Assembly: GCA_963817955.1 (NCBI GenBank)
Contig: CAWFQK010000004.1
Span: 1,647,991 to 1,711,990, forward strand
Source: an uncultured Gemmatimonadaceae bacterium
GTDB lineage: Bacteria > Gemmatimonadota > Gemmatimonadetes > Gemmatimonadales > Gemmatimonadaceae
DNA length: 64,000 bases
Direction: 5' to 3'
Under the pieces are notes generated by a model that saw nothing but the letters and a program-made list of their open reading frames with translations, was not told the DNA's origin and searched no databases. Every line of letters starts with the position of its first letter. Position 1 is the first letter of the stretch. This document shows, piece after piece, positions 1 to 64,000 of the stretch. The position numbers and the translations under genes were made by a program.

Positions 1-1107
1 TACGTCGCGGCCAGCGAATGTCTCGGGTAGCGAAAGGGCGAGCACCATGGACAGTGCACCGCGCAGGCCCCCCCAGGTCAGAACGGCAGCCCAACTCCAT
101 GGCATGCGCTTTCTGACCGTTCGCTGCCCGGCAAAGAGCAGCAGCACGATGATGGCTCGAGCCACGAGCATGGCGACAAAGGCCGCCGCGATCTCGCGCC
201 CAACGTGCAGCAACGACGCCGGCCGGAACTCGAAGCCAATGAGAAGGAAGACGATCGAGTTGAGTGCGAACCCGACATATTCCCAGAAGCTCTCGACCGC
301 CGCCCGCGACGCCGGGGACATCCCCAAGTCGCGCCCCTGGCGCGCACAGCACATTCCGGCGACGACCGTCGCCAGCACGCCCGAGACTCCGAGCGCGTCG
401 GCGAGCACGAACGATCCGTAAGCGGCGATCATCGTGAGCGCGATTTCGATCATTGGCGCATCGATGTGGCGGATCATCCGAGCGATGCCGAATCCGGACG
501 CCAACCCGATCAGAACGCCGCCGCCGGCGATGAGAATGAACTGGACCGATATCCACTGGGTCGATGATGCGGCACTGCTTCCCGTGAGCAGGGACAGCAC
601 GAGCGTGAGCAGGACGATGCCCGTGCCGTCATTGAACAAGCTCTCTGACTCCACCAGCGCGGCGAGATCGGAGGGTGCTTTGACTTCTCTGAATAGCGCC
701 GTCACGGCGACGGGATCGGTAGCCGCGACGAGTGCACCGAACACTACGCCGAAGCGCCAGTCGATCGCCGATGCGCCGGTCATGACGCGGATCAGCCCAC
801 CGAACACGGCAGCGGTTGCCAACATGCCAATGATCACGCCGGGAACGGCGAGGGCGATCGTGCTTTTCCAGACGCGGCGGAAGGCGTCGAGATCCAGATG
901 AAATGCAGACTCGAACAGCAGCCCGGGCAGGAAGAACGTAAAGAGCAGTTCTTTCGTGAGTCGCGGCGGACTGACGAGGCCGAGCGCTCCAATGGCCAGC
1001 CCGGTGACGACCAGTGCAACTGTGTACGGAATCCGGACGCGGCGCACGGCAACGGCGACGGCGGTGGCGACGCAGAATAGGAGAACGAGCGTGCTGGCCG
1101 GATTCAT
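1..1107 (-). CDS. CPA1-family Na+/H+ antiporter (3' end runs off the window)
   Basis: Not in the ORF track. Manual minus-strand translation from ATG 1107 gives MNPASTLVLLFCVATAV..., with FLPGLLFESA, ALVESESLFNDGT and LTWGGLRGALSMVLALSLP motifs, in frame to base 1. Confidence 0.9.
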   Translation of the reverse strand, partial: MNPASTLVLLFCVATAVAVAVRRVRIPYTVALVVTGLAIGALGLVSPPRLTKELLFTFFLPGLLFESAFHLDLDAFRRVWKSTIALAVPGVIIGMLATAAVFGGLIRVMTGASAIDWRFGVVFGALVAATDPVAVTALFREVKAPSDLAALVESESLFNDGTGIVLLTLVLSLLTGSSAASSTQWISVQFILIAGGGVLIGLASGFGIARMIRHIDAPMIEIALTMIAAYGSFVLADALGVSGVLATVVAGMCCARQGRDLGMSPASRAAVESFWEYVGFALNSIVFLLIGFEFRPASLLHVGREIAAAFVAMLVARAIIVLLLFAGQRTVRKRMPWSWAAVLTWGGLRGALSMVLALSLPETFAGRDV

Positions 1108-1361
1108 TGAGCGAATGTCGTCGAACGGCACATACGCGAATTACACCGCTCGAGCCATTCGAGAAACCGATGCATGCATGGGAATCTAATTGACCCTGCT
1201 TTTGCGCGGCCGCTCGTTCCGTCTTGCCTCGGCGCGCCGACTACGACTTATTGTAAAGGCAACCTTTGCAGTCGACCCGGCGGCCGGCGTCGAACTCCTC
1301 CAACGTCTCGTATCGTGCCGCTCGCCGCGCTTCACACGCTGTGTGTCATGGGTGTTCTCGC

Positions 1362-2615
1362 GTGAAGGGCACCTTCCGTTCGCTGAACAGCTACAACTAT
1401 CGGTTGTGGGCCGGCGGCGCGCTCGTGTCCAACGTGGGCACATGGATGCAGCGCGTCGCGCAGGACTGGATCGTGCTCACCCAGCTCACGCACCAGAGCG
1501 CGACGGCCGTCGGCATCGTGATGTCGCTCCAGTTCGGGCCGCAGATCCTCTTTCTGCCGGTGACCGGTTTCGCAGCCGATCACCTGGACCTGAGAAAGCT
1601 GCTGATCGCCACGCAGGCGGCGATGGGCGCACTCGCGTTGGGCCTCGGCATCCTCACCGTTGCTGGTCTCGTCCAGCTCTGGCACGTGTACGTGTTCGCC
1701 TTCCTGCTCGGCTGCGTCACCGCATTCGACGCGACGGCACGCCAGACGTTCGTCTCGGAGCTCGTCGCCGATGTCGACCTGTCGAACGCCGTGGCACTGA
1801 ACTCGACGTCGTTCAACGCGGCGAGAATGATCGGCCCCGCGATCGCGGGCGTCCTCATCTCGGTCGTGGGATCTGGATGGGTCTTCCTGATCAACGCGGC
1901 GTCATTCGTCGCCGTGATCGGCTCGCTCGCGTTCCTTCGGAAGGAGGAGCTGCACAGGAAGGCCCGTGCGCCGCGAACCCCGGGCAGCATGGTCGAGGGA
2001 TTTCGCTATGTGTGGAAGCGACCAGATCTCAAGGCTGTGCTCCTCATGTTCTTTCTGATCGGAACATTCGGATTCAACTTTCCGATCTTCATCTCGACCA
2101 TGTCCGTCACGGTGTTCCATGCCGGCGCGCATCAGTACGGCCTGTTGACGTCGGTCATGGCGATGGGGTCGGTGGCCGGCGCGCTGCTGTCGGCTCGGCG
2201 CGAGAAACCGCGCGTCGAACTCCTGTTGACGGGCGCCGGGCTGTTCGGGCTGGGCGCGGGACTCGGCGCGATCATGCCCAACTATGTGCTGTTCGGAATG
2301 GCCCTCGCCCTCGTTGGTGTGTCGGCGCAAACGTTCAGCACGACGGCGAACGGCACGGTGCAGCTCTCCACCGAGCCCGTGATGCGGGGGCGCGTGATGG
2401 CGATCCTGCTCGCGGTGGCCATGGGCGGCACGCCCCTCGGTGCCCCGATCGTCGGGTGGGTGGCGGACCGATTCGGACCACGATGGGCACTCGCCGTGGC
2501 GGCGGGCGCCGGGTGGGCGGCGGTTCTGGTGGGACTTCACTACTTGACGAAGCATCGGCAGCTCCGTATGCACGTACACGCGGGGCGCATTCGGTTCAGT
2601 TTCGACAATCAATAA
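1362..2615 (+). CDS. MFS transporter (MFS_3/H+ antiporter-like)
   Basis: Multi-TM protein with FRSLNSYNYRLW..SNVGTWMQRVAQDW, GFAADHLDLRKLL and MRGRVMA motifs. Probable GTG start 1362; ORF open from 1266. Confidence 0.9.
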   Translation: MKGTFRSLNSYNYRLWAGGALVSNVGTWMQRVAQDWIVLTQLTHQSATAVGIVMSLQFGPQILFLPVTGFAADHLDLRKLLIATQAAMGALALGLGILTVAGLVQLWHVYVFAFLLGCVTAFDATARQTFVSELVADVDLSNAVALNSTSFNAARMIGPAIAGVLISVVGSGWVFLINAASFVAVIGSLAFLRKEELHRKARAPRTPGSMVEGFRYVWKRPDLKAVLLMFFLIGTFGFNFPIFISTMSVTVFHAGAHQYGLLTSVMAMGSVAGALLSARREKPRVELLLTGAGLFGLGAGLGAIMPNYVLFGMALALVGVSAQTFSTTANGTVQLSTEPVMRGRVMAILLAVAMGGTPLGAPIVGWVADRFGPRWALAVAAGAGWAAVLVGLHYLTKHRQLRMHVHAGRIRFSFDNQ

Positions 2616-2624
2616 ATTTTCACA

Positions 2625-4205
2625 ATGCGGGCCATGCTTACACTCCGGTCACACATGCGCGGATACGGCGCGATCGCCGCGCTGCTCGGATTCCTCACGC
2701 TGGCGGCAGTTCCCGCCGCGGCGCAGCGTCTCGATCCCATCCTCTACACGGTCAGCATTCCCGCGGCTGAAACACACGTTGCCGTCGTCGAGGCGCGCGT
2801 GCCGACGTCGAATCGGGCCACGGTGGAGTTGATGATGCCCGTGTGGTCGCCCGGGTACTATGTGAGAGAGGATTATGCGCAGCGCGTGCTGCACGTCGTC
2901 GCGCGATCGCCGAATGGCGACTCGCTGGCGATCGAGCAACCGCAGCCGAACCATTGGCGCATTCGCACGGGCGGGGCCGCCACGATCACCCTCCGCTACG
3001 AATTGCAGTGCGGCGTACGCTCCGTGACGGGGAATTGGGTCGGCACCGACATGGCGGTGTTGAACGGCGCTCCAACCTTCATCACGCTACTCGAGCATAC
3101 GCAGCGGCCGCACGACGTTCACCTCGTCTTGCCAGCGTCGTGGCACCAGAGTGCAACGTCACTCGCCGCCGCCACCGACCACGCACCGAATCACTATGTC
3201 GCGGCGGGGTATGACGAGCTGGTCGACTCGCCAATCGTGATGGGCAACATCTCGGTACACGAGTTCGAGGTCGCGGGCGCCAAGCACACGCTCGCCGACA
3301 TTGGCGACGTTCCCGCGACGTGGAACGGGCAGCTCGCTGCGGACAACCTCGAGAAGATCGCACAGGCGAACGCGCGTTTCTGGGGCTTCCTGCCGTTCAC
3401 CAAGTACGTCTTCCTGAACGTGTTTCGACAGGGCGGCGGAGGGCTGGAGCATCTCAACTCCACGCTGCTCACGTCGAGCCCGCGCTCGGAGAACGGCGGC
3501 AACCAACGCTGGCTGGAGTATGTGGCGCACGAGTATTTTCATGCGGAAAACGTGAAGCGCTTGCGTCCGGTCGAGTTGGGACCGTTCGACTACGAGCACC
3601 CGCCGGCCACCGCAAGCCTCTGGCTCTCGGAAGGCGTGACGTCCTATTACGGCGACCTGCTCGTCACGCGATCGGGCATCGACGCGCCGCGCGATTTTCT
3701 TGCGTCGCTTTCCAAGGACATCACGTCACTCCAGACGTCACCCGGGCGGTTGGTCCAGACGCTGGAGCAGGCGTCGCTCGGAATCTTTGCCACCGGTGGA
3801 TCGGGCGTTGGCGGCGACCGCAATAGCACGGTGAGCTACTACGTGAAGGGATGCGTGCTCGGATGGTTGCTCGACGCGCGCATCCAGCACGCCACCAACG
3901 GGAGGAAGAGTTTCGACGACGTGATGCGATTGGCGTATCAGCGATTCGGTGGTGTGCATGGCTTCACACCTGAGGAGTTCGTCGCGGTCGCGTCGGAGGT
4001 GGCCGGAGCGGACCTCGCGCCGTTCTTCCACAAGTCGCTGCAGACAACCGACGAACTGGACTACTCCGAGGCGCTCGCCTGGTTCGGCTTACGCTTTTCG
4101 GCGTCGCCGGACCCGGCCAAAGCGTGGACGTTGGAAGAGCGTCCCGAGGCAACGCCGGCGCAGAAGGAGCACCTTGGCAGGTTGACGGCGGTCACTCTGA
4201 AGTAA
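2625..4205 (+). CDS. M61-family (glycyl aminopeptidase-like) metallopeptidase, secreted
   Basis: Signal peptide ending AAA-Q; MPVWSPGYY, GGGGLEH, AHEYFH, LWLSEGVTSYY and SYYVKG motifs; no C-terminal PDZ seen. Confidence 0.9.
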   Translation: MRAMLTLRSHMRGYGAIAALLGFLTLAAVPAAAQRLDPILYTVSIPAAETHVAVVEARVPTSNRATVELMMPVWSPGYYVREDYAQRVLHVVARSPNGDSLAIEQPQPNHWRIRTGGAATITLRYELQCGVRSVTGNWVGTDMAVLNGAPTFITLLEHTQRPHDVHLVLPASWHQSATSLAAATDHAPNHYVAAGYDELVDSPIVMGNISVHEFEVAGAKHTLADIGDVPATWNGQLAADNLEKIAQANARFWGFLPFTKYVFLNVFRQGGGGLEHLNSTLLTSSPRSENGGNQRWLEYVAHEYFHAENVKRLRPVELGPFDYEHPPATASLWLSEGVTSYYGDLLVTRSGIDAPRDFLASLSKDITSLQTSPGRLVQTLEQASLGIFATGGSGVGGDRNSTVSYYVKGCVLGWLLDARIQHATNGRKSFDDVMRLAYQRFGGVHGFTPEEFVAVASEVAGADLAPFFHKSLQTTDELDYSEALAWFGLRFSASPDPAKAWTLEERPEATPAQKEHLGRLTAVTLK

Positions 4206-4261
4206 CGGGCTGAGTTGGGCCAATTGTTGCTCGGCAATTCGAGCCAACAATGGGAGGTCAC

Positions 4262-4354
4262 ATGAGATTCATCACCGTATCAGCCTCGGTGCTGACGGCG
4301 TGCGCCTCGTCGCTCGCCGCGCAGAGGGAGCGGCGTTCCCAGCCGCCCCGGTGA
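4262..4354 (+). pseudogene. 30-aa ORF that is mostly a signal peptide; probable relic of an internally deleted gene
   Basis: GGGAGG RBS, then MRFITVSASVLTACASSLAAQRERRSQPPR*; its TGA overlaps the GTG of the next gene. Confidence 0.4.
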
Positions 4355-5604
4355 CGACCGCCGTCGGTGAGGTAGAGAGAGCGCCCACTCTCGGCCACCG
4401 GGTAAACCGGCGGTGGTTGACACTCATCGGCGTAGTGGCCGTGCTCGCCATCGGCGGCCTGTGGTGGCGCTCACGCCCCGCCCCGGTCCGCTATGTCACC
4501 GCGCCCGTGACGCGCGGCCCGATCATCCGCGGCGTCATCGCGACGGGCGCGGTGAACCCAGTGGTCACGGTACAGGTGGGCGCATTCGTATCAGGCACGA
4601 TCCAGGCACTGTACTGCGACTACAACACTCAGGTGAAAGCGAATCAGTTGTGCGCCAAGATCGACCCGCGCACCTATCAGCAGACCGTCGACCAGAACGC
4701 CGCCGCGCTGGAGAGTGCGAGAGCGCAGCTCCAGAAGGATCAGGCCGCGCTCTCGTACGCAAGCATCAACTACGACCGCGACGCCCAACTCCTGGTCAAG
4801 GGCGTTGTCTCGCAGGACCAGGTCGACACCGACAAGAGCGCGCTTGGCCAGGCAAGGGCCGCGGTCGCGCTCGACGTCGCAACGATCGGCGAGCGCGTGG
4901 CCACGCTCAAGGTGGCGCAGGTCAACCTTCAGTACACCAACATCGTTTCCCCCGTCAATGGCACTGTCATCTCGCGCAACGTTGACGTGGGTCAGACGGT
5001 CGCGGCGAGCTTCCAGACGCCAATGCTGTTTCTCATAGGAAAGGATCTCACGCGCATGCAGGTGGACGCCAGCGTGAGTGAATCGGACATCGGCGCGGTG
5101 GCCGTGGGCCAGCAGGCGACGTTCACGGTCGAGGCGTATCCAAACCGCGAGTTCGTGGGGCGCATCACGCAGGTTCGCCGAGCTCCAATCACCGTGCAGA
5201 ACGTGGTCACGTACGATGTGGTGATTGCCGTCGACAACCCCGACCTGGTTCTGCTGCCGGGGATGACGGCAAACACGCGCATCGTGACAGCGCGCCGTGA
5301 CGGCGTCCTGCGCATTCCACTCCAGGCCACGCGCTACACTCCCGGCGGCGTGGGAAAGGGGGGCGCCACACCCCAGCGCGCCGGAGCAAGTTCGCAGCAT
5401 ACCGTCTGGGTGCTCCGCGCCGGCCAAGCAGTCAAGGTGCCAGTGACCACCGGGTTGGACGACGGCACGCTCGTCGAGGTAGTCCGCGGCGACCTGGCTG
5501 TCGGTGAGCAGGTCATCACGGGCGAGGCCGGAACCGGAGCTGGAGCTGGAGCCAGAGCCGGGACGCGCCCGACGGCCCCCGGAACACCGACGCCGCGCTT
5601 GTAA
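4351..5604 (+). CDS. MacA-like periplasmic adaptor (membrane fusion protein)
   Basis: N-terminal TM, VQVGAFVSGTI, IVSPVNGTVISRNVDVGQTVAASFQTP, LLPGMTA. ORF open from 4300; GTG 4351 preferred. Confidence 0.9.
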   Translation: MTTAVGEVERAPTLGHRVNRRWLTLIGVVAVLAIGGLWWRSRPAPVRYVTAPVTRGPIIRGVIATGAVNPVVTVQVGAFVSGTIQALYCDYNTQVKANQLCAKIDPRTYQQTVDQNAAALESARAQLQKDQAALSYASINYDRDAQLLVKGVVSQDQVDTDKSALGQARAAVALDVATIGERVATLKVAQVNLQYTNIVSPVNGTVISRNVDVGQTVAASFQTPMLFLIGKDLTRMQVDASVSESDIGAVAVGQQATFTVEAYPNREFVGRITQVRRAPITVQNVVTYDVVIAVDNPDLVLLPGMTANTRIVTARRDGVLRIPLQATRYTPGGVGKGGATPQRAGASSQHTVWVLRAGQAVKVPVTTGLDDGTLVEVVRGDLAVGEQVITGEAGTGAGAGARAGTRPTAPGTPTPRL

Positions 5605-5637
5605 CGAAACGTCGCCCACTCACCGATCGAGGAGCCA

Positions 5638-7722
5638 ATGGCACAACCGGTCATCGACGTCCGCGCGCTCACGAAGGTGTTCGCACTCGGCGGCACGGAG
5701 ACCCGAGCGCTGGACGGCGTCACGCTCTCCGTGAGCCCCGGCGAGTTCATCGCTATCATGGGCGCGTCGGGGTCGGGCAAGTCAACGCTCATGAACATTC
5801 TGGGATGCCTCGATCGCCCCACGAGCGGGCAATACTTCCTCGAGGGCGTCGACATCGCGACGCTCGCCGAGCCGGCGCTGGCCGCCATCCGGAGCACCCG
5901 CATCGGATTTGTATTCCAGAACTTCAATCTGCTCCCGCGAACGAGCGCACTCGAGAACGTGCTGCTCCCGCTCTTCTACAGCGCGCCCCGCGGCGACGCG
6001 ACCGTCCGGGCCCGCGGCGCGCTTGCCGCCCTCGGCCTGGCGAACCGCGAGGCCAACGCGCCGAGCCAGTTGTCGGGAGGACAGCAGCAGCGCGTCGCCA
6101 TCGCCCGTGCCCTGATCAACGATCCGGCGATCCTGCTCGCCGACGAGCCGACAGGCAACCTCGACTCGAAGACCGCCGCGGACATCATGACCACGCTCCG
6201 CGCGCTCAACCGCGAGCGGCGGCTGACCGTCGTACTCGTCACGCACGAGCCGGACATGGCGGCCTTCACCGACCGGATCGTCACGATGCGCGATGGCAAG
6301 ATCGTCTCCGACGTGCCCAACGTGGCGCAGGTGCCGGCCTCGGCGCCCGATGCGGAGGGCGTCGCCGCGCCGGCCATTCCGGCCCCGGCCGCTCCGTCCA
6401 CCGCGACACCGCTCACCGCGTTCACGCGTATGGCACTGGTCGCCGCGTGGCGGGCGATCGCCCGGAACGGCATGCGCTCCGCGTTGACGATGCTCGGAAT
6501 CTTCATCGGCGTCGCCGCACTCATCGCAATGGTGGCGGTCGGGCAAGGAGCCAACGCCGCCGTCAAGGCGCAGATCGAAGCGCTCGGTACCAATTTGCTC
6601 GTGGTCCAACCCGGCGCGACGACCGCGGGCGGCGTGCGCGCCGGGTTCGGCAGCGCGTCGACACTCCGAACCACCGATGCCGACGCGATCAAAAAGGACG
6701 ATCCCGCCGTGGCCGACGTCGCGTATCAGATCCGCCAGGTGGCCCAGGTGCAGAGCGGCGACCAGAACTGGTCCACGGGCATTCAGGGCGTGACGCCGAG
6801 CTATCTCTCCATTCGGAACTGGCCGGTGGCCGCGGGCCGCGCGATCGACGATGAGGACATGCAGAACGGCGCGCGCGTGGCGCTGCTCGGGCAATCGGTG
6901 GTCAAGAATCTCTTCGGCGAACAATCCAACCCGATCGACGCCACAATTCTGATCAAGGGCGTTCCCCTCCAGGTGATCGGCGTGTTGTCGGCGAAGGGAC
7001 AGACGGGATTCGGCCAGGATCAGGACGACGTCGTACTCATTCCCTTCTCCACCGCCGAACAGAAGGTGCTCGGCGTGTCGGCGCCCGCGACCAGCGGGAC
7101 CGCCGCCGGCCAGACATACCCTGCGCCGCCGAATCCTTTCGGAATGCGGCCCAAGCTCACGGGCTACGTCAGCACCATCTACGTCCAGGCCGTCAGCACC
7201 GCCGCCATCCCGAATGCGCTGGCACAGGTCACGGCCACACTCAGACGGCAGCACGACATCCAGCCCGGCGCGGCGGACGACTTCGGCGTGCGGAACATGA
7301 GCGACATCACGCAGGCCGCCGAGGGGAGCAGCCAGGTCATGGCAATGTTGCTCGCCACCGTCGCCTCGATCTCGCTGCTCGTCGGCGGTATCGGAATCAT
7401 GAACATCCTGTTGGTGTCGGTCACGGAGCGTACCCGCGAGATCGGCATTCGTATGGCTGTCGGAGCACGCCGGCTTCAGGTACTGCTCCAGTTCCTCGTC
7501 GAATCGATTCTGCTCAGCGCCGGCGGCGGGGCTGCCGGCATCGTCATTGGCGTGGTGCTGTCGAAGGTGATCTCCGTCGTCGCGGGGTGGCCCACCGCCC
7601 TATCGCCTGTGGCGATCATCGGCGCGTTCTTCTTCTCTGCTGCCGTGGGGATCTTCTTCGGCTATCATCCCGCGCGCAAAGCATCGCGGCTCAATCCCAT
7701 CGAGGCCCTGCGGTATGAGTGA
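5638..7722 (+). CDS. macB: MacB-like ABC transporter, fused ATPase and permease
   Basis: GASGSGKS, LSGGQQQR, ILLADEPTG; VTERTREIGIRMAVGA and PARKASRLNPIEALRYE FtsX-type tail. Confidence 0.9.
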   Translation: MAQPVIDVRALTKVFALGGTETRALDGVTLSVSPGEFIAIMGASGSGKSTLMNILGCLDRPTSGQYFLEGVDIATLAEPALAAIRSTRIGFVFQNFNLLPRTSALENVLLPLFYSAPRGDATVRARGALAALGLANREANAPSQLSGGQQQRVAIARALINDPAILLADEPTGNLDSKTAADIMTTLRALNRERRLTVVLVTHEPDMAAFTDRIVTMRDGKIVSDVPNVAQVPASAPDAEGVAAPAIPAPAAPSTATPLTAFTRMALVAAWRAIARNGMRSALTMLGIFIGVAALIAMVAVGQGANAAVKAQIEALGTNLLVVQPGATTAGGVRAGFGSASTLRTTDADAIKKDDPAVADVAYQIRQVAQVQSGDQNWSTGIQGVTPSYLSIRNWPVAAGRAIDDEDMQNGARVALLGQSVVKNLFGEQSNPIDATILIKGVPLQVIGVLSAKGQTGFGQDQDDVVLIPFSTAEQKVLGVSAPATSGTAAGQTYPAPPNPFGMRPKLTGYVSTIYVQAVSTAAIPNALAQVTATLRRQHDIQPGAADDFGVRNMSDITQAAEGSSQVMAMLLATVASISLLVGGIGIMNILLVSVTERTREIGIRMAVGARRLQVLLQFLVESILLSAGGGAAGIVIGVVLSKVISVVAGWPTALSPVAIIGAFFFSAAVGIFFGYHPARKASRLNPIEALRYE

Positions 7723-9220
7723 CGCGCGCTTCGCCCTGAATCGACATGTACGGCTCGCACTCGCCGCGGGTGCGCTGGTCGTACAATCGTGTCGAACGGG
7801 GCCGGATTTCGTGCCGCCCGCGCCTCCTGTCGCGCCACGCTACGCCGAGGCGATCGCCGCACTGCGTGCCCCGATCGACAGCGCGGGGCAGCACTTGGAG
7901 TTGGGGCAGACGGTGCCGCTCCAGTGGTGGGAAGCGTTCAACTCTCCGGAGCTGAACGCGGTCGTGAGCCAGGCGGTCGCAAGCAGTCTGACACTCGCCT
8001 CCGCGCAGGCGAGCCTCGCCCAGGCCCGCGAAGTCTTGAACCAGGCGAGCGGTGGTCGCTATCCGAGCGTGGACGCCTCGGCGACCGCGGAGCGCCAGCA
8101 GAGCAGCGCCGGAGGCATCAGTGGCGCTCCGCGGCGGACAACGAACATCTTCTCAATCGGCGCGACGGTGAGCTATCCCATGGACCTGTTCGGGGGAATC
8201 CGCCGGTTCGTTGAAGAGCAGGCGGCGTTCGCCGAAGAAGCGCGGTACACTGTGGCGACGACATACCTCGCGGTGACGGGCAACGCCGTCGGCTTCGCCA
8301 TCACACTCGCGTCGCTCCGGGCGCAGATCGAGGCGCTCAACGAGATCCTTGCATACGACCAGCAGAACCTCGATCTGGTCCAGGCCAAGTTCACTGCTGG
8401 CAAGGCAGCGCGGATCGACGTGCTGAGCGCACTGACGCAACTCGAGAGCGATCGCGCGCTTCTCCCTCCCGTGCAGCAACAGTTGGCGACCGCCAGCCAC
8501 GCGCTGTCGGTACTCGTCGGACAGCTCCCGAGCGAGTGGTCGCCACCGCCGTTCGACCTCGCCAAGCTGGCGCTTCCGAGAGCACTGCCGGTGAGCATAC
8601 CGTCCAACCTGGTACACCAGCGCCCCGACATTCTCGCAGCGGAAGCACGCCTTCACGCGTCCGGCGCGGCGATCGGCGTAGCCGGAGCGCAGCTGTACCC
8701 GAACATGACCATCTCCGGTACCCTGGCGACACAGGCGGCGTCGACCTCAGGACTCTTCAAGGGGTCGAGCATTCTCTGGAACCTGATCGACGGGACCACG
8801 GCGCCGATCTTCCATGGCGGTGCGCTACGCGCCCAGGAGCGAGCCGCCGTCGACGCCTATGACGCCACGCTCGCGGTTTATCGTCAGACCACGCTCGCCG
8901 CCTTCCAGCAGGTTGCGGACGTTCTGAACACATTGGCGTTCGACAGACAGCTCGCAGACGCGCAGTCGCGGACACTCGCCACCTCGCGAGAGCTGTTGGG
9001 CCTTCAGCGGATAAGCTACGACGCGGGCAAGTCGAACATCCTGCAGCTCATCGACGCACAGCGCAGCTACCAGCAGTCGCGCCTGGCGCAGACGCGGGCC
9101 TTGGCCTCAGTCTACCAGGACGTCGCGCAATTGGCGGTCGCCATGGGGGGCGGCTGGTGGCAAGCCTCGGACGCCGACCTGCGCGACTGGGGGAGCGGCG
9201 AACCGCCGGGGCAGCCATAA
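7715..9220 (+). CDS. NodT/TolC-family outer-membrane efflux lipoprotein
   Basis: Lipobox-like VQSC, GPDFVPP, PSNLVHQRPDILAAEARL, AMGGGWW; overlaps macB stop. Confidence 0.9.
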   Translation: MSDARFALNRHVRLALAAGALVVQSCRTGPDFVPPAPPVAPRYAEAIAALRAPIDSAGQHLELGQTVPLQWWEAFNSPELNAVVSQAVASSLTLASAQASLAQAREVLNQASGGRYPSVDASATAERQQSSAGGISGAPRRTTNIFSIGATVSYPMDLFGGIRRFVEEQAAFAEEARYTVATTYLAVTGNAVGFAITLASLRAQIEALNEILAYDQQNLDLVQAKFTAGKAARIDVLSALTQLESDRALLPPVQQQLATASHALSVLVGQLPSEWSPPPFDLAKLALPRALPVSIPSNLVHQRPDILAAEARLHASGAAIGVAGAQLYPNMTISGTLATQAASTSGLFKGSSILWNLIDGTTAPIFHGGALRAQERAAVDAYDATLAVYRQTTLAAFQQVADVLNTLAFDRQLADAQSRTLATSRELLGLQRISYDAGKSNILQLIDAQRSYQQSRLAQTRALASVYQDVAQLAVAMGGGWWQASDADLRDWGSGEPPGQP

Positions 9221-9303
9221 GGACGCCAGTATGCCGCCGGCGGCCGACTCGTGTCGTACTTTCAAACACTTACCGACGCGCTGGAGCGAGAGCCGCCTCG
9301 TCG

Positions 9304-11778
9304 TCAATCGGCCTTCAGTGAATCGGCTGGATTCGCGCGGGCCGCGTGCCGCGCCGGGATCCACATCGCGACCGCCGCGACCGCGAGCACGCTCGTCGCC
9401 GCTACGGCGATCATCGACGGATCGCGCGGCGTCACCTCGAACGTCAGGCTTCCGAGCAGTCTCGAGAACGCGACGAAGACGAGGACGCCCGCGGCGGCGC
9501 CAGCGATGGCGATGCTCGCGCCTTCGCGCAGCACCAGCCATGGCGCCGAGGCGGGATCGAAACCGACGGCGATGCGAATGCTGATCTCGCGCGCGCGTAG
9601 CGCGACGACGTATGCGATCGCGCCGTACAATCCGACGATACCAAGCACCAGCGTGGCCGCGGCACCGACACCGAGCATGATGAGCGCAAACGTCATGCTG
9701 GCGCGCGAGTCGGCCACGGTCTGTTCCATGCTCGCCGGCCGGTGGAACGGGAGATTGGGGTCGAGCGCGCGCAGCTCTCGACGCAGCGCATTCGCGATCT
9801 CGGGAACAGGCGTTCGTGTTCGCACGACGAAGGCCAGGTCGCGTGTCGTCGTCTTGGCGGTCGTATCTCCATTCGGCTCCGCCGGGAAATAGACCTCGGG
9901 CACCGCGGGCAGCGTGAGCGTCGAATCGCGTACGTCGCCGACGACGCCGACGATCGTGAACCACGGTCCAGTCGCCGACGAGCGAATGCGCTTCCCCACT
10001 CCGGTGCGCCCCGTCTGGTCGTGCCACACCTGCTCGACATACTTCCGGCTTGCCACTGCCTCGAGCGCACCTCGGCGCACATTCGCGTCGTCGTAGGTCC
10101 GTCCGGCGATGAGTGGAATGCGCATTGTCTCGAAGTAGCCGCTCGACGTGGACGTCGCCTGCACGATTGGGGGCAGGTCGGTGTTCGACGTTCGCCCGTC
10201 ATCACCCCAGACGGTCACGCGATACGGAAAGCCTTCGATCTCGAGTGGCAGCTTCGCCGTCGTCGCCACCGAGGCAACGCCAGGCAATTGACGGAAGCGA
10301 GCAATCGCGTTGCGGTAGAAGGCAGCGGCATCCTCGTCGTGTCGATAAGACGCACCAGGGAGAAACGTCCAGAAGGTGAACACGTTGGACGCCTCGAATC
10401 CTGGACTCACGTGACGCAACCGCAGCATGCTGCGTCCGAGAATGCCGGAACCCGCGAGCAGCGCAAGCGACATCGCGACCTCGACGCCGACGAACACCGC
10501 ACGTAGCCGGCGTGCCGAGCGGGAGTCGGTCGCCGTGCGGCCGGCGTCGCGTAGCACGGACATAGTTGCATGGCCGCGCCCGCGCAGCACGCCGATGAGC
10601 GCTGTCACCAGCCCGAAGGACACCAGGAACAGCGCCGCGATACCAACGACTGGTGCATCGATGCGCACTTCGTCGAGCCGCGGCACGCCCACGGGCGCGA
10701 TTCGCACGAGCAAGTGCAACGCGAACCATGCGATGATGAGACCGAGCACAGTGCCAGCGGTCGCGACGAGTCCACCCTCGAGCAGCAGATCGCGCCACAC
10801 GGTTCCGGCCGACGCGCCGAGCGCGCGGCGCACGGTGAGCTCGCGCTGACGCCACTCGGTTCGCACGAGCACGAGCGACGCGACGTTGCTGAACGCGACG
10901 ACGACGAGCAGCCCGACGACGGCCGCCGTCATCCACAGAATGCGATCGAACCCGGCGATGACGTCATCGCGCATGGCGTGCAGCACGGGTGCGATGCGCG
11001 TCTTCCGCATGACCATCGCCGTCGCTACGCCCGGCGCCTGCTCCGGAAAACGCTCGGCTGCACGTCCGAGAATGTGAGTGAGCTCGAGGCGTGCGGCCTC
11101 GATGGAGACGCCGGGTCGCAGGCGTCCGATACCGTCGAAGCCGAAAGTGCCGAGATAGAGCGGGTTCGTCGCGTCGAGTGGAATCCACACGGGCGTGCGC
11201 GACTCGGGAAACGCAAAGGCGTCGGGCATGACGCCGACGATCGCTCGCTGCACGCCGTTGATGTTGATGGGTTTCCTGAGGATCGCAGGATCGCCGGCAA
11301 AATGCGATCGCCACAAGCGTTCGCTAATGAGTGCGACACCGGGCGCCCCCTTGGCTGCGTCAGCGTCGACGAGAAGGCGGCCGATCATGGGACGCACGCC
11401 GAGCACGCCGAACACAGTGGGCGTCGTCCAGGCGGCCCGTACGCGCTCGGGCGCGACGTCGCTTCCAGTATAATTGAGCGTTGCCGCGAGCGTGACGAAG
11501 ACGCCCGTGGCTTCGAAGCTCCTGGTGCTCTCGCGATAGAGGGCGTACGTGCCGAGCGATTGCTTGGCCACCGGGATATCCACGCCTGGTAGCGTGTGCC
11601 ACATGCCGACGAGCCGATCCGCGCGCACATACGGCAGCGGACGCAGAATCACGGCGTTCACCAGGGCAAAGACGGAACACGCGGCGGCGACTGCCAACGC
11701 GATCGTCGTGAGGCTCGCCGCGGTGTAGGTGCGGGCGCGAGCGAGCGACCGCGCGGCGAAGCGAATCTGTTCACGCAT
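9304..11778 (-). CDS. ADOP-type duplicated ABC permease (2x MacB_PCD/FtsX)
   Basis: ILRPLPY, NVASLVLVR..RQRELTVRRALGA, GLYGAIAYVVALRAREISIRIAVG, IPARHAARANP. Confidence 0.9.
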   Translation of the reverse strand: MREQIRFAARSLARARTYTAASLTTIALAVAAACSVFALVNAVILRPLPYVRADRLVGMWHTLPGVDIPVAKQSLGTYALYRESTRSFEATGVFVTLAATLNYTGSDVAPERVRAAWTTPTVFGVLGVRPMIGRLLVDADAAKGAPGVALISERLWRSHFAGDPAILRKPININGVQRAIVGVMPDAFAFPESRTPVWIPLDATNPLYLGTFGFDGIGRLRPGVSIEAARLELTHILGRAAERFPEQAPGVATAMVMRKTRIAPVLHAMRDDVIAGFDRILWMTAAVVGLLVVVAFSNVASLVLVRTEWRQRELTVRRALGASAGTVWRDLLLEGGLVATAGTVLGLIIAWFALHLLVRIAPVGVPRLDEVRIDAPVVGIAALFLVSFGLVTALIGVLRGRGHATMSVLRDAGRTATDSRSARRLRAVFVGVEVAMSLALLAGSGILGRSMLRLRHVSPGFEASNVFTFWTFLPGASYRHDEDAAAFYRNAIARFRQLPGVASVATTAKLPLEIEGFPYRVTVWGDDGRTSNTDLPPIVQATSTSSGYFETMRIPLIAGRTYDDANVRRGALEAVASRKYVEQVWHDQTGRTGVGKRIRSSATGPWFTIVGVVGDVRDSTLTLPAVPEVYFPAEPNGDTTAKTTTRDLAFVVRTRTPVPEIANALRRELRALDPNLPFHRPASMEQTVADSRASMTFALIMLGVGAAATLVLGIVGLYGAIAYVVALRAREISIRIAVGFDPASAPWLVLREGASIAIAGAAAGVLVFVAFSRLLGSLTFEVTPRDPSMIAVAATSVLAVAAVAMWIPARHAARANPADSLKAD

Positions 11779-11844
11779 GACGCCCTCTTACCTTCGTGCC
11801 GTTGGTGGACGGTGGGGACAGCGTCGTGTAGTAGTCCCCTCGCG

Positions 11845-12195
11845 TCAGGAGGTTCCGCTCTTGACGTGACTCCGGACGTTGAGTGGGCGGATGCGCTGGA
11901 TATTCTTCGCGTCCGCCGAGTGCTGCACGTAGTAGATATCCCACACGAGCTGCGCGTTGAGCCACGACTGGCCGCTCGCACCGAACAGACGCTCAAGGCG
12001 GAGTGCCGTATCGGGCGTAACGCCCCTCTTTCCCTTGACGATCTCGTTCACGCGATTGAGCGGGACCTCGATGCGCTTGGCCAGCTCGACCTGCGTCATG
12101 GAGAGCGGCTTCAGGTAATCCTCCAGGAGAATCTCCCCTGGGTGCGCCGGTGGCTCGTGCGTAGGAATACGGACCATGATGTCCTCGCCATGCAA
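11845..12195 (-). CDS. higA: HigA-family antitoxin (XRE HTH), no adjacent toxin recognised
   Basis: PAHPGEILLEDYLKPLSMTQVELA..RVNEIVKGKRGVTPDTALRLERLFG..WLNAQ signature. Confidence 0.9.
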   Translation of the reverse strand: MHGEDIMVRIPTHEPPAHPGEILLEDYLKPLSMTQVELAKRIEVPLNRVNEIVKGKRGVTPDTALRLERLFGASGQSWLNAQLVWDIYYVQHSADAKNIQRIRPLNVRSHVKSGTS

Positions 12196-12442
12196 TTAGA
12201 TACCCATGGAATGAGCACTACCCTAGCTGTCGGACTACCCCGTGCGTTGAGCTTACCCCTAAAACACCTGCCTACCCGGTTCCCCGTCAACCATGGAACG
12301 CATGAAGCGTTGTGGGGCGTTGACCCCATCTTCACCACCCCGATCACCGGACTGACGTCGAGCATCTGGAGCGCATGGTTCAACGCTCCCGGCGATCCTC
12401 GACACGTCATCGGAGACTGTTTACGTTGCGGTAAGAGGCGCG

Positions 12443-12877
12443 ATGTCCACGCCCGAGGTTCCATCGGGCGGCGCCAGCGGATCACCGAGAGGTACGAGGG
12501 TTTATCCCGATGCACGAATGACGCGGTCGCATCACGCGTTTCTTGATAGACGTCCCTTGACTGAACTGATAGAGGCGCGGCAAACGAACGCAGAGTCGCG
12601 CTTGGTCGAGGCGATGCGCGAGCTCGCCGCGCTGCTCGAGAAGGAAGCGAGCAGCTTAGAGTGTGGACGACCGTCTGCCAGCTTGCTTGCAGTCGACCAG
12701 TTTCCGATTCGCTCGCTCGCCATGCGCATCGAAATGTGGCGCTCTGAAATGGTGCTGAGCTCGCGGCTGGGCACGGCCCTCTCGCGCGACTCCAAGGAGC
12801 GCCCTCGAACGGCGCACACCGCCAACGGTTCGCCGATCGCAACCGTCATTCCGCCAGATCCAGGCGGAGCGATGTGA
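12443..12877 (+). CDS. hypothetical protein
   Basis: Open frame with helical-looking composition filling an intergenic gap; no motif recognised. Confidence 0.3.
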   Translation: MSTPEVPSGGASGSPRGTRVYPDARMTRSHHAFLDRRPLTELIEARQTNAESRLVEAMRELAALLEKEASSLECGRPSASLLAVDQFPIRSLAMRIEMWRSEMVLSSRLGTALSRDSKERPRTAHTANGSPIATVIPPDPGGAM

Positions 12878-13061
12878 AGTGATCGCACCGCTCGCCGTTC
12901 AGCGATCCGCCGATAGCTTTGCGCAGTCGACAACGACGGACCTGCGCGCAAGACATTGACGCGAACCGCGCGACGAGGTCTCCGTGTGCGACATGTGGGA
13001 TCGTTGTAGGTGGCGCAGCGACGTACTTGCTCCTTCACGCCGGAACCCGTATTCTCCGAGT

Positions 13062-13289
13062 ATGGACTTTCGCGGCAGAATCACGATCGAGCCAGGCAAG
13101 CGGAGCGGCCAGCCGTGTATTCGCGGACTCCGCATCACCGTCGCAGATGTTCTCGACTATCTGGCGGGCGGCATGAGTGAGGATGACATTCTCACCGATT
13201 TTCCCGACCTCGAGCGTGAGGATATCCGGGCGGCTCTGGCCTTTGCGGCGGATCGCGAGCGCCGGCTTCGGGGCGACACCGCGGCGTGA
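13062..13289 (+). CDS. DUF433-family antitoxin (VapB45-like)
   Basis: RITIEPGKRSGQPCIRGLRITVADVLDYLAGGMSEDDILTDFPDLEREDIRAALAFAA; ATG 13062. Confidence 0.92.
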   Translation: MDFRGRITIEPGKRSGQPCIRGLRITVADVLDYLAGGMSEDDILTDFPDLEREDIRAALAFAADRERRLRGDTAA

Positions 13290-13645
13290 GCAGCTCGGGC
13301 TCTCCGCGCCTTCTCCTCGACCAGAATCTCGCCGCGAGCTTGGTCCGCCGTCTCTCCGACCTCTATCCCGAGTCGGCACACGTGCGTGAGATGGGCTTGG
13401 CCAGCGCCGACGACGAAACGATCTGGAATGTCGCCGCCGCGAACGGGTACGTGATTGTCACTAAGGACGATGACTTCAGACAACGGAGCCTCCTGCGTGG
13501 CCCGCCGCCGTACGTTGTCTGGGTGCGCTTGGGCAACTGCCGGACTGCCGAAGTCGAAGCGTTGCTTCGCGGTCGCGTTATCGATGTGCGTGCGCTCGTT
13601 GCGGACCCCGATGCAACCCTGCTCATCCTTTCGCATCTTCCCTGA
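13286..13645 (+). CDS. DUF5615/PIN-like toxin (VapC45-like)
   Basis: LLLDQNL, ASADDETIW, VIVTKDDDF, VVWVRLGNC; GTGA overlap with the DUF433 gene. Confidence 0.88.
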   Translation: MSSSGSPRLLLDQNLAASLVRRLSDLYPESAHVREMGLASADDETIWNVAAANGYVIVTKDDDFRQRSLLRGPPPYVVWVRLGNCRTAEVEALLRGRVIDVRALVADPDATLLILSHLP

Positions 13646-13726
13646 CTGCACGTCGAATTCTTGCGTCTCTGTTCGCTAGAAGATATGACTGGGCTGGTGA
13701 CGTTCGGCTGACCTCGTGAGGTCTCT

Positions 13727-13777
13727 ATTCACCTGAGGATCGAACTTGAGCGCGAAGAGGACGGGCGGTGGATCGCA
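13727..13777 (+). pseudogene. HicB-like antitoxin N-terminal relic
   Basis: IHLRIELEREEDGRWIA after a GAGG RBS, with ATT where ATG is expected; similarity stops after 17 codons. Confidence 0.55.
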
Positions 13778-13852
13778 CGGGGTGAACGCGGGGCGGTCGG
13801 TGTGGCACGACGCGGGTGGCTGTAGCCCAGCCGCTTCGTGCGGCCGCAACAG

Positions 13853-14590
13853 TCACGCCCGCTCTGATAGACGAGCCTTGGGCAATGAAGAAGAAGCGCT
13901 CGAGCCAGGCTCGCCATCACGGATGCCGAGATAGCTCAAAACGAGTCGCGTCACCTCCGCTACGAGCTCGGCGTGCGTGAGAGACGGTTGGCTTGGGATG
14001 TCGTTGAACAGCAGCCGCTCCTGAAGAATCGACGCCGCGGCGGACAGCGCGAACGGTACGGCGATCTCGGGATGCCGATGGGCGATGTCGGACGCGTGCG
14101 ATTCGAACAGACGCTGGAGATCCGCGTACGTGCCCGCGTTGAGCGCCGCGGCGCGCTTGCGGAAATCGGCGTCGGGATGCGTGCGGGCGTACAGCACGAG
14201 CGCGCGGAGCAATGGACGGTGCAATCGATAGCCCTCCGCGATTCCGGTGACGAGCGAGGCGGCGAGCTGCCGGAGCGTGGCCCGCTGGAGCTTTCCGGTC
14301 GCCAGGGCTCGGGCATTCGTCGCCGCGACGCGCTCGAAGTAGCGCGTGTACACGGCGCGCAGGACCGCGTCCTTGTCACGAAACCGCCGATAGACGATGC
14401 CGAGCGAGACGCCGGCACGATCGGCGATCGCCCGCAGCGTCGCCGCGTCGGCGCCGCCTTCGCGCAACAGCTCCTCGGCTGCCTCGAGCAGACTCTCGGT
14501 CGTGGCCTGGCTACGCTCCTGCTGCGCGGGCAGGGGCTGGTCGAGCAGATGTGACGCGCGGGCGGACCGCGACGGTTTGGACGGAGCCAT
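13853..14590 (-). CDS. TetR/AcrR-family regulator
   Basis: QQERSQATTESLLEAAEELL..ATLRAIADRAGVSLGIVYRRFRDKDAVL HTH. Confidence 0.92.
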   Translation of the reverse strand: MAPSKPSRSARASHLLDQPLPAQQERSQATTESLLEAAEELLREGGADAATLRAIADRAGVSLGIVYRRFRDKDAVLRAVYTRYFERVAATNARALATGKLQRATLRQLAASLVTGIAEGYRLHRPLLRALVLYARTHPDADFRKRAAALNAGTYADLQRLFESHASDIAHRHPEIAVPFALSAAASILQERLLFNDIPSQPSLTHAELVAEVTRLVLSYLGIRDGEPGSSASSSLPKARLSERA

Positions 14591-14643
14591 TGACAGGAAA
14601 TTAACGTGATCGTATGATCACATATACGTGATCGCTCGATCAC
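14590..14643 (+). promoter_or_regulatory. sigma70 promoter overlapped by two palindromic TetR-type operators
   Basis: TTGACA 14590-14595, 17 bp, TATGAT 14613-14618; GTGATC-N4-GATCAC at 14606-14621 and 14628-14643. Confidence 0.8.
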
Positions 14644-14690
14644 ATCATAGCACGCGCACCCGCGTTCGTCCATCGCTCGAGGATCTTCCC

Positions 14691-15827
14691 ATGACCGCGT
14701 CGCCGATCGTCGTTCCCTTCACGCTCCGGTTCGACCACATCCTTCTCGACGCACGGGTCAACGGCATTCCGGCCACGCTGGTGCTCGATACCGGTTCCGG
14801 GGCGAATGTGCTCGACGCCGAGTGGGCGACGCAGCTCAACCTCGCGGCGGGCCGTGCGGCGCAGGCGCTCGGCTCCGACCGCGTCTCGATCACCATGGCG
14901 ACGATCGACGCGTTGGAGCTGGGCGACGGCAGCGTCGCGTTGCGACACGAGACGGTCGCGCTCGTGCCGCTCGGCGAGGTGAGCGCCCAACACGGGCGGC
15001 ACATCCACGGCACGATCGGCTTTCCGTTCTTCATGAAGTACGTCGTCGAGATCGACTATGAGGCCCGCGTGCTTCGACTGTACGATCCGGCGGCGTTCAC
15101 GTACGAAGGGGCCGGATCGCGCATGGCCGTCGACCTCTCGATGCGCCTGCCGCTGCTCGACGCGGAATTCACCGGGCGTGACGGCACGTCCATGCCGGCG
15201 CGGCTGCTGCTCGACCTCGGGACGGGCAGCTACGCCTCGGTGCTCACGCGGCCATTCGTGGCTCGCCACGAGGACACCCTCACCGCCGGCCCGACATTGA
15301 GCCGTGTGCTCGGCACCGCGGTGGGTGGCTCGATCGTTGGCCGCGTCGCCGCTCTCGATGCGTTGACGCTGGGCGGCGTCCGGATTCCGAAGCCGATCGT
15401 CGCGCTCCCGGACGAGGGACGCGGGTTCTTCGCGGTGACGTGGGCCGACGGGACGCTCGGCGCACCGGTCCTTCGCCGCACGCGGCTCATCCTCGACTAT
15501 TTTCGTAAGGAAATCATCATAGAGCCTGGGCCGGGGATGAACGCGCCATTCGCGTATGACGAAAGCGGAGTGACCTTTCGGATGACAGGCTCCGAGTTTG
15601 AGAACGTCGTGATCGACGCCGTCGCTGATGGGTCGGCAGCGGCGCGCGCCGGGATTGCCGTTGGCGATACGCTGCGCACGCTCGATGGCGAGGCGGTGTC
15701 GGGGTCGTCGCTCGAGCGAGTCAGCACGTTGTTCTCGAGTCCACCGGCGAGGTACGTTTTGGGGCTCGAGAAGGAAGGACAGGCTCGCGACGTTCTGCTT
15801 GATCTCGAGGCGAGCGCTCTCGGTTAG
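14691..15827 (+). CDS. tandem retropepsin-like aspartyl protease with C-terminal PDZ
   Basis: LVLDTGSG..GTIG and LLLDLGTG..GTLG lobes; AVADGSAAARAGIAVGDTL PDZ-like. ATG 14691 after GAGG. Confidence 0.85.
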   Translation: MTASPIVVPFTLRFDHILLDARVNGIPATLVLDTGSGANVLDAEWATQLNLAAGRAAQALGSDRVSITMATIDALELGDGSVALRHETVALVPLGEVSAQHGRHIHGTIGFPFFMKYVVEIDYEARVLRLYDPAAFTYEGAGSRMAVDLSMRLPLLDAEFTGRDGTSMPARLLLDLGTGSYASVLTRPFVARHEDTLTAGPTLSRVLGTAVGGSIVGRVAALDALTLGGVRIPKPIVALPDEGRGFFAVTWADGTLGAPVLRRTRLILDYFRKEIIIEPGPGMNAPFAYDESGVTFRMTGSEFENVVIDAVADGSAAARAGIAVGDTLRTLDGEAVSGSSLERVSTLFSSPPARYVLGLEKEGQARDVLLDLEASALG

Positions 15828-15914
15828 CGGACTGTTGAACTACGCGTGCATCGCCAGCGCGGTGGCAAGAGAACTCGACGCGGGTCGCCATAGAGTCGCC
15901 GAAGAGGTGCATCT

Positions 15915-16440
15915 TCACGCCGCAATGAAGTGTTCAATTCTCGGAATGAGGTGGATGAACGCCGAAGGCAGCTGAACGTCTAGCGCAGCCAACTGGACGG
16001 TTGCCGAGGTCGCCTGATCGAATCCCGCAATCGGCTGATCGAACCCCAAAGTCGAATGACCGTTTGCCGAGGTCGAGTGAACGATCGCCGAGGTCGAGTG
16101 ACCGTTTGCCGAGGTCGAGTGAACGTTTGCCGAGGTCGAGTGAACGATCGGCGAGATGGTGTGGTCGATCGGCGAAATGAAGTGACCGATCGCCGAAATG
16201 GAGTGGTCGGTCGCCCAAATGGAGTGGTCGGTTCGCCCAAATGGAGTGGTCGATCGCCCAAAGGGAGTGGTCGATCGGCGAAATGACGTGACCGATCGGC
16301 AAAATGAAGTGGACGATCTCCGAAATGGAGTGGTCGATCGCCGAAATGGGGTGACCGATCGCCGAAATGAGCTGACCGAGCGCCGAAATGACGTGGACGG
16401 TCGTCGAAATGACGTGGGCGGCCTCCCAATCCAAGTGGCC
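15915..16440. repeat. degenerate 21-bp tandem array, about 25 units
   Basis: Units such as GATCGCCGAAATGGAGTGGTC and GTTTGCCGAGGTCGAGTGAAC; 15999-16440 is 21 units with one 22-bp unit; four weaker units upstream. Confidence 0.9.
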
Positions 16441-16467
16441 AGGTTTCCAAGCCGCCGGGCGCGGTTC

Positions 16468-17661
16468 TCAGTGAGGAGCCAGCGCTCGTACCAGCTCGTG
16501 GAAGTTCTCGAAACCATCGCCGGGCAAATCGATGCGGTTCGTGACCGCCATCATTCTCACCGCGACGAGACGCTGGTCGGGATAGATGTCGATGTATTGC
16601 CCGAACGAGCCACTGGCCTCGTACCCGATCATGCGGCCGAACTCTTGACGCTCCAGATTCATTCGGGTATGCGTACTGGCTTCGCCGTACGGCTCCCAGT
16701 ACTTCTCGCCGAACGCGGCGCGGAGACCCGCACCGAACGCTTCGGCCGATTCGTAACGCCCTCGCGCTGTCGTTGCTTTGCGGATGAAGGCCGAATCGGC
16801 TCCCGCCGCGGCGAGCGCACGAATGCGTTCGTCGTCGATGACGAACGTGGTGTGCTCTGGGATGAGCCACCACAGGAGCCCGATGCGCGGCTCGAGGGGC
16901 GAGCCACGCATGATCGCGTCGAACCACTCGGGCGCGATTAGCTGTGTTCCGTTCCAACGTCCACGGTCCAGCACCAGCTGGCCCAGCTTCGCCATGTCCT
17001 CCGGAAGAATCTGCAGGCGCGCGTACGAGTATGGGTTCCCGGCACTGTCTCGCACCCAGACGAAGTCGGTGATCCCCAGCGGGCCGAACACGTCGCTCCG
17101 GAGGAGCTCATCCATCTTCTTGCCGGATGCTTTCTGCACGATGCCGGCGAGGAGGTTCACCGCCTTGTTGTTGTAATAGGAGCGTGTTCCCGGTGCGTCT
17201 GTCAGTTCGGCCGCGAGCGCGAGCTGCACGACGTCAGGGCTCGACTCGACCTCCTGGCTTCCCTCGACCTGCATTCCAGAAGTATGGTCGAGCAACTGCC
17301 TGATCGTGATCGCCTGCTTCTTTCCCTGCTTCCATTCGGGATAGTACTTCGACACCGGGTCGTCGATCGACCGGATGGCACCCGTCGTCACGAGCCGGCC
17401 AATCGCGAGATTGACCACGGACTTCGTCGCGGACATCGCCTCGATGCGCTTTGGCGCCTTACCGAAGTACCAAGCGCCCACCTTCCGACCATCCTTCCAG
17501 ACGACGACGGCGTCGGAGTGCGCGGCCTCAGCGGCACGCAGGAGCTGTTGTAGCGCCGGCGCGTCGATGCTTCCGGACGAGGCCTGGCAGGATCCGCGAG
17601 ACGCCGTGGAGGCGATGAGGAGTGCCAGCGCGAATAGGGATCGCTTGATCATGCCGGACAT
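16468..17661 (-). CDS. serine hydrolase, class C beta-lactamase-like
   Basis: Signal peptide, SATK (SxxK), LLDHTSG, YNN (YxN), ASGSFGQYI. Confidence 0.88.
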   Translation of the reverse strand: MSGMIKRSLFALALLIASTASRGSCQASSGSIDAPALQQLLRAAEAAHSDAVVVWKDGRKVGAWYFGKAPKRIEAMSATKSVVNLAIGRLVTTGAIRSIDDPVSKYYPEWKQGKKQAITIRQLLDHTSGMQVEGSQEVESSPDVVQLALAAELTDAPGTRSYYNNKAVNLLAGIVQKASGKKMDELLRSDVFGPLGITDFVWVRDSAGNPYSYARLQILPEDMAKLGQLVLDRGRWNGTQLIAPEWFDAIMRGSPLEPRIGLLWWLIPEHTTFVIDDERIRALAAAGADSAFIRKATTARGRYESAEAFGAGLRAAFGEKYWEPYGEASTHTRMNLERQEFGRMIGYEASGSFGQYIDIYPDQRLVAVRMMAVTNRIDLPGDGFENFHELVRALAPH

Positions 17662-17776
17662 ACTCGCCCGTTACGAGCGCCGCAGCAATGGCGGGATAAG
17701 ACCCACGCGGGATCGTCCGCGTCCAAACCAAGAAGCTCGAGTGGCGCCGCCGCCGGCAATTTGCCTCCTAGGGATA

Positions 17777-17860
17777 TTGCATTTTGACTACTGGCACTAT
17801 TGCAAAGTGTCGATTGGCGGCGCTGCATTATGACTATTCGTGCCGTTGCACAATAGCGAC
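17777..17860 (+). promoter_or_regulatory. four phased YTGCA boxes, 23-bp period
   Basis: TTGCA 17777, TTGCA 17800, CTGCA 17823, TTGCA 17846 in a locally AT-richer patch. Confidence 0.6.
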
Positions 17861-17895
17861 CGCCCCTGCCCTCGTGCTGGCCCGGCCGGTGCCGG

Positions 17896-18198
17896 GTCCG
17901 CGACCTCCGGGTCTACGCCCAGGCGGCCGACGCGACGGTACTGCACTGCCGCGATAACACCGGCCTGGAGGTAGACGCGATCGTCGAAATGGCGGATGGA
18001 CGCTGGGGCGCCTTTGAGGTCAAGCTCGGCCAAAGCCGACTCGACGAGGCGGCGGCATCGTTGCTGACCTTCGCTGCGCGTGTGGATACCGCCAAGTGCG
18101 GGAAACCGGCGGCCCTCGTGGTGATTGTCGGCACGGGTTACGGGTACGTGCGGCCGGACGGAGTGGCAGTCGTGCCGATCGGATCCCTCGGCCCGTAG
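17896..18198 (+). pseudogene. C-terminal fragment of an AAA_14/DUF4143 ATPase (PD-(D/E)xK-like tail)
   Basis: VRDLRVYAQAADATVLHCRDNTGLEVDAIVEMADGRWGAFEVKLG..RPDGVAVVPIGSLGP*; no Walker A region upstream. Confidence 0.8.
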
Positions 18199-18593
18199 CG
18201 TCGCATGTCGGTCGTGTGAAGAGCCACCGGTCTGTTCCCTCACTCGGTATTGCAGTCGGAGCCTCAACGCTTAGCTCTTGGCCTTCCTTGCGCGTTGATG
18301 GCCATTCGTTTTGCTCAACGTCTCGTGACAGCCGCGCCGAACCCGATACAAGACTCCCTCAGGCGCGTGACGTTCGTGATTCTCGCGGTTGTCGCCACTG
18401 CGATACTCCCCACGTTGGCGCGGCTCCGTTTCCTCGAGCCACTCGAGTTTCTGCAGTATGAGTAGCAATCGTCGTCAGCAGCCGAACAACTACATTGTCG
18501 ACGGATCCGGCGTCATCATCTAACGTTCGAGTGGATTCAACGGCCCCGAGCTGCTGTTGAAACTGGCGACGCTTTTCCCGTGACCATGGATAC

Positions 18594-19517
18594 GTGACCA
18601 TATCTGCCAAGAGCCGAGCTGCCACAGTCTCGGTAGTATCGAACAGCACTCTCGTGCTGCTGAAGTTCGCCGTCGGATTCCTGTCTGGTTCGGTGAGCAT
18701 CATCTCTGAGGCGATCCACTCGGCGATCGACCTGTTGGCTTCCCTCATTGCATGGGTGTCGGTCAGCAAGTCCGACAAGGCCGCCGATGCGGAGCACCCA
18801 TACGGGCATGGAAAGGTCGAGGCGATATCGGGGGCCGTCGAAGCGGCGCTGATCATCGTGGCCGCGATCTGGATCGTGGTCGAGGCGGTGAGGAAGATCG
18901 CGCACGGCGGCGAGGTGGAGCACCTCGGCATCGGGACGGCAGTCATGGTCGTCTCCGTCATCGTCAACATCCTCGTGTCGCGGCATCTCTTCAGGGCCGC
19001 CAAGCGAGAGGACTCCCTGGCGCTCGAGGCAGACGCGCATCACCTGTCCACCGACGTCTATACGTCGCTTGGCGTCGCCGTGGGACTGGCCATCGTGTGG
19101 AGCGCGCGGACGTTTGCCGGCACCAATGCCCTCGACATCGTCGATCCACTCGTCGCCATGGCCGTCGCCCTGTTCATCCTGAAGATCGGCATTCAGTTGA
19201 CATTGAGTGCAGTCGGCCACCTGCTCGACCAGAGCCTGCCCGCGGACGAACTGCAGAAGATCGAAGCCATCTTCAGGAGTCATCAGGAGGTACTGGAGTG
19301 GCACAACTTGCGAACACGCAAGTCGGGCAGCCAGCGCTATGTGGACGCGCACGTTACGCTGCGCGCGGACCTGACCCTGAGCATGGCACACGCTGCGGCA
19401 CACCAGATGGAGCAGGCGATCAACACAGCCCTGCCATCGGCACAAGCCACACTTCACGTGGATCCGCCTGAGGTTCTGCCGCTGCATCGTCGGCCCAACG
19501 GCGTGATACCGGCATAG
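18594..19517 (+). CDS. cation diffusion facilitator (FieF-like)
   Basis: SEAIHSAID, HPYGHGKVE, ALEADAHHLSTD, LRTRKSG. Confidence 0.92.
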   Translation: MTISAKSRAATVSVVSNSTLVLLKFAVGFLSGSVSIISEAIHSAIDLLASLIAWVSVSKSDKAADAEHPYGHGKVEAISGAVEAALIIVAAIWIVVEAVRKIAHGGEVEHLGIGTAVMVVSVIVNILVSRHLFRAAKREDSLALEADAHHLSTDVYTSLGVAVGLAIVWSARTFAGTNALDIVDPLVAMAVALFILKIGIQLTLSAVGHLLDQSLPADELQKIEAIFRSHQEVLEWHNLRTRKSGSQRYVDAHVTLRADLTLSMAHAAAHQMEQAINTALPSAQATLHVDPPEVLPLHRRPNGVIPA

Positions 19518-19570
19518 AGATCATCGGCCGGCATTATCTCCAGCTTCTCGACACCGACACCACAGACAGC

Positions 19571-22087
19571 TCAATCGGCGCGCAGCGCCACGACTGGGTC
19601 GACGCTCGACGCCCGCCGCGCGGGAACCCAGCTCGCGGCAAGGGTGGCGAGACCAAGCAGCCCGACAATCGCGCAGTACGTGACCGGGTCCGTTGGAGAG
19701 AGATCGAAGAGCAAACCCTGCAAGACACGCGTGCACGCGAGGGCGCCGGCGAGTCCGAGTATCACACCGACCGATACCAGCGTGACTCCCTCGCTCACGA
19801 CGAGACGCCGCACGCTGTGCTGGTCGGCGCCAAGCGCCATGCGAATCCCTATCTCGCGGGTCCGCGCCGTGACGACGAGGGCCATCACGCCATAGATCCC
19901 GACGACGGCGAGCGAGAGCGCTGTCGCGGCGAAGAGACCGAGCAGCACAGCGCTGAACCGCGCTTGGGCCGTGGCGCCCGCAACCAGCGCCGTCATTGGT
20001 TGGATGTCGTAGACGGGATACTGTGGCGCCAACTCGGCGATCGCGCGCCGAGCACTCGCGGCCAGGGCGACCGGGTCACCGCCGACGCGGACGAAGATCA
20101 TCATTTGCGAGGCTGGGGACTGTGCATACGGGAGGTAGACTTCAGGCTTCGCCAGCGAATCGATGAACTGTCGTACATCGCCTACGATGCCGATCACTTG
20201 CGCCTGCGCGCCGTTGATGCCGACGCGCTTCCCGAGTGGATTCTCGCTCGGCCAGAAGGCGCGCGCCGCGGCTTCGTTGATCAGCGCGACGTTCGGGGCG
20301 CCGGCTCGGTCCGTACTCGCAAAAAACCGTCCGCGCTCGAGCGGAGTTAGTACGGTCGCAAACCACGTTGGCGTGGCCCAACTCACACGAACGCCCTGCC
20401 TGGGCGCACCGTCGACTCTGGCTCGGTCGGGGAATTCGATAGGCGTACGGAAGCACCCGCCCCCGAGCGGCGGACAACTGTTGAGAGATGCGTCAACAAC
20501 CCCGGGGAGCGCACGCAGTCGATCGAGCAACTCAGTATAGAACGCGGGCATCGATTGCTGTTCGCCACCGGAAGGAATCGTCAGGCGCAACGTGAGCACG
20601 TGCTCGGCGCGGAAGCCGCGGTCGACCGTCATCAGCTTGCCAAAGCTACGGATCAGGAGGCCCGATCCGGCCAGCAGAATCATTGCCAGCGCAACCTCGA
20701 CGACGACGAGCATGCGTCGGCCGCGGGCGCCGCGTTGCCGTACGTCGCTGTCGCCGGACATGGCTTTCATGTTCTCTGATACCGACGCTCCCGTCGCCTG
20801 CATCGCGGGAACGAGTCCGAATACAATGCCCACGACCAATGTGATCGCCAGGCTGAAGGTCAACGCGGTCCAGTCGACGTGAACTCCCGAAAACGTTACG
20901 GCGCCAAGCCCGTTCAACGTGTCGTTGCCCCTCGAAGCCATCACGTCCGGATCGACAGTGCTGAGAGCACGCGCGCCGATCCAGGCAACGGCGATTCCCG
21001 CGACGCCCCCGAGTACGGCCAGCAGGATGCTCTCCGTGAGCAATAGACGGACGATGCGCCGCCGCGTGCCGCCGAGCGCGAGACGGACGGCAATTTCGCG
21101 ACGGCGCAGGCTCGACCGCCCCAGCAAGAGATTGGCAACGTTGACGCAGGCGATGAGCAGCACACACGCGACGGCACCAAACACAACGAGGAGCGCTCGG
21201 CGAATGATCGGGGACACGCGAATGTCATCCAGCGGTCGTGCGGTGGCGCCCCAGTGGCTACCGTCCGAGTCCTGTTCGTTGAACGCATCGCGCACACGCA
21301 CGCCGAGCAGCTTGACCGCGGTAACCGCCGCGGCGACGCCGATGCCGGGCTTCCGCCGCGCCACCATGAAGAACTCGTGCGATTGCGACTCGCCCAGCTC
21401 GTCCGCGGTACGGGTGGTGATCGGAATGAACACATCGGCTTGTCCACTCAGCCCGCGAAAGTCGCGGGGCGCGACGCCCACAACCGCATACTGCTTGCGA
21501 TCGCCGGCGCCGTTCCTCCACGAGGCGCCAAGGTCCGAGACGTCGACCGTGTTGCCAACGATGCTCGGATCGCCGCCGTACCGCCGCTGCCACAATGAGT
21601 ACGAGATGATGACCTGACGCTCGGCATCGGCATGCGCATCGACGCTGGGATCGAAGTCATGGCCCCAGCTTGGCGCGAGACCGAGCGTGCGAAGGTAGCG
21701 ACCGCCGACGAACTCACCTTGGATCAGCTCGACCTAGCCGCTCGTGATGGTGAATTGTTGAGGCGTGTACAGCGAGATGTTGGAGAATACCGATTGCGCG
21801 TCTCGAAACACCGCGTACTTGGGATAGGACCACACCATGTCATCACGGGCCCTGATACCGCCCTGCGCCGGCGATGTGAGGGACACCGTCATGAGCTGCT
21901 CGGGTGTGGCATACGGCAAGCGCCGCAGCAAGAGTGCATTCACAGCGCTGAAGATCGCCGTGGTCCCGCCGATGCCGATGGCGAGCGTGAGCACGGCGAC
22001 CGCTGTGAATCCGGGCCGGCGCGCGAAGCCGCGCGCGGCGTAGCGGAGGTCCTGTATCAGAGTATCGAAATACTCGGTGACACGCAT
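19571..22087 (-). pseudogene. ADOP-type duplicated ABC permease interrupted by one in-frame TAG
   Basis: ORFs 21734..22087 and 19571..21595 share a frame; ..FTITSG*VELIQGEFVGGRYLRTLG.. reads through TAG at 21734-21736. Confidence 0.85.
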
Positions 22088-22233
22088 CGGTCTCTCCCGG
22101 TCTCATGCGAGGAAGTCGTTCCGCATCAAAATGGGTCCCGCGTCACGATCATGCCAAGAGTACGACACAAAGAGACCACGAACCAGGATTTTAGGGCGCC
22201 GCGCGGGGTCGAGCGTTCAACCAGGCGCAGCAT

Positions 22234-22293
22234 CTACGGAAACTACCGTTGACAGACGCCTTCGCGCTCCGTAGTCTACTGGAAAGGCCGTAG
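22234..22293 (+). promoter_or_regulatory. blaI-like promoter with two CTAC-N10-GTWG operators
   Basis: TTGACA 22249-22254, 17 bp, TAGTCT 22272-22277; CTAC-N10-GTTG 22234-22251 and CTAC-N10-GTAG 22276-22293. Confidence 0.6.
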
Positions 22294-22322
22294 CCCAATC
22301 ACCAGAATCCGACTACTACCAG

Positions 22323-22697
22323 ATGAGCGACATCTACTTCCCGCCGCGCGAGCTCGCCGTGATGAGCGTTCTCTGGCGACTCGGCTCCGCCACCGTTGCG
22401 GACGTGCGCGACGCACTCGAGGAAGACCTCGCGTATACCTCCGTTCTCTCGGCATTGCAGACGCTCGAAGAGAAGGATTATGTGCGCCACGAGGCCGAAG
22501 GCCGCGCGTATCGCTACTTCCCCACCGTGGAAGCCGAGCGTGCAGGCGGCAGCGCGCTCGCGAGGATCCGCGACGCCATCTTCCACGGCTCGGCGGAGCG
22601 CATGTTCGCGCAGATGGTCTCGGACAAGAAGCTCGGCCGCAAGGAGCTGGAGCAGATGCGCCGGCTGCTCGCCGAACGCCTCGGAGAGAGAAAGTGA
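22323..22697 (+). CDS. BlaI/MecI/CopY-family repressor
   Basis: RELAVMSVLWRLGSATVADV..LAYTSVLSALQTLEEKDYV..GRAYRYFP..FHGS. Confidence 0.92.
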   Translation: MSDIYFPPRELAVMSVLWRLGSATVADVRDALEEDLAYTSVLSALQTLEEKDYVRHEAEGRAYRYFPTVEAERAGGSALARIRDAIFHGSAERMFAQMVSDKKLGRKELEQMRRLLAERLGERK

Positions 22698-23718
22698 TCG
22701 GGCTCGTGGTGTACGGTTTGGCCGTCGCGCTGTTGATGATTGCCGGCGCGCGCGCCGCCGAGTGGCTCGTGCGCGGCGCGGGCCTGCCGGTTCGATGGGT
22801 GTGGGTCGGCGCGATGGTCGCCACACTCGCGTTGTCGTTCGCGGCCGTGAGCCGCGCCGTCCGCTCGACTGCCGCTCTGCCAACGTATGTCGTTGCCGAT
22901 GCTTCCGCACGGCAGGTGACCGAGAGTCTGACGCAGCCGACGCTGGGAAGCCGCCTCGCGGCGACCGTTCTCGCGGCGCAGCACTCGTTGAATGATGCAC
23001 TGGCGCGCGCGACGGCCATCGCACGGCGCGACCTGTCGCCGACAATCGTCAGCGCAGCGATCGCACTCTGGGTGCTCTCCGGCGTCATCCTGCTGATGAC
23101 CTTCGCCATGGTACAGCGCCGCATGCGCCGCGTGCGGGGCGCATGGCCGGTCGCCGATATCGCCGGTGCGCGGGTGCGTATCTCGCCGACGATCGGACCG
23201 CTGGTCGCCGGCGTGGTTCGTCCGGAGATTGTGGTCCCCCGTTGGCTGCTCGGCCGTGCAGCGAACGAGCAGCGGATGGCCATCACGCACGAGGCTGAGC
23301 ATGTGCGCGCGCAATCGCCCCGGCAGACATCGGCCGCCTCGAGGTCAACAAGAGCGCGGCGTCTGGTCACGACACGATTCGGATGTGGACGAAACGCGCT
23401 GCTGCGGCCGCTCAGATCGTCCCCGAGGGCGAGCGGCGCGTCGCTTACACCATCGACGGCAAGGCAGGCAGCGACACCGTGTGGCTGAACACGCCACGAA
23501 TGCCCTATCTCATAAAGGGGATACCGGCGATCGAGAACGCGCCCGTGATGTTCCTCGATGGCGTGCGCGTCAAGCCGACGGTCCTCCAATCGATCGATCG
23601 CACCCAGATCGAGAGCATCGACGTCGTCAAAGGCCCGTCCGCCGTGGAGCTCTATGGTCCGGATGCAGCGGCAGGCGCGATCGTCATTCGTACGAAGAAG
23701 GGCGCGAACAGGGATTGA
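22694..23718 (+). pseudogene. BlaR1-like M56 peptidase fused to a TonB-plug-like domain, internally deleted and out of frame
   Basis: GPLVAGVVRPEIVVPRW and HEAEH, then M56 similarity ends at about 23310; another frame gives VMFLDGV..IESIDVVKGPSAVELYG..GAIVIRTKKG*. Confidence 0.75.
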
Positions 23719-23750
23719 CGGCGCAGGCTCACAACGTCCACTTCGCCGGC

Positions 23751-24065
23751 ATGCGCCAGTTCATTATCGTCTTTCATCGCTGGGCCGGCCTCGTGGCGCT
23801 GGCGTTCATTGCGGTCGCCCGCTCCCGCTCGACACACTGATCGCCCACGCGCGCGCGGCAGTTCCCGGTCCGCCACCGATCAGCGTGTCACTCTCGCCCG
23901 CCGACGGCCGCGCGGACGTCGTACAAGCTGGGATCCATCAGATCTTGGTCGACCCGTAAACGGGACGTGTCTTCGGCCACCGTACGATGGCCGAGTGGAA
24001 CAACACGCTTCCGCGGCGCCTGCACGTGCCACCGGTCTGTTGATGTGGTGGAACGGGCGACGTTC
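23751..24065 (+). pseudogene. PepSY-associated TM protein relic
   Basis: MRQFIIVFHRWAGL, PLPLDTLIAHARAAVPG..ILVDP*TG and ATGLLMWW pieces spread over different frames. Confidence 0.65.
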
Positions 24066-24113
24066 GCACTCCGCGTTCAAGCGCGCCGCAGCGGGTCGCT
24101 CGGCGCAGATTAG

Positions 24114-24230
24114 CAGACTGTTGAAATGGTGCTGGACAGGAGTCAGATTAGGTCGCTCAGGATGACAAGCCACGATCTTCGCAGGCGCGTTTACCGATTG
24201 CTGGCGATTCACTCGTGGTTCTACAGTTTG
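24114..24230. mobile_element. MITE-like element (117 bp) with TTAG flanks
   Basis: CAGACTGTTGAA ... TTCTACAGTTTG (10/12 inverted), flanked by TTAG at 24110-24113 and 24231-24234. Confidence 0.55.
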
Positions 24231-24398
24231 TTAGGCGCGACGAGCAACCCGAGGCGGTTTCGGAACGCGCCGGATTCTCCCCAGTCATTGACATGTGCTA
24301 CTTACGACAAGATCAGCAATGACTTATGATAGATCGTGCAAATGAGCCACGGAGCCGAGGGTTTGCGTGGCCCCGCGCGAGTCTATAGGGTTTTCTGC

Positions 24399-25517
24399 AT
24401 GCAGCATACGTCGATATTCGCGGTCGCTTGCCTGCTGCTCGCAGCGGCGCCGGCTCGAGCCCAACTCAACGCGACTGTGTCACGAGACTCGGCGCGACTC
24501 ACCGGGACCGTGCGAGACGCGACCGGCGCGCCGCTCGCCGACGTTGAAGTGTTTATCGCCGGCGCAGCGCAGACCGTGCGCACGACGGGCACGGGAGGCT
24601 TCGCGCTCGCCGCCACCCCGGGCAATCTCGACGTGTGGTTCCGGCAAATCGGAAGCCAAACGGTTCGGTACCTGTGGGTAGCCCGGCTGGGGGAAGAAAC
24701 CCACATCGTCGTGACGCTTCAGGCGCTGCCCCACACGCTCGATCCGGTTGTGGTGCGTGAGCGTGAGGACAAGCGCTTTCGAGGTACGGCGACGGTCCGA
24801 GGCGTGGTCGTAGACTCGGGCGGAGTGCCGATCGAAGATGCCGAGGTGCAGGTGATCGGCGCACACGCTGACGGCGCGACACGCGCGAACGGCGGCTTCA
24901 TCTTCGACCGTCTCCCGTCGGGTTCGTTGCTGCTCCGTGTTCGGAAGTTCGGCTATGCTCCCAACGCACTCTCACTGCAGCTGGACGCCGGGGACGATCG
25001 CGAACTCGTGATTCGACTGCGACGTTTGCCGACCACACTCGACCCGGTAGTGGTCCAGGCCCAGAGCGGCTACAGCGCCGCGGAGGCAGCGTGGGACGAG
25101 TTTGAGCGCCGCCGCCGCTGGCGCTCAGCCGGCGATATGGTGCTGGGGCCTGCCGACCTACAGCGGTACGGTTCGCTCCCCCTGGACATCGCAACGAAGT
25201 ACATCTTGAATGGGGTGGAGGAACTGCCGAAGATGCGTCAGCAAGGCCGTGTGACGAGCTTCGGCCACGTCCACTCTCGTGGCGCGCCGCCACCCGCGGC
25301 GCTCAACGATGTGTGCATTCTCGAAAATGGCATCCACGCGCGATACCAACCGATCTCCGTGTACAGCGCGGACGACATCGAGATGCTCGAGGTGTACCCA
25401 ACGAACACGGAACTGTCAGGCACCGTCGCGGCACGAATGGACATGGTCCCGCGTTGCCGCTCGGACGGGTTGGCCCACCCAACCTACTATGTCGTTTGGC
25501 TCAAGGGCGCACGGTAA
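24399..25517 (+). CDS. secreted protein, two carboxypeptidase-regulatory-like domains plus degenerate plug-like tail
   Basis: Signal peptide (APARA-Q); LTGTVRDATGAPLADVEV and VRGVVVDSGGVPIEDAEV..VRKFGYAP; SADDIEMLEVY. ORF open from 24336. Confidence 0.75.
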   Translation: MQHTSIFAVACLLLAAAPARAQLNATVSRDSARLTGTVRDATGAPLADVEVFIAGAAQTVRTTGTGGFALAATPGNLDVWFRQIGSQTVRYLWVARLGEETHIVVTLQALPHTLDPVVVREREDKRFRGTATVRGVVVDSGGVPIEDAEVQVIGAHADGATRANGGFIFDRLPSGSLLLRVRKFGYAPNALSLQLDAGDDRELVIRLRRLPTTLDPVVVQAQSGYSAAEAAWDEFERRRRWRSAGDMVLGPADLQRYGSLPLDIATKYILNGVEELPKMRQQGRVTSFGHVHSRGAPPPAALNDVCILENGIHARYQPISVYSADDIEMLEVYPTNTELSGTVAARMDMVPRCRSDGLAHPTYYVVWLKGAR

Positions 25518-25724
25518 GAGAGGCGTGGAACGCGAATCAGCAAGGCGACCAGCCCTCACGACCCCGCCAGTTACGGGGCGCACAGTTGGCGACCGCGGGA
25601 TGGGCCACCAGGCCAACAAGCAGATCCCGCAGCGACCCCACGGTCCGCGCCTTGAACGGCTGGCGCCGTGTGCTGGTGAAGCGCGTGCCGTAGAATGTGC
25701 GTAAGAATACTGCGTACCGAACGG

Positions 25725-28182
25725 TCAGCGCACCGTGCCGACGCACGTGGCGGCCGTGTTCAATCCCACCAGTTTCGACAGCACCAGCAGGGCGTCCACC
25801 GCGGTCACGTCACCGTCACAGTTCGCGTCCCCGTTCGGATAACGAATCGCGCCGGCCGGCAGCGGCAATCCGACGACCGCCGAGAGGATCGCCTGCGCAT
25901 CGAGCGCCGACAGCGTGCTCGAGTTGGTGATGTTGCCCCGCAGCGCCGCCGTGCTGGTGCCCAGTGAGAAGACGCCCCGTCCGTACGTCCCTGCGATCAG
26001 GCGCCCGCGCGCGCCGTCGTAGACGAGATCGGTGATCGGCACGTTGGGCAGCGATGCGGCGAGCGGGGTCCAGGAGGTCGTCCCGAGCGGCAGTGCGAAC
26101 ACACCGACATCGGTCGCCACGTCGATCTCGCGACTGCCCCGTTGCATCACGATGCTGCTCACGGGTGCATTCGGGAGGTTGTACGAGATGTCGGTCCACG
26201 AGCCGCCGGTATTGACGGTCTTGAACACGTGTCCGGAGCCGTATCCGCTCACCGTGAGCCACGCCGTCTTGGGGTCGAGGGGATCGACCACGATCCGTGT
26301 GATGGCGCGGTACGGCAGTCCGCTGGTGATCGTGGTCCACGTGACGCCGAGATTCGTGGTGATGGCCACCGTGCCGTCGCCTGCTCCCGTGTAGATGGTG
26401 TTCGTATCGGCCGGCGAGATGGCGACGGTGGCGATGCCGCCCCCGCCCGAGGTGAGGTCGGGGCTGATCGCCGTCCAGGCGTCGCCGCGATTCGCGGAGC
26501 GGTACAGCCGGTACGTACCGTAATACAGCACGTTAGTGTTCAGCGGATCCATCAGGGTCGGCAGGATCCATTCGGACCGGTCGCCCGTGTTGATGCCACT
26601 ATTCTTGAATGACCAATAGCTGCTCCCCGGATCGCGCCGACCGACGCCGTGCGCGGCCGAACCCGAGGCGAACGTGAGGTACGCCGTGGTGCCAGCGCGG
26701 TCGTACAATGAGTATCCGCCATCGCCGCCCTGCACGGACGTCCATGCGGCCGCACCCGTCCACTCGGCCGTGCCGTTGTCCTGCGCGCCGCCGAGAATGC
26801 TCGACGGGTTCACCGGGTTCACTCCGATGCCGGCGTAGAACTGCGTGATGTTGAGATTGGTGTTGAGGTGCGTCCAGGTGACGCCGCCATCGACGGAGCG
26901 GTAGACGCCGCCGTCGTTGCCCGAATAGATGGTGGTCGGCGTTTGCGGATCGAAGGCGATCGCGTGGTGATCGACGTGGACAGTGCTCCCGCCCACGTCG
27001 GTGAACGTCGCGCCGGAGTTCGTGGACTTGTAGAACGAGAAACCGCCGAAGTAGATCGTCGTAGGTGTCGTGGGGTCCACGGCAAGGTACATGTCGTACC
27101 AGCATTGCGAGTTGCAACTCGCACCGGTCGCGGCGACGCTGTTCCACGTGGTGCCATTGTCCGGGCTCGTCCACACCCCGAGCAGTTTAGCGGTGTTGAC
27201 GTTCTCAACGGTGGCGTACAGCACGACGGGCGCCACCGCCGTCACGGCGAGGCTGATGCGCCCGACGTTGCTGGTGGGGAATCCGGCGAGGTGGCTCCAC
27301 GTGAGGCCGTTGTCAACGGACTTGAAACCCCGTTGCCAGCGCTGTTCGAGAGTAGATGCTTCCAACCGCCGCGTACAGCTCCCCCGCGTTCGGCGTGGCG
27401 ATGAGGTCGGTGATGGTGCCACTGAGCACCCGCGTCCACGTCGTGCCGCTGTCGGGCGACCGGTACACGCCCGTCGCGCTGGCCGCGAAGACGATCGTTG
27501 TGCTCGTCGAGCCGGCCGTCGCCCGGTCGACCAGCATCTTGCTGATGGTGGCCGAGTAACTGCTGGCCACGAAGATGCTGCCGCCGCGCTGGCTCCAGGT
27601 CGTGCCACCATCCGTGGACACTAGGATGCCACACCCCTGGTAGCCCCCGAGGTTGAAGTTCTCCTCACCGGTGCCGGCGTACACGATCTGCGGATTCACG
27701 GGATCGAGCGCCACGCTTCCCATGGCCAACCCGCATTCATTGTCCGTGAGCGGCGTCCACGACGTGCCGCCGTTCGTCGTCTTCCACACGCCGCCCGACG
27801 CCGCACCGATGTAAATGATCTGGGAGTTCGTCGGGTGAACCGCGATGCTGTTGATCCGGCCGGCGTAGTTCTGGCTCGCACTCACCGTGATCGGCGCCGG
27901 TCCAAGCGCGCTCCACGATTGCGACGACACGAACAACGAGAGCGATGCTGCGCTGCGCCCGCTGCGCGTCTGCGGCCACTGCACCTGCATTTGTGTCAGG
28001 GCTGCCTGAAGCGCGCCGTCGGGCACGCGATCGAGCGGGAAGGCGCGTTGCCCGTAGAAGGCATCGTAGCGCGCGCGCTGGTTGTCCTGCTGTGCGCCCA
28101 CGCGTGCGGGGATCGGGGCGAGCGCCAGCGCGCTGGCGAGCGTGCCGAGCCACATGCGGCGCACACCGTGAGCTGCGGTCAT
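25725..28182 (-). CDS. secreted BNR/Asp-box (VPS10/GH74-like) beta-propeller protein with C-terminal dockerin; frameshifted near 27325-27352
   Basis: About 10 S/T-x-D/N-x-G-x-T/S-W boxes across ORFs 27313..28212 and 25725..27611; HVDHHAI, GGAQDNG, GGDGG; tail GNITNSSTLSALDAQAIL..GDANCDGDVTAVDALLVL. ATG 28182 overlaps the upstream TGA. Confidence 0.8.
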
Positions 28183-29066
28183 CGTGGCGACTCCAGAGTT
28201 AGCGCGATGCAATTGCTCGTGCCCGCGATAGTGCGGACGCAGATGTCGAATTTGCCGGCGCCGATGCGTTGTGGCGGCACTTCTCCCTTGGCGGGGAATG
28301 CGTCAGGCAACAGGAAGCGCAACGTCTTGCCGTCGTCCGACCGCAGCTCGGCCATCGCCACGCCGCCGAACAACACCACGTTGCCCTCCGGTCGGAAGCC
28401 CGAGCCGTGGATGATGACCGGCACGAGACCGCCCGGAACGATCGTGGCGCGCGCCGGGTCCAGCCGGTCGACGCGGGGCACCCCCGGCGCATCGGGGGCG
28501 GCCGGAGTCACTGGCCGGTGCACCGTATCGCGCCGTTCACCGATCCCCACGACGTCGGTGTGTTCAACGAGCGTGGCACCGCTCGTCGAGTTCAACTCCA
28601 GGAGTCGCAGCGTCATCGTCCCCGGCGCGGCGCTCGCCGCCCTGCCGTGGACGGGCGCGAAGTCGAGCTGCAGCAACGACCCCGATGTGAATCCACCCGA
28701 CGCGGCGCCCGCGATGTCGGCGCGACCGGCGCGGGTGAGGTTCGCGACTTCAGCTCCCATGGGCGCGGGAACGAAGTGCACGGCGAGAACGAACGTCGAG
28801 TCGTATTCGATGGCGACGTGAAAGCTGCCGAGACGAACCCCGGGAGCGGGGTGCAGGCAGAGGCGCACCGTGCGCACCGTATCACGCACCGCTGCGGGCG
28901 CGAGATCCAGCGAGAGGCGTGACGCCGTGGACGCGGGATGAGCGGCCGCACAAGCGGGAGTGCCCTGCGCCATCGCGCCAGAGGCCGCCATGGCGGCGAG
29001 CATCACGCCGGCCCACCATGGACACACCTGCCGGACCGACGACGCCCGCTCGGCATCGGACGTCAC
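28179..29066 (-). CDS. secreted protein, cohesin-like domain plus IPT/TIG-like domain
   Basis: Signal-like AMA-Q; LGSFHVAIEYDSTFV..IAGAASGGFTSGSLLQLDF; PRVDRLDP..VIIHGSGF..NVVLFGG..LRFLLP..VRTIAGTSN. Confidence 0.65.
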   Translation of the reverse strand: MTSDAERASSVRQVCPWWAGVMLAAMAASGAMAQGTPACAAAHPASTASRLSLDLAPAAVRDTVRTVRLCLHPAPGVRLGSFHVAIEYDSTFVLAVHFVPAPMGAEVANLTRAGRADIAGAASGGFTSGSLLQLDFAPVHGRAASAAPGTMTLRLLELNSTSGATLVEHTDVVGIGERRDTVHRPVTPAAPDAPGVPRVDRLDPARATIVPGGLVPVIIHGSGFRPEGNVVLFGGVAMAELRSDDGKTLRFLLPDAFPAKGEVPPQRIGAGKFDICVRTIAGTSNCIALTLESPR

Positions 29067-29578
29067 CGCAAGCTACGGTCGAGGCGCAAGGCGGCGAGCG
29101 GCCGGAGCTTCGCGATGCGGCTCGTAAACCGGACCGTATTCAGCTCGCCGATCGTCAGCGCGAGTGTCGGCTTGGTGATCGCGACGCGCGCACGAAAGTG
29201 CAGAACGAACAGCCGGCTGTCGGGAATTCCAGTCGCACTGGCGCCGGCAATCACCACCACGCTGTCGAGCGCATTCACCGCTCGCATGACGCCAGGCACG
29301 GCATCGTCCGACACGAACTCGAGTTGGGCCGCGTCGTATCGCAGCCGCGCGACGAAGCTCGCTACCTGCTCGCCGCCGCCGGCCGCGTCGACATTGCCGC
29401 TCACGACCAGGCTGGCACCCGCCGGCAGCGCGCTGTCCGACACGACCACGTAACTCAGTCGCTCCGGTGTCGCGATCGCCGCGGACGCCTTCGGAGCGGT
29501 CGGTACGATGTCATCCCTGCACGCCGCACAGACCAGCGTCACGAGGAGCACTCGCCCGATCGTCGACATATGTGTCAT
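29063..29578 (-). CDS. lipoprotein with cohesin-like domain
   Basis: GGAGGGAGG RBS before ATG 29578 (alternative ATG 29605 overlaps the upstream stop); lipobox CAAC; VASFVARLRYDAAQLEFVS..IAGASATG..LFVLHFRA. Confidence 0.65.
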   Translation of the reverse strand: MTHMSTIGRVLLVTLVCAACRDDIVPTAPKASAAIATPERLSYVVVSDSALPAGASLVVSGNVDAAGGGEQVASFVARLRYDAAQLEFVSDDAVPGVMRAVNALDSVVVIAGASATGIPDSRLFVLHFRARVAITKPTLALTIGELNTVRFTSRIAKLRPLAALRLDRSLR

Positions 29579-29601
29579 GCCCTCCCTCCGTTCGCGTCTC
29601 A

Positions 29602-32448
29602 TCATCGGATCACCACGGGATGCGAGATGGCCAGTGTCGTACCCAACACGCTGGTGAACGTCGTCGCCGCCGTGAGCTCCGTGGCGAGCAGCGTCAGGAA
29701 ACCGGCTCGTCCCGTCGTCGAGGCGGCACGGAAGGTAATCCGGCGCAACTGGACGGTGCCCGCGAAGCCCGACGACGATGCGGCGGTGATCAAGAGCGAG
29801 CCGTTCGCCGCGTTCGCCGTACCGACCGTCGCACCGACGCTGCTCGTACCCTCGGCATCGCTCACGTAGATGAGCTGCAGAGGATCCCACGTCACCTCGA
29901 CCGTTGCCGCGCCGAGACGCGTGGCGCTGCGCATGTCGGCGATCACCGTGAGCGTGAACGTCGTGTCGTGCTTGATGTCGAATCGCGACAGGTCGGTGCG
30001 CAGGACCGGACCTCCGGCGGTCGCGATCGCGAAGAGGACCGAGTCCTTGGCCGCGACGTTGGCGGTAGATGTGGCGACGAGCATCGTCTGCCCGCGCGCG
30101 ATCGGCGTCACGACGCCCGCACTGCTCACCGATGCCGCGGAGGCCTCCCGGCTCACGTACGTGAGCGCCGGCGACGACATCGACCGGCCGTATTGGTTCA
30201 CGGCCGTGAAGAGTCCGGCTGTCGCATAGGCGGTGTCGCTCACCACCACGTCGCCGAGGGTCCACGTCACGGACGTGGGCGTGCCGACCGCATTCGTGAC
30301 GTTCGCGCTGCCCGTGATGCTGTTGGCGTCGAGCGCCGTCACCGCGTACGTCACGCCGATACTCGTTCCCGTGGCGTACGAAGTGCTCGCGACACCCGAC
30401 GCCGACGTCTGCGACGTCGCGGGTGTGAACACGCCGCCGCCAGCGGCCGACCCTACGCTCCACGTGATGGTGCGACCGAGCAACGACACAAAGTTACCGT
30501 TGGCGTCGACGAGCTGCGCGGTCACTGAGACGCTCGCTCCTGCCACCGGTGTGCTCGTCGTGGTCCCTACGACATACCGCGCGGGCGCTCCCGGGACTGT
30601 CGTGAGCGAGAGGCTTCCGCTCACCGACGCGTTGTCGGTCGCCGTAATCTGGTAGACCCCGATGGCGGTTCCCGTCGTCAACGACACCGTCGCGAGCCCG
30701 TTCGCGTCCGTCGTGGACTGCGCGGACGCGAACGTGCCACCCGATCCGGTCTTCGTCCATGTCACGACGCGCCCAGCGAGCCGCACCGCACCGCCAGACA
30801 CGTTCGCCAGCTGTGCACTGATTGTCGCGGCCGTCCCCGCCACCGGCTGGACGGTGTTCGACGTGACGACGTACCGGGTCGCGGTGTTCGGGACGAACGT
30901 GATCGCCGTGCCAGGCAGCGCGACGCCGTTGAGCGTCGCGTTCACGGTCGCCGACGACGGTGCGTTCGGCGCGGTGAGCGTCGCCGTGTAGGTGCCATCG
31001 TGGTTGTCGGTCGTCGTCGACACTGTGCTAGTGGTCGCCGAGATCACGACGATCCCGCCGGATACATGCACGACATTGGTGTTGGCATCGCGCAGCTGCA
31101 CGGTGATCATCACCGTAGAGAGACCGTCGGCCGCGAGCACGGTAACACTCGGCTGCACGGTCGAGCGCGCGGCCGACGCCGGGCCGGCGACTGACGTGAA
31201 CGTGGCGCTCGTCCCGGTGAGACCGCCGCCGTCGGTGGCGGTGACGGTGTACGGTGACACGAGTACGGCGGTGGTGTACGACACCGTCGCGACGCCCGTG
31301 GCTCCGGTCGTCGACGTTGGCGTCGCGAACGTGCCCGCCGCGCCCGTCGCGCTCCATGTGACGACAGTACCGGCAGTCGACACCGCGTTCCCGTTCGCGT
31401 CGGCCAGTTGGGCGGTGATGGTCACCGCTGCTCCCGCCACGGGCGACGTCGTGCTCGGCGTCACCGTGTACTTCGCGGCCGGCCCCGCCACCGACGTGAT
31501 CGCGGCGCTCGTTCCCGTAAGCGTGCTTGCGTCCCGGGCCGTGACCGTGCCGCTGCCGACCGTCTTAGGCGTGGTGTATTGCACGGACACTTGACCGCTG
31601 GCATCGGTGGTCGACGTCGGCGTCGCGAACGAACCACCGGCGCCTGTCGTGCTCCACGTGACGACGCGGCCCGCAGTCGCAACGTTGTTGCCGTTTGCAT
31701 CGACCACTTGCGCGGTGACGGTCACGGCGGCACCGGCGACCGGAGCGGTGCTGCTGAGCGACACCGTGTAGTTCGCCGGCGCGCCCGCCGTGACCGCGAA
31801 CGGCGCCGACGTGACCGTCGCCAGTCCCGTCGAGGAAAAGCTCAGTGTACGGCTGCCGGTGGTGCCGGCGATGCCGAGCGTCGTGAACGTCGCGACGCCG
31901 CCCGACGCGGAAACGGTGGTCGATCCGCTGAGCGTGCCACCTCCCGACGCGATGTCTGCGGTGACCGCGGTCGCGGCGCTGGTGAGATTACCACCAGCGT
32001 CACGAACTTCGATCGCCGGCTGCACACCGAACGACGCTCCGGCCGCGGCACCGGACGGTTGCGTGTTGATGAATAGGGTAGCCGGCGTGCCCTCGACGAC
32101 CGTGATTGCGGCGCTGGCCGAGGAGACGCCCGACACCGACGCCGTGATGTTGGTCGAGCCGATCAATGCCGCGGTGACGAGACCGGATGTATTGACGGAT
32201 GCGACCGTGGGTACCGAGGAGACCCACGTGAAGCTCTGTCCCGAAACGGGCGTGCCCGCCCCGTTGAACGCCGTCGCCGAGAGCTGCGACGTGGCGCCTC
32301 CCGCGAGCTGGACGGGACCCACCGGTGCGACCTCCACGCGCCGCACAGTGTTGTCGGGGGGAGTAGGTGCCAACGGCTCGCCGCTGCAACTCAGCACCAC
32401 GGCACCGAAAACCGCGACGGTGAGTGCACGGAGGTTCGCCGTCAGCAT
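29602..32448 (-). CDS. large Ig-like (Big_2/Big_1-invasin) repeat lipoprotein ending in a cohesin-like domain
   Basis: Lipobox VLSC; TWVSSVPTVASVNTSGLVTA (Big_2); four PVAGxxxxxxAQ..TW repeats; C-terminal FTLTVIADM..LGAATVEVTWDPLQLIYVS..AASSSGFAGTVQLRRITFRA. ORF open from 32472. Confidence 0.8.
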   Translation of the reverse strand: MLTANLRALTVAVFGAVVLSCSGEPLAPTPPDNTVRRVEVAPVGPVQLAGGATSQLSATAFNGAGTPVSGQSFTWVSSVPTVASVNTSGLVTAALIGSTNITASVSGVSSASAAITVVEGTPATLFINTQPSGAAAGASFGVQPAIEVRDAGGNLTSAATAVTADIASGGGTLSGSTTVSASGGVATFTTLGIAGTTGSRTLSFSSTGLATVTSAPFAVTAGAPANYTVSLSSTAPVAGAAVTVTAQVVDANGNNVATAGRVVTWSTTGAGGSFATPTSTTDASGQVSVQYTTPKTVGSGTVTARDASTLTGTSAAITSVAGPAAKYTVTPSTTSPVAGAAVTITAQLADANGNAVSTAGTVVTWSATGAAGTFATPTSTTGATGVATVSYTTAVLVSPYTVTATDGGGLTGTSATFTSVAGPASAARSTVQPSVTVLAADGLSTVMITVQLRDANTNVVHVSGGIVVISATTSTVSTTTDNHDGTYTATLTAPNAPSSATVNATLNGVALPGTAITFVPNTATRYVVTSNTVQPVAGTAATISAQLANVSGGAVRLAGRVVTWTKTGSGGTFASAQSTTDANGLATVSLTTGTAIGVYQITATDNASVSGSLSLTTVPGAPARYVVGTTTSTPVAGASVSVTAQLVDANGNFVSLLGRTITWSVGSAAGGGVFTPATSQTSASGVASTSYATGTSIGVTYAVTALDANSITGSANVTNAVGTPTSVTWTLGDVVVSDTAYATAGLFTAVNQYGRSMSSPALTYVSREASAASVSSAGVVTPIARGQTMLVATSTANVAAKDSVLFAIATAGGPVLRTDLSRFDIKHDTTFTLTVIADMRSATRLGAATVEVTWDPLQLIYVSDAEGTSSVGATVGTANAANGSLLITAASSSGFAGTVQLRRITFRAASTTGRAGFLTLLATELTAATTFTSVLGTTLAISHPVVIR

Positions 32449-32711
32449 CCGACGACGTCCTTCGCCCGTCAACGGCCAACCGCCGTCATAGGCCGGGAGA
32501 TCTCACGAACAACGGCGAGCCCGGCTCGACCGAATGACGGCATTCGACAATTGTGCACTGCGGGGACTCCAAGAGAGGGAGGTACTGCGCGCCCCCGGAC
32601 TGCTCGAGTTTGCGGTTGTCTTGGCGAGCGGTGACGAGCCTCATCATGCAATCACCCAGAACACGCCAACAGCCCCCGAGTGCCAGACCATTTAGCACAG
32701 AATTAGCATAA

Positions 32712-32740
32712 ACAGTACGCCCAGCCTGAGGTCCCGTCAA
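32712..32740 (-). promoter_or_regulatory. candidate sigma70 promoter of the cohesin-dockerin operon
   Basis: Minus strand TTGACG, 17 bp, TACTGT; followed by a TGCTAA direct repeat; about 260 bp upstream of the first gene. Confidence 0.45.
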
Positions 32741-32791
32741 TAACGAATTTTCCTCGATTCGGCCTTGCGACTGTGCGAGACGCCTTGCGTA

Positions 32792-32891
32792 GACGCTCGA
32801 TGCTCGGCGCGCGGGGACCCAGCTCGCGGCAAGGGTGGCGAGGCCCAGCAGCGGTCCAATCGCGCAGTAGGTGACCGGGTCCGTTGGAGAG
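32792..32891 (-). pseudogene. 100-bp fragment of an ADOP permease 3' end
   Basis: 89/100 identical by manual alignment to 19601-19700, same orientation; encodes SPTDPVTYCAIGPLLGLATLAASWVPARRASSV. Confidence 0.85.
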
Positions 32892-33000
32892 CGTAGCACT
32901 ACCGAGGGGTGGAGCCAGAGAACTCCAACTATGAAAGTTTGGTGTCCAGTGCCTGCGTGACATCACGTTGATGGCGGCCTCGGGAGTCGTGACGCTGGCC

Positions 33001-33675
33001 CTACCATACGAACGGCACCAGCCGATAACGAACCTTCCGCCGGTATTCCTTGTACCCGGCCAGCTCTGCCGACAAGAATCTCTCTTCGTCGAAGATGCGG
33101 GCGATCAGGACGAACAGCAGGCCGAATGATACTGGGAGCGCCGCCCAGGACCCCAGGGCTGGTGGTGTGGAGAGAATCAATAGACCGCCTCCCGCGTACA
33201 TGGGGTGACGAATGATGGCATACGGCCCATGCTCGATCACCCTCTGGTCGCGTGCCACCTCGATGGTACCACTCGTAAACCGATTGGCACGGAAGACTGC
33301 AAAGACGATAACGAAACCGAGCACCACGAGCGCGTTGCAGAAGATCACGACAACGCTGGGGACATGCGTCCACCCGAATCGGACGTCGAGTCCCGACACG
33401 ACGAATATGCCGATGAACAGAATACTGGCGGCGGATTGGATGACCTGTTGGCTCCGGCGAATCTCCGCCATTGGCCCGGCATACACACGGCGCGCCAGCA
33501 ATTCTCGATCATTCCGGATCAGCCAGCCCGTGATGACCACCGTGCACGAGCCGAAGACTCCGAGATACACCCACGCCTGCCAGTAGCCAACAGACCCTGC
33601 GGACACGAAGAGCGCGACAGCAAGGACAAGGATGAGAAACAACAGACCCAAGAATGCTCGTGTGATCAATCCCAT
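33001..33675 (-). CDS. isoprenylcysteine carboxyl methyltransferase / PEMT-family membrane protein
   Basis: ANRFTSGTIEV..QRVIEHGPYAIIRHPMYAG, RIFDEERFL..GYKEYRRKVRYRLVPFVW. Confidence 0.88.
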   Translation of the reverse strand: MGLITRAFLGLLFLILVLAVALFVSAGSVGYWQAWVYLGVFGSCTVVITGWLIRNDRELLARRVYAGPMAEIRRSQQVIQSAASILFIGIFVVSGLDVRFGWTHVPSVVVIFCNALVVLGFVIVFAVFRANRFTSGTIEVARDQRVIEHGPYAIIRHPMYAGGGLLILSTPPALGSWAALPVSFGLLFVLIARIFDEERFLSAELAGYKEYRRKVRYRLVPFVW

Positions 33676-33714
33676 TCTGATGCTCCTCTTCGCGGACCTT
33701 GTGGGGGCCAGGCC

Positions 33715-34110
33715 TTACCGCCGTTTGGGCTGTTTGCGAGAACGAGCGACGTCTGGCTCGCGTGACCGCAGGGCCGCCTTCGCGATAGGTTTCGCCCACT
33801 CCGGGATGGAGTCGAGCGGCGCAACGTGCTCGACGTTGCCGCGCGTGGTGCGGAGCAGCAAGGTAGGCAGGGGCCGCAGCCCCGCGAGTGGAGGCGCCTC
33901 GCGCGTGTTGTCGAATACTTCGAGCGACGTGAGCAGCGGCAGGAGTTCGACGAGGTGCTGGCGGCTGCGGTCGTAACGCTCGCGGATCTTTGTCTCGGGG
34001 ATATCATATCCGCCGGCGGCCTCCACGGCCTGTGCCAGCACGCTGCTCTTGCCGGCGCCGTTCACGCCGGCGATGACATACAACCGCGCGCGTCGGTGAG
34101 AAGGTGTCAT
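33715..34110 (-). pseudogene. zeta-toxin-like P-loop kinase with large in-frame internal deletion
   Basis: VIAGVNGAGKSS is only about 10 aa from GGYDIPETKIRERY..VFDN; the intervening core is absent. Confidence 0.75.
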
Positions 34111-34147
34111 CGCTCGCACGCCGAACGGTCGCGTGCTGCGGCGCCCC

Positions 34148-34573
34148 TCATCCGCCGCGCGAACGCGATCGCCTTGCCGCAACGAGCGCCGCGCGCCCCA
34201 TGTCCTCGGGGGAAGTCGCGAAGCCGCGCGCGATGCCAGCCGTGGTCTCAGGGCGCTGCATCTCGCGCAACAGCGCGTCGAACTCAGCGCTGAGCGTGTC
34301 GAGCACGCGCGTGTCCCCTCGCGCCAGGGCCCGATAGCGGTCGACCGAGATCAACACGGCGCGTGGCACGTTGTGGCGGGTAATGACCACGACGTCATCT
34401 CCGGCCGCGCGGTCGAGCACTCGACCGAACTCGTTTTGCGCGTCGGTCGCTGAAATCTCGACTTCGGCGGCATCGGCGACCGGCCGATGGTTCACCGTAG
34501 CCGGCTCGGCCGCTTCGATTCGCGCGACAACTCGCTTTGCCCTCTTCATCGGCACCCGGATCCGTTTAGCCAT
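34148..34573 (-). CDS. Phd/YefM-family antitoxin
   Basis: ISATDAQNEFGRVLDRA..VVITRHNVPRAVLISVDRY; palindrome TTTAGC-N7-GCTAAA (34565-34583) spans the start codon. Confidence 0.88.
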   Translation of the reverse strand: MAKRIRVPMKRAKRVVARIEAAEPATVNHRPVADAAEVEISATDAQNEFGRVLDRAAGDDVVVITRHNVPRAVLISVDRYRALARGDTRVLDTLSAEFDALLREMQRPETTAGIARGFATSPEDMGRAALVAARRSRSRGG

Positions 34574-34615
34574 TATCGCTAAAACTACGGACGGCGCCGA
34601 ACTCCTCGCACGCTG

Positions 34616-34709
34616 CCATCGTGACGTGCTCCTTCGACCAGAGGAGACGATGGCATTGGTCTCGAACGAAGCCGTGTTCGACGCCTACGCCGTCACGCGG
34701 CTCTGGTAG
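34616..34709 (+). pseudogene. C-terminal relic of a VapC/PIN toxin
   Basis: HRD..EETMALVSNEAVFDAYAVTRLW* resembles the HRDPFDR..LVSxDxxFDxYxVxRLW VapC tail. Confidence 0.6.
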
Positions 34710-34730
34710 ACTGGGCGATCACTGTGTGTG

Positions 34731-35966
34731 TCAGGGGACCGGCAGGTGCGTCAAGGGGAGCGTCAGGCCGACATCGGGCAACACAGCCTCGATGATCCAC
34801 GCGCGAAAAAATGGATCGTCACAGGTGTAGCGGGCGCCGTCATGCACAAGGAGATCACGTCCCGTGAGGGTCGTCAGCGTCTTCGCCATGCGGCTCGTGG
34901 TACCGAGCGAGAAGCGCTGCAACACGGCGGACGTGGTCAGGCGGGCCTCGCCAGCCGCAACGGCGCGCAGACAGTTCTGCTGCAGGGCGGTCAGCGATTT
35001 CCAAGAGGCCTCGTATTGCGGCCGGCGTTCATCCACAATCCGACGGAGTGGCACGTCCAGAGCAGTGGGGCTGAGTTGCCCCGTGGGGCGCGCGACCTCG
35101 GCGGCTGTCTCCGCCAGCGTCCGCACGTCCCGGGTCCGCGGTCCAGCGAGCGCGATGAGGGCGCGCCCACAGCCCCGCGCGGTGATCCCCATCTGCGCGA
35201 ACCGATCCTCAATCCACGCAGCGAAGTGGTCCTCGGGCAGGGGCCCGATTTCGTAGCGTCGGGCGAGATTGTGCATGGGGCCGTGCTTCGGGTCGCTGAG
35301 AGCATTGATGAGTGCGCGATCCGAGCCCGCGAACACATACGACACGTGTCGATGCTGCTGGATGGCCGCCCGGACCTGCCGCATGGCGCTCACGCTCGGC
35401 GCCTCGGACGCCTCCCGCCCCAGGCGTTCGATCTCCTGGAACTCGTCGAGAATGACGCCCAAGTGGACCTTGTGTGCTTTCGCCTGCTCCTCCAGTGTGT
35501 CCAGCGCCGCGACGAGCCGCGTCCGCTGTTCATGGAGAGGCGCTTCACGGAACGACAGTGTGGGAATTGGAATGAGCGTGCCGTCCGACCGCGCGCTCAT
35601 CTCGAGCTTGAACTGCAACTGGTGGGCGAGGGCCGTGACCAACGTGCCCCACGATTGACCGAGCGCCGTCGCTGCTTCCGCCGCGAGCCGCGTCGTCATG
35701 TCCTCGATGGTCGTCGCGCTCCAGAGATCGAGGTAGAGCACCGGGGCTTTCTTTTTCTGATGCTGCAGGTCGTACTGGACGGCGCGCAGCAGGCTCGTCT
35801 TGCCGATGCGGCGCAGGCCCACGACGAGCAGGTGTCCGCCCGGCGTCTGGAGGGCCTGGGCGATCGCCCGGCGTTCCACCGCCCGGTCCGTGAAGTCGTC
35901 CCCCACGTGCGCGATACCAGCACCGGCGAACAGGTTGGGGGACACCAGGGAGCGACGGGATGCCAT
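34731..35966 (-). CDS. AAA+/archaeal-ATPase-like P-loop protein with probable C-terminal winged helix
   Basis: FTDR, GLRRIGKTSL (Walker A), ILDEFQ (Walker B), FAGS, DPFFRAW. ORF open from 36011. Confidence 0.85.
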   Translation of the reverse strand: MASRRSLVSPNLFAGAGIAHVGDDFTDRAVERRAIAQALQTPGGHLLVVGLRRIGKTSLLRAVQYDLQHQKKKAPVLYLDLWSATTIEDMTTRLAAEAATALGQSWGTLVTALAHQLQFKLEMSARSDGTLIPIPTLSFREAPLHEQRTRLVAALDTLEEQAKAHKVHLGVILDEFQEIERLGREASEAPSVSAMRQVRAAIQQHRHVSYVFAGSDRALINALSDPKHGPMHNLARRYEIGPLPEDHFAAWIEDRFAQMGITARGCGRALIALAGPRTRDVRTLAETAAEVARPTGQLSPTALDVPLRRIVDERRPQYEASWKSLTALQQNCLRAVAAGEARLTTSAVLQRFSLGTTSRMAKTLTTLTGRDLLVHDGARYTCDDPFFRAWIIEAVLPDVGLTLPLTHLPVP

Positions 35967-36153
35967 GAAGCCTCGGGGCCACAGAACCACCAACGAAGGG
36001 CGTAACGACACCCTAATCTAGTGCCTGAAAAGGCAGTGCGCAAAGAGGCCCTATGTAGGGCGCTCCAGGTCACTGCGCAACAGGGGGACGAGAGGACACG
36101 CGAGCGGCGTGACGTGGTAGCAGGATCTGGCGGAGCACCCGCGGCCGAATGGC

Positions 36154-36326
36154 GCCGCGGCGGTGTGGGCCGTGAAGCGACAGTTTCGCCGGGTAAAGAA
36201 CCATCGTCCTTTGCCCTTGCTCAAGCAGGCCCTTCAGAACAAACTCACCAACACGAAATCCGCCGCGGCGTAAGCCGCCTCACCGCGCGGTAGCGCCTGA
36301 AGGTCAACTGCTGGCGGGACAGTTCC
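36154..36326 (+). mobile_element. IS256-family relic (transposase C-terminus and right end)
   Basis: AAAVWAVKRQFRRVKNHRPLPLLKQAL..* (stop 36273), then AAGGTCAACTGCTGGCGGGACAGTTCC resembling an IS256-type end. Confidence 0.65.
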
Positions 36327-36349
36327 TCCTCGAAATCCGTGTAGAGTCA

Positions 36350-37288
36350 ATGCGCAAAGCCTTTGTCGGCGTCACCGATCAGGACTGGTACGAGTTCCTC
36401 AGTTACCGTCCTGATGTCCTGGAAGCCAACTTCTGGCAGCCGGGCGGCCGGACGCTGTTCAAGGCGCTCTCACCCGGAGACCTGTTTCTCTTCAAGTTGC
36501 ACAGCCCGAACAACTACATCGTCGGCGGAGGGTTCTTCGCCCACTCATCGCTGCTACCGGTATCGCTGGCGTGGGAGACTTTTGGCGCGTCAAACGGTGT
36601 TGCTTCGCTATCGGAGATGCGGCGCAGGATCGAGAAGTACCGGCGTGACCCTGCTCGGCAGGGTGACGATTACACAATCGGGAACACCATTCTCGAACAG
36701 GTATTCTTTTTCACGCGCGATGCGTGGATCCCCATGCCATCGGACTTCGCCCTGAACATCGTGAGTGGCAAGACGTACGACCTGGAGGTTGGAACGGGCC
36801 GCGATTTGTGGCTTGCCCTGGATGCGCGGCTCCAAGCCGGCGGCGCGACCTCGCCTCAGCGTAACGTCAGTGAAGGCGCAGTCGCGCGCATGTTCTCGGA
36901 TCCCGTGTTGGCGCGACGCCGACTTGGACAAGGCGCATTCCGGATTCTCGTGACGGACAACTACCAGCGGGAATGCGCCATCACCCGGGAGCATACACTG
37001 CCGGTGCTTCAAGCCGCGCACATACGGCCGGTCACTCAAGGGGGCGAGCACGCAGTGACGAACGGGCTCCTACTCCGGTCCGACGTCCACACGTTGTTCG
37101 ACCGCGGATACGCGACAATCACTCCGGACTTTCGCTTTCGCGTCAGCCCAAGACTCGGCTCAGATTGGCGCAACGGAAAGATCTATTACGAGCTCGATGG
37201 TAAGGAAATCCATCTCCCTACGGACGAATCATCTCGACCGGAAAGGTCGCTCCTGGAATGGCATTCCGACTCGGTGTTCCTGCGATGA
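36350..37288 (+). CDS. HNH endonuclease (putative restriction endonuclease)
   Basis: RLGQGAFR..NYQRECAIT..LQAAHIRP..NGLLLRSDVHTLFDRG..LEWH (HNH_2 type), with a distinct N-terminal domain. Confidence 0.88.
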   Translation: MRKAFVGVTDQDWYEFLSYRPDVLEANFWQPGGRTLFKALSPGDLFLFKLHSPNNYIVGGGFFAHSSLLPVSLAWETFGASNGVASLSEMRRRIEKYRRDPARQGDDYTIGNTILEQVFFFTRDAWIPMPSDFALNIVSGKTYDLEVGTGRDLWLALDARLQAGGATSPQRNVSEGAVARMFSDPVLARRRLGQGAFRILVTDNYQRECAITREHTLPVLQAAHIRPVTQGGEHAVTNGLLLRSDVHTLFDRGYATITPDFRFRVSPRLGSDWRNGKIYYELDGKEIHLPTDESSRPERSLLEWHSDSVFLR

Positions 37289-37656
37289 GCGCCACACCAG
37301 ACCGGTTGGCGAAGGTACAAGAGCGCCTGAAACAATTCGTAGCTGAGCGGCAGTGGGCACAGTTTCACGACCCCAAGAATCTCGCGATGGCGGTTGCGAG
37401 CGAAACAGGTGAGCTCGTAGCCGAGTTGAGATGGGTCTCGAGCGACAATGCCGACGACTTCGCCGCGATCCCGGAGCATCGGATCAAGCTCGAACACGAA
37501 GCGGCCGACGTGGCGATTGCACTCTTGTTGTTCTGCGATAGGATTGGCGTCGACTTGCTTTCAGCGATCGACCGAAAGATCGACATCAACGCGGCAAATT
37601 ATCCGGTCCAGTTGTCCGCAGGTACGGCAGAGCGACCGCAGGTGCGAAGGTCGTGA
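37285..37656 (+). CDS. MazG-like nucleotide pyrophosphohydrolase (DCTPP1/RS21-C6-like)
   Basis: FVAERQWAQFHDPKNLAMAVASETGEL..EAADV..KIDINAANYP; ATGA overlap with HNH. Confidence 0.9.
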   Translation: MSATPDRLAKVQERLKQFVAERQWAQFHDPKNLAMAVASETGELVAELRWVSSDNADDFAAIPEHRIKLEHEAADVAIALLLFCDRIGVDLLSAIDRKIDINAANYPVQLSAGTAERPQVRRS

Positions 37657-37672
37657 TGCGAGCTTTCGCCTG

Positions 37673-40600
37673 ATGAGTCTTCCACGCGGCCTGTACGACC
37701 TTGTCGTCACACAAGCACTCGCGCGTTCGTTCGACCAGATCGCTCCAGATGCGTTCGACGTCCGTAATCTCACGGATGACGAGGCCCCCGACCGGTTTAT
37801 CGATGCGCTCGCGGCCCAACTCAAGGCGATCCTCGCCGACTTTGCACGCGGTGAGCCGGAGCAGGCGGTTGCCCAGCTAGAGCTGATCAACGGTCTACTG
37901 AGCCATGTGCGCGAGGCGCATCCCAGTGTCGGCGCCCTAATCGAGCCGCTGGCGGCGCCGCCTCAGATTCTCCGCGCCGTCCGAAGCGCGGCCGACGCGC
38001 AGCCGATCGCGCCAGAGACTGGCCTTGCCACACCATGGCTGTTTACGGCTGGTCGTGGCTCTCCGTCGCTCCTTGCGGAGCTTCGCCGCGAAGCAATGGC
38101 CTGCGATCAAATCGATATTCTCATCAGCTTCATCACGGTGTCTGGTGTTCGCAAGCTGATTGACATCCTGCGCGCGGCAACCGCTGCTGACGCATCAGGC
38201 AAAGGCAGAGCGCGCATTCGTGTACTCACGACCACGTACACGGGTGCCACGGAGATCGGCGCCCTGGATGAACTTGCGCACCTGAACGGCTGCCAAGTCA
38301 AAGTCTCACTCGACGGTCGCCGCACGCGGCTCCACGCGAAGGCCTGGATTTTTCACCGGCGTTCGGGTTTCGGTTCGGCCTATGTAGGAAGCGCCAACCT
38401 CTCGGGCGCTGCGCTCATGGGCGGCCTCGAGTGGACTGTGAAGTTCACGGAGCGCGGGCAGAGTGTTCTCTATGATCGCGCGAAAGCGCACTTCGACACG
38501 CTCTGGCTGGACGACGAGTTCACGACGTACTCGCCGGACGATCCAGCGAGCAGAGCAGCTGTTGCCGAGGCGCTCGGACGTGAGGGACATGAAGGCACGA
38601 GAGTGTTGCCGCTGTATTTCGACATTCAGCCAAAACCTTATCAGCGTGACATGCTCGAGCAGCTCGCACGTGAGCGCGAACATGGCCGTACGCGGAACCT
38701 GCTGGTCGCCGCTACCGGCACGGGGAAGACGGTCGTTGCTGCTTTGGACTATCGGGAAACATGCTCGCGTCTCGGCCACCGGCCTCGCCTGCTGTTCGTA
38801 GCGCACCGCGCGCAAATCCTCCGACAAGCGCTGCGCACATATCGAGAAGCCTTGCGCGACCATTCCTTCGGCGAATTGCTCACGGGTGGGGTCACGCCAC
38901 TGCAACACGAGCATCTATTCGCATCCATCGATACTCTGGCCTCGCGTGATCTCGTAGCGCGACTCGGGCCCGATTACTGGCATACTGTCGTGATCGACGA
39001 ATGCCATCGGCTCGCCGCCGACCGGTTTGACCGGTTGGCCACGGCGATTCGGCCGGCAGAACTGTTGGGTCTCACTGCGACGCCGGAACGTTCTGACGGC
39101 AAATCCATCGAACGCTACTTCACGTCGCGACCAGACGGGTCACCAGCAGTCGAGCTCCGATTGTGGGATGCTCTGGACATGCAACTGCTCTCGCCATTCG
39201 AGTACTACGGCTGCGATGACGACACGGACTTTTCGGACGTTCCGTGGAATCGTCCTGGCGAAGTCGCCGCCGTCGATCTGTTGGTCAAGAGCAACCGTGC
39301 ACGGGCGAAGATCGTCATCGACGAGTGGCGCCGGCTATCGGGCAACCCTGTCGCTGGCAAAGCGCTCGTGTTCTGTGTCTCTGTTGCGCACGCCGAGTTC
39401 ATGGCGCGGCAGTTCAACGAGGCGGGATTGCCGGCGCTTTGCATCACCGGTGACACCCCAAAGATCGACCAAGTGCGCGCGCCGAAGCGGCTCGCGGCTG
39501 GCGAGGTATGCGCGCTAGTGACGGTGGACCTGTACAACGAAGGAGTCGATATACCCGGCGTCGACACCTTGCTCCTATTGCGGCCGACACAAAGCGCTCT
39601 GCTGTTTCAGCAGCAGATTGGCCGAGGACTTCGTCTATTCCCGGGCAAAGAAAGTTGCCTTGTGCTCGACTTCGTCGGGCAGCAGCGCGTTGACTTCCGC
39701 TTCGATCGCCTGCTCTCTGGCATAACTGGGTTGACACGCCATCAACTGATCGACGCAGTGGAGCATGGCTTCAGCGGTTTGCCGCCTGGCTGTCACATCC
39801 AATTGCAGCATCAGACGCGTCAGCAGGTGCTTCGTAGTCTCAGAACTCTGGTTCAGCAGAACTGGAGACGTCTTGCCGCCGAGGTACGTAGTTATGCTAC
39901 CGTGCGGCGCACGCGCGACGTCAAACTCGGCGAGTTCCTGCACGACCAGCGAATTCCGATTGAGGATGTCTATCGTTCCAGTGCGCCAAGCGGCTGGACG
40001 ACACTGAAACGAGCTGCGGGTCTGCTGCTTGGCAGCGCCCCGGAGGGCGAGGCAGAGCTCTCACGCCGATTTGGAGATCTGCTTCACCTCGACGATCCGG
40101 CTCAACTTGAGTTGATTCGTCGAGTCGCCGACGTGCGCGCGGACTTCAGCCCGACGTCCGGGACCGAGCGGTTACGCGCACAGATGCTGACCTATCAGCT
40201 AGACAGTGGGCGCCAGCCAGTGCCTTACGCCGACATGGTGAGACGCGTTGCGGAGAGACCCCATTGCGCGGAGGAGCTTGGTGAGCTCGCCGCAGTGCTC
40301 TCATCTCGTTCCCGCTTGGATGAACGGGCGGTGCCGCACATGGAGGACGTTCCGCTTCAGCTACACGGCGCTTACCGGATTCGCGAGATCCTGAGTGCCG
40401 TCGGGCACCTCACCGAGAACCGCCGCGCGCCGTTTCAAGCCGGTGTGCTACCCCTGAAGGGTCGGAAGACGGAATTGCTGTTCGTCACGCTCGACAAGAG
40501 CGAAGGCTTTCACGATCGGATTGCATATCATGACTATGCCGTGAGTTGCAGCCACTTTCACTGGCAAACGCAGAACACTGCCGGGCCAAATACGAATTCT

Positions 40601-40816
40601 GGTCGGCGGTATTTGGAAAGTGTCGAGAACGGCTGGCGTTTTCAGCTGTTCGTGCGGATGACGAAATCTGATCCATATCGCGTCTGCGGCCCGGTACGTC
40701 TCGACAACCCGGACGACATCTCGGGTGACCGGCCGATGAGCATCACTTGGACGATGGAGGTTCCGCTTCCACCAAGACTGTTTGGCGAATTCAGTGTGTT
40801 GCGTGGTCAAGGCTGA
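37673..40816 (+). CDS. PLD-nuclease / SF2 helicase / DUF3427-like protein (SauUSI-like architecture)
   Basis: LHAKAWIF..VGSANLS, ATGTGKT, DECH, GLTATPER, QQIGRGLR, C-terminal LFVTLDK..YHDYAVS..FHWQTQN. Confidence 0.88.
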   Translation: MSLPRGLYDLVVTQALARSFDQIAPDAFDVRNLTDDEAPDRFIDALAAQLKAILADFARGEPEQAVAQLELINGLLSHVREAHPSVGALIEPLAAPPQILRAVRSAADAQPIAPETGLATPWLFTAGRGSPSLLAELRREAMACDQIDILISFITVSGVRKLIDILRAATAADASGKGRARIRVLTTTYTGATEIGALDELAHLNGCQVKVSLDGRRTRLHAKAWIFHRRSGFGSAYVGSANLSGAALMGGLEWTVKFTERGQSVLYDRAKAHFDTLWLDDEFTTYSPDDPASRAAVAEALGREGHEGTRVLPLYFDIQPKPYQRDMLEQLAREREHGRTRNLLVAATGTGKTVVAALDYRETCSRLGHRPRLLFVAHRAQILRQALRTYREALRDHSFGELLTGGVTPLQHEHLFASIDTLASRDLVARLGPDYWHTVVIDECHRLAADRFDRLATAIRPAELLGLTATPERSDGKSIERYFTSRPDGSPAVELRLWDALDMQLLSPFEYYGCDDDTDFSDVPWNRPGEVAAVDLLVKSNRARAKIVIDEWRRLSGNPVAGKALVFCVSVAHAEFMARQFNEAGLPALCITGDTPKIDQVRAPKRLAAGEVCALVTVDLYNEGVDIPGVDTLLLLRPTQSALLFQQQIGRGLRLFPGKESCLVLDFVGQQRVDFRFDRLLSGITGLTRHQLIDAVEHGFSGLPPGCHIQLQHQTRQQVLRSLRTLVQQNWRRLAAEVRSYATVRRTRDVKLGEFLHDQRIPIEDVYRSSAPSGWTTLKRAAGLLLGSAPEGEAELSRRFGDLLHLDDPAQLELIRRVADVRADFSPTSGTERLRAQMLTYQLDSGRQPVPYADMVRRVAERPHCAEELGELAAVLSSRSRLDERAVPHMEDVPLQLHGAYRIREILSAVGHLTENRRAPFQAGVLPLKGRKTELLFVTLDKSEGFHDRIAYHDYAVSCSHFHWQTQNTAGPNTNSGRRYLESVENGWRFQLFVRMTKSDPYRVCGPVRLDNPDDISGDRPMSITWTMEVPLPPRLFGEFSVLRGQG

Positions 40817-40941
40817 CGCGCTGCGATCGGGCGCTCGGAGCTTCAGGTCAACTCCAGCTTGAGCGTCCGCCGGACGGACTTCAACTGCGACGCAAGGATG
40901 CGATCCGTGCCGCCAACCTAGCCAGTGGTCGGATTCCTGGT

Positions 40942-40958
40942 ATATTCAAAATGAATAT
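40942..40958. promoter_or_regulatory. palindromic operator upstream of RHH/PIN pair
   Basis: ATATTCA-AAA-TGAATAT immediately before the GGAGG RBS. Confidence 0.55.
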
Positions 40959-40972
40959 CACCGGAGGTCCTC

Positions 40973-41410
40973 ATGGCAAATCTGTCGGTCAACCTCCCGC
41001 CCGATCTCGAACGGTCTCTGCGCCAACTCGCGCTCGTGGACCGGCGCAGCCTGACGGACGTCGTAGCAGACGCCCTGAACCTCTACTTCGCGTTGCCAGA
41101 CGCCGGGCGCCGGGCGTTCCATACCGTCGCGGGCGTCGGCACGGCCGAGGAGCGGCGGCGGCTCGCCACTCAGATGGCCCGGGCGGCGGCGGGCATCAGT
41201 TACGAGGTCGCCGCACGGCGGGCGCTCGAGACGAGCGACCATCCGTCGCTATCAGCCGAAGCCCTCGCGCACCAGGACAACGTGGATCACGCCGTCGAAA
41301 GCCTCCTCGCGACGACCGAACCCAGGGCAGGCGCGTCCCGAGACAGCGCGGGGCCGGCGCGCCGGAGTCGCGCGAGTGGTGCGTCGGGTCGAGGGCGCCG
41401 CTCGGCCTAA
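40973..41410 (+). CDS. ribbon-helix-helix-like DNA-binding protein, putative antitoxin
   Basis: MANLSVNLPPDLERSLRQLALVDRRSLTDVVADALNLY fits an RHH pattern; GGAGG RBS. Confidence 0.65.
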   Translation: MANLSVNLPPDLERSLRQLALVDRRSLTDVVADALNLYFALPDAGRRAFHTVAGVGTAEERRRLATQMARAAAGISYEVAARRALETSDHPSLSAEALAHQDNVDHAVESLLATTEPRAGASRDSAGPARRSRASGASGRGRRSA

Positions 41411-41428
41411 GCCATCCACCGCAATCCC

Positions 41429-42154
41429 ATGCCGGACTCGACCCCCCCCGGCGCATCGCGAGCCGGTCGTCGCGCGATAGAAACGGCGCACCCGACCGGA
41501 ATCACCGATTCGCCGGCCCTACTCCGCTGCTGCGTCGATCTCAACGTCTGGCAGAATGCCGACCGGGCCCGCTTCGCTGCGCGACTGGCGCCCCAGTCTC
41601 CGTCGGCGGCAACCGAGATCATCGGTCTGCTCGCTGCGGGCCAAGGACCGGCCGGGCCGCTGCAGATGGTGCTCTCGGCGCGGATGCTTGGCCACTATGA
41701 GGCCGTGCTGCAGCGCAACCTCGGTGTCGCGCCGGAGGCGGCGAGGGCGCTGACCGACGCGATGGCCGACATGGCGCGATTAGGACCACTGGGGATTGAC
41801 CCGCTCCTGATTGTTGACGGCGGAGTCTACCCGAACCCGGACCCCGAGGATGCGGCGATCATTGAAGTAGCCTTGGCGGGCCAAGCCGACCTGCTCGTCA
41901 CGCGTGACGCCCACCCCTTCATGGGACCCAACGTCCGTCCGATCGGAAAGATCCCGATCGGCGTTGCAGGTCACGTGATCTCGGCTGGCCGACCGCCGTT
42001 GCTCGTGGCTCAGCCTCCGCTTGCCTTGCACGTGCTGCGGCACGGCATCGCAACGCCCTGGCCGGATTGGCTGGTACGTGCCGTCGCCGCGGAGCATCGG
42101 GAGGTAGTGCGACGTGTGAGCGCACGGCGCGAGCATGAGGCACGTCGAAAGTAG
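41429..42154 (+). CDS. PIN-domain protein, putative toxin
   Basis: CVDLNVW, DPEDAAIIEVALAGQADLLVTRD acidic PIN motifs. Confidence 0.75.
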   Translation: MPDSTPPGASRAGRRAIETAHPTGITDSPALLRCCVDLNVWQNADRARFAARLAPQSPSAATEIIGLLAAGQGPAGPLQMVLSARMLGHYEAVLQRNLGVAPEAARALTDAMADMARLGPLGIDPLLIVDGGVYPNPDPEDAAIIEVALAGQADLLVTRDAHPFMGPNVRPIGKIPIGVAGHVISAGRPPLLVAQPPLALHVLRHGIATPWPDWLVRAVAAEHREVVRRVSARREHEARRK

Positions 42155-42371
42155 CGAACGGTTGGCGCTATCGCGGCTACGCAGCGTGCCTGCCGCTACT
42201 CTGGGCCCGCGCAGGGAATGCGCGCGAGCACGTCGCGCACAGGGTCTCTGCTTCCCGCTCGGAACGATGGCCGTGTTTCAGAAGCAGCGGCCCAATACAG
42301 CTGGCCCTGGCTACAGCCGCAGCACGCATGTGAGGTTCTTGACGAGAGCCACCTTGATGTGACGGTCGAGG

Positions 42372-42722
42372 TCACAGGGCTGCCCACTCGATCACGCGTA
42401 CACGGCCAAACTCAGGGAAGCTCGATGGCGCCACAGCAGCGATGAGCTCGAACAGTCGCTTCGTCAAGTGCTCATCGCCCCGCACATTCTCCAGAGTGGG
42501 AACGTGCGACCCAATTGTGATACCACGCGCAGCAGACCGTGTCTCGCGTTGGCCATCGGGGAACAGCCACAGTTCTACGTTGCCCTCATCCTCCGGATGG
42601 CGATACTGGTACACGGTCACCTGCAGATGCGCCCTCATCAAGAGGCGATCTGTAACGTGGCGCTCGGGAAGGATGATGAAGGCCCGTTCGAGACCGCGCG
42701 GCCGCACCTGCACGATCGCCAC
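42372..42722 (-). CDS. hypothetical protein, possibly a fragment
   Basis: Protein-like open frame downstream of the permease; no motif recognised. Confidence 0.3.
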   Translation of the reverse strand: MAIVQVRPRGLERAFIILPERHVTDRLLMRAHLQVTVYQYRHPEDEGNVELWLFPDGQRETRSAARGITIGSHVPTLENVRGDEHLTKRLFELIAAVAPSSFPEFGRVRVIEWAAL

Positions 42723-42872
42723 TGCCCTCGGGGCAGCTCGCCAGAAACAAGCACGACGGACGCTGGCGTAATGTCGGGCGGGAATCCCGCCAACTGCTTT
42801 GAGTCTGCCAATGGAACCCCGACTGTTGAGGTCGTGACTATCGCGGCACGGCCGTCGGGCGCGAGCGAGCGA

Positions 42873-45557
42873 TCAGGATGCCTGTAACGCCACGATCGGC
42901 GCCACCCGCATCGCGCGCCGCGCCGGCACGAGCGTCGCCAACAGGGCAACCATTCCGAGCAAACCAACGACCGCGCCGAGCGTGAGCGGGTCCGTCGGCG
43001 CCACGCCGAACAACTGCTCGCGGAGCAGGCGCGCTGTCAGCAGCGAGAGTCCCACGCCAAAGACCGCGCCGAATGCGATCGGAGCGAGACCGCGACCCAG
43101 CACCAAGCGCCAGATGTGCTTCGGCAACGCGCCGAGTGCGACGCGTACGCCGATTTCCTGGGTGCGTTGGCTGACGAAATACGACACCACACCATAGATG
43201 CCGACGGCCGCCAGGAGCAGCGCGATCACGCCGAGCGTCGAGAGCAGGAGCGTATTGAATCGCTCGGTTGCGAGAGACGCGGCCAGGAATTCGTCCATGG
43301 TGTGCGAGCTCGCGTATGGCAGCGACGCGTCCACGGACATCACACCGTGATGAATCGCCTTGCTCATGGCACCGGCGTCGCCGTTGGTCCGCGCGACGAG
43401 AACGAGCGATCGTTGAATTGCCGGCCACAGTTCCGCGGGGGTCTGCGTGAAGGGCAAATACAACGTCGGTTCGACGGGTTGAGTCAGTGAGGCGTCATGC
43501 ACGTCACCGACGACACCGATGACCTCCATCAGGTTCGGTCCTGGATGAAAGCTCAGCGCGTCGATCCGTTTACCGATTGGATTCTGGCCAGGCCACAGCT
43601 TGGTCGCGAGAGACTTGCTGACGAGCGCGACGAGTGGCGCACCGGCGGCGTCCGTCGGTCGAATGTCTCGGCCGCCAAGGATGGGAATCCCAAGCGTCGC
43701 AAAGTAATTGGGTGAGGTAAGACGAAACGCGACGCTCGATCGCTCGCCATCAGGTCTCGCGGAGCCCTCGACGTCGGCGCTGGTATTCATGTGTCCTTCG
43801 TTGGACAGCGGCGCAACCGAAACGAGCGCGGTCGACCGCACGCCCGGCACGCGCGACGCCGCCTCTTCTATTCGGCGATAGGCATTGAGCACCTGCGCCG
43901 AATCGGGATAGCGCGTGCCGGGCAGCAGCAGCCGAGCCGCGAAGACGTTGTGCGCCGAGAAGCCGGGGTCAACGTGCTGCGCGCTCCACGCGCTGCGGAT
44001 GAGCAGGCCGGATCCAGTCAGTAATGTCATCGCCAACGCGACCTCCGCGGCGACGAGCGTCGCTCGCAGCCGGTCGCGGCCGCCGCCGCTCGACCAGCGG
44101 CCACCCTCGCGCAAGCTCGCCTGAAGCGCCGAGTCCGCGCCGCGCACGGCGGGCAAGAGACCGATGAGCACACTCGTCACGACCGCTACGGCCATCACGA
44201 AGGCGAGCACCGCGCCGTTCATGCCGGCTTGATCGAGCCTCGGCACTTCCTGAGGCGCGATCGCGACGAACCCTTTGAGCAGTGCGAACGCCACGCCGAC
44301 TCCGCAGACGGCGCCGGCGAACGTCAACATCACGCTCTCGACGAGCAGCTGACGAACGAGACGCGCGCGACCGGCGCCGAGCGCCGCCCGGATCGCGAGC
44401 TCCTTGGCGCGCACGGTGCCGCGCGCCAGCAGCAGATTCGCCACGTTCACGCAGGCGATCAACAGCACGAACGCCACCGCGCCAAGCAGCACGAAGAGTC
44501 TCCCACGATAGTTGACCACGAGCTGATCGCGGAATTCCTGGACGTTCATGCCGTGGCCCCCGCCCACGACGGGGTTGGCACGTTCGAGCGTGTGCTCGGC
44601 CGCGCGCGCGGCGGCAGCGGCCTGGCCGATTGTAACGCCGGGCTTGAGGCGGCCGATCAGCGCAAGAAACCCGCTGCCGTATTCGGTGCGCTCCGCGCTC
44701 GTGAGCTGCATCGGCACCCAGAGATCGTTGCCATTGCGGAGCATGTCGAACGACGCCGGCATCACACCGATCGCGGAATACGCTTCGCCATTCAACTGAA
44801 TCGTTCGACCGAGCACGGTGCTGTCGCCCGCCAGGTCTCGCAGCCACATCCGGTGGCTGAGCAGGACCACGTGCGGTGCTCCCGGCTGGTCATCGCTCGG
44901 GAGAAAGCCGCGGCCCAGGATTGGTGAGGCGCCGTACACGTGCAGAAAGTCGCCGGTCACCTTACCGCCGCCGATCACCAACGGCTCGTTGCCGTGAAGG
45001 TAGGTGAACCCGAAACCGTCGATCGTGGCGGCCGCCGCATCGAAGATCTGTGACAACCCGCGCATCGCCGAGAACTGTGCGCCGCTGGCCGCGCCGACTT
45101 CGGCGCCCTGCTTCGTGGGCGTGATGGCGACGATGCGCTCGGGGTGCGGGAAGGGCAATGGCCGCAGCACCACGGCGTCGAGCACGCTGAAGATGCACGC
45201 CGTGGCGCCGATGCCGAGCGCGAGCGTGCAGATCGCGATGCACGTGAAGAGCGGCGCGCGGCCGAGCTGTCGAAGCGCGAACGACGCGTCCTGTCGCAGC
45301 TCATTCCAGTACTCGGCGCGCGAGCGACGCTGATCTCGCTCGCGCGCCAGACGCCGGCACGCAGCGTCGATGTCGGCACGATTGCCGAAGCGGCGCTGGG
45401 CTTCGGCGCGTGCGTCGGAGTCGCTCATGCCGCGCCGTACGAGATCCTTCATCGTCATCTCCAGATGAAATGCCAATTCCGCGGCGACTTCTTCGTCCAC
45501 CGATGTGCGGCTTCGCGGCAGGCGGAACTCTGTCCGGCGGGCGTGGTCGCGAGGCAT
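42873..45557 (-). CDS. ADOP-type duplicated ABC permease with N-terminal extension
   Basis: VAAELAFHLEM..EAQRRFGN, VLRPLPF, LLIACVNVANLLLAR, GIYGVVSYFVSQRTQEIGVRVALGA. Confidence 0.92.
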   Translation of the reverse strand: MPRDHARRTEFRLPRSRTSVDEEVAAELAFHLEMTMKDLVRRGMSDSDARAEAQRRFGNRADIDAACRRLARERDQRRSRAEYWNELRQDASFALRQLGRAPLFTCIAICTLALGIGATACIFSVLDAVVLRPLPFPHPERIVAITPTKQGAEVGAASGAQFSAMRGLSQIFDAAAATIDGFGFTYLHGNEPLVIGGGKVTGDFLHVYGASPILGRGFLPSDDQPGAPHVVLLSHRMWLRDLAGDSTVLGRTIQLNGEAYSAIGVMPASFDMLRNGNDLWVPMQLTSAERTEYGSGFLALIGRLKPGVTIGQAAAAARAAEHTLERANPVVGGGHGMNVQEFRDQLVVNYRGRLFVLLGAVAFVLLIACVNVANLLLARGTVRAKELAIRAALGAGRARLVRQLLVESVMLTFAGAVCGVGVAFALLKGFVAIAPQEVPRLDQAGMNGAVLAFVMAVAVVTSVLIGLLPAVRGADSALQASLREGGRWSSGGGRDRLRATLVAAEVALAMTLLTGSGLLIRSAWSAQHVDPGFSAHNVFAARLLLPGTRYPDSAQVLNAYRRIEEAASRVPGVRSTALVSVAPLSNEGHMNTSADVEGSARPDGERSSVAFRLTSPNYFATLGIPILGGRDIRPTDAAGAPLVALVSKSLATKLWPGQNPIGKRIDALSFHPGPNLMEVIGVVGDVHDASLTQPVEPTLYLPFTQTPAELWPAIQRSLVLVARTNGDAGAMSKAIHHGVMSVDASLPYASSHTMDEFLAASLATERFNTLLLSTLGVIALLLAAVGIYGVVSYFVSQRTQEIGVRVALGALPKHIWRLVLGRGLAPIAFGAVFGVGLSLLTARLLREQLFGVAPTDPLTLGAVVGLLGMVALLATLVPARRAMRVAPIVALQAS

Positions 45558-45594
45558 CAGCGGGTGCGGTGGGTGGTGAAGCGCGCCGGCCGCG

Positions 45595-45915
45595 TCAGGT
45601 GCCGGGGAGGAGGATCGGCGTCACGAGCGCGACGAACTGGGCGAAGTCGCTCGCCTGAGCCTTGAGCTGGCGACGACCTTTCGGCGTGATCGTGTAGAAC
45701 TTGGCTTTGCGTCCCAGCTCCGAGGTCCCCCATTCCGCCTCGATCCATCCATCGCGTTCCATGCGATAGAGTGCGGGATACAGCGAGCCTTCTTCGACGC
45801 GGAGCTCGTCGCCGGTGCGTTCGTGCAACCAGCGGACGATGCCGTAGCCGTGTCGTGGTCCGAGCGACAGCGCCTTGAGGACGAGCGCGTCGAGTGTGCC
45901 GTAGAGAGCGTCCAT
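45595..45915 (-). CDS. PadR-family regulator (acidobacterial type)
   Basis: GTLDALVLKAL..HGYGI..VEEGSLYPALYRME..AEWG..AKFYTITPKGR; ATG 45915. Confidence 0.92.
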   Translation of the reverse strand: MDALYGTLDALVLKALSLGPRHGYGIVRWLHERTGDELRVEEGSLYPALYRMERDGWIEAEWGTSELGRKAKFYTITPKGRRQLKAQASDFAQFVALVTPILLPGT

Positions 45916-45970
45916 ACGCGAACCAGTAAGCGTTGCGGAGAGAGTGGTGAAACCCGCGAGGAGGCGATGC

Positions 45971-46016
45971 CCTAGATGTCTAGGACTATGGTAGCGTGGA
46001 TGCCTAGCTGTCAAGG
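45971..46016 (-). promoter_or_regulatory. padR promoter with two operator palindromes
   Basis: CCTAGA-TG-TCTAGG 45971-45984 and CCTAGC-TG-TCAAGG 46003-46016; the second contains minus-strand TTGACA. Confidence 0.7.
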
Positions 46017-46079
46017 CCTCATGGGGGCGACGCCTCTCGTAGGCGAGTTCGAGGGATATCTCCCGGGGCTTGCCGGCTA

Positions 46080-46095
46080 ATGCTAGTACTAGCAT
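46080..46095. promoter_or_regulatory. perfect 16-bp palindrome, probable TA operator
   Basis: ATGCTAGTACTAGCAT, 8 bp before the toxin ATG. Confidence 0.65.
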
Positions 46096-46103
46096 ACTCC
46101 GGC

Positions 46104-46484
46104 ATGGCCGATCGTCCCCCGCTAAAGCCGGTCGAGTGGATGGGCTCCTCGCTCGACGACCTGCGCGACTTCCCCGAAGGGGTCCAGGACGAGGTCGGAT
46201 ACGCGCTCTACGCCGCGCAGCGTGGGGAGCACCCGCCGTAGGCCAAGCGGCTCAAAGGCGACCCCGCAGGCCTAATCGAGCTCGTCGAGGACTTCGACGG
46301 CAACACCTATCGCGCGGTGTACACGGTGAAGCTGCGAGGGGCCGTGTATGTGCTCCATGTCTTTCAGAAGAAATCCACGCGCGGGATCGCCACGCCCCGG
46401 CACGAAATCGCGCTGATCAAAGAGCGCTATGCTCGCGGGCGTGAGCATCACGCGACGCACTACGGTACCCTGGAGGATCGATGA
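46104..46484 (+). pseudogene. RelE/Gp49-like (HigB-type) toxin with in-frame TAG
   Basis: Not in the ORF track. MADRPPLKPVEWMGSSLDDLRDFP..GYALYAAQRGEHPP*AKRLKG..TYRAVYTVK..YVLHVFQKKS; TAG at 46239-46241. Confidence 0.88.
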
Positions 46485-46828
46485 CAGCGAAGAAGACAGC
46501 GGCCCAGAAGGCCATCCCAGTGACGCGCGGCAGCGGCAACGTCTTCGCCGATCTCGGACTCGCGAATCCCGAGGACCGGCTCGCCAAAGCAGAACTCGCG
46601 CTCGCTATCTCGCGCGCGATCAAGGAACGCGGGCTGAGCCAGCGTGAGGGGGCAACGCTGATGGGGATCGATCAACCGAAAGTCTCGCACGTGCTGCGCG
46701 GCCGGCTCGCCGATTATTCCACCGAACGGCTGATGAATTTCCTCAGAGACCTCGGCCGTGATATCGAAATCGTCGTGCGCCCGGCGCCGAAGTCGCGGAA
46801 GCGCGGCCGGCTGCACGTTGCCGCGTAA
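46481..46828 (+). CDS. XRE/HTH_37 antitoxin
   Basis: GSGNVFADLG..KAEL..GLSQREGATLMGIDQPKVS..YSTERLMNFLRDLGRDIEI; ATGA overlap. Confidence 0.9.
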   Translation: MTAKKTAAQKAIPVTRGSGNVFADLGLANPEDRLAKAELALAISRAIKERGLSQREGATLMGIDQPKVSHVLRGRLADYSTERLMNFLRDLGRDIEIVVRPAPKSRKRGRLHVAA

Positions 46829-46893
46829 CCACGCACGCAACGACGAGCACTTGCGCGTTTCGCGGCCCAAGACTGCACCGCTGGCCCTGACAG

Positions 46894-48180
46894 CTACAGC
46901 CGCGGCACGCCTGCCCTCGCGCGCAGCCCGCGTACGAGGTCATCGTACTGGCGCTCATCCTCCGCCGCCTGCTCCGGTGACTGCACCGCCCAGCGTGGAT
47001 CGGTCAGGTGCTGGTAATGGAGCCGCTCGATGGTCTCGAGTCCGGCGCCGTCGTTTACGAGCGTCTGGAGCAGGCGTGCGAACGTCAGCCCCTTGGGGAA
47101 GCGCACAACCCGCTGCATCGCGACGTCGCGGCCGGCGAAGAAGTCAGCCGAGGATACAGGGGCCGCCAAATCCGGGGCGATCCATGGCCGCGATTCGTCG
47201 GTCGTCCAGTCGCGCCAGTAGACCGTCGAGATGCGCGTCACGAGACCGCTGTTCGGCAGCGTGATTCGGTGCGGGTCGCCCCAGGAACTCGGAGCGCCGC
47301 TCGTCGGCTCGCCGACAAAGAGCGCGTTCGACAGCCGCTCCATGTCGCTCGCCGCGTTCACCGCCGCCGAAAACGTGTCGCGGTCGATGAGGGTGAACGT
47401 GGCGCCCAGGCGGTCGAAGGACCCATTGCGGATGATCTCGAGCAGCAAGGCGCGGAACTCCTGATTGTTTCCGCCATGACAGCCGCGAAGGTCCAGGACG
47501 AAACGGTCCACCGGAGTCGCCCGGTTCGCCGCATCGAGCCGCGCCGCGAACAGCGCCACCGACTCGTCCGGTGTGCCGCCGATCACGTGTACGCGGACGA
47601 CGAGCGTTCGCGAATCCATGAAATACTGCATCTCCATGTTGTGTTGCGCCGTCGCCATCATGGTGGTCGACGAGCCGGCCCGATCCACCCACGTCGGCTC
47701 GTTCCCGCTCGCGATCGGCGCGAGCACGACAGAGTCGTGCGATCCATCTGGCCGCTCGAGTTCGAGCGCCACACGGTCGGCGCTCGCCACGATGCCCGTT
47801 GACGACAGCACCTCGGCGGCCGTGGCATACTGCGGGGCGTTGAGTCGGAACCCCATGTCATTGTCGCGGCTGACGAACGGCTGGATTGCGAGCAGCGCAC
47901 TATCCACCGGATGTCCACCGATTCCGACCACCCGTGCGCCGACCAGCCGGCGCCATTCCGGCGTGCTGGCGATGATGAACACGCCGTCGGTGAACCAGCG
48001 CAAGCGGACCGGCAGGACACGGAGCGCGAGGCGCTGCTCCTTTGCTGGCATGATCCGCGGCACGTCGGTCATCGGATCGACGATGCCGGGAAGGCTGACG
48101 CGCGAGTGCCCCTCTCCGAGCAGCGCGACGAGCTCCGCGAGCTGGAGCTCCACCTGGTGGTCGTCGAGTGAGAGGAGCCG
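46894..48180 (-). pseudogene. S41-family peptidase-like protein, apparently 5'-truncated
   Basis: LGEGHS, FVLDLRGCHGGN, TFSAA, FVGEPTSG; begins mid-domain with no signal peptide, next to a hairpin. Confidence 0.6.
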
Positions 48181-48198
48181 ACGCGAGCCAATAGCGCA

Positions 48199-48230
48199 AG
48201 GCACCGCAACCCAGAGCAGTTACGGTGCCT
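48199..48230 (-). terminator. 12-bp stem hairpin downstream of the cytochrome gene
   Basis: Minus strand AGGCACCGTAAC-N8-GTTGCGGTGCCT (one G-U); weak U tract. Confidence 0.45.
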
Positions 48231-48259
48231 CGCCTTCCTAATCGGGACAGCCGGGATTT

Positions 48260-50218
48260 CTATGCCGGCGCCCCACCCCCGTCCTCTCTTGCCGTCGCCG
48301 CCAATTCCGCGACGTCGTGGGGAAACAGCTTCTCGTATTCGAGCTCATGCTCTTCCTTCAGTCGCTCCACGGTGATCTTGCCCGTGAAGATCGACGTGTC
48401 GAGCGGGAAGACCTCGGGCCGCAGGATCACGCCGTACGAATGCCACACGGCAATCACGAGCACGGCGAGCGTGGCTTCCATGCCATGCAGCGTGCGGAAC
48501 ACGGCCAACACTTGCCCCGGCACGATCAGGGAGACGAGTTCCGGAAAGACCAGCGCGACGCCGGTGGCGCTCATCACCGTTCCACCCAGCACGAGCCCCC
48601 AATACTCGTATCGCTCGCCGACATCGAACTTCCCCGTGCGCGGCCGCGACGTTCCCCAGATGTAGTGCCGCAGCGTCGCCACCGCTTCGCGGAAATCCGA
48701 CTTCTTCGGCACCATGGGCGGCAGCCGCTTGCTGCGGATGGCGCCGACTACCGCCAGGCATACGTGCAGGAGAAGGAGCCCCACGAAGGCGAAGCCGGCA
48801 GCACGGTGAATGAACCGTGTGCTTCCGATGCCGCCCAACGCGCCGATGATCCATTGAGCCGCGGCAAGCCCCGGGCGGGTCTGCGGAAGCCCAGTGAGGA
48901 TCAGCACGATGAACGACACCATGACGGCAAGGTGCTCCAGCCGCTCGGCCAGGTTGAATCGAGTGACCATCTCCGGGGGCGGCTCGCGTTTGCGCAACAG
49001 CAGCGATGCCAGCCGCTTCACGCCCGGCGCTTCGAGGATGCGCGCGCCCTTGCGGTGCTGGTCCACGAAGTGGAAGCCGATGTTGATGAAGAGCCCCGCC
49101 AGCATGAACGGAATCATCAGATAGTAGGCCGTCCGCACGAGCCAGATTGCCGCCTGGTTGCGCGGACCCACGGTGTCGTGTCCCAGCCAGGCGGTCGATA
49201 GCTTTGGACCGCCCGCCGCGTGACACTTGGCGCAGACCGGCTGAAGTTGAGCGTTCTTGCGCCTGCCCACTTCGTGCGCGCCGTGACAATCCGAGCAGGT
49301 CATCACGGCCGGGCTGCCCTTTGCCGACGGATGCGCCGAGGCAAATTGCAGCGTCGCCCCGTGAAAGTCTTCCAGGTACGACGTAGCCGCGCCTCGCGGC
49401 AGATCGTACTTGCGCGCGAGCGAGTCACGCGAGTGGCACCCGATGCAACGCATGGTGGCCGTGAGGCGGACGTCGTCAGTGCGCGCATCCGCCGTGCGCT
49501 GCATCGGATGGCACGTGACGCAGTTTGGCGCATCCCGCGTGGTCCGCGTCGAATCGAAGGCGGACTTGTGACCTCCCGCCAGCAACCCGGCCAGCTCCTC
49601 CTTGTGACACCCACCGCAGCGGAGGGAAATCGCGGTGGACGCGGCAGGCAGTGCGGAATCGCCGGCAAAGGAATGGCAGTCGGTGCACACGATGCCCTTC
49701 CCCTGGTGCGCCTTGAACCCATGCGCGGGCGCAATCGCCTTATGACAGGACACACAACTCCCGGCCACTGCGTTAACCGCCGGACTCGCCGACGCATCGC
49801 GCGCAAAGCTGTGGCACGCCGTGCACTGCTGCGAGGCGCCGAAAGCACTGGCGTGGGATGGGTGCACGGCGGCATGGCACGACGCGCATGCCCTCGCCGG
49901 GGACAGCGAGTCCGCGTGCATGCTGTGACAACCACTGCACGCAACGGTCTGCGTGGCCGTGCCCCCGTCTCCGTGCAGCGCGTGCGGCCGCTCATGACAG
50001 ACGAGGCAGCGCGCCGACGGAGGCGCTGTGCGCGCCCGCGGCGTGTCACCGTGCAGCTCGTGGCACGCGGTGCACGCCACCGGTCCGCGGCGAGCATCCA
50101 CGTGACTGAGAGCTACCACGCGGTGACACGCGCGGCAATCCGCGTTGCCGGGGGCCGTCCCGCCAGGCGCCCCGGCAAACATCGCGAGTAGAGCCAGCAC
50201 CGAGGGGCCCACGCTCAC
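48260..50218 (-). CDS. 13-heme cytochrome c fused to a cytochrome b (FdhC/HyaC-like) membrane domain
   Basis: 13 CxxCH counted; RFNLAERLEH..LTGLPQ, HRAAG, GKFDVGERYEYWG, LHGMEATLA..WHSY. GTG 50218 overlaps the upstream TGA. Confidence 0.88.
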   Translation of the reverse strand: MSVGPSVLALLAMFAGAPGGTAPGNADCRACHRVVALSHVDARRGPVACTACHELHGDTPRARTAPPSARCLVCHERPHALHGDGGTATQTVACSGCHSMHADSLSPARACASCHAAVHPSHASAFGASQQCTACHSFARDASASPAVNAVAGSCVSCHKAIAPAHGFKAHQGKGIVCTDCHSFAGDSALPAASTAISLRCGGCHKEELAGLLAGGHKSAFDSTRTTRDAPNCVTCHPMQRTADARTDDVRLTATMRCIGCHSRDSLARKYDLPRGAATSYLEDFHGATLQFASAHPSAKGSPAVMTCSDCHGAHEVGRRKNAQLQPVCAKCHAAGGPKLSTAWLGHDTVGPRNQAAIWLVRTAYYLMIPFMLAGLFINIGFHFVDQHRKGARILEAPGVKRLASLLLRKREPPPEMVTRFNLAERLEHLAVMVSFIVLILTGLPQTRPGLAAAQWIIGALGGIGSTRFIHRAAGFAFVGLLLLHVCLAVVGAIRSKRLPPMVPKKSDFREAVATLRHYIWGTSRPRTGKFDVGERYEYWGLVLGGTVMSATGVALVFPELVSLIVPGQVLAVFRTLHGMEATLAVLVIAVWHSYGVILRPEVFPLDTSIFTGKITVERLKEEHELEYEKLFPHDVAELAATAREDGGGAPA

Positions 50219-51000
50219 GCCTCCCGATGCGCCTTGACCCGCGCATTCTGGAACATTTCCCACAGCGCCTCGCCCACCACCTTGAACAGGGCCGCGAAGC
50301 CGATCACGGGAAAGAAGATCACAAAGGCTAGGCCGATGATGGGCGACAACAGCATGGAGCCCGCCACCCTGAGGCCCTCGATCACGCGAGCACGGGTCAG
50401 CGGAGCGGCTCCCACCGCTGCTGTCGCTGCTGTTGCGGCTGTCACTGCTGTTGCGGCTGTCGTGGCGAGCGACTCCGCGGGCCTCGCGGCCAGCGCCTGG
50501 GCCGGTGCCGCCTTTGCCAACGCGCTCACGGGCAGGTGCAAGGCCGCGGCGGCGGACAATACCGCCTGCGCCTGCTCCTTTGGATCGACGAGGCCTGGCC
50601 GCAGCGTACCACGATGGAGTCTGAAATCGAGCGCCGACGTGAGCATGCCGGTCAGCGTTTCAGGATCAACCGGCTTTCTCAGATACGCGAACGCCCCCTT
50701 CCTGAGCGCCTCGCTCGCCAGATCTTCACTGCCATATCCGGTGAGAATGATGAAGGGAGTTTCGGGATGCTGCTCGTGAACCTGCTCCAGAAGCTGGAGT
50801 CCGTCCGAGCCCGGCATTCGGTAGTCGGATACCACCACATCGGCGGGCCGCTCGGCGAGACTGCTGAGCGCGTGCTCGCCACTTGGCGCGGTGGCCACAT
50901 CGAAACCCTTCTCGGAGAAGTACCGGCTCCAACTGACTCGGACACCTTCTTCATCGTCCACGAATAGGAGTCGCTTTGCGTTTGGCGCGTTCATAATCAT
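50215..51000 (-). CDS. receiver-domain protein with Ala-rich linker and C-terminal hydrophobic segment
   Basis: LLFVDDE, VVSDYRMPG, LTGYG, YLRKP; tail MLLSPIIGLAFVIFFPVIGFAALF. Confidence 0.85.
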   Translation of the reverse strand: MIMNAPNAKRLLFVDDEEGVRVSWSRYFSEKGFDVATAPSGEHALSSLAERPADVVVSDYRMPGSDGLQLLEQVHEQHPETPFIILTGYGSEDLASEALRKGAFAYLRKPVDPETLTGMLTSALDFRLHRGTLRPGLVDPKEQAQAVLSAAAALHLPVSALAKAAPAQALAARPAESLATTAATAVTAATAATAAVGAAPLTRARVIEGLRVAGSMLLSPIIGLAFVIFFPVIGFAALFKVVGEALWEMFQNARVKAHREA

Positions 51001-51021
51001 TGCTCCTTCGGCGGTCCGCGG

Positions 51022-51432
51022 TCAGCGCCCCTGGATCGTTGTGATCCAACGGGAACGCTCAGTCATCTCATCAACGACCGTGGCCAGCCGCTCAGTTGTG
51101 TCTCCTACGGATTCCGTCCACACCATGCCCACGCCGCACGACGTGAGGTACTCCGCGATCGGTAGCGGCGGTGCTGCGTCCATCACGACCACCTTCTGCA
51201 TCGCCGGATATTCCAGCGTCATCCGGCCCAGATTGACCAGCAGGATTCCCTTCGGCAGCGGGTGCGCAAGCACCACGAGCACCGCGATGGTGGAGAGGGG
51301 CCGCGCGCGGAGAAGCTCCTCGAAGGTCGAGTACCATTCCGACGAGCGACCCGACGACTTGAGAGGCTCGGCCAGGCTCGGCACCGGCTCGGAATCGGAG
51401 AGCACCACCACGCGTCCTGGGGAATTGTCCAT
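51022..51432 (-). CDS. hypothetical protein, possibly a degenerate receiver fold
   Basis: First ORF after the sigma54 site; alternating beta/alpha pattern without DD/D/K residues. Confidence 0.55.
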   Translation of the reverse strand: MDNSPGRVVVLSDSEPVPSLAEPLKSSGRSSEWYSTFEELLRARPLSTIAVLVVLAHPLPKGILLVNLGRMTLEYPAMQKVVVMDAAPPLPIAEYLTSCGVGMVWTESVGDTTERLATVVDEMTERSRWITTIQGR

Positions 51433-51493
51433 GGGTCTCGGTCCGAGCGGATCACCATGATTCGCTCACGGACTGTCTCCGGCTCGCACCAAA

Positions 51494-51539
51494 AGCAACC
51501 GCGATGCCACTCGCGCGTGCGCGCGGAATCAGTCGCTTA
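51494..51539 (-). promoter_or_regulatory. sigma54 -24/-12 promoter with upstream IHF-like site
   Basis: Minus strand TGGCATCGCGGTTGCT (51509-51494, GG-N10-GC); AATCAGTCGCTTA (51527-51539) fits WATCARNNNNTTR. Confidence 0.8.
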
Positions 51540-51700
51540 AGCGATTGCTCATGAGCGACTTATGGATTTTCTTATCGGCGCGTCGCGCACCGCGCCAGGC
51601 GGGCAAGTGTATGTGTGTTCTGTACTCGGGAGCCGCGTTTCCAGGCTCTTAAACCGGTTCTAACACCGCAACGCCGCGAATGACAACGACATCCGCTGCG

Positions 51701-53194
51701 TTACGAGAGTGTATGCGGCGGATATTCACCCTCGTCGGCCGCCTCTCCGCCGTTCATCCGCCCACGGGCCGCGATGCCCGCTTTGCGCATCAAGGCGTGA
51801 AAGTTCGGCCGCTGCATGCCAACGGCGTGGGACGCGGCCGTGACGTTCCACTCGGCTTCTCGCAGCGCCTTGAGCACGAACAGCCGGTCCAGGTTCTCGA
51901 CCGATTCCGCTCTGAGTTCCTTTTTGCACTCGGCGAGCGACTTGGCGTCCGCGGGAACGTTGCTCCACACTTCGCTCGTCTGGTTCGGGTCGAACGGTAT
52001 GGCCTGCGGACGAATACCGCTTCGATCGGACAGGAGCACCGCGCGTTCGATCACGTTCTCGAGCTCGCGCACGTTGCCCGGCCAGTCGTGCGCCTCCAGC
52101 AGGGCCATGGCCTGGGGCAGTATGCCGTCGATCGGTTTACACATCTCCTCCGAGAAGCGCTTCATGAAGTGGTGCGCCAGCAGGGGGATTTCTTCGCGAC
52201 GTTCGCGCAGCGGGGGCAGGTTGATTGTGAAGACGCTGAGCCGATAGAAGAGATCTTCTCTGAAGGATTGTTGCTTCACCAGGTCCAGAAGGTTGCGGTT
52301 GGTGGCGGCAATGACGCGGACGTCCACCCGCACCACCCTGTCCGATCCCACCGGCCGGATCTCGTGCTCCTGGATCAGCCGCAGCAGGCTACCCTGCAAG
52401 TGCGGCGATACGGTACTGATCTCGTCGAGGAAGAGCGTGCCGCCGCGGGCTGTTTCGGCGAGACCCTTCCGGTCCTTCACCGCGCCAGTGAAGGCGCCAC
52501 GAATGTGCCCGAACAATTCGCTCTCCAGCAGCGAGTCCGTGAGCGAGGCGCAATCCACCACCACGAATGGAGCTTCGTGTCGCGGACTGTTGTAATGAAT
52601 GGCGCGCGCGATGACGTCCTTTCCCGTGCCCGTCTCGCCTGCGATGAGCACCGTGCTGTTGGCGGCCGCCACTTTGGCCACCAGTTGCATCACCTTCCGC
52701 ATGGCCGGCGAGGAGCAGATCACATTGCCGGTCCGGTGGCGTGTCTCTATCTCGGAGCGCAGGCGACGCGTCAGGTTCAACAGATGCCGACGCTCCAACG
52801 CGCGCGCGGCCGCCACGATCAACTGCGGCGGCGACACGGGCTTCTCGAGGTAGTCGAACGCGCCGAGCTTGATCGCTTCCACCGCGGTCTCGATGGTGGC
52901 GAATCCAGTGATGACAATGACCTCCGTGTCGGGCGACAGGGCTTTCGCCCGCCGCAACAGCTCGATGCCGTCCACGTCGGGCATCTTGATGTCGACGAGC
53001 AGCAGATCCACTGACTCCTTGCTCAAGCGCCCCAGTGCCTCACGCGACGAGGTCGTGGTCGCGATGCGGTACCCCTCCAGGCTGAGCACGCGGCTGATGC
53101 TCTCGCACACCACCTGCTCATCGTCCACGGCCAATACGTTCGGCGCTTCGGACCACTTCATATCGTCATTCATCGGAGGATCTCGTTTCGTCAT
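51701..53194 (-). CDS. NtrC-family sigma54-dependent response regulator
   Basis: REC domain, GETGTGKD, ESELFGH, GAFTGA, LFLDEI, WPGNVRELEN, Fis-type HTH. Confidence 0.95.
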   Translation of the reverse strand: MTKRDPPMNDDMKWSEAPNVLAVDDEQVVCESISRVLSLEGYRIATTTSSREALGRLSKESVDLLLVDIKMPDVDGIELLRRAKALSPDTEVIVITGFATIETAVEAIKLGAFDYLEKPVSPPQLIVAAARALERRHLLNLTRRLRSEIETRHRTGNVICSSPAMRKVMQLVAKVAAANSTVLIAGETGTGKDVIARAIHYNSPRHEAPFVVVDCASLTDSLLESELFGHIRGAFTGAVKDRKGLAETARGGTLFLDEISTVSPHLQGSLLRLIQEHEIRPVGSDRVVRVDVRVIAATNRNLLDLVKQQSFREDLFYRLSVFTINLPPLRERREEIPLLAHHFMKRFSEEMCKPIDGILPQAMALLEAHDWPGNVRELENVIERAVLLSDRSGIRPQAIPFDPNQTSEVWSNVPADAKSLAECKKELRAESVENLDRLFVLKALREAEWNVTAASHAVGMQRPNFHALMRKAGIAARGRMNGGEAADEGEYPPHTLS

Positions 53195-54901
53195 TCATGC
53201 CATTGCCATTGCCGGTTGCTCACACGCGGGCAGGAACACCGTGAACTCGGTCCACGACTCGCCGTCGGAGTCGACCGCAATCGTGCCGCCTATGCCGCGC
53301 ACGATTCCGAGCGACACGGAGAGCCCCAGCCCGGAACCCTTGCCTACCGGCTTGGTGGTGAAGAACGGGTCGAACACCTTGTCCAGGTGCGCGCGAGCGA
53401 TGCCAGTACCGGTGTCGCGGATCTTGATGCACACCACTTCGGAGTGAGCATGCCGCGGCAGGTCGAGCGTGGCGCACGCGTGCCGATCGACCGTGGCGGC
53501 CGCCACCGCCAGCTCGCCACCGTCGGGCATCGCTTGAATCGCGTTCAGGGCAAGGTTCACGAACACCTGCATCAGTTGTGCTTCATTGGCCTCGATCTGG
53601 GCCAACTCCTCGTCGGCCGTGACCGATACGACCACGCCGGTCTTCTGCAACTCTCCCTTCAACAAATCCAGGGCACGGCGCACCACGACACCCGGATGGC
53701 AGGGCGCCTTTGCCGGCTCTTCCGACTGCTTGCGCGAGAAGTCCAGTAGCTGCCGGATAATGGTGGCACAGCGCTTGGCCTCGCGTTCTATCATGCGCAA
53801 ATCGTCCTGGGCCTGGCCTTCGGGCGGCAGAGTCCCTCTGATCAGGTGCGCGAAGGTGATGATGGCCATGAGCGGACTATTCAACTCATGCGCGATGCCC
53901 GCGGCCACGAGCCCCACCGACGAGAGTTTTTCGGCCTGCACGATTTGCGCGCGGGCCTCCCTGAGCTCGCGCGCCTTTGCCCCCATCCTCTCCTCGAGCG
54001 AGGCGGCCCATTCCTCGAGCCGGGTGTTGGAGCTGACGAGGCTCTCGGCCATGTCGTTGAAAGCGCCGGCCAGAATTCCGATCTCGTACGCCGTGTCCGG
54101 GGGCAGCGCCACCGAGGGCGGCATGGCCGGCTTCAACGCGGCAACGCGCCGCGTGGCCGTCAGCAGGCGGTTCAGCGGCCGGCGAACGCTTCGGCCAATG
54201 ACAAGCACGAGCACCGTGGTGATCACCACTACCGCGAGCAGCCCGAGCAGCGCCACGCGGCGAGTGCTCGCGGCCAGGCGCGCCCATGCGGGCTCGAGCG
54301 ACGTGGTCACGTCCAGTACGCCGAGTACCTTCTGGTCAGCCACACTCGCATGGCAGGCCGCGCCCTGACATCCCGTCCGATTCCGGACGACAGATATGGT
54401 TCCCAGCATCGGCTGGCCGGCGCTGTTCGTATAGATGCGGGAGCGGTGGTGAGGGTCAACGTCTGGCGCGGGAGTGGCGCCGCCCCGGTGGCACTGCACG
54501 CACGCCTCGGCGCGGCTGTCCACGGTTTGGCCCACTTCGTCGGGCCGCGATGAGTAGGCGATCCGCCCCGCCTTGTTGTACAGCCGAATGCGCTCGATAC
54601 CGGTGTGACTGCCCATGGCGTACACGACGTCCTGGACACGCTCGCTCCGGTTGTCCCGCATATCGCGCTCGAGGCTCAGGAGCATGGCCCCCGAGATGCT
54701 CTCCGAGCCGCGAACGATCTCGTCGACGAGCGCATCGCGCTGAACGCGGATCAGCGCGAACACGAGGACCGCCACGCTGATGAGCGTGAACAAGCCCGCC
54801 GGCACGGCGACGCGCATACTCAGCGACCGAAGCGCCATCGGTTTCTCGGCACCAACGGGGGGCTCGCCTCGATTCCCGTTTGGAAGAGATAAGAATTTCA
54901 T
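53195..54901 (-). CDS. sensor histidine kinase with periplasmic heme-c motifs and HAMP
   Basis: Two TMs flanking CVQCH and CQGAACH; AHELNSP H-box, NAIQA, DTGTG, FFTTK, GSGLGL. Confidence 0.92.
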   Translation of the reverse strand: MKFLSLPNGNRGEPPVGAEKPMALRSLSMRVAVPAGLFTLISVAVLVFALIRVQRDALVDEIVRGSESISGAMLLSLERDMRDNRSERVQDVVYAMGSHTGIERIRLYNKAGRIAYSSRPDEVGQTVDSRAEACVQCHRGGATPAPDVDPHHRSRIYTNSAGQPMLGTISVVRNRTGCQGAACHASVADQKVLGVLDVTTSLEPAWARLAASTRRVALLGLLAVVVITTVLVLVIGRSVRRPLNRLLTATRRVAALKPAMPPSVALPPDTAYEIGILAGAFNDMAESLVSSNTRLEEWAASLEERMGAKARELREARAQIVQAEKLSSVGLVAAGIAHELNSPLMAIITFAHLIRGTLPPEGQAQDDLRMIEREAKRCATIIRQLLDFSRKQSEEPAKAPCHPGVVVRRALDLLKGELQKTGVVVSVTADEELAQIEANEAQLMQVFVNLALNAIQAMPDGGELAVAAATVDRHACATLDLPRHAHSEVVCIKIRDTGTGIARAHLDKVFDPFFTTKPVGKGSGLGLSVSLGIVRGIGGTIAVDSDGESWTEFTVFLPACEQPAMAMA

Positions 54902-55071
54902 CCGCGGGCAAACGATATTTCGGGCGGTCGCCGTGATCTGTCAGGCGAAGTGTGTAGTTTCGCCAGGAGAGACGCCGGCGCCTACGAGCTACTGACAGAT
55001 GCCGGAGATGAAGACCGTGGTTCCTGACACGTAGTACTGCGGACCGCGGAGTTCCCCCAGGTGACGCGCGA

Positions 55072-55599
55072 TCAGGCTGCCGCTGCAGGCGACTCCGCCG
55101 CCGGCGTCTCTCCGGCGGTAATCCGTAGAACCTCCACTTCGCTACTCGACAGCGCGCGCTCGATGTCGAGCAGCAGGCGCACGCGATCCTGTCCCTTCGC
55201 CAGACCAAGCAGGTATTCCGTCTGCACGTCGGCGCCAAATGACGGCGGCGGCTCGATATCCGAGGCAGAAATATTCAAGACTTCGGACACGCGATCCACG
55301 ACAATGCCGATCTGCACGCCCCGCAGTTGGACCACGATGATGCAGCTCTCCGCGCCGCCGGCGTCCATCCCGAACTTCAGGCGGAGATCCATGATCGGAA
55401 TGACCTTGCCTCGCAGATTCACCACGCCACGCACAAACGGCGGCGTCCGCGGCACACGCGTGATCGGCAGCATGCTGATGATCTCGTGCACCTTGAGGAT
55501 CTCGAGACCGTATTCTTCTCCCGCCAGAAAGAACGAGAGAAACTTGCCGCCTTTCGCGGATTCACGAGGGGCGTTGGCTGCCTCGGCAACGCTGGACAT
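55072..55599 (-). CDS. cheW: chemotaxis coupling protein CheW
   Basis: FLSFFLAGEEYGLEILKVHEII..ITRVP..GVVNLRGKVIPIMDLR..GIVVDRVSEV. Confidence 0.93.
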   Translation of the reverse strand: MSSVAEAANAPRESAKGGKFLSFFLAGEEYGLEILKVHEIISMLPITRVPRTPPFVRGVVNLRGKVIPIMDLRLKFGMDAGGAESCIIVVQLRGVQIGIVVDRVSEVLNISASDIEPPPSFGADVQTEYLLGLAKGQDRVRLLLDIERALSSSEVEVLRITAGETPAAESPAAAA

Positions 55600-55675
55600 T
55601 GATGGCTCCAAGATTGAATTGATCGGGCCGATTCCGGGCACCACGCTCGGGAGGGTATCGGCGCATGCCCGCTGG

Positions 55676-57835
55676 TCAGAAGCCGTGCAAGGTGTCATCG
55701 TCGCCGTCGTCGTGAAACGGAATCGCCTCGGCGGGATTGATCGGATTGGCCGATCCGAAGCGCGATGTTGTTGGCTGGAGACGTGAGGATGGCGCAACGG
55801 CGGGGCCGCGGGGGGCCGGCCGGGCTTTCGGCGCTTTCGACGCTTTCGACGTTGGCACGGCCGGTCTGAACGTCGGATTGACGCTCCGCCTCGTCACGGC
55901 CGAGAGCTGGAATTGCCCCACCATCTCCTTCATCGCCTCGGCCTGACTCGACAGCTCCTCGGCAGCCGCGGCCGACTCCTCGGAGTTCGCCGCCGTCTGT
56001 TGCGTCACGCTGTTCATCTGATCGACTGCCGTGTTGACCTGCCCAATGCCTTGCGTCTGCTGATCGCTCGCGGCCGCGATTTCGGTCATGACTTCACTCA
56101 CCTTGGTCACGCCCGCGCTGATGTCGTTGAGGTTCTTCACGACTTCGTCCGTGATGACCACGCCGCCTTCGGCGTTGTCGACGGCCTCTTCGATGAGAGT
56201 GGCCGTGTTCTTCGCCGCCTCGGCCGACCGCATGGCCAGATTGCGAACCTCTTCGGCCACGACCGCAAACCCGCGACCCGCGTCGCCGGCACGCGCCGCT
56301 TCGACCGCAGCGTTCAGCGCCAGCAGATTCGTCTGGAATGCGATCTCGTCGATCGTCTTCACGATCTTCGCCGTGGAGTCCGAGGACGCCTTGATGCGGC
56401 CCATCGCCGCGGTGAGGCGCTGCATGCTGTCGGCGCCACGGTCCGTGCCCCGCTTCGCCTGGTCGGCCAAGCCGCGCGCTTCCTTCGCGTTCACGGCGCT
56501 CTGCTTCGCCATCGACGCCATTTCCTGCAAGCTCGATGAGATCTCCTCGAGCGAGCTCGCCTGCTCGGACGATCCTTCGGCCAGCGCTTGGCTCCCCCCG
56601 CTGATCTGATTGGACGCCGACGCAACCTGATCGCTGGAGACGGACACTTCGGCGAGCGCGTCGTCCAGATTCTGAGCGGCCGTGTTGATGGCGGCCTTGA
56701 TCTTCGCGTGGTCGCCCCGATATTCGCCGGCGACGCGTGCCGTGAGATCCCGGTTCGCGATGCGCTCGAGCACGTCGGCGGCTTCGTTGATCGGCGCAGT
56801 CACGGCGTCGAGCATGCCATTCATGCCACTCACGAGCTCGCGATAGCTGCCCTCGAATCGTGCGGCATCCGCGCGTTCGCTCAGCCGGCCTTCATTTGCC
56901 GCGCGCGTCAACACGCTGGCTTCGTTGATCGCCACCTGCAGCGAGGCGCGCGCCCGCTCGAACGCCATGACGGTCGCCTGGGTGTCGGCGATGATGCCGT
57001 CGATACTCCGCGACAACTCGCCGGTCTCATCCCGTGCGTCGCTGCCGATGGGTTTCGTTCCCACCTTGATCTGGTATCCGAGATCGCCCGCGGCGAGCGC
57101 CTGCACGCCCCCGGCAAAGTTGGTGATACACAGACTGCGGAGCTGCGCGGCGCGCTCGACGACGAGCGCCAGCGGACGCGAGATCCCGCGCGACAGCACC
57201 ACGCCAAAGAATACGGCGAGGAGCCCAGCGATGATCATTGCCACCACGACGACCAATCGTGCCGTCGATGCAGCCTGCTGGGCATTCGCCCAACCCGTGT
57301 CGGAAGAGCGATGCTGCAACTGGATGTCCTTATCCAGCGGCTCCTTGGTCGCGACATACGCGTCGTAGCCGTTTTTGACGATGAATTCAGAAGCGGCGGA
57401 ATCGAGATTGCCTGCGTCCAGCAGGGGAATGGCACGAGCGAGGTGGCTCTGGAACTCGGCGTACTTACTCTTGAAAGCCTGCCAGTCCGCGTCCTCTTCC
57501 GGATCGCGCGGTAGCGGCTCGTAGATCTTGAAGCCGCGCTCCGCCAAGTTTTGAACCTCAACATCGTAGCTGGGGCGGAGCTTGCTGTACTCAACGGCGT
57601 CCTTCGTGATCCGTGCGGCGAACAGCCCGGTCTCGATCCGCCGGAGTTCGGCGGTGCCGGCATCCACGGCAGCCAAGCCGATGAGCGATGGAACCTGATC
57701 CGTCGCGATCTCAGCGGTCGCACCAGCCATGCGGGACATGCCGACCAGGCCAACCACACCAACGAGCACCGCCCCCAAGGCAATGATCAGAAAACCGCCA
57801 ACGAGCTTCGGGCCAACCTTGAGATTCTTCAGCAT
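55676..57835 (-). CDS. methyl-accepting chemotaxis protein (4HB sensor, HAMPs)
   Basis: [13 protein letters not shown]1, [34 protein letters not shown], acidic C-terminus ending TLHGF (pentapeptide-like). Confidence 0.95.
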
Positions 57836-58068
57836 CGAAGTGTGAGTTGCAGAGGTGAATTCCGTGCTCGCAGTGGTTCGCCGGAGAGGCCTTCTTGTCC
57901 ACCGATTGCCATGAATGTTGGACTGAGCCATGGCCGCCCATATTCGAGAGCATCGGTACGGGTACGGGCCGAGTTGAGCGAGCTGGGCAGGTGCCGGTGA
58001 GGTGCTCGCCCACACCTCATGGCCTCTTCAGTGATCGCTCCGGGCCATACCGGCCGACTGGCCACAAA

Positions 58069-58107
58069 GGGCCCGGGCGCCACGTCGTAGACGTGGCGCC
58101 CGGGCCC
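58069..58107. repeat. perfect 18-bp inverted repeat with 3-nt loop
   Basis: GGGCCCGGGCGCCACGTC-GTA-GACGTGGCGCCCGGGCCC. Confidence 0.9.
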
Positions 58108-58133
58108 AGAACCGCTTGAATTATCAGGACCTA

Positions 58134-60502
58134 TGCGTATTCCGGCCGATTCTGACCACCGAATCCGGGCCAAGCTGACCAGCGATTCCGGTGCAAGCTG
58201 ACCACCGATTCCGACGAATCTGACCAGCGATTCCGGTGATGCTGCCCACCCGTTCCGGCGATATTGACCAGCCGTGACGGGGAAGCCGCCCACCACGGCA
58301 CCGCTGAGCACTGCTGCGCATCGCGGCTTTGGAGAAGTAAGGCGACGGACGATCGAACGCCGACGGCTTCCCCTGGACCTCCCAGGAGAAGACCATGGCC
58401 GCAGACCGCCTCTCCATGCGCAAACTTCGTGAAGTGCTCCGCCTCGCTGCCACGGGCCTCAGTCGTCGGGCCATTGGCCGCAGCCTGAACATCAGCCACA
58501 ATACCGTTGGGCTCTATCTGGATCGCGCGACGCTGGCCGGCGTGCAGTGGCCGGACTGCGCGCGCCTCGATGACGCAGCGTTGAGCGCCCAGCTCGTTCC
58601 TCCCGAGCCGCTGACGATCCCCAAACTCGTCCCAGACTGGCCGACGCTGCACCAGGAGCTGCGCCGCAAAGGGGTCACCCTGCGGCTCCTCTGGTTAGAG
58701 TACAAGGCCACCCAGCCGACGGGCTATCAGTATTCGCAGTTTACGACGCTCTATCGCGCGTGGGCGGACACGCTGGATCCGGTGCTGCGCCAGGCCCACG
58801 TCGCCGGGGAGAAGGTGTTCGTCGATTATGCCGGGCAGACGCTCCCCGTCGTGGACCCGAGCACGGGCGAGTGCCGCGAGGCGCAGCTCTTCGTCGGCAC
58901 GCTGGGCGCGAGCAATTACACGTTCGCCGAGCTGACGTGGACGCAGTCGCTGCCGGACTGGATCGGCTCACACGTGCGGATGTACGCGGGCTTCGGCGGG
59001 GTGCCACGCCTGACAATCCCGGATAATCTGCGCAGCGGCGTCCGCCAGCCGTGTTTCTATGATCCCGACGTTAACCCCACGTACGCCGATCTCGCGGCAC
59101 ACTACGGGACCACGGTGCTGCCCACCCGGGTGCGGTCGCCTCGGGACAAGGCGAAAGTTGAAACAGCGGTGCAAATCTGTGAGCGCTGGGTCCTGGCCCC
59201 CCTCCGGCACCACACGCTGATCGGTCTCGCGGCGGCCAACCGCGAAATCGCACGACTGCTCGCCGCGCTCAACGACCGGCCGTTTCAGAAGCTCGCGGGT
59301 ACCCGCCGCACGCTGTTGGAGACGCTCGACCGCCCGGCGCTCCTGCCGCTCCCGAGTCACTCCTATACATACTCGGAGTGGAAGAAAGCGCGCGTGAACA
59401 TCGACTATCACATCGAGGTCGAGCGGCACTACTACAGCGTGCCGCATCGGCTGCTCCGCAAAGCCGTCGAGGTGCGGCTCACCGCCACGGCGGTCGAAAT
59501 CTTGTACGGCGGGCAACGCGTCGCCCTGCATCCGCGCAGTCGCCACATCGGCGGCTTCACCACCGAGCCCACGCATCGGCCCAAGGCGCACCAGAAGCAT
59601 CTCGAGTGGACGCCGGATCGATTAGTCCGCTGGGGGGAGGCCATCGGCCAGTCCACGGGCGCCGTGGTCCAGCGAATTCTCGAGAGCAAGCCCCACCCGG
59701 AGCAGGGCTATCGCGCCTGCCTCGGCCTCATGAGCCTCGCCAAGCGGTACACCGACCCCCGAGTCGAGGCGGCGTGCTTCCGCGCCCTCCGCAGCGGCGC
59801 GGTGTCCTATCGCTCGGTGAAATCCATTCTCGAACATGGTCTCGATGCCGTGCCGCTCGAAGAGCCCGCCACGCTGACGCTGCCGCCGACCCATGCCCAC
59901 GTGCGTGGCGCGAACTACTTCACGCCACCCTCACCTCCCTCGTCCCCCGCATCCCTCACGTCCCTCGCACACCCCCCGATCCAGGAGAAACTCTCATTAT
60001 GACTTCGTATACGACTGTCGAGCGCCTTCACGCCCTCCGGCTGCCCGGCATGGCGGCCGCCTTCGGCGAGCAACTCCAGACCAGTGCGGCGGTCGATCTC
60101 CCCTTTGAAGAACGCCTCGCACTCTTGCTCGAGCGGGAGGTGACCTACCGCGAAGACCGCCGACTGCAGCGCCTCTTACAAGACGCGCGGCTCGCCCTCG
60201 CCGCGGCGGCCGCCGAGGACATCGACTGGCGGGCGCCGCGCGGGCTCGATCGCAGCGTCCTCGTGCGTCTGATTTCCGCGGAGTGGGTGCGGCAGCACCA
60301 GGTCGTGCTCCTGGTCGGTGCCACCGGGGTGGGCAAGAGTTATCTCGCGTGTGCGTTGGGCCACGCCGCCTGCCGCCACGGGCTGACCACGCGCTACTTC
60401 CGCCTCGGCCGGCTCCTCCATGCACTCGCGCTCGCGCGCGCGGACGGCTCGTACCCCAAGCTGCTCCTCAAGCTCGCCAAGACGGATCTAGTCATTTTGG
60501 AC
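58134..60502 (+). mobile_element. IS21-family element, left part (interrupted by RIT)
   Basis: 5'-TG end, about six 22-23-bp TTCCGG..TGACCA subterminal repeats (58140-58275), istA and partial istB. Confidence 0.9.
58395..60002 (+). CDS. istA: IS21 transposase IstA
   Basis: MRKLREVLRL, FVDYAG, PDNLRSGV, PRDKAKVE (DDE), YYSVP. Confidence 0.95.
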   Translation: MAADRLSMRKLREVLRLAATGLSRRAIGRSLNISHNTVGLYLDRATLAGVQWPDCARLDDAALSAQLVPPEPLTIPKLVPDWPTLHQELRRKGVTLRLLWLEYKATQPTGYQYSQFTTLYRAWADTLDPVLRQAHVAGEKVFVDYAGQTLPVVDPSTGECREAQLFVGTLGASNYTFAELTWTQSLPDWIGSHVRMYAGFGGVPRLTIPDNLRSGVRQPCFYDPDVNPTYADLAAHYGTTVLPTRVRSPRDKAKVETAVQICERWVLAPLRHHTLIGLAAANREIARLLAALNDRPFQKLAGTRRTLLETLDRPALLPLPSHSYTYSEWKKARVNIDYHIEVERHYYSVPHRLLRKAVEVRLTATAVEILYGGQRVALHPRSRHIGGFTTEPTHRPKAHQKHLEWTPDRLVRWGEAIGQSTGAVVQRILESKPHPEQGYRACLGLMSLAKRYTDPRVEAACFRALRSGAVSYRSVKSILEHGLDAVPLEEPATLTLPPTHAHVRGANYFTPPSPPSSPASLTSLAHPPIQEKLSL

Positions 60503-60550
60503 TTATGGGAAGTGCTTCGAAATGTGGAGTCGCAGCAGATAACTCATTGA
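59999..60550 (+). pseudogene. istB: IS21 helper ATPase IstB, truncated at Walker B
   Basis: GATGVGKSYLACALG; LVILD then RIT-derived LWEVLRNVESQQITH* instead of the usual DDWG. Confidence 0.92.
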
Positions 60551-60641
60551 GGTGCCAGCGCATCGCGGTTTGCCGAGTTCACATTACTGGGCGTAGCATC
60601 GGGGCGGTGCCAATGTCGGCACCCACACGAGGAGATTCCCG

Positions 60642-61904
60642 ATGCTCAGGGACCTATTTCCGAGAGCCCATGGCCGTTTCTTGGCCCTGCGGACGTTGGG
60701 CGGAGTTGTAGAGGGGTTCGCCCAGTGGCTCGTCGAGAAGGGCTACACCCGTACAGCTATTCGACAACACGTGCGTTGCACCCGCCGACTCGACCGAATG
60801 CTGCGGCAGCGCGGGCGCCACCAACTCACTGGGATCACGCTGGACGATTTGTCGGCATGCGTGCCGACGCGTGCCAAGAGGCGGGCGGATGTCACACTCG
60901 CCGCCACCACCCGCTGCTGGCATCGGCATCTCCAGGAGCGCGGACTGCTTGCCGTCCCGCCGCTGGAGCCCGCGTCTCACAGTCGGAGACTCCTCGCCAT
61001 GTACGCCGACCATCTTCGACAGGTACGAGGATTGGCGGTTCCGACTATCGCCGCGCACGTGCACGACGTCGCCGCGCTCCTTCAGCATCTCGAGTACGAC
61101 GCGAGCGCGGCCCGCCTGCGTGGGCTCTCGGCACGAGACCTCGATGCGTTTCTTCAGAGTGTTGGTCGGGGGCACGGACGAGCCTCCCTGCAACACGTCG
61201 TCGCGCACCTCCGCGGGTTTCTGCGCTTTCTCGCAATGACGGGCGAGCTGCACCCTGGTCTTGAGACGCAGATTGATACGCCGCGGGTCTACCGTCTCGA
61301 GCAACTGCCTCGAGCCCTCCCATGGGAAACGGTGCAGACGTTCCTCCGGGCTATTGATCGGAGGACCCCGAAGGGGCGACGCGACTTCGCGATCTTTTTG
61401 CTGATGGCGACCTATGGGTGGCGCGCCAGCGACGTCGCGGCGCTGACGCTCGATGCCATTGAGTGGCGCGCACGGCGGATTCGCGTTGTCCTCCGCAAAG
61501 GCGGGACGCCGCTGGTGCTGCCGCTCACCGACGACGTAGGCGCCGCGTTGACTGCGTATCTCCGGCACGGGCGTCCACGCCTCGCGTGCCGCCAGGTCTT
61601 CCTCCGGTGCCGCGCACCCGCGGGCGCGATCGAGCGCACGGCGGTCACCGATGCCTTCCAGCGCTGGGCCCGCCGGAGCGGCTTGCCGCTCTCATTCCAG
61701 GGGCCGCACTGCCTGCGCCACTCGTATGCGGTCCACCTGCTGCGTCGGGGCGTGTCACTCAAGACCATTGGCGACGTGCTCGGTCACCGCACCGCGGAGG
61801 CGACGTGCGTCTACCTGCGGCTGTCGACGGACGACCTTCGCGACGTCGCGCTACCGCTCCCGCGCACGAGCGCCTCGGCGCGCGCACCGGAGGTCGAGCC
61901 ATGA
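60642..61904 (+). CDS. ritA: tyrosine recombinase A of RIT
   Basis: YGWRASDV, HCLRHSYA, LGH, VY catalytic set. Confidence 0.9.
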   Translation: MLRDLFPRAHGRFLALRTLGGVVEGFAQWLVEKGYTRTAIRQHVRCTRRLDRMLRQRGRHQLTGITLDDLSACVPTRAKRRADVTLAATTRCWHRHLQERGLLAVPPLEPASHSRRLLAMYADHLRQVRGLAVPTIAAHVHDVAALLQHLEYDASAARLRGLSARDLDAFLQSVGRGHGRASLQHVVAHLRGFLRFLAMTGELHPGLETQIDTPRVYRLEQLPRALPWETVQTFLRAIDRRTPKGRRDFAIFLLMATYGWRASDVAALTLDAIEWRARRIRVVLRKGGTPLVLPLTDDVGAALTAYLRHGRPRLACRQVFLRCRAPAGAIERTAVTDAFQRWARRSGLPLSFQGPHCLRHSYAVHLLRRGVSLKTIGDVLGHRTAEATCVYLRLSTDDLRDVALPLPRTSASARAPEVEP

Positions 61905-62896
61905 ACGAGCCCACGCGGTTCCTCTCGGTGTTCGGTTCGACCATCGCGCGGTATCTCGCCGTGAAGGCAGCCTTGGGGCGGCATTTCACCAATGAGCGAG
62001 CCGTCCTCACGCGGCTCGATGGGTTCGTCGCGGCACGGGATGCGGACCTTGGCCCCGACACATTCGCCCACTGGTGCACGAGCCAGGTGGGACTGACCTC
62101 CGGCGTGCGACGCGCCCGCATGCGGATCGTCCGCAATTTCTGCTTGTATCGCCAGCGGACGGAGCCGTCGTGCTTCGTGCCGGATCTCACGCTCTTTCCT
62201 CCGCTGCATCAAACAGCGCTGCCACACATCTTCACCGTGGACGAAATCGACCGCCTCTTGCGCGCCGTGGAGACCGTCGGAGTCACCCGGTGTTCGCCAC
62301 TGCGTCGTGACACCCTTCGGTTGGCACTGGTGCTGTTCTACACCACGGGGCTGCGTCGCGGGGAGTTCCTCCGGCTGCTCGTCGACGACTACGACCCAGC
62401 GGCGCGCACGCTGCGCATTCGGGAATCCAAGTTTCACAAATCCCGGGTCGTACCGCTCTCTTCCGACGGCGCCTCCCACGTCGAGGCATACCTGCGAGCC
62501 CGTCGGACCCAGCGTCGGCGGGTCGGCGGGGAGATGCCTCTCGTGGAGAGTCCCTACCGCGCCGGCAAACCCTACACCGCCACCGGTCTGCGGGATGGCA
62601 TCACGCAGCTGCTCAGCACCGCGGGCATTCACACGACGGCCGGGCGGGTCCCCCGCCTTCACGACTTTCGCCACACGTTCGCCGTCCATGCGATGCTGCG
62701 GTGGTACCAGGCGGGCGCCGATGTGCAAGCGAAACTGCCCGTCCTCGCCACCTACATGGGCCACGCCTCGATCCTCTCCACGCAGTACTACCTCCGCGTC
62801 GTCGACCAGCTCACCAGCCTCGCCAACCGTCGCTTCGCCAGCCGGTACGCGGACCTCGTCACCCCATGGCCGAGTCCCGGAGGAGATCTCTCATGA
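61901..62896 (+). CDS. ritB: tyrosine recombinase B of RIT
   Basis: TGLRRGE, SKFHKSR, HDFRHTFAV, LATYMGH, TQYYL; ATGA overlap. Confidence 0.9.
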   Translation: MNEPTRFLSVFGSTIARYLAVKAALGRHFTNERAVLTRLDGFVAARDADLGPDTFAHWCTSQVGLTSGVRRARMRIVRNFCLYRQRTEPSCFVPDLTLFPPLHQTALPHIFTVDEIDRLLRAVETVGVTRCSPLRRDTLRLALVLFYTTGLRRGEFLRLLVDDYDPAARTLRIRESKFHKSRVVPLSSDGASHVEAYLRARRTQRRRVGGEMPLVESPYRAGKPYTATGLRDGITQLLSTAGIHTTAGRVPRLHDFRHTFAVHAMLRWYQAGADVQAKLPVLATYMGHASILSTQYYLRVVDQLTSLANRRFASRYADLVTPWPSPGGDLS

Positions 62897-63912
62897 AAGC
62901 CGAGCATCCCAACCGCCTCGCGCGCGCCCTGCGCGACTTCTTCTCTGATCACTTGCCACGACTGCGCGGGATGAGTCCGCACACCGTGCTGAGTTATCGC
63001 GACAGCCTACGTCTGCTGCTCTGCTTCGTCGCGTCGGGTCGCAACGCCAGCGTCGCGGATCTCGACGTCGAACACATCGGGCCGCAGGAGGTGATCGATT
63101 TTCTGCGCCATCTCGAGCAGGTTCGACGCAATGTCGCGTCGACCCGCAATATTCGACTCGCGGCCATCCACGCGTTCTTCCGCTACCTCTCCGCGCGCGA
63201 TCCCGAGCGGCTCGAGCAGTGTCAACGCATTCTCGGCGTGCCCTTCAAGCGTGCCCAAACGCGTCCCGTGGCCTACCTGGAATACGCCGAGATCAAGGCG
63301 GTGCTCGAGGCCGTGGACCGCGCCACGCCAGACGGGCGCCGCGATTACGCGCTCCTCGCCACCATGTTCAACACCGGCGCACGGGTCCAGGAGGTCCTCG
63401 ATCTGCGCGTCAGCGACCTCCAGCTTCAGAAGCCCTTTCAGGCGCGCCTCGTCGGCAAGGGCCGCAAAGAGCGTGTCTGTCCGCTCTGGCCTCAGACGGC
63501 GAAGGTCCTCCGGGATTGGCTGGAAGAGCGACGCACCGAGCGCGGCTCGACCGAACGACTCTTTCTCAATCACCGACGCGAGCCACTGACGCGTTTCGGC
63601 GTCCGCTATATCCTGGCGAAGTACTGTACGCGCGCGCGACCGAACGCCTCCACGCTCGAACGCAAACGGCTGCATCCACACTCCCTGCGGCACTCGACGG
63701 CCGTTCACCTGCTCAAGGCCGGCGTGGATCTCTCGACCATCAGCCAGTGGCTCGGTCACGCCAGCATCGATACGACCAATCGGTACGCGACCGTAGACCT
63801 CGACATGAAACGCGAGGCGATTGCCAAAGCGAAGCCGCTCGTGGTGTCGCCGTCGACCGCCGGCGCATGGCGCAAGAACGCCTCGATCCTCGAATGGCTT
63901 GAGGCGCTCTGA
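62893..63912 (+). CDS. ritC: tyrosine recombinase C of RIT
   Basis: TGARVQE, GKGRKER, HSLRHSTA, WLGH, TTNRYA; ATGA overlap. Confidence 0.9.
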   Translation: MKAEHPNRLARALRDFFSDHLPRLRGMSPHTVLSYRDSLRLLLCFVASGRNASVADLDVEHIGPQEVIDFLRHLEQVRRNVASTRNIRLAAIHAFFRYLSARDPERLEQCQRILGVPFKRAQTRPVAYLEYAEIKAVLEAVDRATPDGRRDYALLATMFNTGARVQEVLDLRVSDLQLQKPFQARLVGKGRKERVCPLWPQTAKVLRDWLEERRTERGSTERLFLNHRREPLTRFGVRYILAKYCTRARPNASTLERKRLHPHSLRHSTAVHLLKAGVDLSTISQWLGHASIDTTNRYATVDLDMKREAIAKAKPLVVSPSTAGAWRKNASILEWLEAL

Positions 63913-64000
63913 TGCGTCGCGTAATGTGGAGTCGGCATGAGCCAATCGCCCAGGAGCGCGGGCCGCGACTCCACATTACGAAGCACTTCCCATAAGTCCA

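Follow-up and report, generated by a model that had tools for sequence, protein, structure and literature searches.

Does a run of four genes in an uncultured Gemmatimonadaceae bacterium encode a cohesin-dockerin system unconnected with a cellulosome, and if so which of its products hold the dockerin, and where in the cell? The window analysed, a stretch of 64,000 nucleotides, contains four tandem genes on the minus strand as originally reported (Table 1), and the prediction that they form a non-cellulosomal cohesin-dockerin operon is backed by fold, profile matches and synteny.

Table 1. Features of the operon, in window coordinates.
Feature	Position	Strand	Remarks
Gene 1, stalk lipoprotein	29602..32448	-	948 aa; ATG 32448; class A cohesin at C-terminus
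Gene 2, small lipoprotein	29063..29605	-	one cohesin-like domain (class B); true start maybe ATG 29578
Gene 3, accessory	28179..29066	-	signal-like N-terminus, cohesin-like domain (~28533-28931), IPT/TIG-like domain
Gene 4, 5' piece	27313..28182	-	signal-like N-terminus, first blades of BNR double beta-propeller
Gene 4, frameshift zone	27326..27349		frame change relative to 4/4 intact orthologues
Gene 4, 3' piece	25725..27329	-	remainder of GH74-like double propeller, C-terminal dockerin
Cohesin A, stalk tip	29605..30015	-	fold model, structure searches
Dockerin-like module	25728..25955	-	loop 1 degenerate, loop 2 canonical, invariant Cys pair

The operon and its cohesin-like domains

Putative export signals are present on all four products, as a lipobox in genes 1 and 2 and as a signal-like N-terminus in genes 3 and 4. 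The predicted stop-start overlaps are found between genes 2 and 3 (GTGA, 29066-29063) and between genes 3 and 4 (ATGA, 28182-28179). Genes 1 and 2 also share an ATGA overlap, at 29605, but the rival start ATG 29578 is preceded at six bases by GGAGG and yields the cleaner lipoprotein signal, which leaves the overlap at this junction uncertain.

Gene 1 encodes the expected Ig-repeat lipoprotein (lipobox VLSC, with the lipobox cysteine at position 21) with a beta-sandwich at its C-terminus. The repeats match Invasin_D3 (E 3e-26), Big_1 (E 1e-20) and Big_2 (E 3e-5) and, read by eye, make up a stalk of about eight Ig-like domains and ~790 residues, a length that in 16 relatives ranges from 192 to 626; of 21 orthologous stalks, 16 show the lipobox pattern. 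In the predicted structure (pLDDT 87.8) the tip is a nine-stranded jelly-roll beta-sandwich of the kind that defines cohesins. The best Foldseek matches are cohesins, with a TM of ~0.75, and VIA ranks 1-17 are all cohesins or cohesin-type modules with Z of 12-16 (best Z 16.1, rmsd 2.5, 131 aligned), although in sequence the tip is only 5-17% identical to the solved cohesins. Adhesin and pilin domains are also similar, at Z 10-12, with the cohesins scoring 3-5 Z units higher. As modelled, the stalk-tip domain is a cohesin fold rather than a generic Ig or CBM fold.

The beta-sandwich said to be common to three of the genes proved to be homologous when compared with hhalign, with a probability of 98.3 for the stalk tip against the gene 2 domain and 93.8 for the gene 2 domain against that of gene 3. 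Profiles are required for this comparison, since blastp with single sequences is barely significant among the three window domains (E 0.03). On these alignments the domains of genes 2 and 3 are homologues of the stalk-tip cohesin. Gene 2 bears the lipobox of the small lipoprotein that had been described (CAAC), and an N-terminal lipobox-type cysteine is present in each of the 21 small cohesin proteins examined. Among the proteins found with the gene 2 profile are some in which Pfam counts as many as 14 cohesin repeats, and 13 of the 15 members of the gene 2 family match PF00963 at E<0.1; against PDB sequences the profile had no significant match, the best cohesin being at E 0.54. Pfam matches to Cohesin and Dockerin_1 were found, but every such match in the window scores below the Pfam cut-off. 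The gene 1 tip reaches 19.7 bits and gene 2 13.7 bits against the curated 24.1 of PF00963, a threshold exceeded by P0012 (25.4 bits) alone among the three small homologues scanned. The window domains are classed as cohesin-fold, not as PF00963 members, and the cohesin and dockerin assignments rest on profiles, fold and homologues.

Gene 3 matches the predicted secreted protein in its signal-like start, its beta-sandwich and a weak TIG match (E 0.026). Its cohesin-like domain is matched by the cohesin profile at E 1e-12 and had no match to PF00963. Across 27 loci this gene is TIG-only in 18, undetected in six and carries both cohesin and TIG in three. Monovalent adaptor scaffoldins combine one cohesin with one dockerin (PMC11557425); gene 3, in which no dockerin was found, was ruled out as one. 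With no dockerin, and a cohesin in so few loci, it is no core adaptor, and from its sequence and distribution we class it as an accessory gene.

The dockerin and the propeller

The profile of the dockerin family matched 21 PDB sequences, all of them dockerins or cellulosome-type enzymes (best 2ccl_B, E 4.5e-8), and 24 of 24 family members match PF00404 at E<0.01. The two Ca2+-binding loop-helix repeats of type I dockerins are present at the level of the family, with three to four D/N ligands in loop 1 of 22 of the 24 members and in loop 2 of all 24. In the window loop 2 is canonical (DANCDGDVTAVD), while loop 1 is degenerate (NITNSSTLSALD) with only one of the four scored D/N positions left, a state common to the intact orthologue L042. 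With one canonical loop and 18.7 bits against the PF00404 cut-off of 22.9, the module is placed in the dockerin family, with one of its sites degenerate; the dockerin of the C2 paralogue reaches 44.5 bits, above the cut-off. Residues C46 and C71 are invariant in all 24 members and likely form a disulfide. The original prediction of a BNR propeller ending in a duplicated dockerin thus holds for the propeller and for a dockerin-like tail, but only the second loop is canonical, and gene 4, which had been treated as intact, is not a single open reading frame, a frameshift having been overlooked.

The propeller was modelled from L042, which is 58-59% identical to gene 4 (pLDDT 88.9). The model has the double beta-propeller of GH74 and resembles GH74 xyloglucanases (Foldseek TM ~0.67; GH74 profile E ~1e-27) at an identity of 17-20%. 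It differs from them at the first-blade TDIGG motif, the Asp of which we take to be the GH74 catalytic Asp: none of 23 family members has an Asp at the aligned position, where the window reads GAASGG. As for the second catalytic Asp, an invariant QDNG motif pairs with the ADNG of 6p2k in a weak, non-significant local alignment. This family, uncharacterised so far, has an invariant polar site of its own (Q330, Y333, H373, D375, H377, D394, Y420, Q438-D439-N440 and D459 in L042 numbering). The propeller is GH74-like without the first catalytic Asp, the absence of which makes the cutting of xyloglucan improbable; its role is probably glycan binding or other chemistry instead.

Gene order and exchange of cargo

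The genes were also predicted to occur together in relatives, and they do. Cohesin genes lie directly upstream of the propeller-dockerin gene in 27 of 27 propeller-dockerin loci, in the order stalk-cohesin, small cohesin lipoprotein, propeller-dockerin in 25 of them, and the start codon overlaps the upstream stop at 47 of 57 junctions (21 loci). Most loci were chosen by a gene 2 match, so the presence of a cohesin there is partly by construction. Among loci chosen by a dockerin match, a cohesin gene adjoins in nine of ten, the tenth being close to a contig end. A dockerin lies within the fetched stretch in 37 of the 57 loci chosen by a gene 2 match, a total that includes two weak false gene 2 matches (L034 and L035) counted as misses; no dockerin was scored in 11 loci, in two of which inspection by eye shows divergent dockerin-like repeats. 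Among 400 other sampled genomes of the phylum the gene 2 family is present in 49, and 31 of these are dockerin-positive against 17 of the 351 genomes without cohesin, counts in which kin are not independent. The 18 cohesin-positive genomes without a dockerin match count against a tethering function.

The genome itself (94% complete) has a total of five cohesins and two dockerins, all in two such operons, the second being an intact paralogue at C2:895798-901122. Each operon encodes two or three single cohesins to one dockerin. Neither mark of a cellulosome is present: in place of a multi-cohesin scaffoldin the five cohesin domains are in five separate proteins, and in place of many dockerin-bearing plant-wall hydrolases there are the two dockerins, both on BNR propellers. 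Elsewhere in the phylum the cargo is an M6 peptidase, a protein with pre-peptidase C-terminal domains, beta-helix proteins or a subtilisin-like protein, the last assigned by motif. A search of genome contigs for related loci returned only L036, from a Longimicrobiales MAG.

Docking, location and known systems

We favour, with a probability of about 0.6, the reading that the operon is a one-cargo tethering cassette, in which the predicted propeller would dock on two likely lipid-anchored cohesin proteins, with gene 2 most likely serving as its principal socket and gene 1, through its Ig stalk, as a second post of long reach. This reading is built on the fold of the stalk tip, the homology of the three cohesin-like domains, the dockerin family, gene order and coupling, the numbers of cohesins and dockerins per operon and the exchange of cargo. 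The products of genes 1 and 2 would be exported by Sec and then lipidated; the propeller protein, also predicted to be exported, would fold its dockerin with Ca2+ and a Cys-Cys bond and dock, as in known pairs, on the 8-3-6-5 sheet of a cohesin, giving a complex that would lie on the exterior of the outer membrane and not in the periplasmic space. Strong conservation of a polar face is seen in only one of the two core cohesins, that of the small lipoprotein. The conserved class B positions (S83, T85, R87, R108, N111, R118, A120 and E154 in 124 homologues), mapped through hhalign and the cohesin A model, alternate along strands 3, 5, 6 and 8. Since the dockerin-binding sheet of cohesins is given as 8-3-6-5 (PMC5429695), the putative class B binding face would, on this alignment and residue alternation, coincide with it.

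Surface display of the complex is a predicted location. The pairing could instead be real but periplasmic, with inward-facing lipoproteins retaining the propeller in the envelope, for example in the handling or sensing of envelope glycans. The cargo has a Sec-like signal and, with a dockerin as its last domain, no recognised secretion tail; no dedicated exporter gene shared beside type I loci was found, their sole conserved flank being a MacB/FtsX-like permease in five loci including the window, and PorV was not found with one query in this 94%-complete genome. We nevertheless consider a periplasmic complex unlikely, because Invasin/Big-type stalks, here of variable length, and protease cargoes are typical of surface proteins, type II loci are preceded by genes for a CsgG/TPR lipoprotein and a putative barrel, with a homologous pair in this genome at C2:925625-928076, and the genome holds three secretins. 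Doubtful too is a broader extension of the tethering reading to a general Gemmatimonadota plug-and-socket display. Here two old, non-interchangeable cohesin classes would act on one dockerin, the small lipoprotein capturing or ferrying the disulfide-bonded dockerin and the Ig-stalk cohesin taking over or clamping a second face, so that any cargo (propeller, protease or beta-helix) would stand tens of nanometres clear of the outer membrane, possibly after export through the type II CsgG-like lipoprotein and barrel. Dockerins with two differently specific faces do exist (PMC5141474).

A further alternative concerns the locus and not the system, namely that the window copy is decaying, with a real frameshift and a dead cargo, and that the C2 operon has taken over. 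The frame of gene 4 from ATG 28182 ends at 27313 and the remainder runs on in another frame to 25725, with tblastn of four of four intact orthologues placing the switch between ~27340 and 27326. Together with the degenerate first dockerin loop and the intact paralogous operon this would suit decay, as would run X1, in which identical short contigs are present and none crosses the frameshift. In runs X2 and X4, however, close relatives have contigs with two extra single bases at the frameshift zone that read in frame, the degenerate loop is also present in the intact L042, frame changes occur at six of 73 conserved loci tested across the assembly, gene 4 included, and genes 1-3 are intact. Decay is accordingly improbable, and the frameshift is probably an assembly or sequencing error. 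No RNA run was listed among the sequencing runs, and all shares were <=0.15.

The original prediction had the propeller held at different heights by three interchangeable posts, a long stalk, a short anchor and a soluble adaptor. Three homologous cohesin-like domains and one dockerin are indeed present in the window, stalk length varies, and most dockerins of the family have two similar repeats, which go with dual binding in known type I dockerins (PMC12484212). The lack of a dockerin in gene 3 and the rarity of its cohesin nevertheless make such an arrangement quite improbable, as do the separation of classes A and B into different clades (FastTree support 0.988, in a midpoint-rooted tree that gives no order of events and excludes 18 loci that were near-duplicates or fragments or counted as type III clusters) and the absence from class A, at matched loci, of the near-invariant polar positions of class B. 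It is very unlikely that the domains of cohesin fold serve as structural or adhesive caps or as mutual binders and do not bind this dockerin, the genes being co-located merely because all encode envelope proteins, since low identity to solved cohesins, likeness to adhesins and pilins and the loci without a scored dockerin are set against a close, coupled clustering with dockerins irrespective of cargo, the confinement of all cohesins and dockerins of the genome to two such operons, and the higher structural scores of cohesins.

The tethering cassette has one cohesin per anchor and one dockerin per cargo in common with anchoring of the OlpA/OlpC type, and the cohesin fold (Z 15-16) with Clostridium thermocellum OlpA/OlpC (3ul4, 4dh2) and C. 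perfringens modules (2vo8, 2w1n). Whereas these clostridial anchors are of the SLH or sortase kind, those described here are likely lipoproteins in a two-membrane cell, with two cohesin classes and the cargo in one coupled operon and a dockerin with an invariant Cys pair. Non-cellulosomal pairs of the single-cohesin anchoring kind have been noted (PMC5429695), and non-cellulosomal systems have already been proposed for other diderm phyla. The ‘Planctosome’ of Nemodlikiaceae (PMC6461901) and the cellulosome-like complex of Ca. Stygibacter (PMC8542988), both put forward from genomes, are likewise predicted cohesin-dockerin assemblies of diderm, non-cellulolytic bacteria with a peptidase among the cargoes, but are described as having their own lamin-tail anchor with an adaptor, or a 3,755-aa multi-cohesin scaffoldin, in place of single-cohesin lipoproteins and one cargo per operon. 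The stalk tip also matches the fold of Archaeoglobus 2xdh (Z 15.4, rmsd 1.9). Archaeal systems (ANME), reported to include verified binders, similarly have single cohesins and no cellulose role, but belong to another domain of life with another envelope, and the available text of that source describes no operon of Ig stalk and small lipoprotein (PMC9012536). In the literature we found no description of a Gemmatimonadota cohesin-dockerin system, nor of a cargo encoded alongside a fixed pair of receptors of two classes.

If the tethering reading is true, cohesin-dockerin docking, best known in Gram-positive cellulosomes, reaches the lipoprotein anchors of a diderm phylum that is widespread but poorly characterised. 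With its small size and a gene order that gives the cognate partners, the operon would allow a direct test of cohesin-dockerin binding and location in a diderm, and it is a possible source of orthogonal, disulfide-stabilised pairs for surface display.

In a representative library the gene 2 family comprises 486 clusters at E<=1e-10, some of which are not small lipoproteins. The Atlas holds, as a lead only, unnamed Gemmatimonadota clusters (0.94-0.95) and one cluster (0.92) in which 58% of members carry PF00963.

Components of the operon

The four genes of the operon were found on the minus strand between 32448 and 25725, and the first of them encodes the long Ig-repeat lipoprotein that had been described. 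Overlaps of start with stop codons, from which coupling of all four genes had been proposed, are common in the family (47 of 57 junctions, 21 loci) but uncertain between genes 1 and 2, where the ATG at 29578, preceded by GGAGG, may be the true start of gene 2 instead of the overlapping ATG at 29605.

Features of the operon, its surroundings and related loci (window positions unless a contig is named)
Feature	Position	Description
Gene 1		948 aa; lipobox at Cys21; Big_2, Big_1 and Invasin_D3 repeats; C-terminal domain of about 137 aa
Gene 2		small lipoprotein
Gene 3		signal-like N-terminus, beta-sandwich and TIG-like domain
Gene 4	ATG 28182 to 27313	two frames; remainder in another frame
Second operon (L020)	G000:C2:895798-901122	stalk-cohesin, small cohesin lipoprotein, propeller-dockerin; intact, no TIG gene
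CsgG/TPR lipoprotein and putative barrel homologues	G000:C2:925625-928076	far from the window
MacB/FtsX-like permease	19571-22087	apparently split: ORFs 21734-22087 and 19571-21595
BlaI-type repressor and BlaR1/M56 peptidase partner	22323-23718
Defence-island-like stretch	33715-40816	upstream of operon: Phd/YefM antitoxin, AAA ATPase, HNH endonuclease, PLD-helicase-DUF3427 protein
Direct repeat, 106 nt, 88% identical	32786-32891 and 19595-19700
Tandem repeat array, 21 bp	15936-16462

Each of the 21 PDB sequences matched by a profile of the dockerin family is a dockerin or a cellulosome-type enzyme (best E 4.5e-8). All 24 family members matched PF00404, with a canonical loop 2 in 24 and a canonical loop 1 in 22. 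The tail of gene 4 belongs to this family as predicted, although the gene is split across two frames and its loop 1 is degenerate; since the close intact orthologue L042 shares this degeneracy, it reads as a subclade trait and not as decay. Two cysteines are invariant in the family and probably form a disulfide.

Every window cohesin scores under the Pfam cut-off, and 13 of 15 members of the gene 2 family match PF00963 weakly. The gene 2 profile found nothing significant among PDB sequences; the five top matches of the stalk-tip profile (15 sequences) were cohesin entries (best E 0.0018). The stalk-tip domain was modelled with nine strands (pLDDT 87.8), for which Foldseek returned cohesins first (TM about 0.75), and VIA-align against 48,161 chains placed cohesins at ranks 1-17 (best Z 16.1, rmsd 2.5, 131 aligned), followed by adhesin and pilin domains at Z 12 or less. 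That three of the proteins share a beta-sandwich domain is upheld by hhalign homology of the stalk tip with the gene 2 domain (98.3) and of the gene 2 with the gene 3 domain (93.8). The gene 2 profile also retrieved 1768 cluster representatives at E<=0.001, including proteins with 4-14 Pfam cohesin repeats. Four retrieved proteins, P0006, P0007, P0008 and P0127, have 6-14 cohesin repeats each and are scaffoldin-like, probably of diderm origin; two also carry the C-terminal domain of type IX secretion.

A predicted tethering cassette and its cargo

The cohesin-dockerin cassette with its lipoprotein anchors is real and conserved; it is a variant of known systems, and binding between its parts is a prediction. 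We read the window operon, with a probability of about 0.6, as tethering a single cargo; this reading and the alternatives share some ground, and their probabilities do not add up to one. The propeller would be exported, and its dockerin, stabilised by Ca2+ and a disulfide, would bind cohesins on lipid anchors, presumably at the cell surface; the main one would be that of the small lipoprotein (class B), and the stalk would serve as a second, long-reach post. Of the small cohesin proteins, all 21 that were inspected carry a lipobox-type Cys, as do 112 of 124 small homologues; pattern matching recognised a lipobox in 16 of 21 stalks. Stalk length is 192-626 residues in the 16 loci measured. Of the alternatives, a periplasmic form of this pairing fares best but seems unlikely.

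The model of L042 (pLDDT 88.9) matches GH74 xyloglucanases. None of the 23 propeller family members has the Asp, which we take to be catalytic, that GH74 enzymes carry in their first-blade TDIGG motif, and the family has its own invariant set of His, Asp, Gln, Asn and Tyr; the cargo is therefore GH74-like, with no xyloglucanase identity implied. About a dozen larger BNR paralogues in the same genome are without dockerin.

Relative to intact orthologues (4/4), gene 4 changes frame near 27340-27326. Contigs of close relatives from sequencing runs X2 and X4 have two additional single bases (27326, 27349) and are in frame; none of the X1 contigs identical to the window spans the site. Frame changes were seen at 6 of 73 conserved loci checked in the window's assembly, the gene 4 site counted, some possibly on the query side. 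Given the in-frame relatives and these other frame changes, an assembly error is more likely, though not proven; a true pseudogene, which would concern the window copy only, is quite improbable.

Distribution and choice of socket

Loci were sampled around 57 gene 2 matches and 10 further dockerin matches. The 57 include 37 with a dockerin, 7 that reach a contig edge and 11 multi-cohesin clusters without a scored dockerin, two of these with divergent dockerin-like repeats by eye; two were rejected as false matches. A cohesin gene adjoins the dockerin in 9 of the further 10. In 25 of 27 propeller-dockerin loci, counting the paralogue on contig C2, a stalk-cohesin is followed by the small cohesin lipoprotein, so that the predicted synteny holds for these genes; of the other two, one is truncated by a contig end and one is a stalk with a cohesin-TIG protein.

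Of these loci, 18 have a TIG-only third gene and 3 have one with cohesin plus TIG; in 6 it is undetected. In a FastTree phylogeny of 109 cohesin domains (midpoint root, 18 loci omitted), stalk-tip (class A) and small-lipoprotein (class B) domains fall on opposite sides of a split (support 0.988), with the gene 3 domains on the B side at weak support. Three interchangeable posts for one dockerin, as in the original prediction, are thus very improbable despite the homology of the three domains, and are not the cassette's conserved core.

Mean identities at 22 matched loci are similar for A (0.29) and B (0.32), with 0.51 for the dockerin. At these loci class B conserves residues that are polar or small and alternate along the strands (S 21, T 18, R 17, R 19, N 19, R 17, A 22, E 22, H 18), kept at 60-99% over 124 homologues; equivalent class A positions reach only 6-17 of 22. 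By alignment to the A model, the class B positions map to strands 3, 5, 6 and 8, the sheet described as dockerin-binding in PMC5429695. Because of this placement, and the lower conservation of class A there, we favour class B for the role of constant socket. At L065 and L067 (about 12040-13790 of those loci), some 100 aa of low-complexity sequence are inserted midway along the cohesin domain of the small lipoprotein.

Broadened profiles detect five cohesins and two dockerins in the genome, and the window operon and the C2 operon account for all of them; the propeller-dockerin of the C2 operon scores 44.5 bits. The C2 operon lies directly behind a Mutator-family transposase. The gene 2 protein was matched in 12 of 40 relatives, and a homologue in a Longimicrobiales record is 49% identical, which together with Atlas clusters points to Gemmatimonadota as the lineage. 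Among 400 other genomes of the phylum, the gene 2 profile matched in 49 and the dockerin profile in 48, both in 31, with a dockerin in 17 of 351 cohesin-negative genomes, related genomes not being independent. The least probable of the alternatives is that cohesins and dockerin do not bind.

Different cargo with a dockerin tag follows this stalk and small lipoprotein in other families: an M6 peptidase, a subtilisin-like protein (by motif), a protein that has pre-peptidase domains, and beta-helix proteins whose N-terminus bears a cohesin-dockerin pair. These loci are preceded by a CsgG/TPR lipoprotein and a putative barrel (no Pfam match), whose homologues on C2 are a candidate exporter. At a third type of locus (L060, L064, L066, L068-L071, L073-L076), two kinds of lipoprotein are neighbours: one has 2-3 cohesins together with PKD-like repeats, the other combines an N-terminal cohesin with a divergent dockerin-like duplication and a body resembling a beta-helix, the PKD and beta-helix labels being assigned by eye.

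The planctosome (PMC6461901) and that of Ca. Stygibacter (PMC8542988) are likewise predicted non-cellulosomal systems of diderms; archaeal non-cellulosomal systems are treated in PMC9012536, dual binding of dockerins is reviewed in PMC12484212 and two specificities are described in PMC5141474. A literature search that covered few subscription papers found no dockerin report for Gemmatimonadota, and 'Gemmatimonad' is absent from the main text of a genome survey (PMC11557425).

Surroundings of the operon

Of the two copies of the direct repeat, the one immediately upstream of the operon corresponds to the 3' end, without the rest, of the MacB/FtsX-like permease gene 13 kb downstream, and so looks like what is left of a paralogue that was duplicated or displaced; the split of the permease itself is possibly another assembly frameshift. 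The M56 gene seemingly runs on in another frame into a C-terminus that we take to be TonB-plug-like.
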